The position numbers were made by a program, and so were the translations under genes. The notes beneath the pieces are model-generated. The model worked only from the letters and a program-made list of their open reading frames with translations, did not search any database and was not told the DNA's origin. A stretch of DNA of 64,000 nucleotides from an uncultured Flammeovirgaceae bacterium (GTDB lineage Bacteria > Bacteroidota > Bacteroidia > Cytophagales > MED-G16): assembly GCA_913052485.1 (NCBI GenBank), contig CAJXDN010000001.1, positions 2,444 through 66,443 of the forward strand, written 5' to 3'. Each line of letters starts with the position of its first letter. Within the stretch, counting starts at the first letter, position 1. Shown one piece after another: positions 1 to 64,000 of this stretch.

Positions 1-279
1 GAGTCAGGAGAGAAACTTTCTTTAAATGTATGGTCATCTAGCGCTGGTGGTCCTCAGGGACATGTCAGAGTATCATTTGGTTTTACAAGTATGGAGCATT
101 ATGGTAACTTCAGACAAATTATGAATAAAGTTTCAGAAACTTACGATGAGTTGTATGGTAACAATTCGTGGGATACTGATATCGAACTCTTGAGAGAGAG
201 CTTAGTTATGTGGGGTGCACAGACAGAACTAGTAAGGTTTCTGCCTGATTTAAGTTCACCACCTATTTCACTTCAATAA
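1..279 (+). CDS. C-terminal fragment of a hypothetical exported protein (5' end outside the window); probable paralog of the downstream genes
   Basis: Frame 1 is open from base 1 to the TAA at 277-279. The tail (LSLNVWSSSAGGPQGHVRVSFGF...) parallels LTLGQFVSGRADGVSHYILIS in the C-terminal half of the 290..976 product. Confidence 0.5.
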   Translation, partial: ESGEKLSLNVWSSSAGGPQGHVRVSFGFTSMEHYGNFRQIMNKVSETYDELYGNNSWDTDIELLRESLVMWGAQTELVRFLPDLSSPPISLQ

Positions 280-289
280 ATAATATATC

Positions 290-976
290 ATGAGAAAATT
301 GATTACAATTATCTTATTTTCATTTATTTCATTTGGGTTATATTCCCAGGAATATGTTTGGTCTGTCTATAATGTTAAAGTGGACAGAGTTAATGCTGGT
401 CAAGTTGTCACAGCAATGGATAACTACTTATCACAACCCGGAAATTTAGTTGATGGGGTTACAGTATCTCTTTTTGAGATTATGTTTGCAAGTGATGATA
501 ATGAGGCTACTCATGTTATCGCTTTCACTGGTGATCCTGATGCCATGAACGCAATGTATTCTGCTGGTCAGAATGATCAGTGGCAAGTTATGATGAATAC
601 GTTTGATCAGTTGACTGAGAGTAAAGGTTCGGCTGCTGGGAGATCGATTTATACTTTTAATGTTGATGCTGAGGGACCTATCCATCATATACTTCAATTA
701 AAAGTCGATGAGCCAAGCAAGTACGCTCCTGCATTTAAGAAGATGTGGACAACAGTTAAACCTGACAACAGATTAACACTAGGACAATTTGTTAGTGGTA
801 GGGCTGATGGCGTATCTCATTATATCCTTATTTCTAATGATGACTTCAAGGACCTTGTGACACAGCGAGAGTGGAATGCTAAGGAGAGGGCGGCATGGCA
901 GACATACAGGAAGGAAAGAGGTGATACGGAGGTAATATCAACCATGACTAGAGCTCTTGTAAAACAGTGGAAATAA
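290..976 (+). CDS. hypothetical secreted protein made of two ~100-aa halves
   Basis: 228-aa ORF with an N-terminal signal peptide (MRKLITIILFSFISFGLYSQ). Member of a same-strand tandem array with 7-13 nt spacers. No recognisable catalytic motif. Confidence 0.7.
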   Translation: MRKLITIILFSFISFGLYSQEYVWSVYNVKVDRVNAGQVVTAMDNYLSQPGNLVDGVTVSLFEIMFASDDNEATHVIAFTGDPDAMNAMYSAGQNDQWQVMMNTFDQLTESKGSAAGRSIYTFNVDAEGPIHHILQLKVDEPSKYAPAFKKMWTTVKPDNRLTLGQFVSGRADGVSHYILISNDDFKDLVTQREWNAKERAAWQTYRKERGDTEVISTMTRALVKQWK

Positions 977-983
977 TAGGAAT

Positions 984-1736
984 ATGAAAAAGCTATTATT
1001 AATATTATTTGTACCTTTTATTGTTAACTCTCAACAGATAAGCGTTATGGACGCTGTTGTACTTAAGGAGGGTTCTGATGCTGACTACATTGAGATAGAG
1101 GATTTCTGGTCAAAGATTCATGAGGATATTATAAGTCAAGGTAAGAAAATGCAGTGGTCAATTTGGAAGACATCACCTGGTGACCCAATTGCTGCTGATA
1201 CTAAGCCGGCCGATTATATAATTTTTAACAATTATGAGTCACAGGAGCAGTATGATGCGAGTAGAGATATTGACTACACAGCTGTTGCTCAGAGAGTACA
1301 CGGAATATCTAAAAAGAAAGCTCAGAAAATGATAGATAGTTCATTTGATCCGAGGGAGACCACAAGGTCATATACACTATCAATCCAAGCTCAAGCTGTT
1401 TCATCTGACTTCAGCCCCCAGCAGGGTATGGTTTGCTCAATATCACTTATGAATCAAAAAAATGATGATTATGAGTCTTTTGAGAAAGAGGTCTTCAAGG
1501 ATCAGTTTCAAAGGAGAATAGATAATGGAGATCACTCTTTTTGGGGTTTTACTAGGGTAGAGGAGAGGTCAGAAAATGCCTATACACAGTTTTCTCACAT
1601 ATGTTTTAACGTTGGGGAGCAGGGTGGAAATGCAATTGAAAATGACTTTAAAACGCAGAAATTAGTTGACTTAGGCATACAGTCAAGAGATATGTTACCA
1701 AACTCTGGGTCAATGGAACTTATACTTTTTAAATAA
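984..1736 (+). CDS. hypothetical secreted protein (tandem-array member)
   Basis: 250-aa ORF with signal peptide MKKLLLILFVPFIVNSQ. Shares a repeated pattern with the next gene (helix ending ...I..G....W, then ...F/PW.G.) in both halves. Confidence 0.7.
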   Translation: MKKLLLILFVPFIVNSQQISVMDAVVLKEGSDADYIEIEDFWSKIHEDIISQGKKMQWSIWKTSPGDPIAADTKPADYIIFNNYESQEQYDASRDIDYTAVAQRVHGISKKKAQKMIDSSFDPRETTRSYTLSIQAQAVSSDFSPQQGMVCSISLMNQKNDDYESFEKEVFKDQFQRRIDNGDHSFWGFTRVEERSENAYTQFSHICFNVGEQGGNAIENDFKTQKLVDLGIQSRDMLPNSGSMELILFK

Positions 1737-1749
1737 TTAATTTTTAACT

Positions 1750-2514
1750 ATGAAATATTTACTAAATCTAATTTTTATATTTTTAATTACTTTCGTGTCA
1801 ATAGCACAAGATAACTGGGATCCTACTGATCATAAAGTTGGTTATTGGCAGTTTAGGCAGATAGCTGAAGATGATGTGGCAAACTTCCTATACAACGAGA
1901 ATAATGTTTACAGGGGAATTGTAAAAGAGGCTATTGCTGAAGGTGATATGGTTCACTGGGGATTAGCCAGAAAGTTGACAGGTAATACATCTACCGGTCA
2001 TAACTACTTCTTTTATAATGGTTTTGCTGAAGTGTCTGATCTAGATAGCCCTACTTGGGGATCTGGAGCAAATTTTGGTCTAAGACCTGTGGGCTCTGCT
2101 GGAGTTCTTGGCGCTGTTTATACCTCGCCAGCAATTCAAGTCTTTGCTGACACTCCAAAACCAGGAAACTACATTGTTGTAAATACTGCAAATCCTACAG
2201 ATGTGGGTGCATTTGTTCAATTACAAAATAATGTATGGAAACCATTTATTCAGGGTTTTATCAATGACGAGAGTTCACCATGGGCAGGCTGGGAAGTTCA
2301 AACTGTAATGTCTCCTACTGGAAATAGTTCCTCATGGAGTGTTGTTACGATTGATCATTTTACAACTTTGAGTGGAGCAATGAATTCTTTTCCAAACGGA
2401 GCTGAATGGCCAGAGGGGCTACAGGAAATTAATGATTTATTACCAAATGGTAAATTCACAAGTACTGTAATATATGAAGTTGTATATTATGAAGGTCCTG
2501 GTGCTAGTAAGTAA
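1750..2514 (+). CDS. hypothetical secreted protein (tandem-array member)
   Basis: 254-aa ORF with signal peptide MKYLLNLIFIFLITFVSIAQ. Same two-half layout as 984..1736. Confidence 0.7.
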   Translation: MKYLLNLIFIFLITFVSIAQDNWDPTDHKVGYWQFRQIAEDDVANFLYNENNVYRGIVKEAIAEGDMVHWGLARKLTGNTSTGHNYFFYNGFAEVSDLDSPTWGSGANFGLRPVGSAGVLGAVYTSPAIQVFADTPKPGNYIVVNTANPTDVGAFVQLQNNVWKPFIQGFINDESSPWAGWEVQTVMSPTGNSSSWSVVTIDHFTTLSGAMNSFPNGAEWPEGLQEINDLLPNGKFTSTVIYEVVYYEGPGASK

Positions 2515-2536
2515 TTAAAATTATCTAATAATTATA

Positions 2537-2565
2537 AAGCCCTTCATTACGGAGGGCTTTTTTTA
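2537..2565. terminator. bidirectional intrinsic terminator between convergent genes
   Basis: Hairpin AAGCCCTTC-attac-GGAGGGCTT followed by a T-run (aaagcccttcattacggagggcttttttt). It sits in the only sizeable convergent spacer in the window. Confidence 0.7.
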
Positions 2566-3357
2566 TATGCTCACTCTAAAACCAAGTAATGTGTCTGTCT
2601 CATTAGAGATAGATGGTATGTAAGGTTCGGATTGAACTCGAGCATTAAATTTCAAGAATATAGTTGCCTTCTTACTAATTATATAATTCAAAGTTGTATC
2701 AAAAAACACTCTATAATTTTTAAGCCTACTTGATTTCCATTGGCTATACATCACGGTCACTAAATTCCAGTGCGTATTAAATTTTAATCTTGTGAAAATA
2801 TTAAGTGTTAATCTTAGGTTATTATATGTATTTGGAGCAAATTCTACTTCCTGAAATTTATAGCTAGGGTATGATTCATTTTCATAGAATGCGCCCAAGG
2901 CAATATCAAAGTATCCAGTGTTTTTTGACGGGGTAATTCTCTTTCTTACACCTCCACCTACAAGGAACCTTCTATCAATTAAAGATCTCATACTTTTTCC
3001 GATCTGTACAAATGAAAAAATTGAATGATGCTTCTCAACATTATAATAATAATTGTATCTGAATTGACCTGATACATTATTCTTGAATGCATTCCCATTA
3101 AATTTCTGATAGTTATTAGAAAATGTTAATCTTAGTAGATTTTTACCTTTTACTCTTGAGCCTATTGTGAGGTTTGATTTTATCATGAAGAAATCAATAT
3201 TCCCTTTTTTATAATCACCCATTCCATCAATAAATAGGTGGAAGGTTGAATCAATTTTATTTAGGTTTGATTCAGTGTTAACTACTGTTTGAGAGAAAGA
3301 CATAAAACAGAAAGAAAATAAAGAAAATGAGAGGATTATTATTTGTTTTTTATTCAT
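2563..3357 (-). CDS. outer-membrane beta-barrel protein (DUF481-like)
   Basis: 264 aa with a signal peptide. Alternating hydrophobic beta-strand pattern, Tyr/Asn-rich, aromatic/hydrophobic C-terminal strand (LLGFRVSI). The family assignment is from memory of DUF481 and is not verified. Confidence 0.55.
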   Translation of the reverse strand: MNKKQIIILSFSLFSFCFMSFSQTVVNTESNLNKIDSTFHLFIDGMGDYKKGNIDFFMIKSNLTIGSRVKGKNLLRLTFSNNYQKFNGNAFKNNVSGQFRYNYYYNVEKHHSIFSFVQIGKSMRSLIDRRFLVGGGVRKRITPSKNTGYFDIALGAFYENESYPSYKFQEVEFAPNTYNNLRLTLNIFTRLKFNTHWNLVTVMYSQWKSSRLKNYRVFFDTTLNYIISKKATIFLKFNARVQSEPYIPSISNETDTLLGFRVSI

Positions 3358-3445
3358 TTGAAATGTTTTTTTTACCCAACAAAATTAAATTTATTTAATA
3401 ATTTTTCTTTATTATTAGATATTAATTTTGAATTAAAAACAGATT

Positions 3446-4048
3446 TTGGAGCTTAAAAAGTACGTGCCTGAGGCATTAATTAAGTTAGTTTATGATGATT
3501 TATCTATGAAATTAGATAATAAATATCATTATCATAACCTTCATCATACCAAAAGAGTAATTAACTCTGCAGGTGAAATTGGTAATCATTATAATTTAAG
3601 TCGTGACGACTGGAGAGATTTACTGACTGCATGTCTACTACATGATTATGGTTTTATTAAATCACACATTGATCATGAGGAAACTGGTTCTAAGATTTCA
3701 AAAGAGATCCTACCAGATTTCTATTATTCTGATGATCATATCGAGTCAATATCCTCTCTAATCTTAATAACAAAAGTTGCAGAGAAGCCAAGTAATCTTC
3801 TTGAATCAATTATAAGAGATGCTGACCTAGAATATATTGGCTCTGACGATTTCGAGAAAATATCTGAATATTTAAAAAAAGAATGGCTTGAATGTGGTGT
3901 TGTAGAAAACGATAATCAATTTTATAAAATTCAATATGAATTCTTGCTTTCTCATAATTTTTATACTGCTTATATGGGGGAAAAGGGTAGAGAGCAGAAA
4001 TTAAAAAATATCAGTTATTCTAAGAAGATGATGCATTTACATCAGTAA
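3446..4048 (+). CDS. HD-domain metal-dependent phosphohydrolase
   Basis: HD superfamily motifs H..HH (YHNLHHTKRV), HD (LLHDYGF) and a distal D (RDADLEY). TTG start as in the ORF track. An internal ATG (MKLDNKYHY) is an alternative start. Confidence 0.8.
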   Translation: MELKKYVPEALIKLVYDDLSMKLDNKYHYHNLHHTKRVINSAGEIGNHYNLSRDDWRDLLTACLLHDYGFIKSHIDHEETGSKISKEILPDFYYSDDHIESISSLILITKVAEKPSNLLESIIRDADLEYIGSDDFEKISEYLKKEWLECGVVENDNQFYKIQYEFLLSHNFYTAYMGEKGREQKLKNISYSKKMMHLHQ

Positions 4049-4549
4049 GAATTCAAGAATCAGAATTAATATCATAGAACAGAAAGAGTATATCATAAAC
4101 TTAATTGCTTTAGATATATTCATGTACTTATCTGAGGCGATCACACCATTAATAAATGCTTGTTCAGCGAGTAATTCTTTTAGTTTTTTTTCATCCTCCA
4201 TAACACTAATAAGTTCTTTCGAGTATACCTGTGCATCCTTGTAATAGAAATTTATATCGTGAAAGAAAAAGACTGATTTTTTAAGTTTTTGATTTATTCT
4301 TGGAATGTATGTTTTAAATGCAAAAAAAATTGATGTGAGGGTGAACCCTAAGAAAATAGCACCCATTATATATAGTAAATATTTATATTTTTCTGGAATT
4401 GGCAAACTGCCGCTTACATCATAGGCTAATCCAAATACTAAACCATATGCGGTTAAAATTAGGGAGGCTTTTAATTCTGAGTGCTGTATATGATGTACAT
4501 TATAATCAATGAGGTCCCAGTAGTTGGAAATAATTGAATTTTTTTTCAT
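4037..4549 (-). CDS. small 3-TM membrane protein, DUF5706/PycTM-like (Pycsar-effector-family-like transmembrane domain)
   Basis: 170 aa. N-terminal W-x-x-I ... SELKASLILTAYGLVFG segment followed by a second TM (YLLYIMGAIFLGFTLTSIFFAF) and a C-terminal TM. This resembles my recollection of the DUF5706/PycTM family, which is often fused or adjacent to HD domains. No cNMP-binding domain is present. Confidence 0.55.
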   Translation of the reverse strand: MKKNSIISNYWDLIDYNVHHIQHSELKASLILTAYGLVFGLAYDVSGSLPIPEKYKYLLYIMGAIFLGFTLTSIFFAFKTYIPRINQKLKKSVFFFHDINFYYKDAQVYSKELISVMEDEKKLKELLAEQAFINGVIASDKYMNISKAIKFMIYSFCSMILILILEFLLM

Positions 4550-4636
4550 AATTTTTATTAATCAAATTATATATAAATATATCAAAAAGTAGCTTAATTT
4601 AATTGTTAATGTGTATTTATCTAGTTAAATTTAATT

Positions 4637-5062
4637 ATGAATAAGCAAAATCCAGTAGTTGAATTAAAATTACCTGTAATCCCAGATATTGAACTTTCTG
4701 CGACAAAAACAGCTGAAGTAATTTCAAGACACATGAACTTATCTGAAGAGAAGACAGGTGAAATTAGCATGGCCATTATAGAATCTTGTATTAATGCCTT
4801 TGAGCATTCTAAAACGAAAGAAATATTTATACACTTTATTATATCTGCCGACAAACTTACCATTAAAGTCAAAGATCAAGGTGTAGGATTCGATAAGTCA
4901 AAAGTGGAAATTCCTAATATCGAAAATAAATTAAACTCTGACGAAAGAAAGAGAGGTTGGGGACTGCAGCTAGTTTCAGCTTTGATGGATACCGTTGAGT
5001 ACGATAGTGATGAAACTGGTACAACTGTTACAATGACTAAAAAAAGAGAAGATAATGAGTGA
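4637..5062 (+). CDS. RsbW/SpoIIAB-like anti-sigma regulatory factor (serine protein kinase, HATPase_c_2)
   Basis: 141 aa. N-box E..NA..H (ESCINAFEHS), G1 box DQGVGF and G2 region RGWGLQLV. Overlaps the next gene by 8 nt. Confidence 0.85.
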   Translation: MNKQNPVVELKLPVIPDIELSATKTAEVISRHMNLSEEKTGEISMAIIESCINAFEHSKTKEIFIHFIISADKLTIKVKDQGVGFDKSKVEIPNIENKLNSDERKRGWGLQLVSALMDTVEYDSDETGTTVTMTKKREDNE

Positions 5063-5399
5063 TTCTATAAAAAATGTTGAGGAAAAAAGTGGGGTAGTGG
5101 TAATAACCACGAGTGGTTACTTTAATAATATTGCTGGCGATGCTGTATTAGAAGTATTTAATGAGAAAATGGAGGAGGGTAGAACTAATTTCTTAATTGA
5201 TATGGAGGATTCTAAAGTAGTGAATAGTATAGGTGTCTCAATTCTTATTGAATTAATTGAAAAATTACAGACTGTTGATGGAAAATTAGCATTTACTAAT
5301 CTCGCTGCAATTGTTGAAAAAACTTTTAACATTATGGGTCTCACTAAATACTGTGAAGTATATGACTCAGTTGATTCCGGGGTTGATAATTTATCATAA
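5055..5399 (+). CDS. STAS-domain anti-sigma-factor antagonist (SpoIIAA/RsbV-like)
   Basis: 114 aa. Conserved phospho-acceptor context DMEDSKVVNSIGVSILIELI, with Ser58 (codon 5226-5228) aligning to the DSSG serine of SpoIIAA. Translationally coupled to the upstream kinase. Confidence 0.85.
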   Translation: MSDSIKNVEEKSGVVVITTSGYFNNIAGDAVLEVFNEKMEEGRTNFLIDMEDSKVVNSIGVSILIELIEKLQTVDGKLAFTNLAAIVEKTFNIMGLTKYCEVYDSVDSGVDNLS

Positions 5400-5404
5400 T
5401 TTTA

Positions 5405-6967
5405 ATGGCAAAAATATCTTCAAAAAAATCAGTAGAAGATTTAGAAAAGCAACTCCTTAAGAAAAATAAAGATTTAAATGCCAAATATCTCGAGCTAGAA
5501 ACACTACTTGATTTAACAAATACTATTAACTCTTTAGAGGATCTAGATGAATTATTTTTTAGTGTTCTCTCTTTATCATCATCTATAATTAACTCATCCA
5601 AAGGATTATTATTATTGAAGAATGATATATCAAATATTTTTGATCCTGTATCTGTTTTCAATTTAGATGAGAAAAATATAAAAAAGCAGATTTTTAATAC
5701 TAGAACAGGTTTTCTTAAAAGGTTAAACTCCGATAAAAAATCTTTTATTATATCTAAAGAAGATAATTTCAATCACGATTTATTTCAATCTAGTTATTCA
5801 CTGGTTAGTCCAATCATTTACAATAAAAAGTTAGTTGGAGCATTAATTCTATTTGATAAAGAAACTAGAAATGGTATATGTGACTTTAGTAAGAATGACC
5901 TAAAACTTTTAGATGGAATATCTATGCAGACAAGTATAGCCTACCAAAATGTAAAGTTAGTTGAGTCACTTAAGAAATCTAACAAGTTGAATGATAATAT
6001 CATGTCATCAATCACAACAGGTATTATTGAAATTAATTTATTTGGAGAGATTCAGTTTGTTAATAAGGAGGCTATAAGACTACTAAAGAAAGATGAGAAA
6101 GAAGTTTTAGGAAATCATTACTTGATAATTTTTGAAAATGATGAGTTATTAACAAATATCATACAGTCTGTTGAGGAAGATCAGGAGAGAGTTTTTGAGA
6201 CTGAGTTTTCACTTAGTTCTGGTAAGAAAAAAATTAGTGTGAATATTTCATTTTCACCTGTATTCGATGAGAAGAAGAATTTTTCAGGAATTGTTATAGC
6301 AATCGACGACTTATCAAAAATAAATAAGGTTAAGTCTACATTTAAAAAGTATGTATCAAAAAATATTGTAGATAAACTTCTAGAAAATGAAGATTCATTA
6401 AATCTCGGGGGGAAAGAGAGTGAGGTTACTATCCTATTTTCGGATATCAGAGGTTTTACAAGTATGTCAGAAAAATTAAATCCTACTGATATTGTAAAGC
6501 TTCTGAATAAATATTTTAAGTCTATGATTGATGTTGTTTTTAAATATAATGGAACCTTGGACAAGATTGTAGGAGATGAATTAATGGTTCTTTATGGTGT
6601 GCCATTGAAAGATGAAAAAGATACACATAATGCTGTTAAGACTGCTATTAAAATGTTTGATGCTCTAGATCTATTTAATAAAAAAATTGTAAAAGATGGG
6701 TATAAGCCTTTTAAGATAGGAATAGGAATTAATAAAGGAAAAGCTGTTTCTGGAAATATAGGTTCTGAACAGCAAATGAATTATACTGTTATTGGAGATA
6801 CCATTAACTTAGGTGCAAGGCTCTGTTCACACGCGAAATCAGGACAGATATTAATTTCTGAATCTGTTAAAGATATAATTGGTGACGATTATAATTTTAA
6901 AAAGATACCCTCAATAGAGGTGAAAGGAAAGTCTAAACCTATTGTCGTCTGGTCCTACAGACACTGA
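5405..6967 (+). CDS. GAF-PAS-class III adenylate/guanylate cyclase
   Basis: The C-terminal cyclase homology domain has metal-binding Asp residues (ILFSDIRGFT, IVGDELM) and a transition-state Asn/Arg (GDTINLGARL). Upstream are a PAS-like segment (IMSSITTGIIEINLFGEIQFVNKEA) and a GAF-like segment. Starts 5 nt after the STAS gene. Confidence 0.88.
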   Translation: MAKISSKKSVEDLEKQLLKKNKDLNAKYLELETLLDLTNTINSLEDLDELFFSVLSLSSSIINSSKGLLLLKNDISNIFDPVSVFNLDEKNIKKQIFNTRTGFLKRLNSDKKSFIISKEDNFNHDLFQSSYSLVSPIIYNKKLVGALILFDKETRNGICDFSKNDLKLLDGISMQTSIAYQNVKLVESLKKSNKLNDNIMSSITTGIIEINLFGEIQFVNKEAIRLLKKDEKEVLGNHYLIIFENDELLTNIIQSVEEDQERVFETEFSLSSGKKKISVNISFSPVFDEKKNFSGIVIAIDDLSKINKVKSTFKKYVSKNIVDKLLENEDSLNLGGKESEVTILFSDIRGFTSMSEKLNPTDIVKLLNKYFKSMIDVVFKYNGTLDKIVGDELMVLYGVPLKDEKDTHNAVKTAIKMFDALDLFNKKIVKDGYKPFKIGIGINKGKAVSGNIGSEQQMNYTVIGDTINLGARLCSHAKSGQILISESVKDIIGDDYNFKKIPSIEVKGKSKPIVVWSYRH

Positions 6968-6968
6968 A

Positions 6969-9900
6969 TTATTTTGCTAGTTTTTTACAGACTACAATCG
7001 TAATATCATCAGGGTTATGAATACCTTGAAGCCAGTTATCAGATAATTTTACTAATTCGTCTTTTATTTCATCAGCAGATTTTAGAGAGTGTTCCTCAAC
7101 GCAATTTTTGACTGCTTCATAATCAAGCAAATCACCTTTTTTATTCGGAGCTTCTGGTAGACCATCTGATATCATGACTAAGACATCGCCTTTTGAAAAC
7201 TTTTTATCTAAAACTGTAAAATCCTCAGTCATTAAACCTCCAAGTGGTAAATTAGAAATTTGAATTTCATCAACCTTATTTTTTTTCTTTTCAAAGTGAT
7301 ATATTGGAGGCATAGCCGCAGAACTTAATTTCATAGATCCATTTTGGAAGTGGGCAAGGTTGAGACTCATCCTCAGTCTACCAATATCTACCTTTTTAAT
7401 TATTTTATTTAACGTCTTCATTATATAATTTGGATCCTTTGAATCAATACCAAGGAGACCTGCTTTAGTTATTGATACCATCATACCAGAAGCAGTCCCA
7501 TGACCAGTAGCATCTCCACAAATTACAAGCAAGCTCCCATCTTCAAATTCAATGAAATCGTAATAGTCTCCACCTACTTCTGTGGCACACTTTATATATG
7601 TGCTGATATCTAGATCATTTCTTTTAGGGTTTTCTTTTGCGAGGAGCCCCATCTGTAAATTATGTGCTTCCTCTAGCTCTTCTTCTTTTCTCTTATCCTC
7701 CATTAATTTTTTTGTTCTATCTTGATTAAATTTAACATACATGTAGATTGATGAAACAATAAGAACTATGTATGCTATTATAGCATATATTGTGAGGTAC
7801 CACGGTGGAATTACTGATATTGAATATTCAACCTGGTTTATACTTTCAATTCCTGAGCTATTAGTTGATTTAACTCTTAGTGTGTAATCACCATAAGGTA
7901 ATAGAAGTTTGTTTTCAGCAAAATTACTTTGTGAAAAACCTGAGCTTTGAATAATAATTTTTCTATTTGAGCCAAGGCTTAACCAACTCTCATTTAGAGG
8001 TTCAAGCTTATAAAATAGCTGTGTGTTATTTGTTTTATAAAATGAGGGAGAGGATAATGTTAGTTCTATGTTGGTTATATCATCTGTTAAATTTATGACT
8101 GAATCTTCAATGCTTAAATTTAATTCATCATAATTTTTATCAATAATTTTAGATGACACTAGACTGATTACTGGATTTTCATAGTCAATAAAAAGATTAT
8201 AAAAATCTATTTTCTGAATATTATTATCTGAAAATACGTATAAGAAATCATCATAAAAACTTAGTCCATTTTTTAAGAATTTACCAATTTCTAGTCCATC
8301 TTCATTATTAATATTTCTTAGGTTATTATTATTTCCATCAGTGAGGGTAGACATTACCTCGAAATCAAAATAATTAACGCCCTTGTCTGTTAAAATGAAT
8401 AGATGCTGATAAGTTTTTAGAAAACCTAAAATATTATTGGATAATAACCCATTCACTGTTGTGAAGTTTTTAAATCCAATGGAATCATTTTGGTAGATAA
8501 AGATACCATCACCATTCGTCCCAACATAGATCTCATCGTTATAGTCAATAAGACTACTTATTGAAGAACTTGTGATACTTGTTTTATCATTTATGTCAAA
8601 AATATAATGTTTTACTAAATCTAAATTTTTTGAGTATCTGTAAAGACCAGTATTAATATTAGAAACTAAAATTTCTTCATTTGGTAGCTTGAGAACAGAT
8701 GAAAATCCATTTGGCAATTTATTTTTAGTTCTTGGATTAAATTTAAAATTTCTAAATTCTTCACTATCGATATTTAATATAGATATTCCATTATCTAATG
8801 AAATCCATAGTTCTTTATTAAATTCCTCATCTATTAGTAGTGAAAAATTATTTATTATTCCATCCATTAATGAGTTCAGGCCTTCTGAGGAATATTCATA
8901 TTGACTTATGTCATCAGTATATAAATCTAAGATAAAAAGCTTATCAGTACCTATGTATAGGTACTCATCTTCCTCTAACAAAATAGTTGCATTGCTATTA
9001 GTTTTTTCTCCAATTATATCTTCTAGAGAATAGCTTACATATAATTCGTCTTCCTCAAAGACTAATATTCTAGAATCAGTTAATAAAACTCTATAGTAAT
9101 CATTTTCCTGAATTGCAATTATCTCTTCGTCATCATCTAGCTCCTCATTCTTAGTAGTTAAACTATTTAATTTTTCAGTAACTCTAAAAACTCCACTCTC
9201 AGTGGAAATATAATATGCACCTTTAAAGTTTCTGACATCATTTATCCTTAATTCATTCGACATAGGAACGTCTATATCAAGGTAATCATTTTTATTTTTA
9301 ATAATCCTTTTAAAACTATTTGATAAAGGTGCATACAGGACAAACTCATTATCAGTAATTTTTCTTGTCTTTCCAAAACCATTTATATTAGAAATCTTTC
9401 TGAGAAATATTTCCTCTTCATTAATTTTATCAATTATAAAAAGCCCCTCCTCTGAATGAATAATGATATCATCATCAACAGAGAATGTATTGTATATGTT
9501 AGTGTTTTTTAGACTGTTATAATTACTAATCTCGTTATTTTCAGGGTTTATAATAGCTAATCCATTCTGAGTTGCAGCTAATATTTTATTTGCAATTGCG
9601 ATCTTTCCGCTTGAAAACTTTTTATCAACAAAAAATAAGTCATTAATATAATTTGAATTTAATGTGTTTGAATCTTTTGTCTCATAAAATCTTTTATTCA
9701 AGTTCGAATTTAAATTGTATTTATTTAAACCATAACTCGTTCCAATCCAAAGATCTTGATTAACTTTTAAAAGAACTTCATTTTGGTTTATACTGAAGTT
9801 AGATGACGATATTGAAAGAGGATTTCTTGGATCAAATTTTAAATTTAAACTCGATAAGTCATTCAAATTTAAAATATATACTCCGTCATTTTTTGATGTT

Positions 9901-10292
9901 ATGAATAAATTATCGTCACTTCTAGTATGATAAATAGGTGATGAAACACCAGTTCTAAGAAAACTATTACTCGAATATGAGAAGTAATCTAAGTTAGAAG
10001 TAGATTTAATATATACACCATTATTATTTATTTGAAATGCCTCAAAAATTAGATTATTTGATAAAGTTGTACTATCAAATGGATTCGATTTAAATATAGA
10101 GTTTATACTCCCATCATATCTATTTAAACCTTCAGGAGTACTTATCCAGAAAAAATTATTTTTATCTAGGAAAATAGAATTAACGTTCTCCGAAGATATA
10201 TTTTCAACATCAAATTTTTTTACTAGAAAGTTTGATTGTGAAAATATATGTTCAGTTACAAGAAATAGTAATGCTAGGAGAACGTTCTTCAT
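6969..10292 (-). CDS. extracytoplasmic-sensor PP2C phosphatase (Reg_prop beta-propeller repeats + Y_Y_Y domain + TM + SpoIIE/RsbU-type PP2C)
   Basis: 1107 aa with a signal peptide and a long repeat-rich ectodomain. Y_Y_Y-type motifs are FYKLEPLNESW, LPYGDYTLRVKSTNSSG and VIPPWY, immediately before a TM helix (LTIYAIIAYIVLIVSSIYMYV). The cytoplasmic PP2C motifs are GGDYYDF, CGDATGHGTASGMM, MISDGLPE and DDITIV. Confidence 0.88.
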   Translation of the reverse strand: MKNVLLALLFLVTEHIFSQSNFLVKKFDVENISSENVNSIFLDKNNFFWISTPEGLNRYDGSINSIFKSNPFDSTTLSNNLIFEAFQINNNGVYIKSTSNLDYFSYSSNSFLRTGVSSPIYHTRSDDNLFITSKNDGVYILNLNDLSSLNLKFDPRNPLSISSSNFSINQNEVLLKVNQDLWIGTSYGLNKYNLNSNLNKRFYETKDSNTLNSNYINDLFFVDKKFSSGKIAIANKILAATQNGLAIINPENNEISNYNSLKNTNIYNTFSVDDDIIIHSEEGLFIIDKINEEEIFLRKISNINGFGKTRKITDNEFVLYAPLSNSFKRIIKNKNDYLDIDVPMSNELRINDVRNFKGAYYISTESGVFRVTEKLNSLTTKNEELDDDEEIIAIQENDYYRVLLTDSRILVFEEDELYVSYSLEDIIGEKTNSNATILLEEDEYLYIGTDKLFILDLYTDDISQYEYSSEGLNSLMDGIINNFSLLIDEEFNKELWISLDNGISILNIDSEEFRNFKFNPRTKNKLPNGFSSVLKLPNEEILVSNINTGLYRYSKNLDLVKHYIFDINDKTSITSSSISSLIDYNDEIYVGTNGDGIFIYQNDSIGFKNFTTVNGLLSNNILGFLKTYQHLFILTDKGVNYFDFEVMSTLTDGNNNNLRNINNEDGLEIGKFLKNGLSFYDDFLYVFSDNNIQKIDFYNLFIDYENPVISLVSSKIIDKNYDELNLSIEDSVINLTDDITNIELTLSSPSFYKTNNTQLFYKLEPLNESWLSLGSNRKIIIQSSGFSQSNFAENKLLLPYGDYTLRVKSTNSSGIESINQVEYSISVIPPWYLTIYAIIAYIVLIVSSIYMYVKFNQDRTKKLMEDKRKEEELEEAHNLQMGLLAKENPKRNDLDISTYIKCATEVGGDYYDFIEFEDGSLLVICGDATGHGTASGMMVSITKAGLLGIDSKDPNYIMKTLNKIIKKVDIGRLRMSLNLAHFQNGSMKLSSAAMPPIYHFEKKKNKVDEIQISNLPLGGLMTEDFTVLDKKFSKGDVLVMISDGLPEAPNKKGDLLDYEAVKNCVEEHSLKSADEIKDELVKLSDNWLQGIHNPDDITIVVCKKLAK

Positions 10293-10310
10293 ATAAACTT
10301 ATGTTAAAGG

Positions 10311-11885
10311 CTAAATTTGACTCTTAGCTAGCTCTCTAACTAGTGCTCTTCCAATTCCGTAAAAATTCTCATTAGCGATCCTATCAAATAAAGCATTCGC
10401 TTCGTCATTTTTTCCAGCACCCTTTAGAGCTAGTCCATGGAAATAGTCAAAGTATACGTTATCAATGCCCAAAGGACCCGATCCTACACTTCCGATATTT
10501 TTTTCATAAGATTCAATTGACGCAGTAAAATCTCCCTCGTTTAAATGGATCATTCCCTCGAAAACATTAATGTCTGAATATGGAAATTGTGCTTCAGGGT
10601 TTTCTATAATCCATCCATCAATATGCTCTCTTGCTGATGATAAAGATTGTCTGGCATCATCATATCTGCCAAAAAGAATCTCATGCCATGCATTTAATAA
10701 TATTACATTATAATCTAACCAATCTTTACTTTCTTCATATTGATTTCCTGTCATTGAAGCTTTATTATAGTCGATGACATTCATTCGATACTTTGCGAAA
10801 AGATCAATCTCATTATAGGATTCATCTTCTTGTTGATTATGTGAATATGATAGAAACCTATTAAAATGTGTATTAGCAAGTTGATTATTTTCCCATGTGT
10901 AAGGGAGTTCAAGTGATGGTAATTTTTCAATGTATTCATCAGTTGCCTCAATTGCTCTATCAAAATTATTAGCAAATATGTGTAAGCTTGGCATGAAGCC
11001 TAATGCTTGCCTATCATAACCTCCTCCTGCTAACTCAATATTTTTCCTAAAAAAAGATTCAGCTAAATCATATTTTCTAAGAAAAGTATTTGTTAATGCG
11101 AGGTAATGGTTTGACTGGTAAACATTGAGATTATCTTCAGATGGTATATTTCCAACCTGCTCATAATACTCAATTGCCTTTTCAAAATTACCCTTAGCTC
11201 TCTCATAGTTTCCTGCATATGTTGGCCCGTATGGGTTGTTTGAGTCAATTTCTATCATTCTGTCAATATACATTTTAGCAGTCTCAAGATTTCTTTCTTC
11301 AACAGGAAGCATTCTACCTAGTGTACCCACAACCATGTGCTTAGCCATCAAGTATGCATTAGCACCGTAGCTATTAGGATTCACTTCAAGACACTTTTCT
11401 AAGTCACTTATTGCGTCTTTAATGTCTCCACCTCCACCTCCAGATTTTAGTATTCCGCTATGTAGCCAGAAGACTGGTATATCAGGATATTTAGTAGTGA
11501 GTTCTTTAAATGTTTCTCTTGAATCTCGACCTTCACCAGTTGCTCTCTCAAACCAACCTTTTATATAAATAGCTTCCATTTCAGATACAGATTCCAGGTC
11601 GTTATTATAAATATCAGTTAGGATCTTTCTATCAGTATTATTTACAAATGGTGAATTTAATAGAACTTTAGCAGTTATGAATTCAGGATCCTTAGACAAT
11701 GCAGCTTTTAGTAAGTTTTCAGCTTTTTGCCAATTTAATCCTGAGTGTGTGTCTAAAGCCTCATAAAATAGTTCCTTTGCTTCGTCAGAAGTAGTTGTTA
11801 CCATCATCCTTTTTTTTTGAACTTCTTGAGTGCCTCCACAAGAAATTAAAAAAATTGAGATTATTACATAAATAAAATTTTTCAT
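10311..11885 (-). CDS. TPR-repeat lipoprotein
   Basis: Signal peptide plus lipobox (MKNFIYVIISIFLISCGG) from the ATG at 11885. The track's 11939 start adds an unlikely 18-aa extension. Repeated TPR-like helices. Ends 18 nt upstream of the PP2C gene on the same strand. Confidence 0.75.
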   Translation of the reverse strand: MKNFIYVIISIFLISCGGTQEVQKKRMMVTTTSDEAKELFYEALDTHSGLNWQKAENLLKAALSKDPEFITAKVLLNSPFVNNTDRKILTDIYNNDLESVSEMEAIYIKGWFERATGEGRDSRETFKELTTKYPDIPVFWLHSGILKSGGGGGDIKDAISDLEKCLEVNPNSYGANAYLMAKHMVVGTLGRMLPVEERNLETAKMYIDRMIEIDSNNPYGPTYAGNYERAKGNFEKAIEYYEQVGNIPSEDNLNVYQSNHYLALTNTFLRKYDLAESFFRKNIELAGGGYDRQALGFMPSLHIFANNFDRAIEATDEYIEKLPSLELPYTWENNQLANTHFNRFLSYSHNQQEDESYNEIDLFAKYRMNVIDYNKASMTGNQYEESKDWLDYNVILLNAWHEILFGRYDDARQSLSSAREHIDGWIIENPEAQFPYSDINVFEGMIHLNEGDFTASIESYEKNIGSVGSGPLGIDNVYFDYFHGLALKGAGKNDEANALFDRIANENFYGIGRALVRELAKSQI

Positions 11886-12019
11886 AATGTTTCTTAATAA
11901 TTTTTTACAATAAATTAGAATTAATTTAATTTTTATCAATTTTAATAAATAAAAATTAAATGAATTGATTTTTCAATTAAAAAATCAATGTTTCTCTGGT
12001 CTTTCTGCTAATTATTCTT

Positions 12020-12229
12020 TTATAATTCCATTAGAGTCTTGTAAAACTCTTTTGATATAGTGAAATATCTGCCGTCTTCTATGTGTAAAGATCCATCTCC
12101 TCTGTTATTTAATGAGTGATATTTAGTAATATGATCCTTGAATTTATTAATGTCTTTGACTAAATAATCTCTCCCATAGTCATCTTTTATTATGACCTTT
12201 TCCATTTTTTTAAGATTTTGTGTAACCAA
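12020..12229 (-). CDS. small hypothetical protein (61-69 aa)
   Basis: ORF only. An alternative ATG at 12205 (MEKVIIKDDY...) exists. No recognisable motif. Confidence 0.4.
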   Translation of the reverse strand: MVTQNLKKMEKVIIKDDYGRDYLVKDINKFKDHITKYHSLNNRGDGSLHIEDGRYFTISKEFYKTLMEL

Positions 12230-12282
12230 AAAAAAGTAATCGACGTTTAGTAAATATCTTAATAGTTTGGTTTACTAGAATT

Positions 12283-12308
12283 AACCCTCACATGTGAGGG
12301 TTTTTTTT
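12283..12308. terminator. strong palindromic hairpin with a T8 run on the + strand
   Basis: AACCCTCA-catg-TGAGGGTT followed by TTTTTTTT (12301-12308). It lies directly after the stop of the minus-strand mini-lipoprotein ORF, but the good U-tract is on the + strand. Confidence 0.6.
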
Positions 12309-12450
12309 ATCCTTCATTTCCAGAACCAGGACGTTCAGCTTCAGGCCTGTCGGCTTCACACTCAGATCCCCTACAAGGTAGATTATCTTCGAAGCCACAT
12401 GATGATAGGAAAATAATAGTTAAAAAGGATAATGTCCTAATTGATTTCAT
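12307..12450 (-). CDS. 47-aa candidate lipoprotein (below the ORF-track length cutoff)
   Basis: Manual translation gives MKSIRTLSFLTIIFLSSCGFEDNLPCRGSECEADRPEAERPGSGNEG*. It has a signal peptide with lipobox LSSC. It lies 24 nt downstream of the DegP-like gene on the same strand and is followed by the hairpin. Confidence 0.45.
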   Translation of the reverse strand: MKSIRTLSFLTIIFLSSCGFEDNLPCRGSECEADRPEAERPGSGNEG

Positions 12451-12474
12451 ATACGTAAAAATAATTATTTTTTT

Positions 12475-13953
12475 TTACCATCCAATTCCGTAGTATGCCT
12501 TGACTCCATTTGGATATAAGCCTTCTACCAGTACTCCGTCGTCTTTAGGTAGTTGTGATAGTATTGTTGATAAATCCTCAACATCAGATATACCTCTTTT
12601 GTTGATCGAGGTGACAATAAATCCTTTAGTAATACCTGAATTTTTCCACTTACCATTATTTATTTCACTTACCTGGGCACCTCCATCGATTTCTAATTTT
12701 TCTCTAAGTTCTTTTGGTACATCTGCGAATACTGCTCCATCAATAGTAAAAGAATTAGATGATGCTACAACTTCTGTGGTTCCTAAAGTGTTTTTTAATG
12801 TTGCGTTAAGTGTTCTTTTATTACCATCTCTAATGTATGTTACTAGTATTTTATCTCCCGGTCTATTTATTGCGACTTGTTCCTGGAGGTTAGATACATT
12901 TCTGATCTCGGCTCCATTTATTTCTACTATAACATCGCCTGACTCTAAGCCTGCCTCATCAGCTGCTCCGCCATCATTGACTCTATCGATCAATACACCA
13001 GTAAGAACAGGTAGATCCCTATCCTCTGCTATTTCTGCATTTACATCTAAGATAGTTATTCCTAATAAAGCCCTCTGAACAACACCATACTCAACAAGGT
13101 CCTGGTAAACTTTCTTTACCAAGTTAGATGGTATAGCAAATGAGTACCCTGCAAACGTTCCTGTTGGAGTAGCAATAGCTGAATTTATACCAATTAGATT
13201 TCCTCTCAGGTCAACAAGTGCACCTCCAGAGTTCCCAGGATTTACTGGCGCTTGATGTTGTATGAAAGCTTCGATTTGAAGGTTATTTCTATCTCTTAAT
13301 ATTCCAATATTTCTTGCTTTTGCACTAACTATTCCTGCAGTCACCGTAGATCTAAATTCAAAAGGAGAACCCACTGCCAGAACCCATTCTCCAATTTCAA
13401 CATTATCAGAATTTCCAAATGCTACGGTTTGAAGATCTTCAGCATCAATTTTTAGTACTGCAATGTCTGTTGTTGGGTCGTTGCCTTCTACAGTTGCGAT
13501 GAAAGTTCTGTTATCACTTAACAGCACCTCTACCTCGGAAGCATTTTCTATGACATGATTGTTTGTTATTATATATCCGTCACTTGTCATTATTACTCCC
13601 GAACCTGAACCTCTCCTTCTTGGCACTTCTCTCTCTCTGTTATCATACCTCTCTCCAAAAAAGTCTCTGAACATATCTTCAAATGGATTCCTGGTGGTTG
13701 TTGATCTACCCTCGAATGTGGTTCGAATATGTACAACGGCCGGAGTGGTTTTTTTTGATGTGTATATAAAATTAAGTCCTTCTGGTACAATTACATCTGT
13801 GGTGTCATATACGTAATTGGCAAGTTTTATATTTTTATTATTGTTGATATTTACATCAGTTTCAGGATTAAAGTATTTATATCCAGTAATAGAAGTGAGT
13901 CCACCTAGAACTGAGAACAGTATTGCAAATAAATAACTTTTTATATTTTTCAT
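12475..13953 (-). CDS. periplasmic serine endoprotease, DegP/DegQ/HtrA family (trypsin-like domain + 2 PDZ)
   Basis: Catalytic triad context (TNNHV, DIAVLKI, GNSGGALV) and two C-terminal PDZ-like regions (GDVIVEINGAEI; GFIVTSINKRGI). Confidence 0.9.
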   Translation of the reverse strand: MKNIKSYLFAILFSVLGGLTSITGYKYFNPETDVNINNNKNIKLANYVYDTTDVIVPEGLNFIYTSKKTTPAVVHIRTTFEGRSTTTRNPFEDMFRDFFGERYDNREREVPRRRGSGSGVIMTSDGYIITNNHVIENASEVEVLLSDNRTFIATVEGNDPTTDIAVLKIDAEDLQTVAFGNSDNVEIGEWVLAVGSPFEFRSTVTAGIVSAKARNIGILRDRNNLQIEAFIQHQAPVNPGNSGGALVDLRGNLIGINSAIATPTGTFAGYSFAIPSNLVKKVYQDLVEYGVVQRALLGITILDVNAEIAEDRDLPVLTGVLIDRVNDGGAADEAGLESGDVIVEINGAEIRNVSNLQEQVAINRPGDKILVTYIRDGNKRTLNATLKNTLGTTEVVASSNSFTIDGAVFADVPKELREKLEIDGGAQVSEINNGKWKNSGITKGFIVTSINKRGISDVEDLSTILSQLPKDDGVLVEGLYPNGVKAYYGIGW

Positions 13954-14030
13954 ATTTAATTTTTTAAGAACACAATATTATACATTGATACGGATAGTTT
14001 TGTTACTTATTTTATGAATTAACAATGTTT

Positions 14031-14064
14031 AACAATAAAAAAAGGGTAAGATGACTTACCCTTT
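14031..14064 (-). terminator. intrinsic terminator downstream of hsp20
   Basis: On the minus strand: AAAGGGTAAG-tcat-CTTACCCTTT followed by TTTTTATTG. Confidence 0.75.
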
Positions 14065-14089
14065 TTACTTAAATATAAAAATAAAGATT

Positions 14090-14506
14090 CTACTTTATTT
14101 CGATCGTCTTTTTAATTGACGCCTTTGTGTCTTTTTTGATTGAAATATTTAAAATACCATTCTTATAATTTGCACTTACCTTAGACTCATCAATATCATC
14201 AGGTAATTGGAATGATCTAGAAAACTTTCCAAAGCCATTCTCAATCGAGTGATAACTTTCTTTTTTATCTTCAAATTTTCTCTCCCCAGATACAGTCAGG
14301 TAACCTTTATCAATTTCTAATGATAAATCACTCTTATTCATTCCAGGAACTGAAAATAAAAAATTGAAAGAATTATCTGTCTCCGAAATATCTACTTTCG
14401 GTGAAAATTCACTTTGAAATTCATTATTAAAAAAATTATCAAAAAAATTATCAAATAATAATGGTCTTACATAATTATTTGATGGTCTTAAAATTAATTG
14501 TCTCAT
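14090..14506 (-). CDS. Hsp20/alpha-crystallin family small heat-shock protein
   Basis: 138 aa. Alpha-crystallin domain signature (PKVDISETDNSFNFLFSVPGMNKSDLSLEIDKGYLTVSGER...FSRSFQLPDDID...ANYKNGILNISI). Confidence 0.9.
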   Translation of the reverse strand: MRQLILRPSNNYVRPLLFDNFFDNFFNNEFQSEFSPKVDISETDNSFNFLFSVPGMNKSDLSLEIDKGYLTVSGERKFEDKKESYHSIENGFGKFSRSFQLPDDIDESKVSANYKNGILNISIKKDTKASIKKTIEIK

Positions 14507-14584
14507 ATTTAATTATTTATTTGTTTTAATATTCACTTTTCTATAATGAAAAAATTATACCACAAGATAAAAAATAGGCGATTT

Positions 14585-14599
14585 ATGACACAATGTCAT
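14585..14599. promoter_or_regulatory. perfect 6-3-6 inverted repeat ATGACA-caa-TGTCAT upstream of hsp20 (candidate operator)
   Basis: Seen directly in the sequence about 80 nt upstream of the hsp20 start. A related half-site, AATGACATTAAA, recurs at about 14630-14641. Confidence 0.25.
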
Positions 14600-14720
14600 T
14601 AAAATAATAAAAAATTAAATATTTATGCCAAAATGACATTAAATGATTTGTTATAATTTTATTTTCGTCTAATTATTGCACAATTAATAATGAAAAATTA
14701 TTATTGCAACTCGATTTTTA

Positions 14721-14794
14721 GCCTTCTTAGCTCAGTTGGTTAGAGCAGTAGACTGTTAATCTATTGGTCCTAGGTTCGAGTCCTAGAGAAGGCG
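14721..14794 (+). tRNA. tRNA-Asn (anticodon GTT)
   Basis: Manual cloverleaf: acceptor GCCTTCT/AGAAGGC, D arm GCTC/GAGC, anticodon arm GTAGA-CTGTTAA-TCTAT, T arm CTAGG-TTCGAGT-CCTAG, discriminator G. 74 nt. Confidence 0.9.
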
Positions 14795-14806
14795 CTTATT
14801 TTGTGG

Positions 14807-14841
14807 ACGATCATGCTTAATTAGTGTGGTCGTTTTTTTTT
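14807..14841 (+). terminator. probable terminator after tRNA-Asn
   Basis: ACGATCATG / TGTGGTCGT stem (three G.U pairs), 9-nt loop, then a T9 run. Confidence 0.45.
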
Positions 14842-14868
14842 ATATTGTAGATAATATACTGACTTAGT

Positions 14869-16074
14869 ATGAGAAAATACGATTTAGTTGTTTGGGGAGC
14901 AACTTCTTTTACCGGAAAATTAGTTACGGAATACTTATTCAATAAGTACGGATCTTCAAAAATTAAATGGGCTATTGCTGGAAGAAATTTAGATAAATTA
15001 GAAAAAGTAAGATATCAGGTAGCCGACGGTAACCTTCCAATGATTATTGCAGATAGTTTTGATGAGGAAAGTCTATCAAAATTTGTAAAAAAAACAAGGG
15101 TTGTATGTTCAACTGTTGGACCTTACTCGTTGTACGGGACAAAACTTGTTAAGCTATGTGTTGAGAATAATACAAATTATTGTGATATAACAGGAGAAGC
15201 TCATTGGATAAGAAACTTGATTGATGACTATCATGAAGAAGCGAAGTCCAAAAAAATAAAAATTGTAAATTCCTGTGGTTTCGACTCGATACCCTCTGAT
15301 ATGGGTGTTTATTTTATTCAGAATGAAATAAAAAAAACTTATAAAACTTATGCAAATTCTATTAAAATGAGAGTTGCAGGTGTAAGAGGAGGAATCAGTG
15401 GTGGAACCTATGGTAGTATCAATAATTTATTAAAGGAAGCCTATTCCAATAAAAAAATATTTAGAGTTTTAAATAACCCCTACGGTCTCAATCCAAAAAA
15501 TAAAATGGAGGGTATGGACAAGAAAGATATAAGGAAAATTATTTTTGATAAGGAATCAAACTCTTGGATTTACCCATTTATAATGGCGGGAATTAATACG
15601 AAAATTGTAAGACGAAGCCACGCATTAACTAATTTTCAATATGGCAAAGATTTTAGATATGAAGAAGCTATGATGTCTGGTAAAGGTATTTCTGGTTTTC
15701 TTAAAGCTATCCTAGCTGTATTCCCACTGGCTATGATTGGTTTAAATCCAAATTCTTTCTTAAAAAAGATCGTAAATTCATATATGCCAAAACCTGGAGA
15801 GGGTCCTGGTGTTGAAAAAAGGAAAAATGGTTTCTATAACTTAAGATTTTATGTAAAAATTGATGAGAGGAGAAAGGCTTTCGCTAAGGTTATAGGAGAT
15901 AATGACCCGGGCTACGGTTCAACCTCAAAAATGCTAGCCGAATCTGCTCTATGTCTAGCATTTGATAAGTTACCTGAAAACTATGGTGTTGTAACCCCCT
16001 CCATTGCTATGGGTAAACAACTTCTCGAAAGATTAAGAAATAATGCAGGATTAGATTTTAAAATTAGTATATGA
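14869..16074 (+). CDS. saccharopine dehydrogenase family oxidoreductase (SCCPDH-like)
   Basis: N-terminal Rossmann motif YDLVVWGATSFTGKLV. Length and the CGFDSIPSD motif are typical of the family. Confidence 0.75.
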   Translation: MRKYDLVVWGATSFTGKLVTEYLFNKYGSSKIKWAIAGRNLDKLEKVRYQVADGNLPMIIADSFDEESLSKFVKKTRVVCSTVGPYSLYGTKLVKLCVENNTNYCDITGEAHWIRNLIDDYHEEAKSKKIKIVNSCGFDSIPSDMGVYFIQNEIKKTYKTYANSIKMRVAGVRGGISGGTYGSINNLLKEAYSNKKIFRVLNNPYGLNPKNKMEGMDKKDIRKIIFDKESNSWIYPFIMAGINTKIVRRSHALTNFQYGKDFRYEEAMMSGKGISGFLKAILAVFPLAMIGLNPNSFLKKIVNSYMPKPGEGPGVEKRKNGFYNLRFYVKIDERRKAFAKVIGDNDPGYGSTSKMLAESALCLAFDKLPENYGVVTPSIAMGKQLLERLRNNAGLDFKISI

Positions 16075-17003
16075 TGCCTCATTTATTCTCAACTTTTTTT
16101 TACTTAATGTTCTTCTTTCAATTGGATTTCTCAGATTATACTCAGAAGATTGATGGTTCAGACCTCTCAATAGATATGGTTTCAATTAGTGGTGGAAAAT
16201 TTGATATGGGAGAGAGTCTAAGAGATAATACTGAAGTTTCTTCATTCTGGATATCAAAGTATGAGATTACATGGGAGATATATAATTTATTTATGGAGCA
16301 CGAAATTTCTAATGACCAGAAATTTAAAGTTGGGGATGAACGGATTTCTTTAGATGGCATAAGTAAACCCACTACTCCTTACACTGATATGACTTTTGGG
16401 ATGGGTTATGAAGGTTATCCCGCTGTTAACATGACACACTACTCTGCAACAAAATTTTGTCAGTGGTTATCAATCAATACTGGATATTATTATAGACTTC
16501 CTACAGAGGCAGAGTGGGAATATGCTAGTAGAGCTGGATCTAGAAAAGACAATTGGTTTGGAGATGAAGTATCCGTGATAGATGATTATGCCTGGTACAA
16601 AGAAAACTCAGGTGGAAAATACCAGAAAGTTGGTCAAAAGAAACCAAATAGTTGGGGGCTGTACGATATGTTAGGAAACGTTTCTGAGTGGGTCGCTGAC
16701 TCGTATGAGGAACGAATATTCAAGCCAAGAGGGATAAGAAAGAATCCATTTGTTTACGACGAAAGTAAATACCCAAAAGTATACAGAGGAGGATCATGGA
16801 AAGATAAACCTGAAAATTTATCAAGTTCTAAAAGATATTTTTCAGATAAGTCACTCCAAAAGAGAGATCCTCAAATTCCAAAAAGTTTATGGTGGAATAC
16901 AGACGCACCATTTATTGGGTTCAGAGTAGTTCGAGTTGATGAAATTAGTAAAAGCTCTCTTAGAAAGAAGTTTTGGAATAATTTAAATTTTATAATAAAT
17001 TAA
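16071..17003 (+). CDS. formylglycine-generating-enzyme (SUMF1/FGE-sulfatase) domain protein
   Basis: Motifs YRLPTEAEWEYASRAG, WGLYDMLGNVSEWVAD and YRGGSW. ATGA overlap with the upstream gene. Confidence 0.85.
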   Translation: MMPHLFSTFFYLMFFFQLDFSDYTQKIDGSDLSIDMVSISGGKFDMGESLRDNTEVSSFWISKYEITWEIYNLFMEHEISNDQKFKVGDERISLDGISKPTTPYTDMTFGMGYEGYPAVNMTHYSATKFCQWLSINTGYYYRLPTEAEWEYASRAGSRKDNWFGDEVSVIDDYAWYKENSGGKYQKVGQKKPNSWGLYDMLGNVSEWVADSYEERIFKPRGIRKNPFVYDESKYPKVYRGGSWKDKPENLSSSKRYFSDKSLQKRDPQIPKSLWWNTDAPFIGFRVVRVDEISKSSLRKKFWNNLNFIIN

Positions 17004-17025
17004 ACTTGAAACATTCTATATACCC

Positions 17026-18336
17026 ATGAAAAAAGAAACACGAAGAAATTTTGTAAAAAAAACCGCTGCAATAACAAGTGGAGTTGTAGCCTCATCATTG
17101 CCTTTAGCATCCTTTTCTAATGTTAATGAAGATAAAAAACTAAAATTATCAGTTGTTGGATGCGGTGGAAGAGGGTCAGGCGCTGTTGTACAGGCACTAA
17201 CTGCCGATGAAAATGTTGAGTTAGTTTCTATGGCTGACGCCTTCAGAGACAGAATTGATACAAGTCTCAGGGGTATTAGAGATCATTTTGGTAAATCAAA
17301 AAAAATTAACGTTAAAGAAAAAAATATTTTTACGGGCTTTGATTCATATAAAAGAGCAATAGATTTAAGTGACGTAGTAATTCTTACAACACCCCCAGGT
17401 TTTAGACCTCTACACTTTGAGTATGCAGTAAATAGTGGTAAACATGTTTTTATGGAAAAACCAGTGGCTACTGATGCTACTGGAGTTCGAAGGGTATTAG
17501 AATCTGCAAAGAAAGCAAAAGAAAACAGATTAAATGTAGTTGTAGGTCTACAGAGACATTATCAGAGTAAGTACACTAATCTCTATGAAAAAGTTAAATC
17601 TGGAGATATTGGAAAAATTCTTTCAGGTCAGGTGTATTGGAATGATGCAGGAGTCTGGACGAATCCAAGAGAATCTAACCAGTCTGAACTTGAGTACCAG
17701 ATGAGGAATTGGTATTATTTCAACTGGATTTGTGGAGATCATATTCTTGAACAACATATTCATAATATTGATATTGCTAACTGGTTTATAGGGGAGTACC
17801 CTTCTGAGGCCCAGGGCATGGGAGGTAGACAAGTTAGAAATGGAAAAGATCACGGACAAATTTTTGACCATCATTTTGTTGAGTTTCATTATCCGGGTGG
17901 TGCAGTTATCTCAAGTCAGTGTAGACATCAGAAAGGAACTGAGAGTAGGGTAGATGAAGTCTTCCAGGGTTCTAAAGGTTCAATAGTCCTCGGTTCTGGA
18001 GAAATTAAAAATTTAGATAATTCTACTATTTATAAGTATCCAAATTCATCGTCTGATGACCCTAATCCATATCAGGTTGAGCATGATAAATTTTTTGAAT
18101 CTATAAGGGGTGGAGGTGTTATCTCTGATACAGAGAATGCTGCCAAAAGTACTTTGAGTGCAATAATGGGGAGAACGGCAACTTATACTGGAAAAAAGAT
18201 AACGTGGGAGGAGATGATGAACTCAGAGGAGAATTTAGTTCCTGATAATTTATCATGGGAATCTGAGGCACCTACTCTGCCAGACAAAGACGGTAACTAT
18301 AAGATTCCTACTCCAGGAATTACAAAATTTATTTAA
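17026..18336 (+). CDS. TAT-signal Gfo/Idh/MocA family oxidoreductase
   Basis: Twin-arginine leader (TRRNFVKKTAAITSGV), Rossmann motif VVGCGGRGSG and EKP motif (MEKPVA). Confidence 0.85.
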   Translation: MKKETRRNFVKKTAAITSGVVASSLPLASFSNVNEDKKLKLSVVGCGGRGSGAVVQALTADENVELVSMADAFRDRIDTSLRGIRDHFGKSKKINVKEKNIFTGFDSYKRAIDLSDVVILTTPPGFRPLHFEYAVNSGKHVFMEKPVATDATGVRRVLESAKKAKENRLNVVVGLQRHYQSKYTNLYEKVKSGDIGKILSGQVYWNDAGVWTNPRESNQSELEYQMRNWYYFNWICGDHILEQHIHNIDIANWFIGEYPSEAQGMGGRQVRNGKDHGQIFDHHFVEFHYPGGAVISSQCRHQKGTESRVDEVFQGSKGSIVLGSGEIKNLDNSTIYKYPNSSSDDPNPYQVEHDKFFESIRGGGVISDTENAAKSTLSAIMGRTATYTGKKITWEEMMNSEENLVPDNLSWESEAPTLPDKDGNYKIPTPGITKFI

Positions 18337-18345
18337 ATTTTTATA

Positions 18346-19254
18346 ATGCTAAGGAGAGCCTTTTTAAATAAATTTTCATATGGATTAGCTACCAGTTCAT
18401 TGATTACCTTCAATTTATTTTCAAATTATCAGTTAAAGAATAATTTCAAATTAAACTATGCTCCACACTTAGGAATGTTTAAAAATTCTGTTGGAGATGA
18501 TCCCATAGATCAAATTAATTACATGGCTGATCTAGGTTTTAAAGCTTTTGAAGATAATGGAATGAGCTCAAGATCAATAGCTCTACAAAATAAGATATCC
18601 AAAACTCTAGTGAATAGAGGAATGAAAATGGGGGTTTTTGTTGCTCATAAAATATACTGGGAAAAACCTAATCTTTCTAGTGGTGACGATGATTATAGAG
18701 ATGAATTTTTAAAACATATTAGGAATTCAGTGGAAGTAGCAAAAAGAGTAAATGCAAAATGGATGACAGTGGTTCCAGGACATCTAGATCTAAGAAAAGA
18801 TATGTCTTACCAAACCTCAAATGTAGTTGAAACCTTAAAGAAAGCATCTGATATTTTAGAACCGCACGGTTTAGTTATGGTTCTAGAACCATTAAACTTT
18901 AGAGATCACCCTGGATTATTTTTAACTGAGAGTCCCCAAGCTTTTCAAATATGTAAAGCTGTCGACTCACCATCTTGTAAAATATTATTTGATATTTATC
19001 ATCAGCAAATTCAGGAAGGGAATTTAATTCCTAATATAGATGATAGTTGGGATGAAATCGCTTACTTCCAGATAGGGGACAATCCGGGTAGAAAGGAACC
19101 TACAACTGGTGAAATAAATTATAAAAATATATTCAGTTTCATCTATAAAAAAGGTTATGATGGAATACTTGGAATGGAGCACGGTAATGCTTTACAAGGC
19201 GAAGAAGGTGAAAAAGAATTAGTTGATGCTTACTTAGAAGTAGACTCTTTCTAA
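18346..19254 (+). CDS. xylose-isomerase-like TIM-barrel protein (sugar phosphate isomerase/epimerase or hydroxypyruvate isomerase family)
   Basis: RR-containing N-terminus (MLRRAFLNK). Family-typical LEPLN, DIYH and GMEHG segments. Confidence 0.7.
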   Translation: MLRRAFLNKFSYGLATSSLITFNLFSNYQLKNNFKLNYAPHLGMFKNSVGDDPIDQINYMADLGFKAFEDNGMSSRSIALQNKISKTLVNRGMKMGVFVAHKIYWEKPNLSSGDDDYRDEFLKHIRNSVEVAKRVNAKWMTVVPGHLDLRKDMSYQTSNVVETLKKASDILEPHGLVMVLEPLNFRDHPGLFLTESPQAFQICKAVDSPSCKILFDIYHQQIQEGNLIPNIDDSWDEIAYFQIGDNPGRKEPTTGEINYKNIFSFIYKKGYDGILGMEHGNALQGEEGEKELVDAYLEVDSF

Positions 19255-20582
19255 TTACCTAAGTGGTTTCTTTTACCTCCAACCAATATTAGCTCGGTCT
19301 GTCTTCCGTTTACATATCTAAAGCCTTTCTCCTCAAATACTCCTGCTTCCTCAAGCATAACTCTAATATCTTTATTCCACTCTTCGATAAACACCTTTGT
19401 ATTTAACTCAATTGCGTAGACTGTATTATAATTCATGGGAAAATCACCTGTAAAAGGAACTCCACCCTGAGAATCCCACATTCCTAAAGTAGTTCCAGCT
19501 GAATGACCAAAAGTCCCAAGTGGGTGTGTATAAATTTGAGGTCTAAATCCTTCATTTCTTCCCTGTTCTAGAGCTTCTTTAAGTATCTGATTTCCAGTTT
19601 TCTTGTGCTCAAATAAGTCAGTAAATATGTCTTGTACTCTATTCCCCTCATCTAAAGCTTTAACAAGGTATTCCGGTGCCTCTGTCTCATCTGGTTTAAG
19701 CACATAAGCTAACTCTTGGCAATCTGTATTTAATGTCAGGTAGCTTATACCAAAATCACAGTGAATTAAATCACCAGGCAAAATAATATCAAATTTAGAT
19801 TCACCGTCAAAAGCATATAGATCGCTAACTTCATTTCTCTGCACATCTATAGTTGGATGAAACCATGTTTTGAGACCAAGTTTTTTAACCTTTTCTCTCA
19901 TCCACCACACCACGTCATTAGTTGTTGTAACTCCGGGAGTTATCACTTTAGTTGAGAATGCTTCGTTAATAATTCCATGAGTTATTTCAACTAACTGATC
20001 ATAGATTATCATTTCTTTTTCTGTCCTTGTCTCAATCCATCTAACGGCTAGTTCCTCAGCAGAAACAACTTTTTTAGATAATGAATTTGACATATTATTT
20101 AGGAGGAGCTCGTAATCAGTTTTTACAATTCCATCGGCTAATGCAAAGTGATCAGAGTAGTTAAGTCCTATTTTATTAGGATTCTTTTCCTCTATAAATT
20201 TTACTAGTGCTTTAATCTGGTCTGGCTCCTCATCCTTATTCCATATTGATGGAATATTTTTTCCGAAAGAGTACCTTGCAATTGCAACTTTTTCTAAATT
20301 TTTTTCATCTTTATCATAGTAAAATGCTAGTATTGTCCTTCTCCTAGCATTCAGCCAAGTAGGTGGTAAAAGTGTCTTAATTATAGGGTCTTCATTATAT
20401 TCTCTGGTAATTATCACCCACATGTCTATACCTGTTTCTTCCATTAGTTTAGGTAATAAATTATCAAATCTATCTTTTTGAATTTCCTCAATAACTCTTG
20501 CTCTTTCCTCAAGGCTAAGAATATCTTGAGCATTAATTTGAACTGTTACTAAAAGGAAAAGAATTAAATTAATTATCTTCAT
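19251..20582 (-). CDS. secreted M24-family metallopeptidase (Xaa-Pro aminopeptidase-like)
   Basis: Signal peptide. The C-terminal pita-bread region has candidate metal ligands (HCDFGISY, HPLGTFGHSAG, AIELN, MLEE). Confidence 0.7.
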   Translation of the reverse strand: MKIINLILFLLVTVQINAQDILSLEERARVIEEIQKDRFDNLLPKLMEETGIDMWVIITREYNEDPIIKTLLPPTWLNARRRTILAFYYDKDEKNLEKVAIARYSFGKNIPSIWNKDEEPDQIKALVKFIEEKNPNKIGLNYSDHFALADGIVKTDYELLLNNMSNSLSKKVVSAEELAVRWIETRTEKEMIIYDQLVEITHGIINEAFSTKVITPGVTTTNDVVWWMREKVKKLGLKTWFHPTIDVQRNEVSDLYAFDGESKFDIILPGDLIHCDFGISYLTLNTDCQELAYVLKPDETEAPEYLVKALDEGNRVQDIFTDLFEHKKTGNQILKEALEQGRNEGFRPQIYTHPLGTFGHSAGTTLGMWDSQGGVPFTGDFPMNYNTVYAIELNTKVFIEEWNKDIRVMLEEAGVFEEKGFRYVNGRQTELILVGGKRNHLGN

Positions 20583-20606
20583 GAGTACTATTTAAATATA
20601 AGTGAA

Positions 20607-20864
20607 TTGAGTAACCAAAATACAAATTATTGGAAAGAAAACTTAAGATATGTAGGAATTCTTTTATTAGTATGGTTCACGGTCTCTTTTTGTTTTTCAA
20701 TTTTATTTAAAAATTTTCTTGATAATTTTTATATAGGCGGGTTCAAGCTTGGCTTTTGGTTTGCACAGCAAGGTTCAATGTATGTTTTTGTCATACTTAT
20801 TTTTATATATGTTCACCTCATAAATAAGCTTGACAAAAAATATGGATTTGATAAAAAAAGTTAG
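20607..20864 (+). CDS. DUF4212 small membrane subunit of a sodium:solute symporter
   Basis: 85 aa, 2 TM, N-terminal YW..N motif. It lies immediately upstream (2 nt) of an SSS transporter. TTG is the only in-frame start that gives a full-length protein. Confidence 0.75.
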   Translation: MSNQNTNYWKENLRYVGILLLVWFTVSFCFSILFKNFLDNFYIGGFKLGFWFAQQGSMYVFVILIFIYVHLINKLDKKYGFDKKS

Positions 20865-20866
20865 TT

Positions 20867-22540
20867 ATGGATGTTCAAACCTGGACTTACTTAATTGTCG
20901 GTATAACATTTTTATTGTATGTCTCGATTGCAATTTGGTCTAAGGCAAGTTCAACAAATGAATTCTATATAGCTGGAAAAGGTGTGTCTCCTCTTGCAAA
21001 TGGAATGGCTACGGCTGCTGATTGGATGTCTGCCGCGTCTTTTATCTCAATGGCAGGAATAATTGCTTTCGCAGGATATGACGGGTCTGTATATTTGATG
21101 GGATGGACAGGAGGTTATGTACTATTAGCATTGTTATTAGCTCCATACCTTAGAAAATTTGGAAAATTTACTGTACCTGATTTTATAGGTGAGAGATATT
21201 ATTCAAATACAGCACGTTTAGTTGCTGTTTTCTGTGCTCTTGCTGTTTCTTTCACTTACGTAGCGGGCCAAATGAGGGGTGTAGGAATAGTTTTCTCTAG
21301 GTTTTTAGAGATTCCTATTGAATCGGGAGTTGTCGTTGGGATGGTAATAGTATTATTTTATGCAGTCTTGGGTGGGATGAAAGGAATAACCTATACTCAG
21401 GTTGCTCAGTATTGTGTTCTAATTTTTGCTTTCATGGTACCGGCATTTTTTATTTCCTTTCAGATGACTGGATATGTAATCCCTCAAATTGGAATGGGTT
21501 CTACAATTAATGATGGCTCTGGAATTTATTTACTACAGAAATTAGATTCTTTGTCAAAAGATTTAGGATTTACAGAGTATACGTCCGGGACAAAGTCAGT
21601 TGCTGATATCTTTTGTATAACTCTTGCTTTAATGGTTGGAACAGCAGGTTTACCACACGTTATTGTAAGGTTTTTTACGGTAAAAAAAGTTAGAGACGCT
21701 AGAAAATCAGTTGGACTTGCGCTTTTATTTATTACTATTTTATACACTACTGCTCCAGCAGTATCCGTTTTCTCAAAATTAAATCTTATTGAAACTGTAA
21801 GTGAAAAACATTATGAATCTATGCCAGATTGGTTTAAAAACTGGGAAAATACTGGACTAATTGTCTTTAATGATAAAAATAATGACGGAATAATAAATTA
21901 TAATAACTCAAAAGAAAATGAATTAATAATAGATAATGATATTATGGTTTTAGCTAACCCAGAAATTGCAAATTTACCTGCGTGGATTATTGCTCTAGTT
22001 GCTGCCGGTGGCTTAGCTGCCGCTCTATCTACTGCTGCTGGTCTATTACTTGTGATATCAACTTCCGTCTCTAACGATCTCATTAAAAAAATTCTTATCC
22101 CTGACATATCACAAAAAAATGAATTACTAATTGCACGAGTTTCATCCTTCTTTGCTGTATTAGTTGCAGGGTACTTTGGTATTAATCCTCCTGGTTTTGT
22201 AGCTGCAGTTGTTGCTTTAGCTTTTGGTCTTGCAGCAGCATCTTTTTTCCCAGTAATAATTTTAGGTATTTTTTCTAAAAGAGTTAACAAGGAAGGTGCT
22301 ATCTCTGGAATGATTGTTGGTATATCTCTAATGCTATATTACATGGCAAAGTTTAAGCTTGGGTGGTTGGGTGAGGTCCCTCCCTCTAGCGAATGGTGGT
22401 TTGGTATATCTCCTGAAGGATTTGGTTCAATAGCAATGTTGTGTAACTTCGTGATCTCAATTGTTATTTCTAAATTAACTTCCCCACCTCCTCAAAAAAT
22501 TAATGATCTTGTAGATAATATAAGAATTCCTGAGAGTTAA
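20867..22540 (+). CDS. sodium:solute symporter family transporter (ActP/VC_2705-like)
   Basis: 557 aa, polytopic. Paired with DUF4212 as is typical for this subfamily. Confidence 0.85.
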   Translation: MDVQTWTYLIVGITFLLYVSIAIWSKASSTNEFYIAGKGVSPLANGMATAADWMSAASFISMAGIIAFAGYDGSVYLMGWTGGYVLLALLLAPYLRKFGKFTVPDFIGERYYSNTARLVAVFCALAVSFTYVAGQMRGVGIVFSRFLEIPIESGVVVGMVIVLFYAVLGGMKGITYTQVAQYCVLIFAFMVPAFFISFQMTGYVIPQIGMGSTINDGSGIYLLQKLDSLSKDLGFTEYTSGTKSVADIFCITLALMVGTAGLPHVIVRFFTVKKVRDARKSVGLALLFITILYTTAPAVSVFSKLNLIETVSEKHYESMPDWFKNWENTGLIVFNDKNNDGIINYNNSKENELIIDNDIMVLANPEIANLPAWIIALVAAGGLAAALSTAAGLLLVISTSVSNDLIKKILIPDISQKNELLIARVSSFFAVLVAGYFGINPPGFVAAVVALAFGLAAASFFPVIILGIFSKRVNKEGAISGMIVGISLMLYYMAKFKLGWLGEVPPSSEWWFGISPEGFGSIAMLCNFVISIVISKLTSPPPQKINDLVDNIRIPES

Positions 22541-23154
22541 TATTTTTCATAGAAAATATTCTCTTCTATAGATTTCCATAATAGTAGCGATGCAAAAGTA
22601 TTGTATGGTCTCCATGAGTCTATTAATAAATCAAGCTTTTTACTACTGAGATCATCTATATTATAATTTTTTTTGATACTGTTGAGTAGTGCAAGATCTT
22701 TCTTTGAAAATATATCCTCTCTAAATAAAATAAAGATTAGAAACATCTCTGCAGTCCAACTACCTACCCCCTTTATCTCTGTTAGCATATTAATTACTTC
22801 GTTGTCTTCAAATTTTTTGAAATCAATTTTATTATTCTGAAAGTAGTGATAGACATTTTTGATATAGTTTACTTTCATGCCTGATATTCCTATCTCTTTT
22901 AATTGGGTATTATCAATATCAATAACCTGATTATCAGATAGCCCTGATATTAGTACATTAAATTTTTTTTTAATAGAGATAGCCGCCTTAAAACTTATTT
23001 GTTGTTCAATAATAATTTCAGATATCGCCTTTGCATGGTTTTTAAAATATCTATCACTGATATCAATTTGATCTCCAAGTTTAATTATGAGTTGCTCCAT
23101 CACTTTATCCTTCTTCAGGTGATTGAAAGGTTTACTATAAATATTTATACTCAT
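22537..23154 (-). CDS. HhH-GPD DNA glycosylase (AlkA-like 3-methyladenine glycosylase II family)
   Basis: Helix-hairpin-helix segment LTEIKGVGSWTAEMFLIF followed by a downstream Asp (KKDLAL). Confidence 0.7.
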   Translation of the reverse strand: MSINIYSKPFNHLKKDKVMEQLIIKLGDQIDISDRYFKNHAKAISEIIIEQQISFKAAISIKKKFNVLISGLSDNQVIDIDNTQLKEIGISGMKVNYIKNVYHYFQNNKIDFKKFEDNEVINMLTEIKGVGSWTAEMFLIFILFREDIFSKKDLALLNSIKKNYNIDDLSSKKLDLLIDSWRPYNTFASLLLWKSIEENIFYEKY

Positions 23155-23161
23155 TTATCAT

Positions 23162-23899
23162 TTAAATTGAATCAATTAGATACTTTGTCTCTAAAGGTAA
23201 TTCTTCAACTTTAATTATATGATAACTATCATAGAATGGATGTAAAATTAAAAGGTTCATACTAGATACGTTTAATTTATAATTCTTTTCCAAGATATAT
23301 TTATAAATATTCTGTTGCAGACAGTACTTATTGTAATCCGTTGAACTCATATGACCAAGTCCCTTTAAACAGTTTTCAAATGGATTATCTTTCTCAATAT
23401 TTCCACCATCATCAATAATTTTTTTTGATCTTTTCCAATCAAACAGAAATACTTCATTATCAGATTTTTTATATACCATGTCGATAGTACCAGCTAATAA
23501 CTTTGAATCATCAAAGACTCTCCACTCAGTCCTAAATGGCTCATATTTATTTACGATATATCTTTCATGAAATTTCATAAACTTTTCAAATTCTGGTGAG
23601 TTTTTATATTCTATTTCATTATAGAAATTTTCTATCTGATTATGAAGATTTGTTCCTTCATTCCTTGCTTTAGATCCTAGATCTTCCCACCTTTTTAATA
23701 TATCAGCAACTTTTTCACCAGTTTTTCTACTCTCGTTACCCGCCCAGTAATCTCTATCAAATTTTGGAAAATATTCGCCAATTAATTGTGTCACAGATTG
23801 TGCTTCTTTGCTATCATCAATAGTGTAAGAATGATTTGATTCATCAAATATTATCCTATCATCCCTCTGATGAAAATTAATTTTTTTTAATTTCTTCAT
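23162..23899 (-). CDS. PD-(D/E)XK (RecB/Cas4-like fold) nuclease family protein
   Basis: Motifs H.Y (SNHSYT), GTNLH, AGTIDMV, LFDWKRSK (D-x-K) and QQNIYKYIL (QxxxY). Start taken at the ATG at 23899 (MKKLKK). The track start at 23923 is also possible. Confidence 0.65.
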   Translation of the reverse strand: MKKLKKINFHQRDDRIIFDESNHSYTIDDSKEAQSVTQLIGEYFPKFDRDYWAGNESRKTGEKVADILKRWEDLGSKARNEGTNLHNQIENFYNEIEYKNSPEFEKFMKFHERYIVNKYEPFRTEWRVFDDSKLLAGTIDMVYKKSDNEVFLFDWKRSKKIIDDGGNIEKDNPFENCLKGLGHMSSTDYNKYCLQQNIYKYILEKNYKLNVSSMNLLILHPFYDSYHIIKVEELPLETKYLIDSI

Positions 23900-23982
23900 T
23901 CCTATTGCAATATTAACAATCATTTAATCCAATTATTTATAAAAAAAACTATATTTAAATTTTAACCAAATATTTAAGATTT

Positions 23983-24297
23983 ATGGAAACTAATGAATTA
24001 CTAATTCCAACTGTTCTAGGTGCAATTTGCCTGTGTATAAGTATTTATGGGCTAGCTGTGGCATAAGATAGAAAATTTGCTCTAGGAGGTGTATTTCTCT
24101 ACTCTTTTATTCCTATAAGCCATAGGTTAGGGATTTACCTAGAAAATCCTGATGACTATTTCAGTCTTGTTACTGCATTAATTTTTGTTATTCAGGCAAT
24201 AGTATCAATTCCAATTGGAGGTTTCCATGCGATATACTCTCTAATGATGTTAGTAGCTATCTCTAAAACTCTTGCTGGAAAAATGGATATGAAATAA
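23983..24297 (+). pseudogene. small polytopic membrane-protein ORF interrupted by an in-frame TAA (24064-24066)
   Basis: Manual translation gives METNELLIPTVLGAICLCISIYGLAVA*DRKFALGGVFLYSFIPISHRLGIYLENPDDYFSLVTALIFVIQAIVSIPIGGFHAIYSLMMLVAISKTLAGKMDMK*. The same frame holds throughout. The downstream part has no usable in-frame start before codon 60. It is followed by a strong terminator. Confidence 0.5.
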
Positions 24298-24322
24298 TTT
24301 TTTTAAAAATTATTATTAAATT

Positions 24323-24352
24323 AAGGCCAACTAATGTTTGGCCTTTTTTTTT
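24323..24352 (+). terminator. intrinsic terminator
   Basis: AAGGCCAA-ctaatgt-TTGGCCTT followed by a T-run. It overlaps the track's 24334 start, which argues for the ATG at 24358 as the start of the next gene. Confidence 0.75.
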
Positions 24353-24357
24353 ATATC

Positions 24358-25833
24358 ATGAAAAACTTTTTTATAGTAACCTTAATTTTTTTATCTAGTA
24401 CTAGTATTTATTCTCAGGTAACAAGGAGTATTGAAGCAGAGAGCTCTGTTGTTACTGACCACTTTGTCACTGTTAATGGAACTAGAATTCCTTACTCTGC
24501 CACAGCTGGTACATTACCAGTTTGGAGTGATGATGACAACGCAGTCGCAACTTTATTTTATACATACTATAAAAGATCTGATGTAAAAGATATCAAGAAC
24601 AGACCAATATTCTTTTCCTTCAATGGAGGTCCAGGTGCAGCATCTATATGGATGCACATGGGATATACAAGTCCGAGAACACTAAACATTGATGATGAAG
24701 GCTATCCCGTACAACCTTACGGTATAAAAGATAATCCCTACTCAATTATCGATGTAGCTGATATTGTTTATGTAAACCCTGTAAATGTTGGTCTCTCAAG
24801 AATACTAGATAAAGATTATGATAGGTCAAAGTTTTTTGGTGTAAACTCAGATATTGAGTATTTAGCTCAGTGGATTGAAGACTTTATCAATAAATATAAT
24901 AGGTGGTTATCTCCTAAGTATTTGATTGGTGAGAGTTATGGAACAACAAGATGCTCAGGACTAGCTCTTGAACTTCAAAGTCGATACCACACCACATATC
25001 TTAATGGTGTTATCTTGGTTTCACCAACAGGGTTAGGTATTGACAGAGATGGTCCAGTAGGATCTGCATTAAGATTACCTTATTTTGCGGCAACAGCATG
25101 GTACCATGACAAATTAGATGACGATTTACAAAAGATGGAACTTTTGGATCTCTTAGAAGTTGTTGAAAAATTTACAGTTGAAGAGTTTCTACCAGCGATT
25201 ACTCTTGGTAATTCGATAACCGACGAAAAAAGATCAGAAATTGCTAAAATAGCCTCAAAATATTCTGGTCTTTCAGCTAGAGATTTTATTGATAATAACT
25301 TAGATGTAACAGATCAATATTTTTGGAAAAAATTATTATATGATGAGGGCTTTATTCTTGGAAGATTGGACTCAAGATACAGAGGTATAGATAAAAAAAA
25401 TTCGGGTGTTTCTGTGGGTAGTTATCCAGAGCTAGATGCTTGGGATCACGCGTTCACACCAGCTATGCAATATTATCTTAATAACGAATTAAATTATAAG
25501 ACAAATATGAATTATAATGTCTGGGGTAACGTTAGACCTTGGAATAGAGATAATGACAGAACTGGAGATAATCTGAGACAGGCAATGGCTAAAAATCCTT
25601 TCCTCAATGTTATGATTCAATCCGGTTATTATGATGGTGCTACTCAATATTTTGATGCTAAATACACTATGTGGCATATTGATCCTAGTGGAAAGATGAA
25701 AGATAGATTATCCTTTAAAGGTTATGAGAGTGGTCACATGATGTATTTGAGAAGAGAAGATCTAAAAAATTCTAATGATGACATTAGGGAATTTATTAAA
25801 AATACTATTCCAACAGTACCCGCAAAGTATTAA
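24358..25833 (+). CDS. secreted S10-family serine carboxypeptidase
   Basis: Signal peptide MKNFFIVTLIFLSSTSIYSQ. S10 motifs FSFNGGPGAAS and GESYG. C-terminal His context (YESGHMMY). Confidence 0.8.
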   Translation: MKNFFIVTLIFLSSTSIYSQVTRSIEAESSVVTDHFVTVNGTRIPYSATAGTLPVWSDDDNAVATLFYTYYKRSDVKDIKNRPIFFSFNGGPGAASIWMHMGYTSPRTLNIDDEGYPVQPYGIKDNPYSIIDVADIVYVNPVNVGLSRILDKDYDRSKFFGVNSDIEYLAQWIEDFINKYNRWLSPKYLIGESYGTTRCSGLALELQSRYHTTYLNGVILVSPTGLGIDRDGPVGSALRLPYFAATAWYHDKLDDDLQKMELLDLLEVVEKFTVEEFLPAITLGNSITDEKRSEIAKIASKYSGLSARDFIDNNLDVTDQYFWKKLLYDEGFILGRLDSRYRGIDKKNSGVSVGSYPELDAWDHAFTPAMQYYLNNELNYKTNMNYNVWGNVRPWNRDNDRTGDNLRQAMAKNPFLNVMIQSGYYDGATQYFDAKYTMWHIDPSGKMKDRLSFKGYESGHMMYLRREDLKNSNDDIREFIKNTIPTVPAKY

Positions 25834-25834
25834 T

Positions 25835-27934
25835 ATGATTAGACTCTTTTTTCTTTTTTTCTTTATATCTAATCCCTCACACTCGCAAGAAGATTTCACT
25901 TTAGATCAAATTAAATCCTATCCATTCCCAAATGAGTTAACAGGATCTTCAGAGACTTCAAGGATTGCTTGGGCATTTGATGAAGAGGGAAAAAGAAATG
26001 TATACGTTGCGGAGGGACCATCCTACATAGCCAGAAGGTTAACCTCATACATGGATGATACCGGTCAAGAATTATCAAGTGTATCAATTTCTTCAGATGG
26101 CAATTGGGTTGTATATATAAGAGGTGGAGATTTTGGCTCAAATTGGGATGATGAACTTCCAGTAAATCCAACCTTTAACCCTGACCCTCCTAAAGTTCAG
26201 ATTTGGAGTATCCCCTTTAGAGGTGGTGATCCAATTATGATTGATGAGGGTATAAATCCAGTTATTTCTCCCCTAAGTGATCAGATTGCATATATCAAGG
26301 AAGGGCAGATATGGGTATCTTATATTGACGGTGAGGGTGGATCAAAAAAACTCTTTCATTCAAGAGGAAGAAATGGATCACATTCTTGGTCTCCCGATGG
26401 ATCAAAAATAGCATTTGTTTCTTATAGAGGTGACAGATCTTTTGTTGGAGTTTATAAAGACGAAAAAAGTAATATTAAGTGGATAAATCCCTCTTTTGAT
26501 AGAGACACATCTCCGAGGTGGTCTCCTGATGGGAATGAAATTGTCTACATAAGACAACCAGGAGCTGCTGGAGAACCCGACTCAATACTTGGAGCAAGAC
26601 ATGTACCATGGAAAATTGTGAAGTCAGATATAAATACACTGGTGAGTGAAGAATTGTGGGAAGCCCCCAAAACTATTAGAGGGTCATACCCAAGGACTCA
26701 GGGTGGAGCAAATCTGCACTGGGCGCATAAAAGGATAGTCTTTCTTTCATACCATGATGGATGGCAACATTTATATTCCATACCAGAAAGTGGGGGAGAA
26801 CCGACCCTACTTACCCCAGGTAACTTTATGTGTGAGTACATTAAATTATCTCCTGATAAAAAATCACTCGTGTTTACCGCAAATACGGGGGATGATGAGT
26901 ATGATATAGACAGAAGACATATCGTAAAAGTATCAGTAGATAAGTCAGACATGAAAGTTCTTACTAACGGTATTGGACTTGAGTGGACTCCTCTAATTAC
27001 TGGTGACTTAAACAATGTCGCATTCATAAGTGCAACATCAACCAGGCCCCCTTTGCCTTCAGTATTAAATCTGAATAATAATAAAATTAAATTGTTATCA
27101 GAAGACAGGATACCTAATGATTTTCCTTCTGTCAAGATGGTAATTCCAACTCAGATAAAATTTAAATCTACGGATGGAATTGAAGTATACGCTACAAAAT
27201 TTGAGAAAAAGGACAAAAAAAAGAATAAGCCTGCTGTGATTTATATTCATGGAGGACCACCAAGACAAATGTTATTAGGATGGCACTACTCATCTTATTA
27301 CTCTAATGCATACGCTTTAAATCAATACTTAGCTAATAAAGGTTTTGTAGTTATCTCTGTTAATTATAGACTTGGAATTGGTTATGGATTTGAGTTCCAT
27401 AATCCAGTCGATGGAGGTACCAAGGGTGCGTCAGAATATAGAGACGTGAAAGCTGCAGGTTTATGGCTCAATCAACAAAATAATATTGATAAAGATAGAA
27501 TTTATGTTTATGGTGGAAGTTATGGAGGATATTTAACAGCTATGGCTCTTGGTAGAGATTCAGATTTATTTTCTGGTGGGGTCGATATACATGGAGTACA
27601 CGACAGAACTTTATATGGATATTTAAACTCAATCAATTATGAGAAAGCTCCCGATTACGATTTAGCAAGAGAGACTGCCTGGAAATCATCGCCAGTTTCA
27701 GATATAGATACTTGGAAATCTCCAGTATTAATTATTCATGCTGATGATGACAGAAATGTATATTTTAAACAAAGTACAGATCTAGTCCAGAGGCTTAGGA
27801 AAAAGAAAGTTTATATGGAGACAATGGTGATAGTTGATGATACCCATCATTTCATGTTATTTGATAACCAGATGAAAGTCAATAAGGCTACTGCTGATTT
27901 TCTGATTAGATTAGCTGAAGATAAAATCAATTAG
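25835..27934 (+). CDS. S9-family serine peptidase (TolB-like beta-propeller + prolyl oligopeptidase/DPP-type alpha/beta hydrolase)
   Basis: Signal peptide from the ATG at 25835 (MIRLFFLFFFISNPSHSQ). Repeated SPDG propeller motifs, nucleophile elbow GGSYGGY, distal D (HADDD) and H (DDTHHF). Confidence 0.85.
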   Translation: MIRLFFLFFFISNPSHSQEDFTLDQIKSYPFPNELTGSSETSRIAWAFDEEGKRNVYVAEGPSYIARRLTSYMDDTGQELSSVSISSDGNWVVYIRGGDFGSNWDDELPVNPTFNPDPPKVQIWSIPFRGGDPIMIDEGINPVISPLSDQIAYIKEGQIWVSYIDGEGGSKKLFHSRGRNGSHSWSPDGSKIAFVSYRGDRSFVGVYKDEKSNIKWINPSFDRDTSPRWSPDGNEIVYIRQPGAAGEPDSILGARHVPWKIVKSDINTLVSEELWEAPKTIRGSYPRTQGGANLHWAHKRIVFLSYHDGWQHLYSIPESGGEPTLLTPGNFMCEYIKLSPDKKSLVFTANTGDDEYDIDRRHIVKVSVDKSDMKVLTNGIGLEWTPLITGDLNNVAFISATSTRPPLPSVLNLNNNKIKLLSEDRIPNDFPSVKMVIPTQIKFKSTDGIEVYATKFEKKDKKKNKPAVIYIHGGPPRQMLLGWHYSSYYSNAYALNQYLANKGFVVISVNYRLGIGYGFEFHNPVDGGTKGASEYRDVKAAGLWLNQQNNIDKDRIYVYGGSYGGYLTAMALGRDSDLFSGGVDIHGVHDRTLYGYLNSINYEKAPDYDLARETAWKSSPVSDIDTWKSPVLIIHADDDRNVYFKQSTDLVQRLRKKKVYMETMVIVDDTHHFMLFDNQMKVNKATADFLIRLAEDKIN

Positions 27935-30821
27935 ATTTTATAGGATCCTCCCTTACTACAATTTTGTCAGTAAACTCTTTTCCATTCTCAAGACGAATTT
28001 TAAGATTATAAATTCCTTCACTTGCTTCAAAATTTTCATATAATTTTTCAGGGAAAATTCTTTCTCCACCTGCGTACATACCATAATTGTCTAGGAATTT
28101 CTTCCTGATTAAATTTAAATTTGTAAAAGATTTTTGAGCCTTAAAATTATAGGAATCTAATCCTCTCTTTTCGCGAACAATATCTTTAAACTCTTTTTTT
28201 ATTGCAATAAATTTTTCTCGATAACTATTAAATTCTTCCTGAGTTCTATTTAGTTTGAATGGCCAGATAAATCTGTTAATTCCTTCTTTAATATCTAGAG
28301 ACATTTTAAATATTGGACCACTAGAATCCTTTTCATTATTTTTAGAAATTATTAACTCACCTTTTGTACTTATAGTACTGAAGAAATTAATCATCGACCC
28401 GTATGACGGATTCTCACCTCTAAACTCGAAAAATGGTTGTTTTCTTCCAGTATTTATTTTTATCCATTTAGTAGAAAGTCTTGAAGGTAGAAGATTATCT
28501 TCTCTTTTGTTTAGAAATCTTAGTGGATTTATATCATCTAAAATCCAGATGCTTCTTCCATGAGTTCCAGCTATCAAATCACCATCTCTAGGATGGATAA
28601 CAAGGTCATGTATTGCTACTGTTGGTAGATTACTACCTAGTTTTTCCCATGTGGTTCCTCGGTTATTACTGAAATAGACAGATTTCTCAGTTCCTACAAA
28701 AAGTAAATTTTCATCTATGTAATCCTCCCTTATCACATAGACTGAATAGTCTTCTGGTAAGTTTGATGATATATTGGTCCAAGTATCACCAAAATCTTCT
28801 GTAAAAAAAACATAGGGTCTATTATCATCAAATCTATGATTATCAAAAGACACATACGCTCTACCTTTAGAATGTTTTGAAGCTTCAACTCTACTAACCC
28901 ATATTTTCTCAGGAATTCCATTAATATTGTTCTTTACGTTTTTCCATGTCTCACCATTATCTTTTGTTACTTGTACATTTCCGTCATCAGTTCCAACCCA
29001 TATAGATGATGTATCAATTGGAGTATCACTTATAGTAATTATTGTATAATGATTTTCACCACCGGTGTTACTATTTGTTAAACCTCCACCATCTGATGTA
29101 TTTCTTAGAGTCTTATCATTAGTAGTGAGATCGGGACTAATAATTTTCCAGTTATCTCCCCTGTCATATGATTGGAAAAGATGATTGGATCCAAATAAAA
29201 CTTTTTTCGAGTTATGAGATGAAATTATGAATGGACTACTCCAATTAAATCTAAATTGTGGAGGGAGAAGTGGCCTATCTGGTCTCTCTCTAAAGAACCA
29301 ATGTTCACCAGGGTCAATTGTATATCTATTTCTCGTCTCATCATAATCATAATCTACAAAATCTTTAAAATTCAAAATAGTTTCAGGAGTAGGTGTAATG
29401 AAGGAGTATTCTCTAGTTTCTATGTTTTGCCTCGCAACAAATCCAACATGATTGACTGTATATATTGTTCTCCAATCTTCAGGATCAATTTGAGTATGGA
29501 AACCGTCTCCCTCAGCTACCCAAGTACTATGCATATTTAAAATCCCTCTGTATTCTCTACTATTGCTGGGTGTGACCCATAGTCCATTATCCTGTAAACC
29601 CCCTCCGACGTAATACGGATCTCTCATGTCAACACCAATTGCATAGTATTGGCCAATTGCCATGTTATTGTGAGATATCCAACTTTTTCCTCCGTCGACT
29701 GATAATCTGGAACCTTGATCAGTTGCTAAGTACATAATTTTATTGTCGTATGGTGCAATCCACATATCGTGATCGTCTCCACCGTCTGTTCTCCATCTTC
29801 TTGGTTTAAAGCTTTTTCCACCATCATTAGATATCATAAAGCCTCTTGATACAACATATATATTATCTGGGTTAACAGGATCAATTTCAATTTGTCCATG
29901 ATAGAAAGGCCTAACTGCATGCTTTAACAAAAAATTCCATGATTCGCCCTCATCATATGATATATAAACACCGGTTCCTGGCTCATTTTCAGGTATGTTT
30001 TCGTCTGCCTCGTAAGCCATTACCATAATTTTCGGATCGTTCAAATGGATAGATATATCAATCATACCACTTTTTCCTTTTGCAAGACCGTCGGTAATTT
30101 TTCTCCAATTCTTCCCACCGTCAGAAGATTTAAATAGACCTCCTTGTTCCCCGCCACTAACAAAGCTAGCTGGTTGTCTGAGTCTGTGATAAAAACCAGC
30201 AAACATGATATCAGGATTCCTAGGATGAAAAATTATTTCTGTACAGCCTGTTTTCCCATCATCAGGAAGACCCCCTAAAACCTTTTCCCAATTTTTTCCT
30301 CCGTTAGTAGACTTAAAAAGACCTCGATCACCAGAATAACCCCACAAGTGTCCGACAGCAGCAGCATATATAATATTTGAATTATTTGGGTGAATTTCTA
30401 TCTCTGCAATTTGGTGAGTTGATTTAAGTCCCATGTTTATGAATGACTTCCCACCATCTGTGGATTTATAAATTCCATCACCCCATGCACTCGAATTCCT
30501 ATTTGCTGACTCACCTGTGCCAACCCATATAGTATTTAAATTATTTTGATCAAATTTTACTGATCCAATTGAACCTGCTCCATAATTATCAAAAATGCTT
30601 TCCCAAGTAATCCCTGCATTTTCAGATTTAAAAACACCCCCCGAAGCTGAGGCAATTAATACCTTTCTATAGTCAGAATTTGATGCATCTATAGCCGCAA
30701 TTCGGCCCATCATATTCGCAGGTCCGATATTTCTCCATAATAAATTTTCTGTGTTTAAATTTTGACTGTAAATTTCAACTTTGAAAATACAAAGGATTAA
30801 GAATAGTATAATTTTTTTCAT
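27927..30821 (-). CDS. secreted BNR/Asp-box repeat protein (sortilin/VPS10-like double propeller)
   Basis: At least 11 Asp-box motifs (S-x-D-x-G-x-(T/S)-W/F), including SENAGITW, STDGGKSF, STNGGKNW, SSDGGKNW, SVDGGKSW, TKDNGETW and TEDFGDTW. Confidence 0.8.
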   Translation of the reverse strand: MKKIILFLILCIFKVEIYSQNLNTENLLWRNIGPANMMGRIAAIDASNSDYRKVLIASASGGVFKSENAGITWESIFDNYGAGSIGSVKFDQNNLNTIWVGTGESANRNSSAWGDGIYKSTDGGKSFINMGLKSTHQIAEIEIHPNNSNIIYAAAVGHLWGYSGDRGLFKSTNGGKNWEKVLGGLPDDGKTGCTEIIFHPRNPDIMFAGFYHRLRQPASFVSGGEQGGLFKSSDGGKNWRKITDGLAKGKSGMIDISIHLNDPKIMVMAYEADENIPENEPGTGVYISYDEGESWNFLLKHAVRPFYHGQIEIDPVNPDNIYVVSRGFMISNDGGKSFKPRRWRTDGGDDHDMWIAPYDNKIMYLATDQGSRLSVDGGKSWISHNNMAIGQYYAIGVDMRDPYYVGGGLQDNGLWVTPSNSREYRGILNMHSTWVAEGDGFHTQIDPEDWRTIYTVNHVGFVARQNIETREYSFITPTPETILNFKDFVDYDYDETRNRYTIDPGEHWFFRERPDRPLLPPQFRFNWSSPFIISSHNSKKVLFGSNHLFQSYDRGDNWKIISPDLTTNDKTLRNTSDGGGLTNSNTGGENHYTIITISDTPIDTSSIWVGTDDGNVQVTKDNGETWKNVKNNINGIPEKIWVSRVEASKHSKGRAYVSFDNHRFDDNRPYVFFTEDFGDTWTNISSNLPEDYSVYVIREDYIDENLLFVGTEKSVYFSNNRGTTWEKLGSNLPTVAIHDLVIHPRDGDLIAGTHGRSIWILDDINPLRFLNKREDNLLPSRLSTKWIKINTGRKQPFFEFRGENPSYGSMINFFSTISTKGELIISKNNEKDSSGPIFKMSLDIKEGINRFIWPFKLNRTQEEFNSYREKFIAIKKEFKDIVREKRGLDSYNFKAQKSFTNLNLIRKKFLDNYGMYAGGERIFPEKLYENFEASEGIYNLKIRLENGKEFTDKIVVREDPIKSN

Positions 30822-30876
30822 TTATTTTCTGATTATGAATTGAAATTATATTTTTTTTTTTAAAATAGGTAATAAA

Positions 30877-31509
30877 TTGAGTGAAAGAGTTGAATCAAAT
30901 ACTGAAAAAAAATTAAACTACATAACACACGGTATAGGTCTTATTTTGAGTATTATTGGATTCTATTATCTGCTATCAAGAACGTATAATATAGAGTCAC
31001 CAGATAAATTATTTTCATCAGTAGTGTATGGTCTGTCGCTGATCATTATGTATAGCTCCTCAACCTTATATCACTATTTTATAGATACTAGATTTTCATC
31101 TGCTCTACAAAAAATGGATCATATAAGTATTTATTTACTAATTGCAGGATCATATACTCCTGGATTAATTCTTAAACTACAGTATAGTCTTGGAATAGAG
31201 ATATTTTTTATTATTTGGCTTACAACATTAATAGGAATAATTCATAAAATATTTTTTTTCAAATATTACCAGAAGATCTCTTTGTTTATATATTTAGTTA
31301 TGGGTTGGTTGATTGTAATTGATTTCGGAGCGATAGTAGAATCTTTTTCTAATTACTCAATAATACTGATGGTTTCGGGTGGTATATTTTATACTTTAGG
31401 AACTATTTTCTATGCTCAAGATAAATTAAGATATAATCATGTTATTTGGCATATATTTGTAATGGCGGGGTCAGCATGTCATTTCTTCATGATAAGTTCT
31501 ATAATTTAA
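30877..31509 (+). CDS. hemolysin III/PAQR family membrane protein
   Basis: 7-TM profile, N-terminal ...N.ITHGIG, conserved HIF... near the C-terminus. A TTG start is needed to include the conserved N-terminus. Confidence 0.8.
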   Translation: MSERVESNTEKKLNYITHGIGLILSIIGFYYLLSRTYNIESPDKLFSSVVYGLSLIIMYSSSTLYHYFIDTRFSSALQKMDHISIYLLIAGSYTPGLILKLQYSLGIEIFFIIWLTTLIGIIHKIFFFKYYQKISLFIYLVMGWLIVIDFGAIVESFSNYSIILMVSGGIFYTLGTIFYAQDKLRYNHVIWHIFVMAGSACHFFMISSII

Positions 31510-31904
31510 TTATTTCTCACAAAAAATACTCGATTATAGTTGGCCTCAAATTTTCTATTCATCAACTCATTATATACTTCATTAGAATCTATTATTAATG
31601 TATCACCTTTAAGCGTTATCGAACTCTCTACTACTTGTCTGTACTTATGATATATATCAATTTTATCTCCATCTAGTTTGAAATCATAATAACTTCTTTC
31701 CCCATTCTTATAAATCATCTCAATATAGTTCCACTCATTAATTTGCATCTCTCTGTCACCAAAGAAGTTACAGTGAGAGACTTGGAATCCCAAGGCGTCA
31801 TTATCTAAGCAAACTCTTTCCCAATTTCCAACAATATTTTCAATGGCCACCTCATCATCCATTCCAATAATCGTTACAAGAATTAAAAAAAAATTAAATA
31901 TCAC
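31506..31904 (-). CDS. hypothetical protein with an N-terminal hydrophobic anchor
   Basis: 132-aa ORF with a 4-nt overlap with the upstream MBL-fold gene. No motif recognised. Confidence 0.5.
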   Translation of the reverse strand: MIFNFFLILVTIIGMDDEVAIENIVGNWERVCLDNDALGFQVSHCNFFGDREMQINEWNYIEMIYKNGERSYYDFKLDGDKIDIYHKYRQVVESSITLKGDTLIIDSNEVYNELMNRKFEANYNRVFFVRNN

Positions 31905-32665
31905 CTTATGGTTTTTTTATCATAATTATCAATTCGAATAAAATTAATTAAGTTTTCAGATTCTATTTTATCAAAATCAGCATATTTAATCTTTGCTAGA
32001 GATGATACTAACCCCTTTGCAATTTTTTCTTCGTCGTGAGTATTTATAGTTTTCTCCGGTTTTATTTGATTATATAACTCATATACATTTTCCATCCCCG
32101 GATTAACTTTACCTCCCATTATCTTAGGGATTTCAAACTCAGTGAAAGTTGTAATCAATAATTTGATTGAAAAATCATTAATTATTTTTAATTGTTTTTT
32201 ATTAAGAACAAAACCGTGAGGTGCGTAAAATATTGCCTCGTTTTTACTATTTATTATTGCTGCTGAGTAATAAATTGGGTCTAGAAGTTTGTCAGGTCTA
32301 AAAGATAAAAATGATAAATTTCCAAATTTTGTTATTTTATTATCTTCAAGGTGTGTTATAGATCTATTTGGGAATTTATTTTTTAATTTTTTATATGCTT
32401 TTCCCGTGGCAATAATTGGTTTTGTTTCAGGTATTTCTTCTAAAGTTTTAAGGTGACAATGATCTTCATAATTTTGAGATATTAAAAGAAAATTAAAGTT
32501 AGGTATATTTTTGACCTTAACAGGTTCCTTAATATGCCACTGCTGATTAAGCCATTTTGAGCCATCTATTTCAGATCCAATTAGCCATGGGTCTATAATA
32601 AATTTTTCTTCTTCAAATTCTATATGCCAGGATGAGTCAAGGTTAAGTCTTTTAACAGATAACAT
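31901..32665 (-). CDS. MBL-fold (metallo-beta-lactamase superfamily) protein with a degenerate HxHxDH motif
   Basis: LLISQNYEDHCH occupies the position of the HxHxDH motif. Overall length and pattern resemble the Lactamase_B_2/3 families. Confidence 0.55.
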   Translation of the reverse strand: MLSVKRLNLDSSWHIEFEEEKFIIDPWLIGSEIDGSKWLNQQWHIKEPVKVKNIPNFNFLLISQNYEDHCHLKTLEEIPETKPIIATGKAYKKLKNKFPNRSITHLEDNKITKFGNLSFLSFRPDKLLDPIYYSAAIINSKNEAIFYAPHGFVLNKKQLKIINDFSIKLLITTFTEFEIPKIMGGKVNPGMENVYELYNQIKPEKTINTHDEEKIAKGLVSSLAKIKYADFDKIESENLINFIRIDNYDKKTIR

Positions 32666-32701
32666 TAAATATATATTTTTGTAAAAAGTTTAAATATTAC
32701 T

Positions 32702-33343
32702 GTGATATCCAAAAATAAATTTTTTTTACTTTTAATTCTACTTTATTTACCTAATAAAGGTTTTGCTACTAACTTGAAAGTTGGATTACATAGTGCCATT
32801 GGCTTCTCAACGATATCGGCAACGAATGCCCCAAGAGAATTTAATATCGGCAAGGGTTTTCTTCCCAGTTTTCAGTTTGGGTTAAGCTCAGAATTTATTT
32901 TGTATAATAACTATAACATTGTTACAGAAATAAATTTTTCATCAAAAGGGTACAGTAATATTTTTTCTGGTATAAGAGTAAGATCACACTATAATTATAT
33001 TACAATACCCATAAAATTAAAAACTAGAATATCAGAAGAGATTAACTTTCAGTTTGGACCATATATAGGTATCGCTATAAAAGAGTATATAAAAAATAAC
33101 ATATCTGATCAAAAAGTTTATGGAAGCATTGGTAATTCAATAAATAGCGAGCCACCGAATACTTTAAAGCCTCTTGATTTTGGCCTGGAGACAGGGATAG
33201 CGTATGAATTTGAAAATTTTTCAATAGGTTGTTTTCTTTCGTATGGTATCCTTAATACTCGACCAGGTGGTGGAATTGGTAGCTCAATAAGAAATTTATC
33301 TACACAGATCAGGTTTCATTATAACATTTTAAATAAAGAATAA
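32702..33343 (+). CDS. outer-membrane beta-barrel protein (porin-family/OMP_b-brl-like)
   Basis: Signal peptide, alternating beta-strand pattern, C-terminal aromatic strand (QIRFHYNIL). GTG start. Confidence 0.6.
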   Translation: MISKNKFFLLLILLYLPNKGFATNLKVGLHSAIGFSTISATNAPREFNIGKGFLPSFQFGLSSEFILYNNYNIVTEINFSSKGYSNIFSGIRVRSHYNYITIPIKLKTRISEEINFQFGPYIGIAIKEYIKNNISDQKVYGSIGNSINSEPPNTLKPLDFGLETGIAYEFENFSIGCFLSYGILNTRPGGGIGSSIRNLSTQIRFHYNILNKE

Positions 33344-33344
33344 A

Positions 33345-33527
33345 ATGAGAAGATTATACAGAGATAGTTTAAATGGACTGATTGGAGGAGTTTGTGAAGG
33401 TTTAGGAGAATATTTCTCAATAGATCCCATTATATTTAGATTGATTTTTATTGCTTCATTTTTTATGTTAGGTGGTGGAATTTTAACATATTTTATTGCA
33501 TGGGTAATAATCCCTGATAGATATTAA
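33345..33527 (+). CDS. PspC-domain membrane protein
   Basis: LYRDSLNGLIGGVCEGLGEYFSIDPIIFRLIFI matches the PspC domain signature. One TM. Confidence 0.8.
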   Translation: MRRLYRDSLNGLIGGVCEGLGEYFSIDPIIFRLIFIASFFMLGGGILTYFIAWVIIPDRY

Positions 33528-33650
33528 TTAATCATCATCTATTTTTCTTGACCTTTTATAAACTTTTCCAGAAGGTTTAATTTTTGTTGAATTTTTCCTT
33601 CTAACAATCTGAGCTAATTGCCCTTTATTCTCCTTTTTTTTATTTGACAT
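33528..33650 (-). CDS. 40-aa highly basic mini-ORF (speculative)
   Basis: Manual translation gives MSNKKKENKGQLAQIVRRKNSTKIKPSGKVYKRSRKIDDD*. Its start abuts the stop of 33651..33965 with no spacer. Confidence 0.3.
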   Translation of the reverse strand: MSNKKKENKGQLAQIVRRKNSTKIKPSGKVYKRSRKIDDD

Positions 33651-33965
33651 CTACAGGGCTAATTTTTGCTTGATAAACTTTCTTTTTATAACTACTCCCT
33701 GTTCTACAGACTGAATAACTAAAGTGTCTTTTTTAATGTAGAATGTCTGTTCTTTTGAGCTTCCATTATCTTTTTTAATTTTAATGAAATTATTTTTTTG
33801 AGAAAAGTTATACTTGGTAATATCAACCTGTCCAATTTCTATAAGATTTCCATCATCCTTGAAGTTTAAATACTTAATTTCATTTTCCTCAATAGATTTC
33901 CATATTCCAATCAAATTATCATTCAGAAAAAAGGTTAAAGTAATTATAAATATTAATGGTTTCAT
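33651..33965 (-). CDS. small secreted hypothetical protein
   Basis: 104 aa with a signal peptide and an (L)IGIWKS motif reminiscent of lipocalin-like small proteins. Confidence 0.5.
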   Translation of the reverse strand: MKPLIFIITLTFFLNDNLIGIWKSIEENEIKYLNFKDDGNLIEIGQVDITKYNFSQKNNFIKIKKDNGSSKEQTFYIKKDTLVIQSVEQGVVIKRKFIKQKLAL

Positions 33966-34064
33966 GAATCCTAATTTAATTTAAATATCACATAGATATT
34001 AGAAAAATTATTGAAATTCTAACTTTTTGAATTATTTTGAATCAAAATTAAATAATTAAGATTT

Positions 34065-34313
34065 ATGAAAAATATATTAAAATTTCAGAATTATCTGAAC
34101 TTCCAAAATTTGACTTTTTTTGGTTTATTAATTTTAGCATATCAAAATTTTGAGTCAAGAAATAAGATAAATGAACTAAACTCGAATATTGAATATGCAT
34201 TATTTGAATTAGAAGAAATTAAGAAGGAAACAAAAGAAGCTAATAAATATGCCAAGTCTGCAAATACTATGGCATTCTCAATTTTTTCTGAAATAGAAAA
34301 TGATAAAAAATAA
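34065..34313 (+). CDS. hypothetical single-TM coiled-coil protein
   Basis: 82-aa ORF with one hydrophobic helix followed by charged heptad-like sequence. Overlaps the next gene by 14 nt. Confidence 0.45.
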   Translation: MKNILKFQNYLNFQNLTFFGLLILAYQNFESRNKINELNSNIEYALFELEEIKKETKEANKYAKSANTMAFSIFSEIENDKK

Positions 34314-34647
34314 ACAATTCCTTTCATTAATGGTTTTTATGTTTTTGATTCCACATATAATATGTGCTCAAAAAATATTTCCAGTTAAGTATCAGTCAGA
34401 GTCTGACTTAAAAGTTTTCGTTGTTGATTACGAGAGTCAGGCAGATTTAAAGGTTTATAAATTACAATATATGTCCCAGGTAAAAGGTAATGATGGATTA
34501 TGGTATTTTGCAAAATATAAAAGTGAAGCAGATAAAAAAATATATTTTGTTGATTACCAGAGTCAAAGTGATTTGAAAATTTTTTTTGTGAAGTATAAAT
34601 CTCAGGCAGGCTGGAGAAACAAAGGTAAGATACACCTCATGTACTAA
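34300..34647 (+). CDS. secreted repeat protein (about 13-aa K-[IV]-[FY]-x-V-[DK]-Y-x-S-x-[AS]-D-L repeats; DUF6150-like)
   Basis: Signal peptide, then units KIFPVKYQSESDL / KVFVVDYESQADL / KVYKLQYMSQ... / KIYFVDYQSQSDL / KIFFVKYKSQAG. Confidence 0.6.
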   Translation: MIKNKQFLSLMVFMFLIPHIICAQKIFPVKYQSESDLKVFVVDYESQADLKVYKLQYMSQVKGNDGLWYFAKYKSEADKKIYFVDYQSQSDLKIFFVKYKSQAGWRNKGKIHLMY

Positions 34648-34653
34648 TCATTC

Positions 34654-36867
34654 TTAAATGCCAATATTCAATGATATAAAATAATTTCTGGGTAGACCAG
34701 GATAGTAGTACCTAGGGTCTCTTCCACCAAAACCTCTGGCATTTATAACAACACCAGAAGCATATCGTTTATCTAACAGGTTATTTATGCCTGACGACAA
34801 ATTAATTTCCATACCTTTTAGATACAATCTTCTAGATATTTTAAGATCAAATAATGAGTAGCTATCAGTAAATAATGTATTTGCGTCGTTCATAGGTATC
34901 TCTCCAATATTTTGAAATGAAAACTGAAGAAGATAATTTTTAAAGTCAACTTTTATTTTTGAGAATAATGTATGATCAGGAACACCAGTTAACTTATTCA
35001 TTGAGTAGTCGTTACCTCGGTTATTAAAATCTTTAAATATGTACCAATACTTGGAAAAATTGCTTGAAGATGTAATATTTATTTTTTGACCAATAAATAC
35101 AGGAATATTTATTGTGGTTTCCAATCCAGGGTGAGATGTCCTACCTGCATTTACTCCGGTAAAAGTATCAAAGCTTGTTCTCTGTGCAACAAGTAAATTT
35201 CTAATATCCATGTAGTAAAGGTTAAGGCTGTATGATATTGTTTTATTTTTTGTTGAACCAATAACGCCTAACTCGTAATTCCACCCTGATTCAGGTTTAA
35301 TGTCAGGGTTTATAATTCCGTTTTCGTCTAAAGTCTCATCTATATTCGGTGAGGAAAAACCATGGCTTATATTTGCAAAGATTGAATTATTATTCAAACT
35401 ATAATTATATGAAATTCTCGGAGATAAAATTGACTTAGAACTATATTCTAAATTTTTTATTGCAATCTCATCTGTCCAATTATAATTAATACTATTAGTT
35501 CCAATTCCAAAAGTCAAAAATGATTTTTCAAATGTTTTATCGAGCTGGACGAAGAAATTATAGTTACCTCTCTCTTGTGACTGCCTACTTATCAGAGATT
35601 GGGTTGGATCACCAAATTCATCCCATGTTTCAAAAAGATAATTTTCATATGAAATTTCAAGGCCATAACTTAAATCGAAAGTAGTTAATTTAAAATTCCC
35701 AATATGTCTCAGGCCATATTGTTTACTGTCCTCTATAAGATAGTTAAATGGTCTATTCTCGTCATTAGAAAATGTTTTAAAAAAAATAGTAGAGTTTGAT
35801 CTATATAAGTCTTTATCTGAATTAAATGTGAGTCCTGTAATTGATCTTTTATAGTCTTCACCTCCTTTAACATTACCCCAAGAAAATGCGGCACTAGACG
35901 GGTTATCTATAAAACCTTCTAGACCGAGAGATGAGGGTATTAGTGCTGCTGCAGAATTATAGAAATGAACAAGGTTAATATCATAATTTTTATTTAATTC
36001 ATAATTTAAGCTTCCAAAAACTCTACTATTATCATAGGAGTTGTTGTCTCTATATCCATCGCTTTTGATTTTCTCAAAGTTAAATAGCAGATCTATATTG
36101 TTAATCCTTTCTGAAAACGATAGGCTATTCTGATATGTGTTATAAGATTTATAAATAGATTTTAATTTGACAGTCCTGTCTAGATTTTTTGAGGTCTTAA
36201 GTATAATATTTCCACCAAGTCCAGAACCATATATACTAGAATTTGGTCCTTTATTTATCTCAATTTGATCTAGTATGTCAATACCAAAATCTTCGAGTGT
36301 TATTTCTCCAACACCATTAGATAAAGGAATATTATTTAGATACGACTTAATTTTATTTGTAGAGTAGGGTGACCTGGAGCCCATTCCCCTTATGGTAATT
36401 CTATTAGTGTTGTACCCAGCAGAATGTGAATAGATTCCATTCATTTGATTTAAAGAGTTAATTAAAAATTCGCCTTCATTCTTTCTGAACTCTATATCAT
36501 CAAGTACTGATGTTGATATATTATTATTTTTTAATTTTTTAGTATAAAAACTAGAATTAATTGTTATGTCATCAAGAATAAAACCCCTGTTGGTAAGTTC
36601 TATTTCGATATTTCTTGTATCATTAACTTTTATATTTTTTGGATAATATCTAAAATCGTTTATGGATAATTCTATTGGTAATTTTTCTTCTTCAATCACA
36701 AACATTCCCTCGTCATCTGTTGATACAAATTCACTATTAATTAAAATTTTAATGTTCTTTAAGGGAGACTTATCTATTTTATCAAATACTGTAATTGATA
36801 TAGTTTTCTGTGAAAAAACTAGAAATGGAAAAAATAAAAAAAATAAAGGATTAATTTTTAATCTCAT
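34654..36867 (-). CDS. TonB-dependent receptor (CarboxypepD_reg N-domain + plug + beta-barrel)
   Basis: 737 aa. N-terminal ISITVFDKIDKSPLKNIKILI (CarboxypepD_reg-like), plug motifs (NRITIRGMG), C-terminal barrel ending in an aromatic-rich strand (YFISLNIGI). Confidence 0.88.
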   Translation of the reverse strand: MRLKINPLFFLFFPFLVFSQKTISITVFDKIDKSPLKNIKILINSEFVSTDDEGMFVIEEEKLPIELSINDFRYYPKNIKVNDTRNIEIELTNRGFILDDITINSSFYTKKLKNNNISTSVLDDIEFRKNEGEFLINSLNQMNGIYSHSAGYNTNRITIRGMGSRSPYSTNKIKSYLNNIPLSNGVGEITLEDFGIDILDQIEINKGPNSSIYGSGLGGNIILKTSKNLDRTVKLKSIYKSYNTYQNSLSFSERINNIDLLFNFEKIKSDGYRDNNSYDNSRVFGSLNYELNKNYDINLVHFYNSAAALIPSSLGLEGFIDNPSSAAFSWGNVKGGEDYKRSITGLTFNSDKDLYRSNSTIFFKTFSNDENRPFNYLIEDSKQYGLRHIGNFKLTTFDLSYGLEISYENYLFETWDEFGDPTQSLISRQSQERGNYNFFVQLDKTFEKSFLTFGIGTNSINYNWTDEIAIKNLEYSSKSILSPRISYNYSLNNNSIFANISHGFSSPNIDETLDENGIINPDIKPESGWNYELGVIGSTKNKTISYSLNLYYMDIRNLLVAQRTSFDTFTGVNAGRTSHPGLETTINIPVFIGQKINITSSSNFSKYWYIFKDFNNRGNDYSMNKLTGVPDHTLFSKIKVDFKNYLLQFSFQNIGEIPMNDANTLFTDSYSLFDLKISRRLYLKGMEINLSSGINNLLDKRYASGVVINARGFGGRDPRYYYPGLPRNYFISLNIGI

Positions 36868-37046
36868 AAGTTAAGTACATATATCGCTACCAATAAAATA
36901 GAGGCTATAGCAATTATATACTTAAAAAGTTTAAAAATGTTTAGTAATGTTTTATCCTCTGTCATATTTGCAAATGCTCCTAGTGAAAAATAAATTATCC
37001 ACATCAAAAAAAATATACCTACAATAACACTTATACTTAAATTCAT
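36864..37046 (-). CDS. small 2-TM membrane protein upstream of the TonB-dependent receptor
   Basis: 60 aa with two hydrophobic helices. 4-nt overlap (translational coupling) with the receptor gene. Confidence 0.45.
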   Translation of the reverse strand: MNLSISVIVGIFFLMWIIYFSLGAFANMTEDKTLLNIFKLFKYIIAIASILLVAIYVLNL

Positions 37047-37088
37047 AATAATTTTTTCATAAATTTAAAACTTAATCTAAAATATAAA

Positions 37089-37649
37089 ATGTACAAAATT
37101 TATTTATCAGCAGTATTTCTTTTTATACTTTTTTCTGGATGCCAGAATAAAATTATGACAAGTCAGATTGAGATAATTGATGACAGGGCTTATTTTAATG
37201 GAGATAAATTTTCAGGAATTGCTATTAAAAAAGATGCTGATGATAATATTAGGGTTGAAGAGAAATATAATGATGGGGTAAAATTTTATACAAAATTATT
37301 TTATACAGAGGGCTCAATGCAAAGTGAATGGGTATATGGGACTGAAAAAATATCAGTAACAAGATTTTATAAGAGTGGTAAAGTAGAAAGTAAAGAAAAT
37401 TTTGATAAAGAATTAGTAAGGAATGGCACTTCTTATCTTTTTTATAAAAATGGTAATATCAAAAGTGAATGGAATTTTAAAGATGGTGTTAGAGATGGAA
37501 TTCAGAAAAATTTCTTTGGGGATGGATCAATTTCTGATGAGACTGAAACTTCGAATGGTGTTCAAAATGGTTTTATGAGAATATATGATAGAGAAGGTAA
37601 ACTACTTAAAGAGATATATTTTAAGAATGGAATTCAAATTCAAATCTAA
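37089..37649 (+). CDS. MORN-variant repeat lipoprotein (YwqK-family-like)
   Basis: Lipobox LFSGC. Repeated G.....Y..G....E....(K/D)G motifs. Confidence 0.6.
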   Translation: MYKIYLSAVFLFILFSGCQNKIMTSQIEIIDDRAYFNGDKFSGIAIKKDADDNIRVEEKYNDGVKFYTKLFYTEGSMQSEWVYGTEKISVTRFYKSGKVESKENFDKELVRNGTSYLFYKNGNIKSEWNFKDGVRDGIQKNFFGDGSISDETETSNGVQNGFMRIYDREGKLLKEIYFKNGIQIQI

Positions 37650-38126
37650 CTAAGTAGAGACAGTAATAATATCCTCTTCTCTTGTTACATTGTAAGATTC
37701 TAAATCACTGTTAGCTGGTCCACTAATAACTGTGCCCTCATTAGTAAATACTGCTCCGTGACATGTACAATTAAAATTATTGTTTGTATATCTCCAACTC
37801 GTCCGGCATCCGGCATGTGGACAACTACTAGAAAAAGCTCGTATTATATTCTGCCCCACATTTACTAATAGCATACCACCTCTATCAAATCTGTACCATC
37901 CTCCAGTATTTTTTAAAATAGAAAAGTTGGAATGATTTAGCTCAATTATGTAATTCCCTCCATCTAAAGAATACCCATTGTCAGGAGATACATTGTTATT
38001 GTTGTTGTTATTGTCAGGATTAATAGCTTCCTCACTAGTACTACAACCTATGAAGAAGGAGGAACCAAGGCTTGTAAACAAGGCAGTAGAGCCTGCAGAT
38101 TTAAGAAATTTTCTTCGTTTGTTCAC
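37650..38126 (-). CDS. TAT-exported Rieske [2Fe-2S] lipoprotein
   Basis: Twin-arginine leader (KRRKFLKSAG), lipobox FIGCS, poly-Asn linker, Rieske ligands CPHAGC ... CTCHG. Confidence 0.8.
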   Translation of the reverse strand: MNKRRKFLKSAGSTALFTSLGSSFFIGCSTSEEAINPDNNNNNNNVSPDNGYSLDGGNYIIELNHSNFSILKNTGGWYRFDRGGMLLVNVGQNIIRAFSSSCPHAGCRTSWRYTNNNFNCTCHGAVFTNEGTVISGPANSDLESYNVTREEDIITVST

Positions 38127-38159
38127 AATTTAACTAACGATAAAAATTATGATGTGTTA

Positions 38160-40370
38160 TTAGATACTGATCAAATACTGAAATTTTATAAAAAATTGTG
38201 ATCTATCAGTAAAATATTCTAGCTCCTTGATTAAATTTTGATTTCCTCCAATATAAAATATAGTGAAAGGATTGGGTGTCCATTCAAATAGAGGTTGTAA
38301 GAAAATAGATTCGGAAAAATTATTATATTCGGCAGCTAGTCTAAGTCCAATAAATTTTGAAAATTGATATTTTGTATCAAATCTATTTATATAGCCTTTA
38401 TAATAATATTCTGTAGTATTTATTTCTTTTAATCTTGAAAAACTAAATAGGTTATTAATAGATAGATTATTATTTAGTTGTAATCTGAGTGTTGCTCTGA
38501 AATTGAATTCTTTACCTAATTCAGGATCTTCATCATTAAAAGCAACATCTTTTCCAAAACTAATATTTGAATCAAATGAAATTAACTCAACGGGACTAGT
38601 AGAAAATCCTACTCTTGTTGAACCATAATTTGAATATTTTTTATCCAAATAATATGATACAAAATCATAATCATGAGTAATTCCAATATTAGTGTTTCCT
38701 TTAAATGATGCTTCTACTTTTCCGTCTAAACTAATAACATCCAGTTGGTTATCGAAGTTATGTAACATGTCATATTTCAATGAATAAGATATGTTTCTAA
38801 GAAATCCTTCATCTTTATAAGATGTGTAGGATTGAAAATATGTCAGCCATTTCCTATCATTTTTTACTGCGAAACCAACATCTGCCCTATACTTAGGATC
38901 TATATACTTATAGCCTAGATATGAGTGCCAATTCTCAGTTGATCTTGATAGTCCGACAAATACACCATTCCCATTAAATTTTTCACCATTAAGCCTTACA
39001 GAGTATTCGTTAAAATAATCTTCGGAATCTATCCAATTATTAATTGGTTCTTCATTTAAATTTTTTATGATGTCAAATGAAAATCTAATATTCTTAGTTA
39101 ATTGAAATAATCCATCAATCGCAAATAGGTTCCCATAACCTCCACCATCATAATGTCTTGTTGTGGAGAGAAAACCAATTTTTGAGCCGTTTTTTAATAG
39201 TCTTTGGTACCTTAATACATTTACAAATGATTTTTTGCCTTCTCCAAAGTATGATCTATCCCTTCCGGCTATTAGATAAGGTGAGTTATTATCTAGTGAT
39301 GACAAATAAAATAATCTTGATTTCTTACCTTGATTTAATAGTTTTAATGCAAATAGAGGGTCATTTATTGATCTAGAATAAAATGGTTGTAAATCCTGAT
39401 TATTAAGTTTTAATATATCTGTTCCCTTGTTAAAAAAAGGTCTTTTTTCTGGATAACTTAACGAAAAAGCTGAATTGGCATCAATTTGTGTAACATCTGC
39501 TTCAACCTGAGAAAAGTCAGGATTAATTGCTAATTCTAAAGATAAAGTTTTAGAAAGTTCAGCATTTAAACTCAGACCAATATTATTTTTTACTTTGTCA
39601 TACTTAATTTTATTTTCAGGTGAAGTATTAGAACCATCTAAACTACTTGTTATGTAGGGAATTAGATCGAATTTCTTATCAATTTTAATATCTTTAAATA
39701 AAATATCATCTTCAAATTGACATGTCACACAAGAGTTATCTCTATCATCTTTAGAAGATGACATTTCATAATCAATATATTTTCTAAAAAACTTGAATTT
39801 CCATTTTTGGTCTTTACCATTTGGAAATGGTAAAGATGAGAATGGAATTTTCATTTCAATTTGATAACTATTCCCATTTATAGATCCTGATGACTCATAT
39901 TCAATATCATATGAGATCTCGTATCTAGACTCTTCCATTATAGAGTTAAGAACCCTTACATCCATTTGAGAACCATAGGGGTTTGATCCTATAAATAAAT
40001 TATTTCTCCCGTCACCATAAGTATCAACTAAAAAACCAATTATATCATCATTAAAGATTCCATTATCATCTCTTTTCCTAACAGAAGCCCTAACGGTTTC
40101 TCTTGTTTTTGCATCAAATCTTAGGTATATGTGATAATCAGAGTATAATATATATCCAGATGTTTCTACGATTGGTTTTGTATTATAACCTGGTTTGGTT
40201 TCATAATTAAAATCAATTTTTTGAGCTTTTTCCCATTCTTCTTGATTAATAATTCCATCAATTGAAATTAAATTCTCAGAAATTTTCAAGGGCTCATAAT
40301 TTTTTTGAGCTTCACTGTAAAAAGAAATAATTAAAAAAAAAGATAGAAATGTATAATGTTTCATTATCAA
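38160..40370 (-). CDS. CBM9-like + DUF5916 family outer-membrane/secreted protein
   Basis: 736 aa with a signal peptide. The N-terminal IDG.I...EW..A motif is typical of the CBM9-like domain. A long beta-rich C-terminal region ends in FIKFQYLISI. The family assignment is from memory. Confidence 0.6.
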   Translation of the reverse strand: MIMKHYTFLSFFLIISFYSEAQKNYEPLKISENLISIDGIINQEEWEKAQKIDFNYETKPGYNTKPIVETSGYILYSDYHIYLRFDAKTRETVRASVRKRDDNGIFNDDIIGFLVDTYGDGRNNLFIGSNPYGSQMDVRVLNSIMEESRYEISYDIEYESSGSINGNSYQIEMKIPFSSLPFPNGKDQKWKFKFFRKYIDYEMSSSKDDRDNSCVTCQFEDDILFKDIKIDKKFDLIPYITSSLDGSNTSPENKIKYDKVKNNIGLSLNAELSKTLSLELAINPDFSQVEADVTQIDANSAFSLSYPEKRPFFNKGTDILKLNNQDLQPFYSRSINDPLFALKLLNQGKKSRLFYLSSLDNNSPYLIAGRDRSYFGEGKKSFVNVLRYQRLLKNGSKIGFLSTTRHYDGGGYGNLFAIDGLFQLTKNIRFSFDIIKNLNEEPINNWIDSEDYFNEYSVRLNGEKFNGNGVFVGLSRSTENWHSYLGYKYIDPKYRADVGFAVKNDRKWLTYFQSYTSYKDEGFLRNISYSLKYDMLHNFDNQLDVISLDGKVEASFKGNTNIGITHDYDFVSYYLDKKYSNYGSTRVGFSTSPVELISFDSNISFGKDVAFNDEDPELGKEFNFRATLRLQLNNNLSINNLFSFSRLKEINTTEYYYKGYINRFDTKYQFSKFIGLRLAAEYNNFSESIFLQPLFEWTPNPFTIFYIGGNQNLIKELEYFTDRSQFFIKFQYLISI

Positions 40371-40422
40371 AATCAGTTACGAATATAGTTTATTATATGT
40401 TTTACGATTAAAAAATATAAAT

Positions 40423-41682
40423 TTGTTTATGCCGACTTATTACATCACAACTTTAAACTTTGCTATTCCTTTTTTTATTACTTTAATAGCAATTGAAATA
40501 TTTTTTTCTAAAGTATATAATAAAGACTATGTTATTCGAAGTATGGATACCTTATCTAGCCTATGCTCTGGTCTCACTAACATAGTTAAAGATGTTTTAG
40601 GTTTAACTATAATTATAGTATCATATTCTTACATTGTTGATAATTTAGCATTTTTTAAAATTGAATCTTCCTTTTTAGTTTATGTGATTGCATTTATAGG
40701 TATTGATTTTGCAGGCTACTGGGTTCATCGAATTAATCATAGTATCAATTATTTTTGGAATCATCATATTATTCATCACAGTAGTGAGGAATTTAACTTG
40801 GCATGTGCTCTAAGACAATCCATCTCTAACTTCTTTTCTATTTCATTTATTTTTCTAATTCCTACTGCATTAATTGGAGTTCAAGCAGAAGTAGTGGGTG
40901 TCCTCGCACCTCTTCATCTTTTTGCCCAATACTGGTACCACACAAGACTTATTGGAAAGCTTGGATTTTTAGAATATGTAATTGTCACACCTTCTCATCA
41001 CAGAGTCCACCACGCTATAAATAAAGAGTATCTTGATAAAAATCTATCCCAGGTATTTATAATTTGGGATAAATTATTTGGGACATTTCAAGAAGAATTA
41101 GATGATGTTCCACCTGTCTATGGTGTGAAAAGACCTTTAAGATCTTGGAATCCTATAAAAATAAATTTTTCTCATCTTTTTTTATTGGTAAGAGATGCTT
41201 GGCGAACTTCAGACTTTATTGATAAATTTAAAATATGGTTTATGCCTACCGGTTGGAGGCCAGAGGATGTTGAAAAAAAGTATCCTGTTAAATCTATAGA
41301 TTCGGTATATGACTATGAAAAATACTATCCTATATTATCCAGAGAATTACAGTATTGGTCGTGGTATCAATTTATAGTAGTTTTTGTATTCATAATGTAC
41401 TTTATTAATAATCTACATATTCTTTCTTTTACAGATGCAACCTTATTTGCATCCTTTATTTTTATTTGTATTTACAGTTTAACAAGTTTAATGGATAAAG
41501 AAAAAAAATCTTGGATTGTAGAATTTATTAAACTCTCATTTGGGTTTTTACTTTTGTTTTATACAAACAACTTTTCTGAACTAGAGATGATAATACCTTT
41601 CTACGAAACTATTATTTCATCGTATTTGATTGTATCATTTTTAGTAGTGACTTATTTCAATAGGTACGAACTAAGATTATAA
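40423..41682 (+). CDS. fatty-acid hydroxylase/sterol desaturase superfamily membrane protein with an extra C-terminal multi-TM region
   Basis: Histidine boxes HRINH, HHIIHH and HHRVHH. About 130 additional hydrophobic residues at the C-terminus. The ATG at 40429 is an alternative start. Confidence 0.8.
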   Translation: MFMPTYYITTLNFAIPFFITLIAIEIFFSKVYNKDYVIRSMDTLSSLCSGLTNIVKDVLGLTIIIVSYSYIVDNLAFFKIESSFLVYVIAFIGIDFAGYWVHRINHSINYFWNHHIIHHSSEEFNLACALRQSISNFFSISFIFLIPTALIGVQAEVVGVLAPLHLFAQYWYHTRLIGKLGFLEYVIVTPSHHRVHHAINKEYLDKNLSQVFIIWDKLFGTFQEELDDVPPVYGVKRPLRSWNPIKINFSHLFLLVRDAWRTSDFIDKFKIWFMPTGWRPEDVEKKYPVKSIDSVYDYEKYYPILSRELQYWSWYQFIVVFVFIMYFINNLHILSFTDATLFASFIFICIYSLTSLMDKEKKSWIVEFIKLSFGFLLLFYTNNFSELEMIIPFYETIISSYLIVSFLVVTYFNRYELRL

Positions 41683-41684
41683 AA

Positions 41685-43313
41685 TTAGTTTTTCATAAAA
41701 GGATATCTATAATTTTTTGGAGTATTATAAACTTCCTTTATTGTTCTAGGAGATACCCATCTTAATAAATTAAGGTAAGAACCAGCTTTATCATTTGTAC
41801 CTGAGGCTCTCCCTCCACCAAAAGGTTGCTGACCAACAACAGCACCAGTAGGCTTGTCATTAATATAAAAATTTCCTGCAGAGTACTCTAGTGCATTCAT
41901 AGCTTTGTCGATAGCAACTTGTTCTGAAGCAAATATTGCTCCTGTTAAAGCGTATGGAGATGTCTCATCTACAAGCATTAAAGTCTTATCAAAATCTTTA
42001 TCATCATAAATGTAGATACATGTAACAGGCCCAAAAACTTCCTCAACCATTAACTTATTTTTAGGATTACTTGTAATAAAAACTGTTGGATTAATAAAAT
42101 ATCCCTTTGAATTATCGTAATCTCCTCCAATAAGAAGTTCTAATTCTTTATCTCTCTTGCCGTCTTCAATATAAGAAACTATTTTATTGAAAGCTCTCTC
42201 GTCTATTACAGCATTCATGAAATTAGAGAAGTCATCAGGTTCTCCAATTTTAATTGTTTTTATTTCATCTAAAAGTTCTTTTTTTATAGTTGGCCACAAA
42301 GATTTAGGTAAGTAAATTCTTGATGGAGCACTACACTTTTGACCTTGAAATTCGAAACAACCTCTTATAATTGCAGTTGAAACTTCTGTTGAGTTTGCAG
42401 ATTTATGAGCAACTATAAAATCTTTTCCTCCCGTTTCACCTACAACTCTTGGATATGAATTATATAGATCAATATTTTGACCAATTTCTTTCCATAAATG
42501 TTTAAATACTCCAGTACTTCCAGTAAAGTGTAACCCTGCAAAATCCTTATGTTTAAATATTATATCTCCTGCATCAGGCCCATCTACATAAATTATATTT
42601 ATCACTCCATCAGGAAGACCAGCCTCTTTAAATAAATCCATAATAACTTTTGCTGAATAAATTTGAGAATATGCAGGTTTCCAAATTACAGTATTACCCA
42701 TTAAAGCAGGGCTCGCGCATAAGTTGCCTGCTATAGAAGTAAAGTTGAAAGGACTTATGGCAAAGACAAATCCCTCTAGAGGTCTGTAATCTAACCTATT
42801 CCACATACCTGATGATGATTCAGGTTGATTCTTATAAATTTCTTCCATGTAAGAAGCATTGAAATTTAAAAAGTCAATAAACTCACAAGCAGCATCTATT
42901 TCCGCCTGAAAGACATTTTTTGACTGACCAAGCATTGTGGATGCATTAATTTTAGATCTGTATGGACCAGCAAGTAATTCTGCCGCTTTTAAAAATATTG
43001 AAGCTTTACTCTGCCAAGACATTTCACTCCATTCTTTCTTTGCTTTTAATGCAGAATCAATAGCTAATTTCACATGAGATTTATCTCCTTCATAAAAGTT
43101 TCCAATATGAAGATTATGATCATGAGGTGCGGTAATTTTTATTTTATTATCAGTAGTTATTTCTTTTCCATCAATTATCATAGGTATATCTATGATATTA
43201 TTTTTCATTTTATCTAGAGTATTTAGTAACTCTTCTTTCTCTTGAGAACCTTCAACATAATCTTTCACAGGTTCATTAATTGGAATTGGTACTTCAAAAA
43301 AGGCGTTATTCAT
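41685..43313 (-). CDS. pruA: L-glutamate gamma-semialdehyde (1-pyrroline-5-carboxylate) dehydrogenase
   Basis: 542 aa aldehyde dehydrogenase. Catalytic Glu (VVGETGGKDF) and Cys (FEFQGQKCSAPSR) contexts typical of the long P5CDH form. Confidence 0.85.
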   Translation of the reverse strand: MNNAFFEVPIPINEPVKDYVEGSQEKEELLNTLDKMKNNIIDIPMIIDGKEITTDNKIKITAPHDHNLHIGNFYEGDKSHVKLAIDSALKAKKEWSEMSWQSKASIFLKAAELLAGPYRSKINASTMLGQSKNVFQAEIDAACEFIDFLNFNASYMEEIYKNQPESSSGMWNRLDYRPLEGFVFAISPFNFTSIAGNLCASPALMGNTVIWKPAYSQIYSAKVIMDLFKEAGLPDGVINIIYVDGPDAGDIIFKHKDFAGLHFTGSTGVFKHLWKEIGQNIDLYNSYPRVVGETGGKDFIVAHKSANSTEVSTAIIRGCFEFQGQKCSAPSRIYLPKSLWPTIKKELLDEIKTIKIGEPDDFSNFMNAVIDERAFNKIVSYIEDGKRDKELELLIGGDYDNSKGYFINPTVFITSNPKNKLMVEEVFGPVTCIYIYDDKDFDKTLMLVDETSPYALTGAIFASEQVAIDKAMNALEYSAGNFYINDKPTGAVVGQQPFGGGRASGTNDKAGSYLNLLRWVSPRTIKEVYNTPKNYRYPFMKN

Positions 43314-43325
43314 AATTTTAAAAAT

Positions 43326-43709
43326 TTATTGTTTCCAGGTTTTTAATTCTATTTTATTTCTAGATAGCTCTCTATTTGAGTACATGATATCATATGCCTC
43401 TAGGTCTTTTTTTAACTGTTCATCTTTATCTAAAAATTCAAAAATTTGATCAATTATATCTAAAGCTTCCTCTCTTAAAGAATAGAAAATAAATTGGTCT
43501 TTATTTTCAGAATTTAATAATCCAGAATTTTTTAGGTAATAGATATGTCTCGAGGTTTTTGTCTGAGTAAAATTAAGTATAATCTCTAAATCAGAGATGG
43601 AGGCATCTTTTCTGTTAGCAAGGATATTAAGAATTCTAATTCTAGAAACATCAGAAAATGATTTAAATATTAATTTACCATAATCAATATTGAATTTTTT
43701 TAATCTCAT
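43326..43709 (-). CDS. ArsR/SmtB-family winged-helix transcriptional regulator
   Basis: HTH region FSDVSRIRILNILANRKDASISDLEIILNFTQTKTSRHIYYLKNSGLL. Confidence 0.75.
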   Translation of the reverse strand: MRLKKFNIDYGKLIFKSFSDVSRIRILNILANRKDASISDLEIILNFTQTKTSRHIYYLKNSGLLNSENKDQFIFYSLREEALDIIDQIFEFLDKDEQLKKDLEAYDIMYSNRELSRNKIELKTWKQ

Positions 43710-43824
43710 CTATGTTAAATAATGTTATTACAATCTATTCTATCTAAAAAAAACATATTTATTCAGTAATTTAGCATGTTATTTAAATAAAAGTTATAAC
43801 ATTTTTAAAAATGATTTTCCATAT

Positions 43825-44454
43825 ATGATAAGATTATTTGCTGTTATTATTTTATTATTTATGTGTTCCTTTAATTTGAAATCTCAGGGTCAACAAAAAA
43901 TAATTCAGTTATCTGGAGTTGTTGTTGGACAAGATAGTATATCAGGGGTTGGTGGGGTACACATATATGTCCCGAAGGCTGGGAGAGGAACAACATCTAA
44001 CCCATACGGATATTTTGCGATGCCAGTATTAGCAAAAGACAGTATCATAGTCAGTGCTATCGGATATCAAAAACAGAATTTTATTATGCCTGGGGACAAA
44101 GGAGAATCTGTAACTCTTTTCATTGAACTGAAACCTGATACAACAATTTTACCTGAATTAGAAATCTTTCCTTATCCTACCGAGGAATTATTCAAAAAGG
44201 CAGTTCTTGCAATTGAACTACCAAACAGACAAGATTTAGATAATTTGGATAAATCTTTAGATAAAGATCTCTTAAGAAGGATGTATAATAATGAGCCAAT
44301 GAGTGCAAATATGAATTATAAATACTTTATGGATCAGCAGATGATGTCGACATCAACTAAATATCAGCTACCTTCAAATCCATTATTGAATCCTTTTGCA
44401 TGGGTCAAATTTATTAAGGCAATTAAAAATGGTGACTTCAAGAGAAAAGATTAA
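43825..44454 (+). CDS. carboxypeptidase-regulatory-like domain protein (secreted)
   Basis: Signal peptide. LSGVVVGQDSISGVGGVHIYV...TTSNPYGYF...VSAIGYQ pattern of CarbopepD_reg_2. Confidence 0.65.
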   Translation: MIRLFAVIILLFMCSFNLKSQGQQKIIQLSGVVVGQDSISGVGGVHIYVPKAGRGTTSNPYGYFAMPVLAKDSIIVSAIGYQKQNFIMPGDKGESVTLFIELKPDTTILPELEIFPYPTEELFKKAVLAIELPNRQDLDNLDKSLDKDLLRRMYNNEPMSANMNYKYFMDQQMMSTSTKYQLPSNPLLNPFAWVKFIKAIKNGDFKRKD

Positions 44455-44930
44455 TTACAATTAATTTCGATAATTGATTTATCTATTATTTTGTTATCTA
44501 AACTTATTGCAAAATACCAATCATCACACGCAGACTCAATTAGACCCAAGTCATATTTAATACTTCCACGATTTATATAGTATTTTGCATTTATAGGGTT
44601 TATGTCGATTGCTTTATCTAAATCTTTCAGGGCATTATTGCTTTCTCCGATTATGAAGTTTGATAAACCTCTTTCAAAAAAAAGTTTATCACTTTCATTA
44701 TTTAAAATATAGGCTGAGTCATAGTAAGAAATTGAAATATCATTCATGCCTGCAAATGAATAAGAGTGCCCAACGTAAAAATAATACTCAAAATCTTTTT
44801 TGCTCTTTTCAACTTTCGAAAATTCAAAAATTGCATCTTCATATTTACCCTTATTGTATTTTCTAATCCCTTTCTTTATGTTGTCGTCAACTGATACATT
44901 TATTATCAAAAGCAAAAGTATATTAATCAT
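44451..44930 (-). CDS. TPR-repeat protein
   Basis: 159 aa with three TPR-like units (KGKYEDAIFEFSKV..., DISISYYDSAYILN..., SNNALKDLDKAIDINP...). The start is only 2 nt from the tRNA-Arg 3' end, so the true start is uncertain. Confidence 0.6.
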   Translation of the reverse strand: MINILLLLIINVSVDDNIKKGIRKYNKGKYEDAIFEFSKVEKSKKDFEYYFYVGHSYSFAGMNDISISYYDSAYILNNESDKLFFERGLSNFIIGESNNALKDLDKAIDINPINAKYYINRGSIKYDLGLIESACDDWYFAISLDNKIIDKSIIEINCN

Positions 44931-44932
44931 AG

Positions 44933-45004
44933 TAGCCCTGACAAGAATCGAACTTGTATCTAAAGTTTAGGAAACTTCTATTCTATCCATTGAACTACAG
45001 GGCC
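44933..45004 (-). tRNA. tRNA-Arg (anticodon CCT)
   Basis: Manual cloverleaf on the minus strand: acceptor GGCCCTG/CAGGGCT (G1.U72 wobble), D arm GTTC-AATGGATA-GAAT, anticodon arm GAAGT-TTCCTAA-ACTTT, T arm ACAAG-TTCGATT-CTTGT, discriminator A. 72 nt. Confidence 0.85.
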
Positions 45005-45081
45005 ATCCAACAAAAATAAATTTCATTTATAAATAAACAATAATAATTGTTAGCTTTAAGTTTCATTTGTAAAATCCACTT

Positions 45082-46491
45082 ATGGCTGAGGAATTTAAGA
45101 AAAAAAAAGACGAAATATATAAACTTGTTTTGGAGTTTGAGGTAAAAACTAAAAATGATATTGATATATATTACGATTCTGAGTCGTATGAGAAAATAAT
45201 AAAATGGTATATTGATAATCATAAGTTCAAAATCGGTCTCAAAGCTGTAAACTTTGCATTGTCACAACACCAATTCTCTTCTGATCTCCTGATACAAAAA
45301 GCAAATATCTTGATTGCATTACAAAAATTTAGCGACTCTCTACAATGCCTTGAAAGAGCACATTCTTTAAATCCTACTGATGAAAATATTTTTATTTTAA
45401 TTGGTCAGGTTAAGATAATTCTTGGTGAATACAACGAAGCTATAACTACCCTACATGATGCCTTAAAGTACTCTGATAATAAAGATGAAGTAAATTATCA
45501 AATAGGCCTTGCATATCAGGCCCAGAATGATTTTAGTAACGCGTCTTCTTTCTTTAAAAATGCTATTGAAATTAATATTAATCATGAAAATGCTCTGTAT
45601 GATCTTGCTTACTGTCTTGAGCAAACTGGAGAATTAAAAAACAGTATCCATTACTATAAAAAATTTATTGATGAAGATCCCTATTCAGAGTATGCATGGT
45701 TTAATTTAGGTAATATCTATTTTAAATTAATAGAATATGAAAAAGCAATTGAATCATTTGAGTACGCGATTGCTATAGATGAAGAATACTCTACAGCATA
45801 TACAAATCTTGGAGAGTCAAATCTAAAATTAAAAAGATACGAATCATCAAAAAAATGTTTTCTTAAGTCGTTAGAACTTGACGGCCCCTCACCAGAAATA
45901 TATTGTGCTATCGGGAGAGCTTATTACTTTTTGGAAGATTACTCTACATCAATTAGCTTCTTTCAAAAATCTATTAAAATTGATCAATTTTTCAAGGAAT
46001 CATTTTTTTGGTTAGGTAAGTCACTTGTTTCTTTAGATAAGTGGTTTGAGGCAATTCACTACTTTAAAAAAGCACACAAATTTGATCTTGAAAATATAGA
46101 ATACATTAAATCTCTCGCATTTGCAGAATTTAAAGTAGGAAATATGGTAACAAGTATTGAGCTATATGATAAAGCCCTAGAGATTGATCCCTCCGATCAT
46201 AAAACATCCCTTGAATACTCTTCAATGTATTATGAGAGTGGTGATATAGATAAAGCTATCTGCATTATCGAAGATGCAATTGATGAATCTCCCGGTGAAT
46301 CTATACTTTACTATAGGCTTGTTATATACTTAATGGATGCTGGAAAATATAAAGAGTCAATAAATGTATTGGAGAGTGCATTATCATTAAATTTTGATAA
46401 CCATGAGGTTCTATTTGATTTTATCCCAAATTTTGAAACTCAATCAGCTCTCATACGAGTCATCAATCAATATAGAAAGAAAAATAGTTAA
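45082..46491 (+). CDS. TPR-repeat protein
   Basis: 469 aa composed almost entirely of 34-aa TPR-like units (for example ...AWFNLGNIYFKLIEYEKAIESFEYAIAIDEE...). Confidence 0.75.
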   Translation: MAEEFKKKKDEIYKLVLEFEVKTKNDIDIYYDSESYEKIIKWYIDNHKFKIGLKAVNFALSQHQFSSDLLIQKANILIALQKFSDSLQCLERAHSLNPTDENIFILIGQVKIILGEYNEAITTLHDALKYSDNKDEVNYQIGLAYQAQNDFSNASSFFKNAIEININHENALYDLAYCLEQTGELKNSIHYYKKFIDEDPYSEYAWFNLGNIYFKLIEYEKAIESFEYAIAIDEEYSTAYTNLGESNLKLKRYESSKKCFLKSLELDGPSPEIYCAIGRAYYFLEDYSTSISFFQKSIKIDQFFKESFFWLGKSLVSLDKWFEAIHYFKKAHKFDLENIEYIKSLAFAEFKVGNMVTSIELYDKALEIDPSDHKTSLEYSSMYYESGDIDKAICIIEDAIDESPGESILYYRLVIYLMDAGKYKESINVLESALSLNFDNHEVLFDFIPNFETQSALIRVINQYRKKNS

Positions 46492-47246
46492 TGAACTTTA
46501 ATTTAAAAAATATTCCTGAGAGATCAATTAAACCAAGAGAATCTGGAATTACAATGGTAATTGACAAGGGTTCTAGTATTCAAGAATGTAAAAATCTTAT
46601 TGAGTCCTCATCAAATTATATTGACTTTGTAAAATTTGGATGGACAACTGCTAACTTTTCTCAAGATTTAAAAAAGAAAATAGAATTATTTAGAAGAGCC
46701 AATATTGAGGTATATTTTGGAGGTACACTGTTTGAAGCTTTTGCCATTAGAGATCAATTTGAAGATTATATTGATATATTGAAAGATTATGATCTTAAAT
46801 ATGCTGAGGTATCAGACGGATCAATTTCTATTCCACATAAAAAAAAATGTGAATACATTGAAAAGCTAGCAAAACACGTCATAGTTTTTTCTGAGATAGG
46901 GTCGAAAGATGAGAAAAAGATTATCCCCCCATATAAATGGATTAAACAGATGAAAGCTGAACTTGGTGCTGGTTCATGGAAGGTAATAGGTGAGGCTCGA
47001 GAATCAGGAAATGTTGGATTATTTAGATCTTCGGGAGAAGTCAGACAAGGGTTAGTAGAAGAAATTTTGACAGAGATCCCAACCGAAAAAATATTATGGG
47101 AGGCCCCTCAAAAAGCTCAGCAAGTTTGGTTTGTGAAACTTTTAGGCCAAAATGTTAATCTTGGTAATATTTCTGGTAGTGAGGTAATTTCTCTGGAGAC
47201 TATTAGAGTTGGTTTAAGAGGAGATACATTTAATCAATTTATTTAA
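46491..47246 (+). CDS. (2R)-phospho-3-sulfolactate synthase (ComA) family protein
   Basis: N-terminal ...PERSIKPRESGITMVIDKG... and overall length are typical of ComA/PF02679. The ATG overlaps the upstream stop by 1 nt. Confidence 0.7.
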   Translation: MNFNLKNIPERSIKPRESGITMVIDKGSSIQECKNLIESSSNYIDFVKFGWTTANFSQDLKKKIELFRRANIEVYFGGTLFEAFAIRDQFEDYIDILKDYDLKYAEVSDGSISIPHKKKCEYIEKLAKHVIVFSEIGSKDEKKIIPPYKWIKQMKAELGAGSWKVIGEARESGNVGLFRSSGEVRQGLVEEILTEIPTEKILWEAPQKAQQVWFVKLLGQNVNLGNISGSEVISLETIRVGLRGDTFNQFI

Positions 47247-47247
47247 C

Positions 47248-48096
47248 ATGTCTTATTTTGATCGTTCAATACTTTTTCTAAAGGGTATGGCGATGGGGGT
47301 ATCAGATTTGATTCCAGGAATATCTGGTGGTACTATTGCTCTGCTACTAGGAATTTATAAAAATTTTATCAGTTCATTGAAATCAATTGATTTCTCCACA
47401 TTTACCTATTTATTTCAATTAAATTTTAAAAAGCTAGATTCTCAAATTAATTTTAATTTTCTTATAACTGTATTTCTTGGAATTATTACCTCAATATTTA
47501 TATTTTCAAATCTTATATCACATTTATTAGTTAATCAAAAAATACTATTATTTTCATTTTTTTTTGGATTGATTCTGTTTTCGTCAGTTAAATTAATACT
47601 CAATTTATCACCACGATCTTTTTTTGATTTTTTATATATTATTTTAGGTATAAGTATCGGAGTATCAATCTTATTTGTTAATCCTTTAAGTACTTCTAAT
47701 AATTTTCTCTCAATTTTTATTTCTGGATTGGTTGCTATTTCAGCAATGTTGTTACCTGGGATCTCAGGAAGTTATATTTTATTATTAATTGGTAAGTATC
47801 AATTTATGCTAGACTCAATATCTAATTTAAAAATTACTAATATTTTAATTTTTTCACTTGGTGCGATAATTGGATTACTCTCTTTTTCTAAAATTATTCA
47901 TTGGTTAATTGATAAATTTTATAGACCTACAATTTTTTTTCTTGGAGGATTAATGTTAGGTGCATTGAATAAAGTTTGGCCATGGCAAGTGAATGATGAA
48001 ATAGTTTTTCCATTTGGAGACGCTACAGAATTAATACTTTCTACCATATTTTTTATGGTATCAGGCTTAATATCATTTTATCTTAAGTCAAAATGA
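47248..48096 (+). CDS. DUF368 family membrane protein
   Basis: Duplicated (D/L)LIPGISGGT / LPGISGSY motifs characteristic of DUF368. Polytopic. Confidence 0.8.
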   Translation: MSYFDRSILFLKGMAMGVSDLIPGISGGTIALLLGIYKNFISSLKSIDFSTFTYLFQLNFKKLDSQINFNFLITVFLGIITSIFIFSNLISHLLVNQKILLFSFFFGLILFSSVKLILNLSPRSFFDFLYIILGISIGVSILFVNPLSTSNNFLSIFISGLVAISAMLLPGISGSYILLLIGKYQFMLDSISNLKITNILIFSLGAIIGLLSFSKIIHWLIDKFYRPTIFFLGGLMLGALNKVWPWQVNDEIVFPFGDATELILSTIFFMVSGLISFYLKSK

Positions 48097-48827
48097 AAAA
48101 ATTTGGGTTAATAGGATTTCCTTTAGGACACTCATTCTCTAAAAATTTTTTTAAAGAAAAATTCATTAAAGAGAGATATAGTGAAACTACATATGAAAAT
48201 TATGAGATTAATAGTTTAGGGGAATTACCAGATATTTTAACTAATAATCCAGATTTAATAGGTTTTAATGTTACAATTCCATATAAAGAAAAAATTATAT
48301 CGTTACTTGATGATATTGATACTACTGCAAAAAAAATAGGCTCAGTCAATACTGTCAAAATATCAGATGGAAAATTGATAGGATATAACACGGATTATCT
48401 TGGATTTAGAGAATCTATTATAAGCTGGTTGCCAAATACTAATATTTCTACTTTGGTTCTCGGTTCGGGAGGAAGTTCAAAAGCTATTAAGTACGTACTT
48501 GATGATCTAGGAATTAGTTACAAAGTTATCTCAAGAGATTCAAGAGATATGAAAATATCATATAAAGAGTTAAAGAATTTATCTATGGTATCTACTTCTA
48601 AACTAATTATAAACACAACTCCTCTTGGTATGTTTCCTAACGTAGATGGTTTTCCTGATATAGATTATAATCTTATAAATAATAAACATTTTATTTTTGA
48701 TCTAGTATATAATCCAATTAAGACTAAATTTCTTTCCCTATGTGAAGAGAGAGGAGCTAATATTAAAAATGGTTATGAAATGCTTGTAGGCCAAGCAGAG
48801 GAGGCATGGAAAATTTGGAATAAATAA
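48093..48827 (+). CDS. aroE: shikimate dehydrogenase
   Basis: GLIG.PL.HS.S, NVT.PYK and G.NTD motifs (FGLIGFPLGHSFS, FNVTIPYKE, IGYNTDYLG). Confidence 0.85.
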   Translation: MKKFGLIGFPLGHSFSKNFFKEKFIKERYSETTYENYEINSLGELPDILTNNPDLIGFNVTIPYKEKIISLLDDIDTTAKKIGSVNTVKISDGKLIGYNTDYLGFRESIISWLPNTNISTLVLGSGGSSKAIKYVLDDLGISYKVISRDSRDMKISYKELKNLSMVSTSKLIINTTPLGMFPNVDGFPDIDYNLINNKHFIFDLVYNPIKTKFLSLCEERGANIKNGYEMLVGQAEEAWKIWNK

Positions 48828-48836
48828 AATAAGAAA

Positions 48837-50846
48837 TTGGAATTTGATTTACATTCAGAATTTTCTCCAAAAGGGGACCAGCCTCAGGCTATAGATCAGC
48901 TAGTCAATGGTCTAAAAAATAATGATAAACATCAAGTTCTACTGGGCGTAACAGGCTCAGGTAAAACTTTTACAATGGCTAATGTCATTAAAGAGGTAAA
49001 GAGACCTACATTAATTATTTCTCATAATAAAACTTTAGCTGCTCAGTTATATGGAGAATTAAAGAATTTTTTCCCAAATAATGCAGTAGAATATTTTATT
49101 TCTTATTATGATTATTATCAACCTGAAGCTTACATCCCAACTTCAAATGTATATATTGAAAAAGATCTTTCTATAAATGAACAAATAGAAAAGCTCAGAC
49201 TTAGTGCAACCTCTTCACTTTTATCTGGTAGAGATGATGTAATTGTAGTTGCATCGGTATCATGTATTTATGGAATTGGAAATCCAGATGATTTTGGAAA
49301 AAATGTTATCCAAGTCAGAGTTGGTCAAAATATTAATCTAAAGGAGTTTCTCTTCTCATTGGTTGATATTCTATATGAGAGATCACACGAAGATGATTTT
49401 AAAAGAGGAACTTTCAGACTAAAAGGTGATACATTAGACATTTACCTAGCATATGCTGATTTTATTTTAAGAGTTATTTTCTGGGGTGAGGAAGTTGAGA
49501 GTATTTCTAAGGTAGATCCTCAATCTGGTAAAACAATAGAAAGTGTTGATGAAATAACGATTTACCCTGCTAATTTATTTGTGACATCAAAGGAAACCAT
49601 TGATGTTGCATTAAAGGAAATTGAGGAAGACCTAGAAAAACAAATTAATTTTTTTGAGAGAGAAGGTAAGTTTTATGAAGCAAAAAGAATAAAAGAAAGG
49701 ACGGAATTTGATCTTGAAATGATTAATGAGATTGGATATTGCTCTGGGGTTGAAAATTATTCGAGATACTTTGATAGGAGGGGTCCTGGGAAAAGACCAT
49801 TTTGCCTGCTTGATTATTTTCCTGATAATTATTTGATGTTTATTGATGAGAGTCATGTAACTCTTCCACAGATAAGAGCTATGTGGGGTGGTGATAGATC
49901 AAGAAAAATGAATTTAGTTGATTATGGTTTTCGTCTTCCCTCAGCATTAGATAACAGGCCCTTAAACTTTCAAGAATTTGAATCAATGGTTAATTCTGTT
50001 GTTTTTGTAGGTGCGACACCATCTGACTATGAGTTAAATGCCTCGGGTGGGGCTATTGTTGAACAAATTATAAGACCAACTGGATTATTAGACCCACCTA
50101 TTCAGGTAAGAAAGTCGAAGAATCAAATTGATGATATTATAAATGAGATATATAAAAGAATTGAGGTTAAGGAGAGAGTTTTAATAACAACTTTAACGAA
50201 GAGGATGTCAGAGGAGTTAACTAAATATTTAGATAATAATGGTATTAAAACAAGATATATGCACTCTGAAATTGATTCCTTGGAGAGAGTAAATATATTA
50301 AGAGATTTAAGACTTGGAAATTTTGATGTCTTGGTTGGAGTAAATTTGTTAAGAGAGGGTTTAGACTTACCTGAAGTCTCTCTAGTTATCATCTTGGATG
50401 CTGACAAGGAGGGTTTTTTAAGAAATGAGAAGTCTTTAATTCAGACAGTAGGTAGGGCTGCAAGAAACTCAAATGGTCTAGTTATAATGTATGGTGACAA
50501 GATAACAAAATCAATGAAGGCAACAATTGATGAGACAAATAGAAGGAGGGAAATTCAAGATGCTTACAATAAAAAACATAATATTATTCCAAAAACTGTC
50601 TCAAAAACTAAGGAAAGTATACTTGCTCAGACAACGGTTGCCCAGGATAAGAGCCAAAAAGTGTTTGCATCAAAATTAGAAATTGATCCAGTAATTGAAA
50701 GTATGTCTGTTGATGAAATTAGAAAAATTATTGAAAAAAATGAAAAGCATATGAATAGGGCAGCAGATAAATTAGATTTTTATGAAGCTGCTAGGTTAAG
50801 AGACGAGAACATTGAATTACAAAAAATAGTAGAAAATAAGTTATAA
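48837..50846 (+). CDS. uvrB: excinuclease ABC subunit B
   Basis: PKGDQPQAI, Walker A GVTGSGKT, DESH box (IDESHVTLPQ) and C-terminal UVR domain (DFYEAARLRDE). A TTG start is required to include the conserved N-terminus. Confidence 0.95.
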   Translation: MEFDLHSEFSPKGDQPQAIDQLVNGLKNNDKHQVLLGVTGSGKTFTMANVIKEVKRPTLIISHNKTLAAQLYGELKNFFPNNAVEYFISYYDYYQPEAYIPTSNVYIEKDLSINEQIEKLRLSATSSLLSGRDDVIVVASVSCIYGIGNPDDFGKNVIQVRVGQNINLKEFLFSLVDILYERSHEDDFKRGTFRLKGDTLDIYLAYADFILRVIFWGEEVESISKVDPQSGKTIESVDEITIYPANLFVTSKETIDVALKEIEEDLEKQINFFEREGKFYEAKRIKERTEFDLEMINEIGYCSGVENYSRYFDRRGPGKRPFCLLDYFPDNYLMFIDESHVTLPQIRAMWGGDRSRKMNLVDYGFRLPSALDNRPLNFQEFESMVNSVVFVGATPSDYELNASGGAIVEQIIRPTGLLDPPIQVRKSKNQIDDIINEIYKRIEVKERVLITTLTKRMSEELTKYLDNNGIKTRYMHSEIDSLERVNILRDLRLGNFDVLVGVNLLREGLDLPEVSLVIILDADKEGFLRNEKSLIQTVGRAARNSNGLVIMYGDKITKSMKATIDETNRRREIQDAYNKKHNIIPKTVSKTKESILAQTTVAQDKSQKVFASKLEIDPVIESMSVDEIRKIIEKNEKHMNRAADKLDFYEAARLRDENIELQKIVENKL

Positions 50847-52205
50847 AGAGGGGAATTCCCATCCATTACTATATTCTGGTTTAATTAGATTATTAGCAGT
50901 GGAATTATCGAAATTATTTTTTTCATCATTCCATCTTATTTTCGATTGACTTCTATAGGCAATATTTCCCATGTGAGCAACTTTTGAGACTAGGCTTCCG
51001 CTCTCAATCCCACAATTTAAAATTGTTGGGTCATTTTTTTTAATACTACCTAGAAAGTTTTCAGTATGTAAATCAAGAGGATCACCATACTTTTCACGAA
51101 CTTCGTCCCAGTTAAAAGTAGTTCTTGGGACTTCTTCTATAAATAAATTTTTGGTGTTTCTATGATCTTTTTCTGGAATAACATGCCAGCCTGTTCTATT
51201 CACGACAAGAGTACCTCTATTACCTATGAATGCAATTCCTTCAGATAAACCATAGTTACCTGAATCTATTCCATTTGCATGTTCCCAGAGCATTGTAAAA
51301 TCTTTAAACTCATATACAGTCTGAAGTGAATCTGGAGTCTCAGTATCTTGATTTGGATAGGCAAATTTTCCACCTGATGCAGAAATTGATAATGGATTTT
51401 TAACTTTCATTCCCCACAGAGCTATATCAATTTCGTGAACTCCCCAGTCTGTCATTAGACCACCGGCATAATCCCAGTACCACCTGAAACTACCATGGAA
51501 TCTGTTTTGATTAAATTTTCTTTTTGGAGCAGGTCCAAGCCACATATCATAGTCAACACCTTTGGGTGGATCAGTATTTTTTAAATTATCTACCCAACCA
51601 TACCAACCCATGTAGGCCCATACCTTAACTAGTCTAATATTCCCCAAATTCCCTGACCAAAGATAGTTCATGGCCTCTTTATATTGACCACCACTTCTCT
51701 GCCACTGTCCAACTTGAATACATTTTTTATATTGATTTGAAGCATTTAACATAACATCAGCCTCCTCAATGGAATTTGATATAGGCTTCTCACAGTATAC
51801 ATGTTTTCCTGCACTTAAGGCATCAACAAGGTTAAGGCAGTGCCAATGGTCTGGTGTCCCGATTACGACTGCATCTATATCTTTATTTTCGAGTAATTTC
51901 CTGTAGTCCTTATATATTTTAGGTTTTTTTCCTGTGATATCTTTTACATTAATAGACCTCTCTTCAAGGACTTTATCGTCAATATCACAAAGAGCTACAC
52001 AGTCAGTATCACTATTTTTTAATATTGATGCCATATTACTCCAACCCATTCCCTTACATCCAATTACTCCAAAATTAATTTTATCGTTAATTGATGTTTT
52101 TGATCTATTTTTTGCAATCAGCTCAAGAGGGGTATTGAAAAGAAATTGAGAACCTATACCTATAGATGCTGTGTTTTTAATGAAATTTCTTCTTGTAAAC
52201 ATCAA
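50841..52205 (-). CDS. TAT-signal Gfo/Idh/MocA family oxidoreductase
   Basis: Twin-arginine leader (FTRRNFIKNTAS), Rossmann motif GVIGCKGMG and EKP motif (CEKPIS). Confidence 0.85.
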   Translation of the reverse strand: MMFTRRNFIKNTASIGIGSQFLFNTPLELIAKNRSKTSINDKINFGVIGCKGMGWSNMASILKNSDTDCVALCDIDDKVLEERSINVKDITGKKPKIYKDYRKLLENKDIDAVVIGTPDHWHCLNLVDALSAGKHVYCEKPISNSIEEADVMLNASNQYKKCIQVGQWQRSGGQYKEAMNYLWSGNLGNIRLVKVWAYMGWYGWVDNLKNTDPPKGVDYDMWLGPAPKRKFNQNRFHGSFRWYWDYAGGLMTDWGVHEIDIALWGMKVKNPLSISASGGKFAYPNQDTETPDSLQTVYEFKDFTMLWEHANGIDSGNYGLSEGIAFIGNRGTLVVNRTGWHVIPEKDHRNTKNLFIEEVPRTTFNWDEVREKYGDPLDLHTENFLGSIKKNDPTILNCGIESGSLVSKVAHMGNIAYRSQSKIRWNDEKNNFDNSTANNLIKPEYSNGWEFPSL

Positions 52206-52206
52206 C

Positions 52207-52803
52207 TTATTTAATTCTCTGATTTATCATATCCCAATTCAATATATTGAAGAAAGCATCAACATACTCAACTCTTTTATTTTGATAATTTAGATAGTAG
52301 GCATGTTCCCAAACATCAATTCCCATAAGAGGATTGCTATTATCATTACAAATGCCTGGCATAAGTGGGTTATCTTGGTTGGCAGTTGAACATATTTCAA
52401 GATGATCATCGACCTGACATAGCCATGCCCAGCCAGACCCAAAGCGGGTCATTGCAGCCGTCTTAAACTTCTCTTTAAAATTATTAAAATCTCCAAAACT
52501 AGATTTTATCATTTCTTTCACATTTCCTGTTGGCTCACCACCTCCTTTTGGAGATAATATTTCCCAGAATAAAGAATGATTGTAGTGACCACCTCCGTTA
52601 TTTCTAATAGCCATGTTGTCTGAATGGTTTATACATAATTCTTCTATTGATAAATTAGCCATATTTGTATTTTCTATTGTATTATTTAAGTTAGTTATGT
52701 AAAGGTTATGATGTCTGCCATGATGAATTTCCATGGTTTGAGTATCAATGTGTGGTTCAAGTGAATCATGAGAGTAGGGTAGATCGGGTAATTTGAATGA
52801 CAT
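52207..52803 (-). CDS. sodA: Fe/Mn-family superoxide dismutase (Mn-type sequence features)
   Basis: LPDLPY, HHGRHH and DVWEHAYYL motifs. The [13 protein letters not shown] segment resembles the Mn-SOD type rather than the Fe-SOD type (NNAAQ.WNH). Confidence 0.85.
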
Positions 52804-52870
52804 ATTTTCTAATTTAGATGATTTTATAAATTTTATTTAATTTAAGAATTTTAGATTAAATACTAAAGGT

Positions 52871-53320
52871 TCAGCTTCTTAATTTAAAGAAAAAAGATTC
52901 TAGAATTTCTCTTGACTCAGCCTCTAATACATTTGATACAATTGCTAACTTTTTGTTTAGTTCCTCTTTTGATTTTCTCAGGTATCCTTTCTCCTTGTCA
53001 TCCAATCCATATATAACTTTCTTTATCTTGGATAAATGAATTGCTCCACTGCACATCATGCATGGTTCTAAGGTTACGTACATTTCACACTCATTCAAAT
53101 ACTTACTTCCAATTTTATTTTGAGCAGAGGTAATTGCAATCATTTCAGCGTGGGCAGTTGAGTCATTGAGCTTCTGGCATTGATTATGTCCTTTACTAAT
53201 TACTTTATTATTGTGAACTATCACAGCTCCGACAGGAATCTCTTCCTCATCATAAGCTGCCATTGCCTCCTTGAGAGCAATTTTCATAAAAAATTCATCA
53301 TTATTTTTTAATATACTCAT
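52871..53320 (-). CDS. tadA: tRNA adenosine(34) deaminase
   Basis: CDA zinc motifs HAEMIAI and PCMMCSGA. Start chosen at the ATG at 53320 (MSILKNNDEFFMKIALKEA). The ATGs at 53326 and 53350 are possible alternatives. Confidence 0.85.
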   Translation of the reverse strand: MSILKNNDEFFMKIALKEAMAAYDEEEIPVGAVIVHNNKVISKGHNQCQKLNDSTAHAEMIAITSAQNKIGSKYLNECEMYVTLEPCMMCSGAIHLSKIKKVIYGLDDKEKGYLRKSKEELNKKLAIVSNVLEAESREILESFFFKLRS

Positions 53321-53394
53321 ACACATTGTAAGATTATAAAAAAAACCCATGCATTCTTTATAAAACTATTAATTTTGTTGTAAAGCTTTTCCAA

Positions 53395-55128
53395 ATGAGA
53401 ACTCATAACTGTGGTGAATTAAGAAAAAAAGATATTAAAACAAAAGTTATTTTATCTGGCTGGGCACATAGAATAAGGGATAAGGGTAAGGTTATCTGGA
53501 TTGATATTAGAGATAGATATGGAATTACTCAACTTATATTTGAGGAGGAATTTTCAGGAAGTAAAACATTTAATCTAGCTAAAAAGTGTGGGAGAGAATT
53601 TGTCATTAAAATAGAGGGTGAGGTTTCAGAGAGGTTATCAAATAATCCGAATTTAGATACTGGAGATATCGAGATTAAAGTTTTCAATATTGAATATCTT
53701 AACAAATCAGAAGTTCCACCATTTACTATTGAGGATGAAACAGATGGTGGTGAGGATTTAAGGATGAAGTACAGGTATCTAGATCTTAGGAGGGCACCAC
53801 TTCAAAAAAATATTATGTTGAGACATAGTCTGATGCAGGAGACTAGAATTTACCTTAACTCTCAAAATTTTCTTGAAATTGAAACTCCAGTTCTTATTAA
53901 ATCAACACCAGAAGGTGCAAGAGATTTTATTGTTCCATCTAGAATGAATAAAGGTCAATTTTATGCTCTTCCCCAATCTCCCCAGACATTTAAACAGCTG
54001 CTCATGGTCTCAGGTTTTGATAAGTACTACCAATTAGTTAAGTGCTTTAGAGATGAGGATTTAAGAGCTGATAGACAACCAGAGTTCACTCAAATAGATT
54101 GTGAGATGTCATTTGTTGATAGAGAAAATGTCCTACAAAATTTTGGCGGTCTGATCTCTCATTTATTTAAAAATATATTAGACAAGGACTTAGGTGATAT
54201 TCCAGTCATGCAGTATGATGACGTTATTAAACATTATGGTACAGATAAGCCTGATCTAAGGTTTGGGATGAGGTTTAATGATATCACATCTATTGTTCAA
54301 GGAAAAGGATTCAAAGTATTTGACGATTCAGAAATAATTTTATCAATTAATATAGAGGGATGTAGTAATTATACAAGAAAGCAGATAGATGAAATCACAG
54401 ATTTTGTAAAAACTCCTCAAATTGGTTCAAAGGGATTAGTATATATTAAAAATAATGAAGATGGAACCATCAAATCTTCAGTTGATAAATTTTATTCTAC
54501 AGATGATCTTAAAATGATTGTTGATGAGAATAATTCAAACCCCTCAGACTTAATTCTAATTCTAGCAGGTGATGAAAAGCAAACAATTTCTGCTATGTCT
54601 TCATTAAGACTTCTTATGGGGGATAGATTAAATCTTAGAGACCCTGAAATATTTAATCCCGTTTGGGTTATTAATTTTCCATTAGTTGCTTGGGATGAAG
54701 AGTCAAAAAGATACCATGCTATGCATCATCCTTTTACATCTCCAATTAAAGATGATATAGATCTTCTAAACTCTAATCCAGAAAAAGTTAGGGCTAATGC
54801 ATATGACCTTGTAATAAATGGAGTAGAAATAGGAGGGGGATCTATAAGAATACATGACAGGAAACTACAAGAAAAAGTTTTTGAAACTCTAGGATTTACA
54901 AATGAAGAGGCATATAATCAGTTCGGATTTTTATTGGATGCTTTTAAATACGGTACCCCTCCTCATGGTGGTATTGCCTTTGGATTTGATCGACTTTGTG
55001 CTCTATTTAGTGGTCAAGAATCTATCAGAGATTTTATAGCATTTCCTAAAAATACTTCAGGTAGAGATGTAATGATTAACACACCTTCTGAAATTGATAG
55101 CGATCAACTAAAGGAATTAGGGTTATAA
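53395..55128 (+). CDS. aspS: aspartate--tRNA ligase
   Basis: Class IIb motifs: OB-fold N-terminus, [18 protein letters not shown] (motif 2) and GGGSIRIH...GIAFGFDRL (motif 3). Confidence 0.95.
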
Positions 55129-55134
55129 TTTATT

Positions 55135-56715
55135 CTATTTCCTTTGAATATTTTCAAAAAGAAGGTTCTCCCATCCAGGAGTGTTATCTTTTTCTATGTC
55201 TACTATTTTCTGTACGTCCTCTAATAACTTTCTGGCATCAAAAATTATTCCGTCTTTTATGGTTTTTGATACCCCACCAACGCGAATAACTTCATTATTC
55301 TCTAGCTTGATATCTCCTGTTGCATAAAGGTATTTTAAATTTTTAAGTGGGTTTTGATCCATAACTATTATATCCGCATATTTTCCAACTTCAATTGTTC
55401 CAATTTTATTTTCCATCCCAATTGCCTCTGCTGCATGAAGAGTACCGGCTCTAATCACTTCCATAGGATGGAATCCTGACTCTCTTAATAACTCTAACTC
55501 CTGAATAAATCCAAAACCATATAAGTTATACATATATCCAGAGTCAGCTCCAGCCGTAACTCTGCCACCTCTATTCTTATATTCATTTATGAAAGTCATC
55601 CACAGCTTATAGTTTTCCTTCCATTCCGTCTCAAGTTCAGATCCCCAGTCATAGTATGCCGCAGCGTGAGAATCCCTTGCAGGCAGGAAAAATTTAAGTA
55701 GTGCCGGTCTTGTGTAGTCTTTGTGCCATGGTAAGCTACTTGCTCTCTGAACATCTCTAAACACACTATAGGGAACGAAAGTGACATCAATAGTAAAATC
55801 TAATGAGATAAGTTCATTCATGACATCATTCCACTTTTTAGAATATGGTTCAGCTGCTTGTTTCCATAATTTACCAGCTTCTTCAAAACGGTGACCCTCG
55901 TTCATGTAATTATATTCTAGCGGATAATTTTGAACCGTCTTATCTTCAAATAAAGCTTCAGGGAGACCGTACCAATGTTCCATGGTTGTCAGGCCATTTC
56001 TTGCTGTTTCAAGAACATTCATTCTAGAGACATCCATTTGCGCATGATGACAAGCTGACCTGAGTCCAAGCCTTTTATTTTCTTGTAGTGCAGCCCTAAA
56101 AATATCTGGCCTTGACCCAAAGAATTTTATCCCGTCAGCTCCGTTGTCTGCATTTCGTCTTACCCAATTAACTGCCTCCTCAGGTGATTTGATACCGTTG
56201 GAGCCTTGACCAAAACTTGTGTAAGCGAGAATTCTAGGGGCAGTAATTTTATTTTTCTTACTTTTTTCCTTTTGGTGTAGTACCCAGTTCAGTCCTTGAC
56301 CACATGAAGGGTCTCTTATGGTAGTTATGCCGTGAGCCATCCATAATTTAAAAACATATTCTGCAGATCCACTTCTTTGAGATGATATATGTCCATGCAT
56401 GTCAATAAAACCAGGTAAAATATATTTACCGTGTGCGTCAATTTCTTTGGCTCCAGCTTTAGCTACTGGTCTTTTCTTTTCATCTATTTCCAATCCAGGA
56501 TACCCTACATTTCTAATACTTGTGATGATATTTTTCTCGATAACTATGTCAACAGGTCCTGTGGGAGGCGCACCGTTACCATTAATTAGTGTAGCCCCTC
56601 TAATAATTAACTGATTAAATGGTCCTTCGCCTCTGAATCTTTCAGGAGCCTTATCAATTTGAGCATAGGAATAATTGCATATAGTTAGAAATAGAATAAG
56701 TATGGTTTTTTTCAT
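55135..56715 (-). CDS. secreted amidohydrolase-superfamily metallo-hydrolase
   Basis: Signal peptide. N-terminal metal motif (GFIDMHGH) and a later Asp (GADSG) typical of Amidohydro_1. Confidence 0.7.
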   Translation of the reverse strand: MKKTILILFLTICNYSYAQIDKAPERFRGEGPFNQLIIRGATLINGNGAPPTGPVDIVIEKNIITSIRNVGYPGLEIDEKKRPVAKAGAKEIDAHGKYILPGFIDMHGHISSQRSGSAEYVFKLWMAHGITTIRDPSCGQGLNWVLHQKEKSKKNKITAPRILAYTSFGQGSNGIKSPEEAVNWVRRNADNGADGIKFFGSRPDIFRAALQENKRLGLRSACHHAQMDVSRMNVLETARNGLTTMEHWYGLPEALFEDKTVQNYPLEYNYMNEGHRFEEAGKLWKQAAEPYSKKWNDVMNELISLDFTIDVTFVPYSVFRDVQRASSLPWHKDYTRPALLKFFLPARDSHAAAYYDWGSELETEWKENYKLWMTFINEYKNRGGRVTAGADSGYMYNLYGFGFIQELELLRESGFHPMEVIRAGTLHAAEAIGMENKIGTIEVGKYADIIVMDQNPLKNLKYLYATGDIKLENNEVIRVGGVSKTIKDGIIFDARKLLEDVQKIVDIEKDNTPGWENLLFENIQRK

Positions 56716-56780
56716 TGTATTAGGATAATCTTGGAATTAAATTTATTTAATATAAAATTTATAAATTAAAATTAAAAGCA

Positions 56781-57329
56781 ATGGCACTCACTTATTCACA
56801 AATGTTACCTCTAGGTACTGAATTACCAAAATTTAATTTATTAGACGTCATAACTGATAAAGTATACTCTTCTGAGAACTTTGTATCTAAAAAAGATACA
56901 GTAGTTATGGTAATTTGTAATCATTGTCCCTACGTTATTCATTATCACGATGAAATTAAAAAATTGATCAGTGACTATGATAGTGTAAGATTTATTGCAA
57001 TCAGTTCGAATGATATAGAAAATTATCCTCAAGACTCACCTGATAAAATGAAAAAGTTATTTCAAGACTTAAAAATTTCAATTCCATATCTGTACGATGA
57101 GACACAGGAAGTCGCTAAACTATTTCAAGCTGAGTGTACTCCAGAATTTTATCTTTTCGACAAGGCAGATAAATTGGTCTACAGGGGGAGGCTCGACTCA
57201 TCCTCTCCAGGGAATTCAGAAAAAATTACTGGACAGGATTTAAGAGATGCAATCGATGCAACATTTGTTGGTCAAAATATAAATGAAAATCAATTTCCAA
57301 GCATGGGTTGTAACATTAAATGGAAGTAA
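56781..57329 (+). CDS. thioredoxin-fold (redoxin/AhpC-TSA-like) protein
   Basis: CxxC motif CNHCPYV in a thioredoxin-fold context, plus the TPEFYLFD segment. Confidence 0.7.
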   Translation: MALTYSQMLPLGTELPKFNLLDVITDKVYSSENFVSKKDTVVMVICNHCPYVIHYHDEIKKLISDYDSVRFIAISSNDIENYPQDSPDKMKKLFQDLKISIPYLYDETQEVAKLFQAECTPEFYLFDKADKLVYRGRLDSSSPGNSEKITGQDLRDAIDATFVGQNINENQFPSMGCNIKWK

Positions 57330-57406
57330 AATCATTTTATATTTAGCTATTCCTTTAGCTAAAAAATATCTATAATTGCTTTCTATTTGACAATAAATGC
57401 ATTTTT

Positions 57407-58633
57407 ATGGAAGGAAATAAAATAAAGTTTAGTGATGGAAAGATTCATGTTCCTGTAGATCCAATTATACCATTTATCGAGGGTGACGGTATCGGTGTTG
57501 ATATATGGTCAGCCAGTAAACTAGTTTTTGATCAGGCGGTTGAGAAAGCTTATTTGGGTGAAAGGAAAATAATTTGGAAAGAAGTTTTAGCGGGTGAGAA
57601 AGCTTATAATAAAACAGGTAATTGGTTACCTCAAGAGACTCTTGACACTTTTCAGGAGTATCTAGTAGGAATTAAGGGTCCACTAACAACACCAGTAGGA
57701 GGTGGGATAACATCTCTTAATGTCGCCTTAAGGCAAAAATTAGATCTATTTGCATGTGTTAGACCTGTGAGATGGTTTAATGGGACACCTTCTCCTGTCA
57801 AAGACCCATCAACAACAGATATGGTTATTTTTAGAGAAAATACTGAGGATATTTATGCAGGCATTGAATTTGAAAATGGTACTGAAGAAAATAAGAAAAT
57901 TAAAGAGCTTATCAGAGATAATTTTAATGATAGATTTAATAAAATTAGATTTCCAGATACAGCAGGTATTGGTATAAAGCCTATTTCAGTTGAGGGCACA
58001 TATAGGCTAGTAAGATCTTCTATCGAATATGCCATTAAAAATAGTCGTAGCTCAGTCACTCTTGTACATAAGGGGAATATAATGAAGTATACTGAAGGTG
58101 CATTTAGAGACTGGGGATATAAAATAGCAAAAGAGGAGTTTGGTGCTGAAGATTATGAAGGTGGACCATGGCAAGTCATTAAAAACGGATCCCATGAGAT
58201 AATTATAAAAGATGTAATTGCTGACGCATTCTTACAACAAATATTACTTAGACCGAAAGAATACTCAGTAATAGCTACAATGAATCTCAATGGAGATTAT
58301 ATATCTGATGCCCTTGCAGCTATAGTTGGTGGTATTGGTATTGCACCCGGCGCAAATATTAATTATGAGACTGGACATGCAATATTTGAAGCTACCCATG
58401 GAACAGCACCAAAGTATGCTGGTCAGGACAAAGTTAATCCGGGTTCAGTTATTTTGTCTGGAGCGATGATGTTAGAACACTTGGGTTGGAATGAGGCTAA
58501 AGATTTGATTCATAGTGGATTGACAAAATCTATAGAATCGGGTAGGGTCACTTATGATTTTGAGAGGCTTATGGACGGTGCCACACTATTGTCTTGTTCT
58601 GAATTTGCAAATGATATAGTCAAAAACATGTAA
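57407..58633 (+). CDS. icd: NADP-dependent isocitrate dehydrogenase (homodimeric type)
   Basis: Near-colinear with my recollection of E. coli Icd: [85 protein letters not shown]. Confidence 0.95.
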
Positions 58634-58643
58634 ATTTTACCTT

Positions 58644-59786
58644 ATGGGAAAAGATAAAGTATATGTCTTTGATACTACCCTTAGAGATGGTGAACAGGTA
58701 CCAGGATGTCAACTGAATACTGATGAAAAGGTTGAGATTGCTTTGGATCTGGAGGCACTAGGTGTTGACATTATAGAAGCCGGTTTCCCAATATCAAGTC
58801 CCGGTGATTTTAATTCAGTCTCAGAAATATCTAAAGTTGTCAAAAAACCAGTGATCTGTGCACTTTCAAGAGCTATAATTTCTGACATAGATATGGCAAA
58901 TTTAGCTTTGAAAGATGCAAAAAGAAAAAGAATACATACAGGAATTGGTGCATCTGATATTCATATTAAAAATAAATTTAATTCAACAAGAGAGAAAATT
59001 TTAGATCAAGCAGTTGCTGCTGTTAGATACTCTACAAAATTTTTTGATGATATTGAATTCTATGCTGAGGATGCTGGAAGAGCTGACAAGGACTATCTGT
59101 GTAAGATGGTTGAGGAAGTAATTAAGGCAGGTGCGACGGTTATAAATATTCCTGATACAACAGGTTATAATTTACCAGAGACGTTTTCTAAAAAAATCAA
59201 GTATTTATGTGATAATGTTCCAAACATAGATAAAGCGATTTTATCAGTTCATTGCCATAACGATTTAGGTCTAGCTACAGCAAATACAATTGCGGGTTTA
59301 CAAAATGGAGCAAGGCAATTTGAGTCAACCATTAACGGTATTGGGGAGAGAGCAGGAAATACTTCTTTGGAGGAGGTTGTGATGGCATTGCGAGCACACC
59401 CTGAGTTGAACCTTGATACAAAAATAAAATCAAAAAATATAATTTCAATTAGTAAGAAAGTAAGTAGGTTAATGAATATGCCAATTCAGAAAAATAAAGC
59501 TATTGTAGGGGCAAATGCCTTTGCCCACTCATCTGGAATTCATCAAGATGGCTTCTTAAAACATAGAGAAAACTATGAAATTATTAAACCTGAGGATGTC
59601 GGTTTAAAGTCTTCATCAATCGATCTAACAGCTAGAAGTGGTAGGGCTGCATTAAGGCATAGACTAAAATTATTAGGCTTTAGTTTCTCAAATGTTGAAT
59701 TAGAAACAATTTATATTAGATTTATTGAAATGGCTGATGAAAAGAAGTTATTACATGATGAGGATCTTTATAAACTAATGAAATAG
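58644..59786 (+). CDS. leuA: 2-isopropylmalate synthase-family enzyme, short form (no C-terminal LeuA regulatory domain)
   Basis: HMGL-like TIM barrel motifs ([31 protein letters not shown]). Only 380 aa. Located in the leu operon. Confidence 0.8.
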
Positions 59787-59794
59787 TTTGGTTA

Positions 59795-61183
59795 ATGAGT
59801 AAAACTATTTTTGATAAAGTTTGGGAGAAACATATTGTAGATAAAATACCTAACGGACCGTGTATTTTGTACATAGACAAACATTTGATCCATGAGGTTA
59901 CAAGTCCACAAGCTTTTGCTAGCTTAAATAAAAAAAATCTTAAGGTTCTAAGACCCGAAAAAACTATAGCAACAGCTGATCATAATGTGCCGACTATCGA
60001 TCAACATCTTCCTATCAAGGAAGCTCTATCAAGAAACCAGGTAGATACTCTAACAAAGAACTGTAGTGATCATGATATCAAGCTATTTGGTTTGGGCCAT
60101 AAATATCAGGGTATAGTTCATGTTATTGGACCGGAATTAGGTATCACTCAACCAGGAATGACAATTGTTTGTGGTGATAGCCATACATCTACTCACGGTG
60201 CTTTCGGTTCAATTGCATTTGGTATTGGAACGAGTGAGGTTGAAATGGTTTTGACTACACAGTGTCTTCTTCAGAATAAACCTAAAACAATGCGTATTGA
60301 AATTAACGGAAAATTAGAGGATGGTGTATACTCTAAGGATATAATTCTGTATATAATTTCAAAAATATCTGCTTCAGGTGGTACAGGTTATTTTGTTGAG
60401 TATGCAGGTACTGCTATTAGATCCTTATCCATGGAGGCAAGAATGACAATCTGTAATATGAGTATTGAAATGGGTGCTAGAGGAGGTATTATTGCACCTG
60501 ATCAAATTACTTTCGATTATTTAGAGGGTAGGGAGTTTGCACCAAGAGGTGATAAATTTAAAAGTGCTATAAAGGAATGGAAAAAATTAAAGTCTGATTC
60601 TGATGCTAAATACGATAAGGTTTTAAAATTTGATGCCTCAGATATTGAACCAATGATTACTTACGGTACGAATCCGGGAATGGGAATTAAGTTAACTGAT
60701 TATATACCTGAATTATCTCTAAATACCTCTAAGGAATCATATAATAAATCACTTGAATATATGGGTTTATCGGTTGGAGAGAGTTTACTCAATAAAAAAA
60801 TAGATTATGTATTTATTGGCAGTTGTACTAATTCAAGAATTGAGGATCTTCGAATTGCATCTAATTTAATAAAGGGTAAAAAGAAAGCAGATCATGTAAA
60901 TGCATGGGTAATACCCGGATCTAAATCTGTTGAAAAGGTTGCTGTAAAGGAGGGACTTGATAAGGTATTTAGAAATGCTGGATTTGAATTTCGTCAGCCT
61001 GGATGTTCTGCATGCTTGGCAATGAATGAAGATAAAATACCAGATCAGAAATATTGTGTCTCAACCTCTAACAGAAATTTTGAAGGAAGACAAGGACCGG
61101 GTGCTCGTACATTTTTGGCAAGCCCTGCAACTGCTGCTGCTGCTGCAATTAATGGTTTTATTAGTGATATCAGACATAATTAA
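59795..61183 (+). CDS. leuC: 3-isopropylmalate dehydratase large subunit
   Basis: Aconitase-family motifs ([46 protein letters not shown]). Confidence 0.95.
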
Positions 61184-61184
61184 A

Positions 61185-61775
61185 ATGGAAAAATTTAAAA
61201 GTTTCGATTCAACAGTAATGCCTCTCAACATTGAAAATATTGATACTGACCAAATAATTCCTGCAAGATTTCTTAAGGCGACTACAAGAGATGGTTTTGG
61301 TGATAACTTATTTAGAGACTGGAGATATGACAGTGATAATAAACTAATTGGAGAATTTGAATTAAATAGAATTAAGAACAACTCAAAAATTCTTTTAGCT
61401 GGCAGAAATTTTGGGTGTGGTTCTAGTAGGGAGCATGCGGCATGGGCAATATATGATTATGGATTTAAAGTTGTTATAAGTAGTTTCTTTGCTGATATAT
61501 TTAAAAATAATGCATTGAATAATGGTTTGCTTGTAATAAAGCTTGAAGATAAGGTTGTAGATAGGATTTTTAAAAAAGTAAGTGATGAAGAGAATACTTT
61601 ATTTCATGTTGATCTTGAGAGTCAAATTTTTAATTCATTAAACGGAGAAATTTATGAAAAATTTGATATTAACGAATACAACAAAACTTGTTTAATTAAT
61701 GGTTATGATAATATAGATTATTTATTAAGTCAAAAAGATAAAATTTTAAATTTTGAAAAAAAATATGAAAAGTAG
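61185..61775 (+). CDS. leuD: 3-isopropylmalate dehydratase small subunit
   Basis: Start at the ATG at 61185 (MEKFKSFDSTVMPLNIENIDTDQIIPARFLK), 1 nt after the leuC stop. GRNFGCGSSREHA motif. The 61026 extension in the track overlaps leuC. Confidence 0.92.
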   Translation: MEKFKSFDSTVMPLNIENIDTDQIIPARFLKATTRDGFGDNLFRDWRYDSDNKLIGEFELNRIKNNSKILLAGRNFGCGSSREHAAWAIYDYGFKVVISSFFADIFKNNALNNGLLVIKLEDKVVDRIFKKVSDEENTLFHVDLESQIFNSLNGEIYEKFDINEYNKTCLINGYDNIDYLLSQKDKILNFEKKYEK

Positions 61776-62832
61776 AATTGCTATCCTTCCAGGAGATGGT
61801 ATTGGACCTGAGGTAATGAATGAGGCGCTCAAAGTTTTAGATATTATATCTCAAAAATCTGGAATAAAATTTGATTTTGAAAAGGGTTTAGTTGGAGCAA
61901 GTGCTATAGATGAATATGGAGAGCCTTTTCCAGATCAAACTAGAAGTATATGTGATAAATCTGATGCCATTCTTTTTGGTGCAATTGGTGATCCTAAGTA
62001 TGACAATGACCCTAAGGCAAAAGTTAGACCTGAGGATGGATTACTTGAAATGAGAAAGTATTTAGAATTATTTGCTAATATAAGGCCTGTAAAAACTTAT
62101 GAAGCTCTTGTTGATTTTTCTCCTATAAAAAAGAATATTATTTCTGGCACCAACTTTGTTGTCTTCAGGGAATTGACGGGAGGAATATATTTTGGTGAAA
62201 AAGGTATATCTGATGACAGGTCAAATGCATTTGATACCTGTTCATATCATATTAATGAGATTGAGAGAATAAGTCATTTAGCCTTCAAAGAAGCTCAGAA
62301 GAGAAATAAAAAATTAACTCTCATTGATAAGGCTAATGTTTTAGCGACCTCAAGATTATGGAGAGAAGTTGTCCAAAATATTTCAAAAAATTATCCAGAT
62401 GTCACAGTTTCTTCTCTATTTGTTGATAATGCCTCGATGAAAATAATAACAAGTCCCAAAGATTTTGATGTCATTTTAACTGAAAATATGTTTGGAGATA
62501 TTATAACAGATGAGGCATCAGTGATAACTGGATCATTAGGAATGTTACCTTCTGCTTCAGTAGGGCATAATATTTCACTTTATGAACCTATACATGGATC
62601 ATATCCTCAGGCGGCAGGTAAGGGGATTGCTAACCCTATGGCTATGATTTTGTCTGTGTCAATGATGCTCAGTCATTCCTTTAATTTATTGAGAGAATCT
62701 GAGTTGATAGAAAGATCGGTTGATGAGGCTCTGCAAAATAGTATAGTTACGGTTGATATTAATAAAGAAAATAACTTTTCAACAAGTTATGTTGGTGATT
62801 GGATTACAAATAAACTGGTAGAACTGTACTAA
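61765..62832 (+). CDS. leuB: 3-isopropylmalate dehydrogenase
   Basis: IAILPGDGIGPEV, NMFGDIITDEAS and GSLGMLPSAS motifs. The ATG at 61765 overlaps the leuD stop. The TTG at 61753 is an alternative start. Confidence 0.92.
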   Translation: MKSRIAILPGDGIGPEVMNEALKVLDIISQKSGIKFDFEKGLVGASAIDEYGEPFPDQTRSICDKSDAILFGAIGDPKYDNDPKAKVRPEDGLLEMRKYLELFANIRPVKTYEALVDFSPIKKNIISGTNFVVFRELTGGIYFGEKGISDDRSNAFDTCSYHINEIERISHLAFKEAQKRNKKLTLIDKANVLATSRLWREVVQNISKNYPDVTVSSLFVDNASMKIITSPKDFDVILTENMFGDIITDEASVITGSLGMLPSASVGHNISLYEPIHGSYPQAAGKGIANPMAMILSVSMMLSHSFNLLRESELIERSVDEALQNSIVTVDINKENNFSTSYVGDWITNKLVELY

Positions 62833-62892
62833 TTTTAACGTTTGTTAATAATCTAGTTTTGAAATTTGCATATAAATATTTTAACTTTAGGT

Positions 62893-63213
62893 ATGTTTAA
62901 AGTTTTTATTGTAGCATTACTACTGAATTTATTCCCTGATCTTTTTCAAGAGAGGAATGATTTATATAATGCCGAAATATATCCAAATCCAGCTTCTGAA
63001 TTTATAAATTTAAAGATCAACTCTGATATAGATATAGATAATATTCAATTCTCAATATACACGCTTATTGGAAATGAGATGACATTAGATATGGATAAGA
63101 TATCAGAAAAAGAAGTCAGATTTAATTTAAATAATTACAATACTGGTTACTATTTTTTATCTATTAATAATCAAAAAGATAATAGTAAAATTCTTAAATT
63201 TTCTAAAAACTAG
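62893..63213 (+). CDS. mini-protein consisting of a signal peptide plus a T9SS type-A C-terminal sorting domain
   Basis: MFKVFIVALLLNLF leader, then IYPNPASEFINLKI...GYYFLSINN...KILKFSK, the canonical Por/T9SS CTD pattern. Almost no cargo lies between them. Confidence 0.6.
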   Translation: MFKVFIVALLLNLFPDLFQERNDLYNAEIYPNPASEFINLKINSDIDIDNIQFSIYTLIGNEMTLDMDKISEKEVRFNLNNYNTGYYFLSINNQKDNSKILKFSKN

Positions 63214-64000
63214 TTTGTAGAATTTCTTGTATAATTATTTTCGAATAGCTCCCTATATTTTTTAGATAATTCACTGTCGGGAAACTTGCTGTATGCTCTA
63301 GCTAGAGTGTTTAGAGAAACCAAATTTCTATTAATTTCAAATCTATCTTTAATTCCATTGTCATAATAGTAGGTAAGAATATCATTTGACCTTTCACTAA
63401 TTATATCTGCAATTTCATTTTCTAATTCATTTGTTTCAATATTAGATTTAATTTTGATATCAATCAAAAATTCAACTAGTTGCACTGAGAAATGATCATA
63501 CATAACAGCTTCATCTGGAATCAATTCAATAGATTTTTTTATGACATTAAAAGCTTTCTCGTATTCATCATTATTGATAAGGTTTTTAATTAGAGTATTA
63601 AATGTTGATCTGTAGTTCATAATAAAACCTCTATGGTCTTCAGAGAAATAAACATCAGAATCATCAAGTCCTCTCCAAAATGATTTTTCCATTAGCTGAT
63701 CATACATCATGTCAGTATCTACAAGGCTTCCGGACTTTGAATTTAAAAGTGGGTATAGTCGGTATGCAAAGCCCTCTTGGATTACATTTCTTTTAAGATC
63801 TAGATTAATACCGTTTAAAGAGGTATTATTAAAATATATTGGTCTCTCCCAATTATTAGCTTGCAACATATCAAGAAATGCTAAATCCTTTTTTTCTAAT
63901 CCATTTTTATTACTTTTTAGACTAATAAATAGTGTATCCTCACTAAACTTTTTGAATTTTTGAGGGATAATAGAATGTACTTTTCTATCAACAGAAAGCC
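63210..64000 (-). CDS. C-terminal part of a DUF2723-like (GT117-type) large membrane protein; the 5' end runs off the window
   Basis: The reading frame stays open upstream of the track's ATG (63869) to base 64000. The ...WERPIYFNNTS... segment is as I recall for DUF2723 C-terminal regions. Confidence 0.55.
   Translation of the reverse strand, partial: LSVDRKVHSIIPQKFKKFSEDTLFISLKSNKNGLEKKDLAFLDMLQANNWERPIYFNNTSLNGINLDLKRNVIQEGFAYRLYPLLNSKSGSLVDTDMMYDQLMEKSFWRGLDDSDVYFSEDHRGFIMNYRSTFNTLIKNLINNDEYEKAFNVIKKSIELIPDEAVMYDHFSVQLVEFLIDIKIKSNIETNELENEIADIISERSNDILTYYYDNGIKDRFEINRNLVSLNTLARAYSKFPDSELSKKYRELFENNYTRNSTN

Follow-up and report, generated by a model that had tools for sequence, protein, structure and literature searches.

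A widespread bacterial partner-switching module predicted to gate a class III nucleotide cyclase

Partner switches built from a phosphatase, a kinase and an antagonist normally control a sigma factor, and trios with HATPase_c_2, STAS and SpoIIE domains classically act on group-3 sigma factors. We know of no SigB/SigF-type sigma factors in Bacteroidota. In SiaABCD and HsbR/HsbA/HsbD, the closest analogues of the locus described here, a STAS protein in one phosphorylation state (SiaC, HsbA) reportedly binds and activates a cyclase (SiaD, HsbD). Both systems use c-di-GMP, whereas the product of our locus is predicted to be cAMP. The original prediction had named HsbR/HsbA/HsbD as the precedent; it holds as an analogue, with SiaABCD the closer one. 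We found no published precedent in the literature for a module that combines a partner switch with a class III cyclase. Our analysis of a 64-kb stretch of marine Bacteroidota DNA (the window) suggests, with a probability of about 0.7, that a seven-gene island serves physiological cyclic-nucleotide signalling, with the partner switch acting on the cyclase and not on a sigma factor. The island and a neighbouring gene are laid out as follows.

2563-3357, minus strand: DUF481 protein, 264 aa, with signal peptide (Pfam DUF481, 44.6 bits)
3446-4048, plus strand: HD-domain phosphohydrolase, 200 aa, TTG start
4037-4549, minus strand: PycTM-like / DUF5706 (pJV1-spdB3 family) three-TM protein, 170 aa
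4550-4636, no strand: divergent intergenic region, 87 nt, AT-rich, presumed promoters
4637-5062, plus strand: RsbW/SpoIIAB-type serine kinase, 141 aa, HATPase_c_2
5055-5399, plus strand: single-domain STAS protein, 114 aa, kinase antagonist with predicted phosphorylatable Ser58
5405-6967, plus strand: GAF-PAS class III (subclass IIIb-like) cyclase, 520 aa, predicted adenylate cyclase
6969-10292, minus strand: sensor PP2C phosphatase, 1107 aa, SpoIIE domain, proposed input
10311-11885, minus strand: TPR lipoprotein, 524 aa, lipobox LISC, 18 nt upstream of the PP2C gene

An ORF check returned exactly the coordinates first proposed for the seven genes. Their spacings also agreed: kinase and STAS genes overlap by 8 nt, 5 nt separate STAS from cyclase and 18 nt the TPR from the PP2C gene, 1 nt lies between the cyclase and PP2C stop codons, and the reported tail-to-tail overlap of the HD and PycTM-like genes measures 12 nt. 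For the TPR gene the longest ORF is 10311-11939 on the minus strand, and the ATG chosen earlier, at 11885, yields the lipoprotein signal MKNFIYVIISIFLISC. Many conserved homologues exist for every island protein, and marine metatranscriptome contigs, which are strandless and may contain DNA, cover all seven genes, some of them spanning the kinase-STAS-cyclase and TPR-PP2C junctions; the ORFs are thus not chance.

Domains were called from Pfam bit scores against the gathering cut-offs. All proposed domains were recovered, with two weaker cases in the PP2C. The kinase carries HATPase_c_2 (84.4 bits; cut-off 27.4) and scores 64.7 against the NCBIfam RsbW equivalog cut-off of 145; it also lies far under that of SpoIIAB. 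The orthologue alignment shows no variation in its ATP-binding N, G1 and G2 boxes. The STAS domain scored 51.9 bits (cut-off 22.6), its V-N-S58-I/V-G motif is invariant in 10 orthologues, and in our comparison Ser58 of the NSIG motif aligned with the DSSG phospho-serine of SpoIIAA. The PP2C consists of a signal peptide, periplasmic Reg_prop beta-propellers and Y_Y_Y, a single TM segment (825-856) and, in the cytoplasm, a SpoIIE/PP2C domain (87.1 bits; cut-off 25), in whose translation the metal motifs GGDYYD, GDATGHG, SDGL and DDIT can be read. Y_Y_Y (24.2 versus 26.6) and Reg_prop (19.1 versus 20.4) fall slightly under their cut-offs in the window protein and are clearly present in orthologous PP2Cs. 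TPR repeats were found in the lipoprotein with the Pfam TPR families. A second STAS, RsbW or PP2C is absent from the 64-kb window and, as predicted, no sigma factor gene lies adjacent, nor is there one within ~10 kb on either side.

The cyclase matched Guanylate_cyc with 113.2 bits (cut-off 21.9), PAS with 41.7 bits and GAF with 23.9 (cut-off 22.4). A catalytically dead enzyme had been named as a possible objection; D347, K387, D391, T461, N468 and R472 are invariant among 14 orthologues, and no catalytic residue is missing. The specificity pair is Lys/Thr, as in class IIIb, and the product predicted from these residues is most likely cAMP. Among the 60 matches listed for the cyclase in solved structures, the best relatives were Synechocystis Cya2, P. 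aeruginosa CyaB and Spirulina CyaC, and none was a Pycsar-named chain.

The original prediction had looked to Flavobacteriia for comparison; the nearest named relatives are instead Cytophagales ('Marinoscillum sp.' SAG and 'Cytophagales bacterium' MAG), and the window is of a Cytophagales-like lineage. Orthologous cyclases in species genomes are 37-78% identical and stand in differing gene orders, such as PP2C-CYC-RsbW-STAS in L011. Kinase, STAS and PP2C were kept in all six of the orthologous loci with enough flank; the seventh (L009), a 2.5-kb contig carrying only a cyclase-HD gene, was left out of this count. More distant cyclases had a STAS neighbour in 0 of 73 cases and a weak HATPase match in one. 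Anchoring on the kinase, we found the cyclase in 35 of 41 orthologous metagenome loci with room for it, in at least five gene orders. The kinase shares 56-66% identity with its orthologues in several Bacteroidota lineages and 36% with that of Gemmatimonadota, and the proposed synteny holds across these groups as a gene set whose order is shuffled. Almost every related locus has a PP2C orthologue beside its kinase or cyclase gene, in some cases as two to three copies or with TPR or GAF sensors, and the TPR-PP2C adjacency is kept in three genome loci (L001, L005, L008) and more than 15 metagenome loci. In one compared locus the seven-gene block is intact while the flanks change; the flanks are housekeeping genes conserved among relatives. 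Comparison of these loci identifies the predicted sensor PP2C, RsbW-type kinase, STAS protein and GAF-PAS class III cyclase as a conserved four-part unit.

We propose that the PP2C detects a periplasmic cue, possibly a glycan or envelope signal, through its beta-propeller/Y_Y_Y domain, with the TPR lipoprotein as probable periplasmic co-sensor, and that this cue activates the phosphatase. The kinase, a dimer like SpoIIAB, would bind the cyclase and set its activity, and would phosphorylate Ser58 of STAS, which would hold STAS off. Dephosphorylated STAS would capture the kinase and so change cyclase activity, with either sign, while GAF and PAS would add cytoplasmic inputs. The product, most likely cAMP, would be hydrolysed by the HD protein and most likely received by the PycTM-like three-TM protein, which would change membrane conductance; in other lineages the receiver may be YitT, a TMEM175-family channel or a tandem cNMP-binding protein. 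With this wiring found again in dozens of distant bacteria, the module appears to represent a widespread, so far undescribed signalling pathway.

The HD domain scored 30.1 bits (cut-off 22), and H30/H34, H66-D67, H77 and D125 are invariant. Conservation of the N-terminus supports the TTG start. The protein shares 35% identity (E 2e-28) with an orthologous HD domain at the C-terminus of fused orthologous cyclases such as P0174. This GAF-PAS-cyclase-HD architecture also occurs at three genome loci (L006, L007, L009) and at least nine metagenome loci. The AF2 model (pLDDT 95.8) matched best the uncharacterised HD hydrolase 2pq7; class I cNMP phosphodiesterases followed with TM 0.6-0.7, a weak fold match (E 1e-3 to 1e-2) to enzymes that are over-represented in the PDB. 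The HD protein is thus a candidate cyclic-nucleotide phosphodiesterase of the module. Its suggested role in turnover gains from the fusions and the phosphodiesterase-like model, but the gene is missing from many loci. The PycTM-like gene is missing from many as well, and we regard both as lineage-variable accessories.

The PycTM-like protein scored 44.8 bits (cut-off 27.2) in Pfam, and the PADLOC PycTM models match it over their full length (E 3e-22). Two of its three proposed TM segments are strong in a Kyte-Doolittle scan (57-79 and 145-170) and the third (~28-46) is weaker; its AF2 model, of poor quality (pLDDT 54), was left out. Orthologues, all above the Pfam cut-off, occupy at least four positions or orientations beside the module, and their divergence keeps step with that of the cyclases (25-37% identity where cyclases show 43-51%). 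Experiments have shown PycTM/PucTM proteins to act as antiphage effectors that cyclase products switch on (10.64898/2026.08.12.744502). Effector of cyclic-nucleotide systems is the only role known for the family. The protein is a candidate cNMP-responsive membrane effector or, alternatively, an envelope input component.

In the latter case it would act with DUF481, the TPR lipoprotein and the PP2C to modulate the phosphatase, and would receive no nucleotide. The commonest alternative arrangement, found in many relatives, has the PycTM-like gene at the head of a PycTM-TPR-PP2C operon with gaps of 3-30 nt, so the protein could belong to the input side, and in the loci seen it is never co-directional with the cyclase gene. 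DUF481 precedes this operon in some loci; in L145 all four genes run in one direction, a few bases apart, and divergent lineages, L119 and L133 included, again have a DUF481 homologue next to the module. The DUF481 protein is possibly an accessory or envelope component of uncertain membership in the module. Against the input role, besides the known role of the family, the PycTM-like gene pairs with the HD gene in two orientations (the window and L126) and adjoins the cyclase gene in L146 and L159 with no PP2C or TPR gene between. In addition, in lineages lacking it the gene that comes straight after the cyclase codes for a different membrane protein. Cyclase-HD genes have their stop codon overlapped by a YitT or TMEM175 gene, and the operon of the Gemmatimonadota version includes a cNMP-binding protein. 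We consider a purely input role rather unlikely. The effector role first proposed fits the recurrence beside the module, and the operon with TPR-PP2C is compatible with input and output alike.

The shared 87-nt divergent region claimed upstream of the kinase is present in the window; in relatives two additional PP2C genes stand here, so it is not a conserved feature. A sigma-70 consensus scan of 4550-4636 scored no higher than shuffled sequence, Bacteroidota promoters being outside the scope of that tool.

How the switch contacts the cyclase is indicated by gene fusions. In L102 a stop-free frame of 830 aa encodes GAF-PAS-cyclase-HATPase_c_2 with STAS genes on the flanks, and all seven 50%-cluster representatives tested also carry the kinase at the cyclase C-terminus. 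No STAS-cyclase fusion occurred among the loci scanned and the representatives tested, against these eight kinase fusions. The fusions suggest that the kinase, rather than a sigma factor or STAS, touches the cyclase, which sets our module apart from HsbA-HsbD; together with the cyclase-HD fusions they link the parts independently of neighbourhood. The alternative, that STAS itself binds and activates the cyclase by its phosphorylation state while the kinase sets that state without cyclase contact, would follow the mechanism reported for SiaC-SiaD and HsbA-HsbD, and STAS lies directly upstream of the cyclase in most lineages. It is unlikely given the fusions and a kinase more conserved than the cyclase (56-66% versus 41-49%), as expected of a protein with several interfaces. 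Synteny, intact catalytic residues and fusions thus support the predicted wiring from PP2C through STAS/kinase to the cyclase.

A Pycsar/Pucsar-like abortive-infection system would make cNMP upon infection, kill or arrest the cell through a PycTM-like pore and rely on the HD protein to prevent auto-activation. The PADLOC PycTM match and the antiphage record of the family are in line with this, as is a 77-bit match of the PycC models to the cyclase, which is below the generic Pfam score. However, immune cyclases are stand-alone, fast-evolving and kept apart from physiological ones (10.64898/2026.08.12.744502), whereas this cyclase is sensor-fused and its closest solved relatives, among the 60 matches listed, are physiological adenylate/guanylate cyclases. 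The locus is also vertically inherited among related genomes, in a conserved housekeeping context and not in a variable defence island, cyclase and PycTM-like genes form no two-gene operon here, and many module-bearing lineages lack PycTM. We regard antiphage defence as very unlikely.

That the target sequestered by the kinase is a sigma factor with its gene elsewhere, and the cyclase a co-transcribed neighbour under its own GAF/PAS control, is highly improbable: the classical role of such trios, our genome view of 64 kb and the few orthologous trios without an adjacent cyclase favour it, but the recurrent cyclase-kinase fusions, a neighbourhood kept across phyla despite shuffling, the annotated genes of the compared loci, among which is no sigma factor gene, the low RsbW and SpoIIAB equivalog scores and the lack, to our knowledge, of SigB/SigF-type factors in Bacteroidota all oppose it.

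These trios of orthologous PP2C, kinase and STAS were found in L118, L124 and L127, which belong to one lineage, and in L167, and they indicate that the cyclase link is strong and not obligatory in cis. ExbB-ExbD-ExbD-TonB follows the cyclase-less trio.

All seven genes of the island were reproduced at their original coordinates by an ORF check, and each of the domains called in the original prediction was confirmed by Pfam:

3446–4048, + strand: HD protein (ORF and Pfam HD)
4037–4549, − strand: PycTM-like protein (ORF and Pfam PycTM)
4637–5062, + strand: RsbW-like kinase (ORF and Pfam HATPase_c_2)
5055–5399, + strand: STAS protein (ORF and Pfam STAS)
5405–6967, + strand: cyclase (ORF and Pfam Guanylate_cyc, with GAF-PAS)
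6969–10292, − strand: sensor PP2C (ORF and Pfam SpoIIE)
10311–11885, − strand: TPR lipoprotein (the longest ORF reaches 11939; the ATG at 11885 yields a lipoprotein signal)

The overlaps and gaps also proved exact: the HD and PycTM-like genes share 12 nt, 87 nt separate the PycTM-like and kinase genes, kinase and STAS overlap by 8 nt, and the following gaps measure 5 nt (STAS to cyclase), 1 nt (cyclase to PP2C) and 18 nt (PP2C to TPR lipoprotein). Across the rest of the 64-kb window we found no second STAS, RsbW, PP2C, cyclase or cNMP-binding gene. An Rfam scan of the window returned two tRNAs only, with no riboswitch near the island, and a promoter and terminator scan of 3300–12600, which models no Bacteroidota promoters, gave counts equal to those of shuffled sequence.

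The three partner-switching families (kinase, STAS and PP2C) are all present, each with its motifs intact. The kinase scores 84.4 bits against Pfam HATPase_c_2 (cut-off 27.4), and its N box (INAFEH), G1 (DxGxGF) and G2 (RKRGWGL) motifs are invariant in 10 orthologues. The single-domain STAS protein (Pfam STAS, 51.9 bits) carries Ser58 in a V-N-S-I-G motif, of which we take NSIG to align with D-S58-S-G of SpoIIAA. This serine, originally proposed as the phospho-acceptor, is invariant in 10 orthologues, in keeping with that role. Both proteins match SpoIIAA/RsbW/SpoIIAB models far under the equivalog cut-offs, the kinase reaching 64.7 and 54.9 bits with the RsbW NCBIfam models (cut-offs 145 and 155) and 47.5 bits with the SpoIIAB model (cut-off 135). 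As had been claimed for the locus, there is no sigma factor gene within about 10 kb of the island, and none was found among the annotated genes of related loci. Neither by score nor by a sigma factor gene in its operon is the window kinase an RsbW/SpoIIAB anti-sigma equivalog. The PP2C scores 87.1 bits against Pfam SpoIIE, its translation carries the metal motifs GGDYYD, GDATGHG, SDGL and DDIT, and its gene adjoins the kinase-STAS pair in nearly all related loci. The periplasmic part consists of Reg_prop beta-propellers and Y_Y_Y followed by one TM helix, as in the hybrid two-component sensors of Bacteroides, where these domains bind glycan fragments. The output differs, being a PP2C phosphatase here and a histidine kinase with receiver and AraC domains there.

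The cyclase domain, whose integrity the original prediction required, appears fully equipped for catalysis: the metal-binding Asp pair (D347, D391), the transition-state Asn/Arg (N468, R472) and K387/T461 are invariant in 14 orthologues. Lysine and threonine form the class IIIb adenylate-cyclase specificity pair in the Linder and Schultz classification. By these residues the enzyme would belong to subclass IIIb and be adenylate-specific, with cAMP as its likely product. The best-matching solved structures are those of Synechocystis Cya2, P. aeruginosa CyaB and Spirulina CyaC (E 7e-50 to 4e-28), CyaB and CyaC being class IIIb enzymes, and no Pycsar-named cyclase chain is among the 60 matches listed. 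To our knowledge, none of the three is under RsbW/STAS/PP2C control or fused to RsbW or HD. The HD protein (Pfam HD, 30.1 bits) keeps H30, H34, H66-D67, H77 and D125 invariant across 18 homologues. Its predicted model (pLDDT 95.8) matches an uncharacterised HD hydrolase best and then the class I cNMP phosphodiesterases PDE5, PDE1, PDE2 and PDE10, at TM 0.6–0.7 and E only 1e-3 to 1e-2; the phosphodiesterase matches are suggestive, not decisive, because such enzymes are over-represented in the PDB. By sequence, the sole PDB match is the uncharacterised HD hydrolase 2pq7 (E 5.5e-05).

An alignment of cyclase orthologues served as the anchor for a scan of one genome per species, and the flanks of the loci were searched with the window proteins. 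Kinase, STAS and PP2C genes were present in 6/6 orthologous cyclase loci with enough flank (cyclase identity 37–78%), which came from marine Cytophagales, a freshwater Cytophagaceae MAG, an unclassified Bacteroidetes MAG, Balneola, Sediminibacterium and Gemmatimonadales. A seventh orthologous locus, L009, is a 2.5-kb contig holding the cyclase-HD gene alone. Gene order varies between loci, the Gemmatimonadales order being PP2C, cyclase, kinase, STAS. Among 73 cyclases that are more distant, no STAS neighbour was found, even with profile HMMs. For a second scan, anchored on the kinase, metagenome contigs were sampled with the most divergent sequence placed first to spread the sample, and the cyclase was present in 35 of the 41 orthologous kinase loci with enough downstream sequence. 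The exceptions are one lineage with ExbB-ExbD-ExbD-TonB after STAS and three single loci, of which one has opposite-strand genes, one a second PP2C-kinase pair and one a cut at the contig end. The synteny check suggested along with the original prediction thus found the core together, in shuffled orders, in several Bacteroidota lineages and in Gemmatimonadota. Roughly 50 sets of co-occurring orthologues were recovered in all. The kinase is unusually well conserved, with 56–66% identity across the sampled Bacteroidota lineages, compared with 41–49% for the cyclase.

The number of sensor PP2Cs in relatives ranges from one to three, and their sensors are of the Reg_prop/Y_Y_Y, TPR or GAF type. 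In a sister group of the window's lineage (contigs L087/L088, 11306–17103; L005, 1–5407; L003, 1–2560), two extra Reg_prop/Y_Y_Y sensor PP2C genes lie between the PycTM-like gene and the kinase, which makes three phosphatase inputs per switch. We had considered L003 as a PycTM-HD pair without the module and rejected it; the contig ends there and the neighbouring gene encodes an additional sensor PP2C with orthologues in L005 and L087, so the island is simply larger. In three metagenome loci (L118, L124 and L127, e.g. L127 5902–7994), an orthologous PP2C-kinase-STAS trio is followed directly by ExbB-ExbD-ExbD-TonB in place of the cyclase, and in L124 the next gene, on the opposite strand, is a homologue of the window's TPR lipoprotein gene. 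In this lineage either the cyclase lies elsewhere in the genome or the switch has another target. A freshwater lineage (L132, 1–9192; L141, 1–5017) has PP2C-kinase-STAS and then a PP2C of the TPR type with another RsbW-like kinase, an arrangement that could represent two partner switches acting in series or in parallel. A cyclase-HD-YitT unit precedes the set in L132, and both contigs end within the region.

Gene fusions make the most compelling case that the cyclase stands in for the sigma factor: they tie the HD protein, and the kinase in particular, to the cyclase irrespective of gene neighbourhood. P0174, a protein from the representative search, is a GAF-PAS-cyclase with a C-terminal HD domain that is 35% identical (E 2e-28) to the separate HD protein of the window. 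The same fusion occurs in three genome loci (L006, L007 and L009) and in at least nine metagenome loci, and it supports a role of the HD protein in acting on the cyclase product. In metagenome locus L102, one stop-free frame of 830 residues encodes GAF-GAF-PAS-cyclase-HATPase_c_2 and is flanked by STAS genes. Cluster representatives whose C-terminal extension of some 160 residues had no explanation (n = 7) were tested for kinase fusion, and all seven have the cyclase-RsbW architecture. Natural fusions of this type include P0192 and the L102 protein. It appears from these architectures that the partner switch contacts the cyclase through the kinase. Apparent PP2C-cyclase fusions in L095, L096 and L109 were rejected as GAF-PP2C proteins that match the cyclase query via GAF alone.

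The PycTM-like protein scores 44.8 bits against Pfam PycTM (cut-off 27.2) and matches the PADLOC PycTM model PDLC02364 over 5–154 of 160 positions (E 3.3e-22). Its homologues beside the module, all Pfam-validated, are 25–37% identical to it. In the window the gene diverges from the kinase gene and meets the HD gene tail-to-tail; L003/L005 and L087 have the same arrangement with two PP2C genes inserted. It is the first gene of a PycTM-TPR-PP2C operon in L119, L126 (where it is also head-to-head with an HD gene), L145, L151, L158 and L160, and in L146 and L159 it converges directly on the cyclase. Its occurrence in several arrangements argues against a single-lineage coincidence, and it has diverged in parallel with the cyclase, as would be expected under co-inheritance. 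An AlphaFold2 model built from 18 homologues reached a pLDDT of 54. The PycTM family provides the 3TM effector of Pycsar and Pucsar and forms a hexameric cylinder (preprint 10.64898/2026.08.12.744502). Because this is the family's known role, we prefer to see the PycTM-like protein as an effector; given its operon link to TPR-PP2C, it may instead belong to the input side. Other loci have other candidates beside the core. In the cyclase-HD fusion loci the next gene overlaps the stop codon and encodes a YitT/DUF2179 or TMEM175-family membrane protein, and in the Gemmatimonadota-type operon the genes for a VWA-SH3 protein and a tandem cNMP-binding protein come next. The pattern suggests a constant sensor-switch-cyclase core with a variable, mostly membrane-embedded partner.

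Marine metagenomes and Tara samples supplied the close homologues. Among named genomes, a 'Marinoscillum sp.' single-cell genome and a 'Cytophagales bacterium' MAG are nearest, and the lineage is therefore Cytophagales-like, not Flavobacteriia. Relatives' contigs longer than 1 Mb, which are long-read assemblies ('pilon' in their names), share the same housekeeping context of M16 peptidases, aldehyde dehydrogenase, DUF481, island and HtrA. In the more distant relative L001 the flanks differ on both sides and the seven genes are still together. The locus is core-genome and vertically inherited. On the relative's contig L085 (3846–4952 and 13534–19502), the M16 peptidase, PP2C, TPR and HtrA genes are fragmented; the L086 versions are longer, and the fragments look like assembly frameshifts rather than pseudogenes.

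This context bears on whether the island is an antiphage defence system, a reading to which we give reduced weight. It has in its favour the effector family, since Pycsar and Pucsar likewise combine a class III-fold cyclase with a three-TM protein of the pJV1-spdB3/DUF5706 family. The immune cyclases (PycC/PucC), however, are stand-alone enzymes of fast-evolving clades (preprint 10.64898/2026.08.12.744502). The cyclase of the island is sensor-fused, is nearest to physiological adenylate/guanylate cyclases among the 60 matches listed, and scores higher with the generic Guanylate_cyc model (113 bits) than with the best PADLOC PycC model (77 bits); by architecture, model scores and solved relatives it would fall outside the immune clades. 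Instead of a compact operon, the cyclase and PycTM-like genes lie on opposite strands with the kinase and STAS genes between them, and instead of a defence island the flanks hold housekeeping genes conserved among relatives. Further differences are the accompanying HD hydrolase, the core-genome locus and the probable control by a partner switch. By cyclase clade, operon form and genomic context the island would not be a Pycsar system, the effector family alone being shared.

Physiological systems offer nearer parallels in organisation. In the SiaABCD cluster of P. aeruginosa, the PP2C SiaA and the kinase SiaB set the phospho-state of the small protein SiaC, and the output is the co-encoded diguanylate cyclase SiaD, not a sigma factor. 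The island has the same organisation, a switch encoded with the second-messenger cyclase that it would control. The parts differ: a true STAS protein with a SpoIIAA-type serine and a HATPase_c_2 kinase stand where Sia has the DUF1987 protein SiaC and a SiaB-type kinase, and a class III (cAMP/cGMP-type) cyclase stands where Sia has a GGDEF enzyme. SiaC binds SiaD, whereas the fusions point to kinase-cyclase contact here, and the HD hydrolase and 3TM protein are attached in addition. A faint match of the window PP2C to the SiaA model (E 0.007) is the sole trace of Sia components. The island is analogous to SiaABCD and not a member of it, its components being non-homologous. The precedent named in the original prediction, HsbR/HsbA/HsbD of the P. 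aeruginosa HptB pathway, also fits the logic of a partner switch feeding a cyclase, and in both systems that enzyme is a diguanylate cyclase (HsbD in the latter). There the STAS anti-sigma antagonist HsbA, which also acts on the anti-sigma factor FlgM, works with an RsbW/PP2C-type regulator, HsbR, whose receiver, PP2C and kinase domains are phosphorelay-driven; in the island, one or more periplasmic sensor PP2Cs supply the input, and the cyclase-fused protein is the kinase. The RsbU/RsbV/RsbW-SigB and SpoIIE/SpoIIAA/SpoIIAB-SigF switches of B. subtilis share with the island the three families, the phospho-serine position (Ser58), the overlap of kinase and STAS genes and the use of several PP2C inputs on one switch (up to three in relatives here). 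They differ from it in that the island has no sigma factor gene, encodes the kinase before the STAS protein and has the cyclase as co-evolving target.

In the mechanism that we propose, the kinase would bind the cyclase and phosphorylate the STAS protein. A periplasmic cue would activate the PP2C, and dephospho-STAS would then capture the kinase and change cyclase output in either direction. The product, likely cAMP, would be hydrolysed by the HD protein and would elicit the response of the 3TM protein, and several PP2C inputs could converge on one switch, as in Bacillus. All seven genes are covered by marine metatranscriptome contigs that share 88–99% identity with the window; depth is highest at kinase-STAS, and single contigs span kinase-STAS-cyclase (4994–5440) and the PP2C-TPR junction (10151–10807); being strandless and possibly derived from DNA, they are supportive only as regards expression of the module.

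Partner switches are textbook regulators of sigma factors, and a few are known to steer c-di-GMP cyclases. The claim that no system with this wiring had been described in Bacteroidota agrees with our literature search, which had many subscription papers outside its reach; the literature searched also held no report of a partner switch coupled to a class III cAMP/cGMP-type cyclase. Nostoc hcyA-D was rejected as a precedent, the adenylate cyclase in that work being a two-hybrid tool only. A partner switch acting on a class III cyclase would be a variant of the known switch-to-cyclase logic and, since the coupling is conserved in many Bacteroidota lineages and in Gemmatimonadota, even as fusions, probably a widespread and unnoticed signalling design. 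It offers a candidate role for RsbW-like kinases in phyla for which we know of no SigB/SigF-type sigma factors, and it would connect a second messenger with the periplasmic beta-propeller sensors that typify glycan sensing in Bacteroidota. The carriers are abundant streamlined marine bacteria with matching contigs in ocean metatranscriptomes. The repeated attachment of a Pycsar-type 3TM protein and an HD hydrolase suggests that an 'immune' effector family may also be housekeeping and cNMP-gated, which would bear on the origin of defence systems from ordinary signalling parts.

We tentatively combine these observations into one reading, to which we assign a probability of only about 0.3: the island may be a core-genome, environmentally gated relative of Pycsar, in which a periplasmic sensor phosphatase and a partner switch, with the kinase clamping the class III cyclase, set the level of cAMP or another cNMP, which opens a PycTM-type hexameric 3TM pore until an HD phosphodiesterase resets the system. 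In sister lineages the same core would drive a TMEM175-family K+ channel, YitT or a tandem cNMP-binding protein. If so, the PycTM family would include a physiological cNMP-gated membrane effector, the module would be a housekeeping counterpart to the antiphage cyclase-3TM systems, either their ancestor or a domesticated derivative, and this would be the first cAMP pathway of Bacteroidota with known input logic.

The flanks of the island encode a DUF481 protein, three secreted proteins of no known family, HtrA, Hsp20, a tRNA and metabolic enzymes. The nearest features are:

290–976, + strand: secreted protein 1 (the three in tandem, about 230–255 aa, without Pfam match)
984–1736, + strand: secreted protein 2
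1750–2514, + strand: secreted protein 3
2563–3357, − strand: DUF481 protein, divergent from the HD gene
12475–13953, − strand: HtrA/DegQ-type protease with trypsin and two PDZ domains, just beyond the TPR gene on the same strand
14090–14506, − strand: Hsp20 chaperone, beyond the HtrA gene
14721–14794, + strand: tRNA, after the Hsp20 gene

Homologues of the third secreted protein lie near the module in divergent lineages, in L158 and L160 (in both, one gene past PycTM) and in L126, L146, L159 and L001; the trio may be an unrecognised island-linked family or merely retained synteny. In L145 a DUF481 gene comes first in a DUF481-PycTM-TPR-PP2C series running in one direction, and DUF481 also adjoins the module in L119 and L133; the protein may contribute an outer-membrane component to the sensing apparatus. 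A terminator-like hairpin at 12283–12302 on the + strand, from a scan whose overall counts equal those of shuffled sequence, falls in the interval between HtrA and TPR, two genes encoded on the − strand. The HtrA/Hsp20 stress-protein neighbourhood is kept in the close relatives L005, L085 and L086 and not in L001 or L008. Further downstream (16071–22540), the window encodes an FGE-sulfatase-type enzyme, a GFO/IDH/MocA oxidoreductase, a xylose-isomerase-like TIM-barrel protein and a sodium:solute symporter, a gene set that would fit sugar uptake and sugar metabolism.
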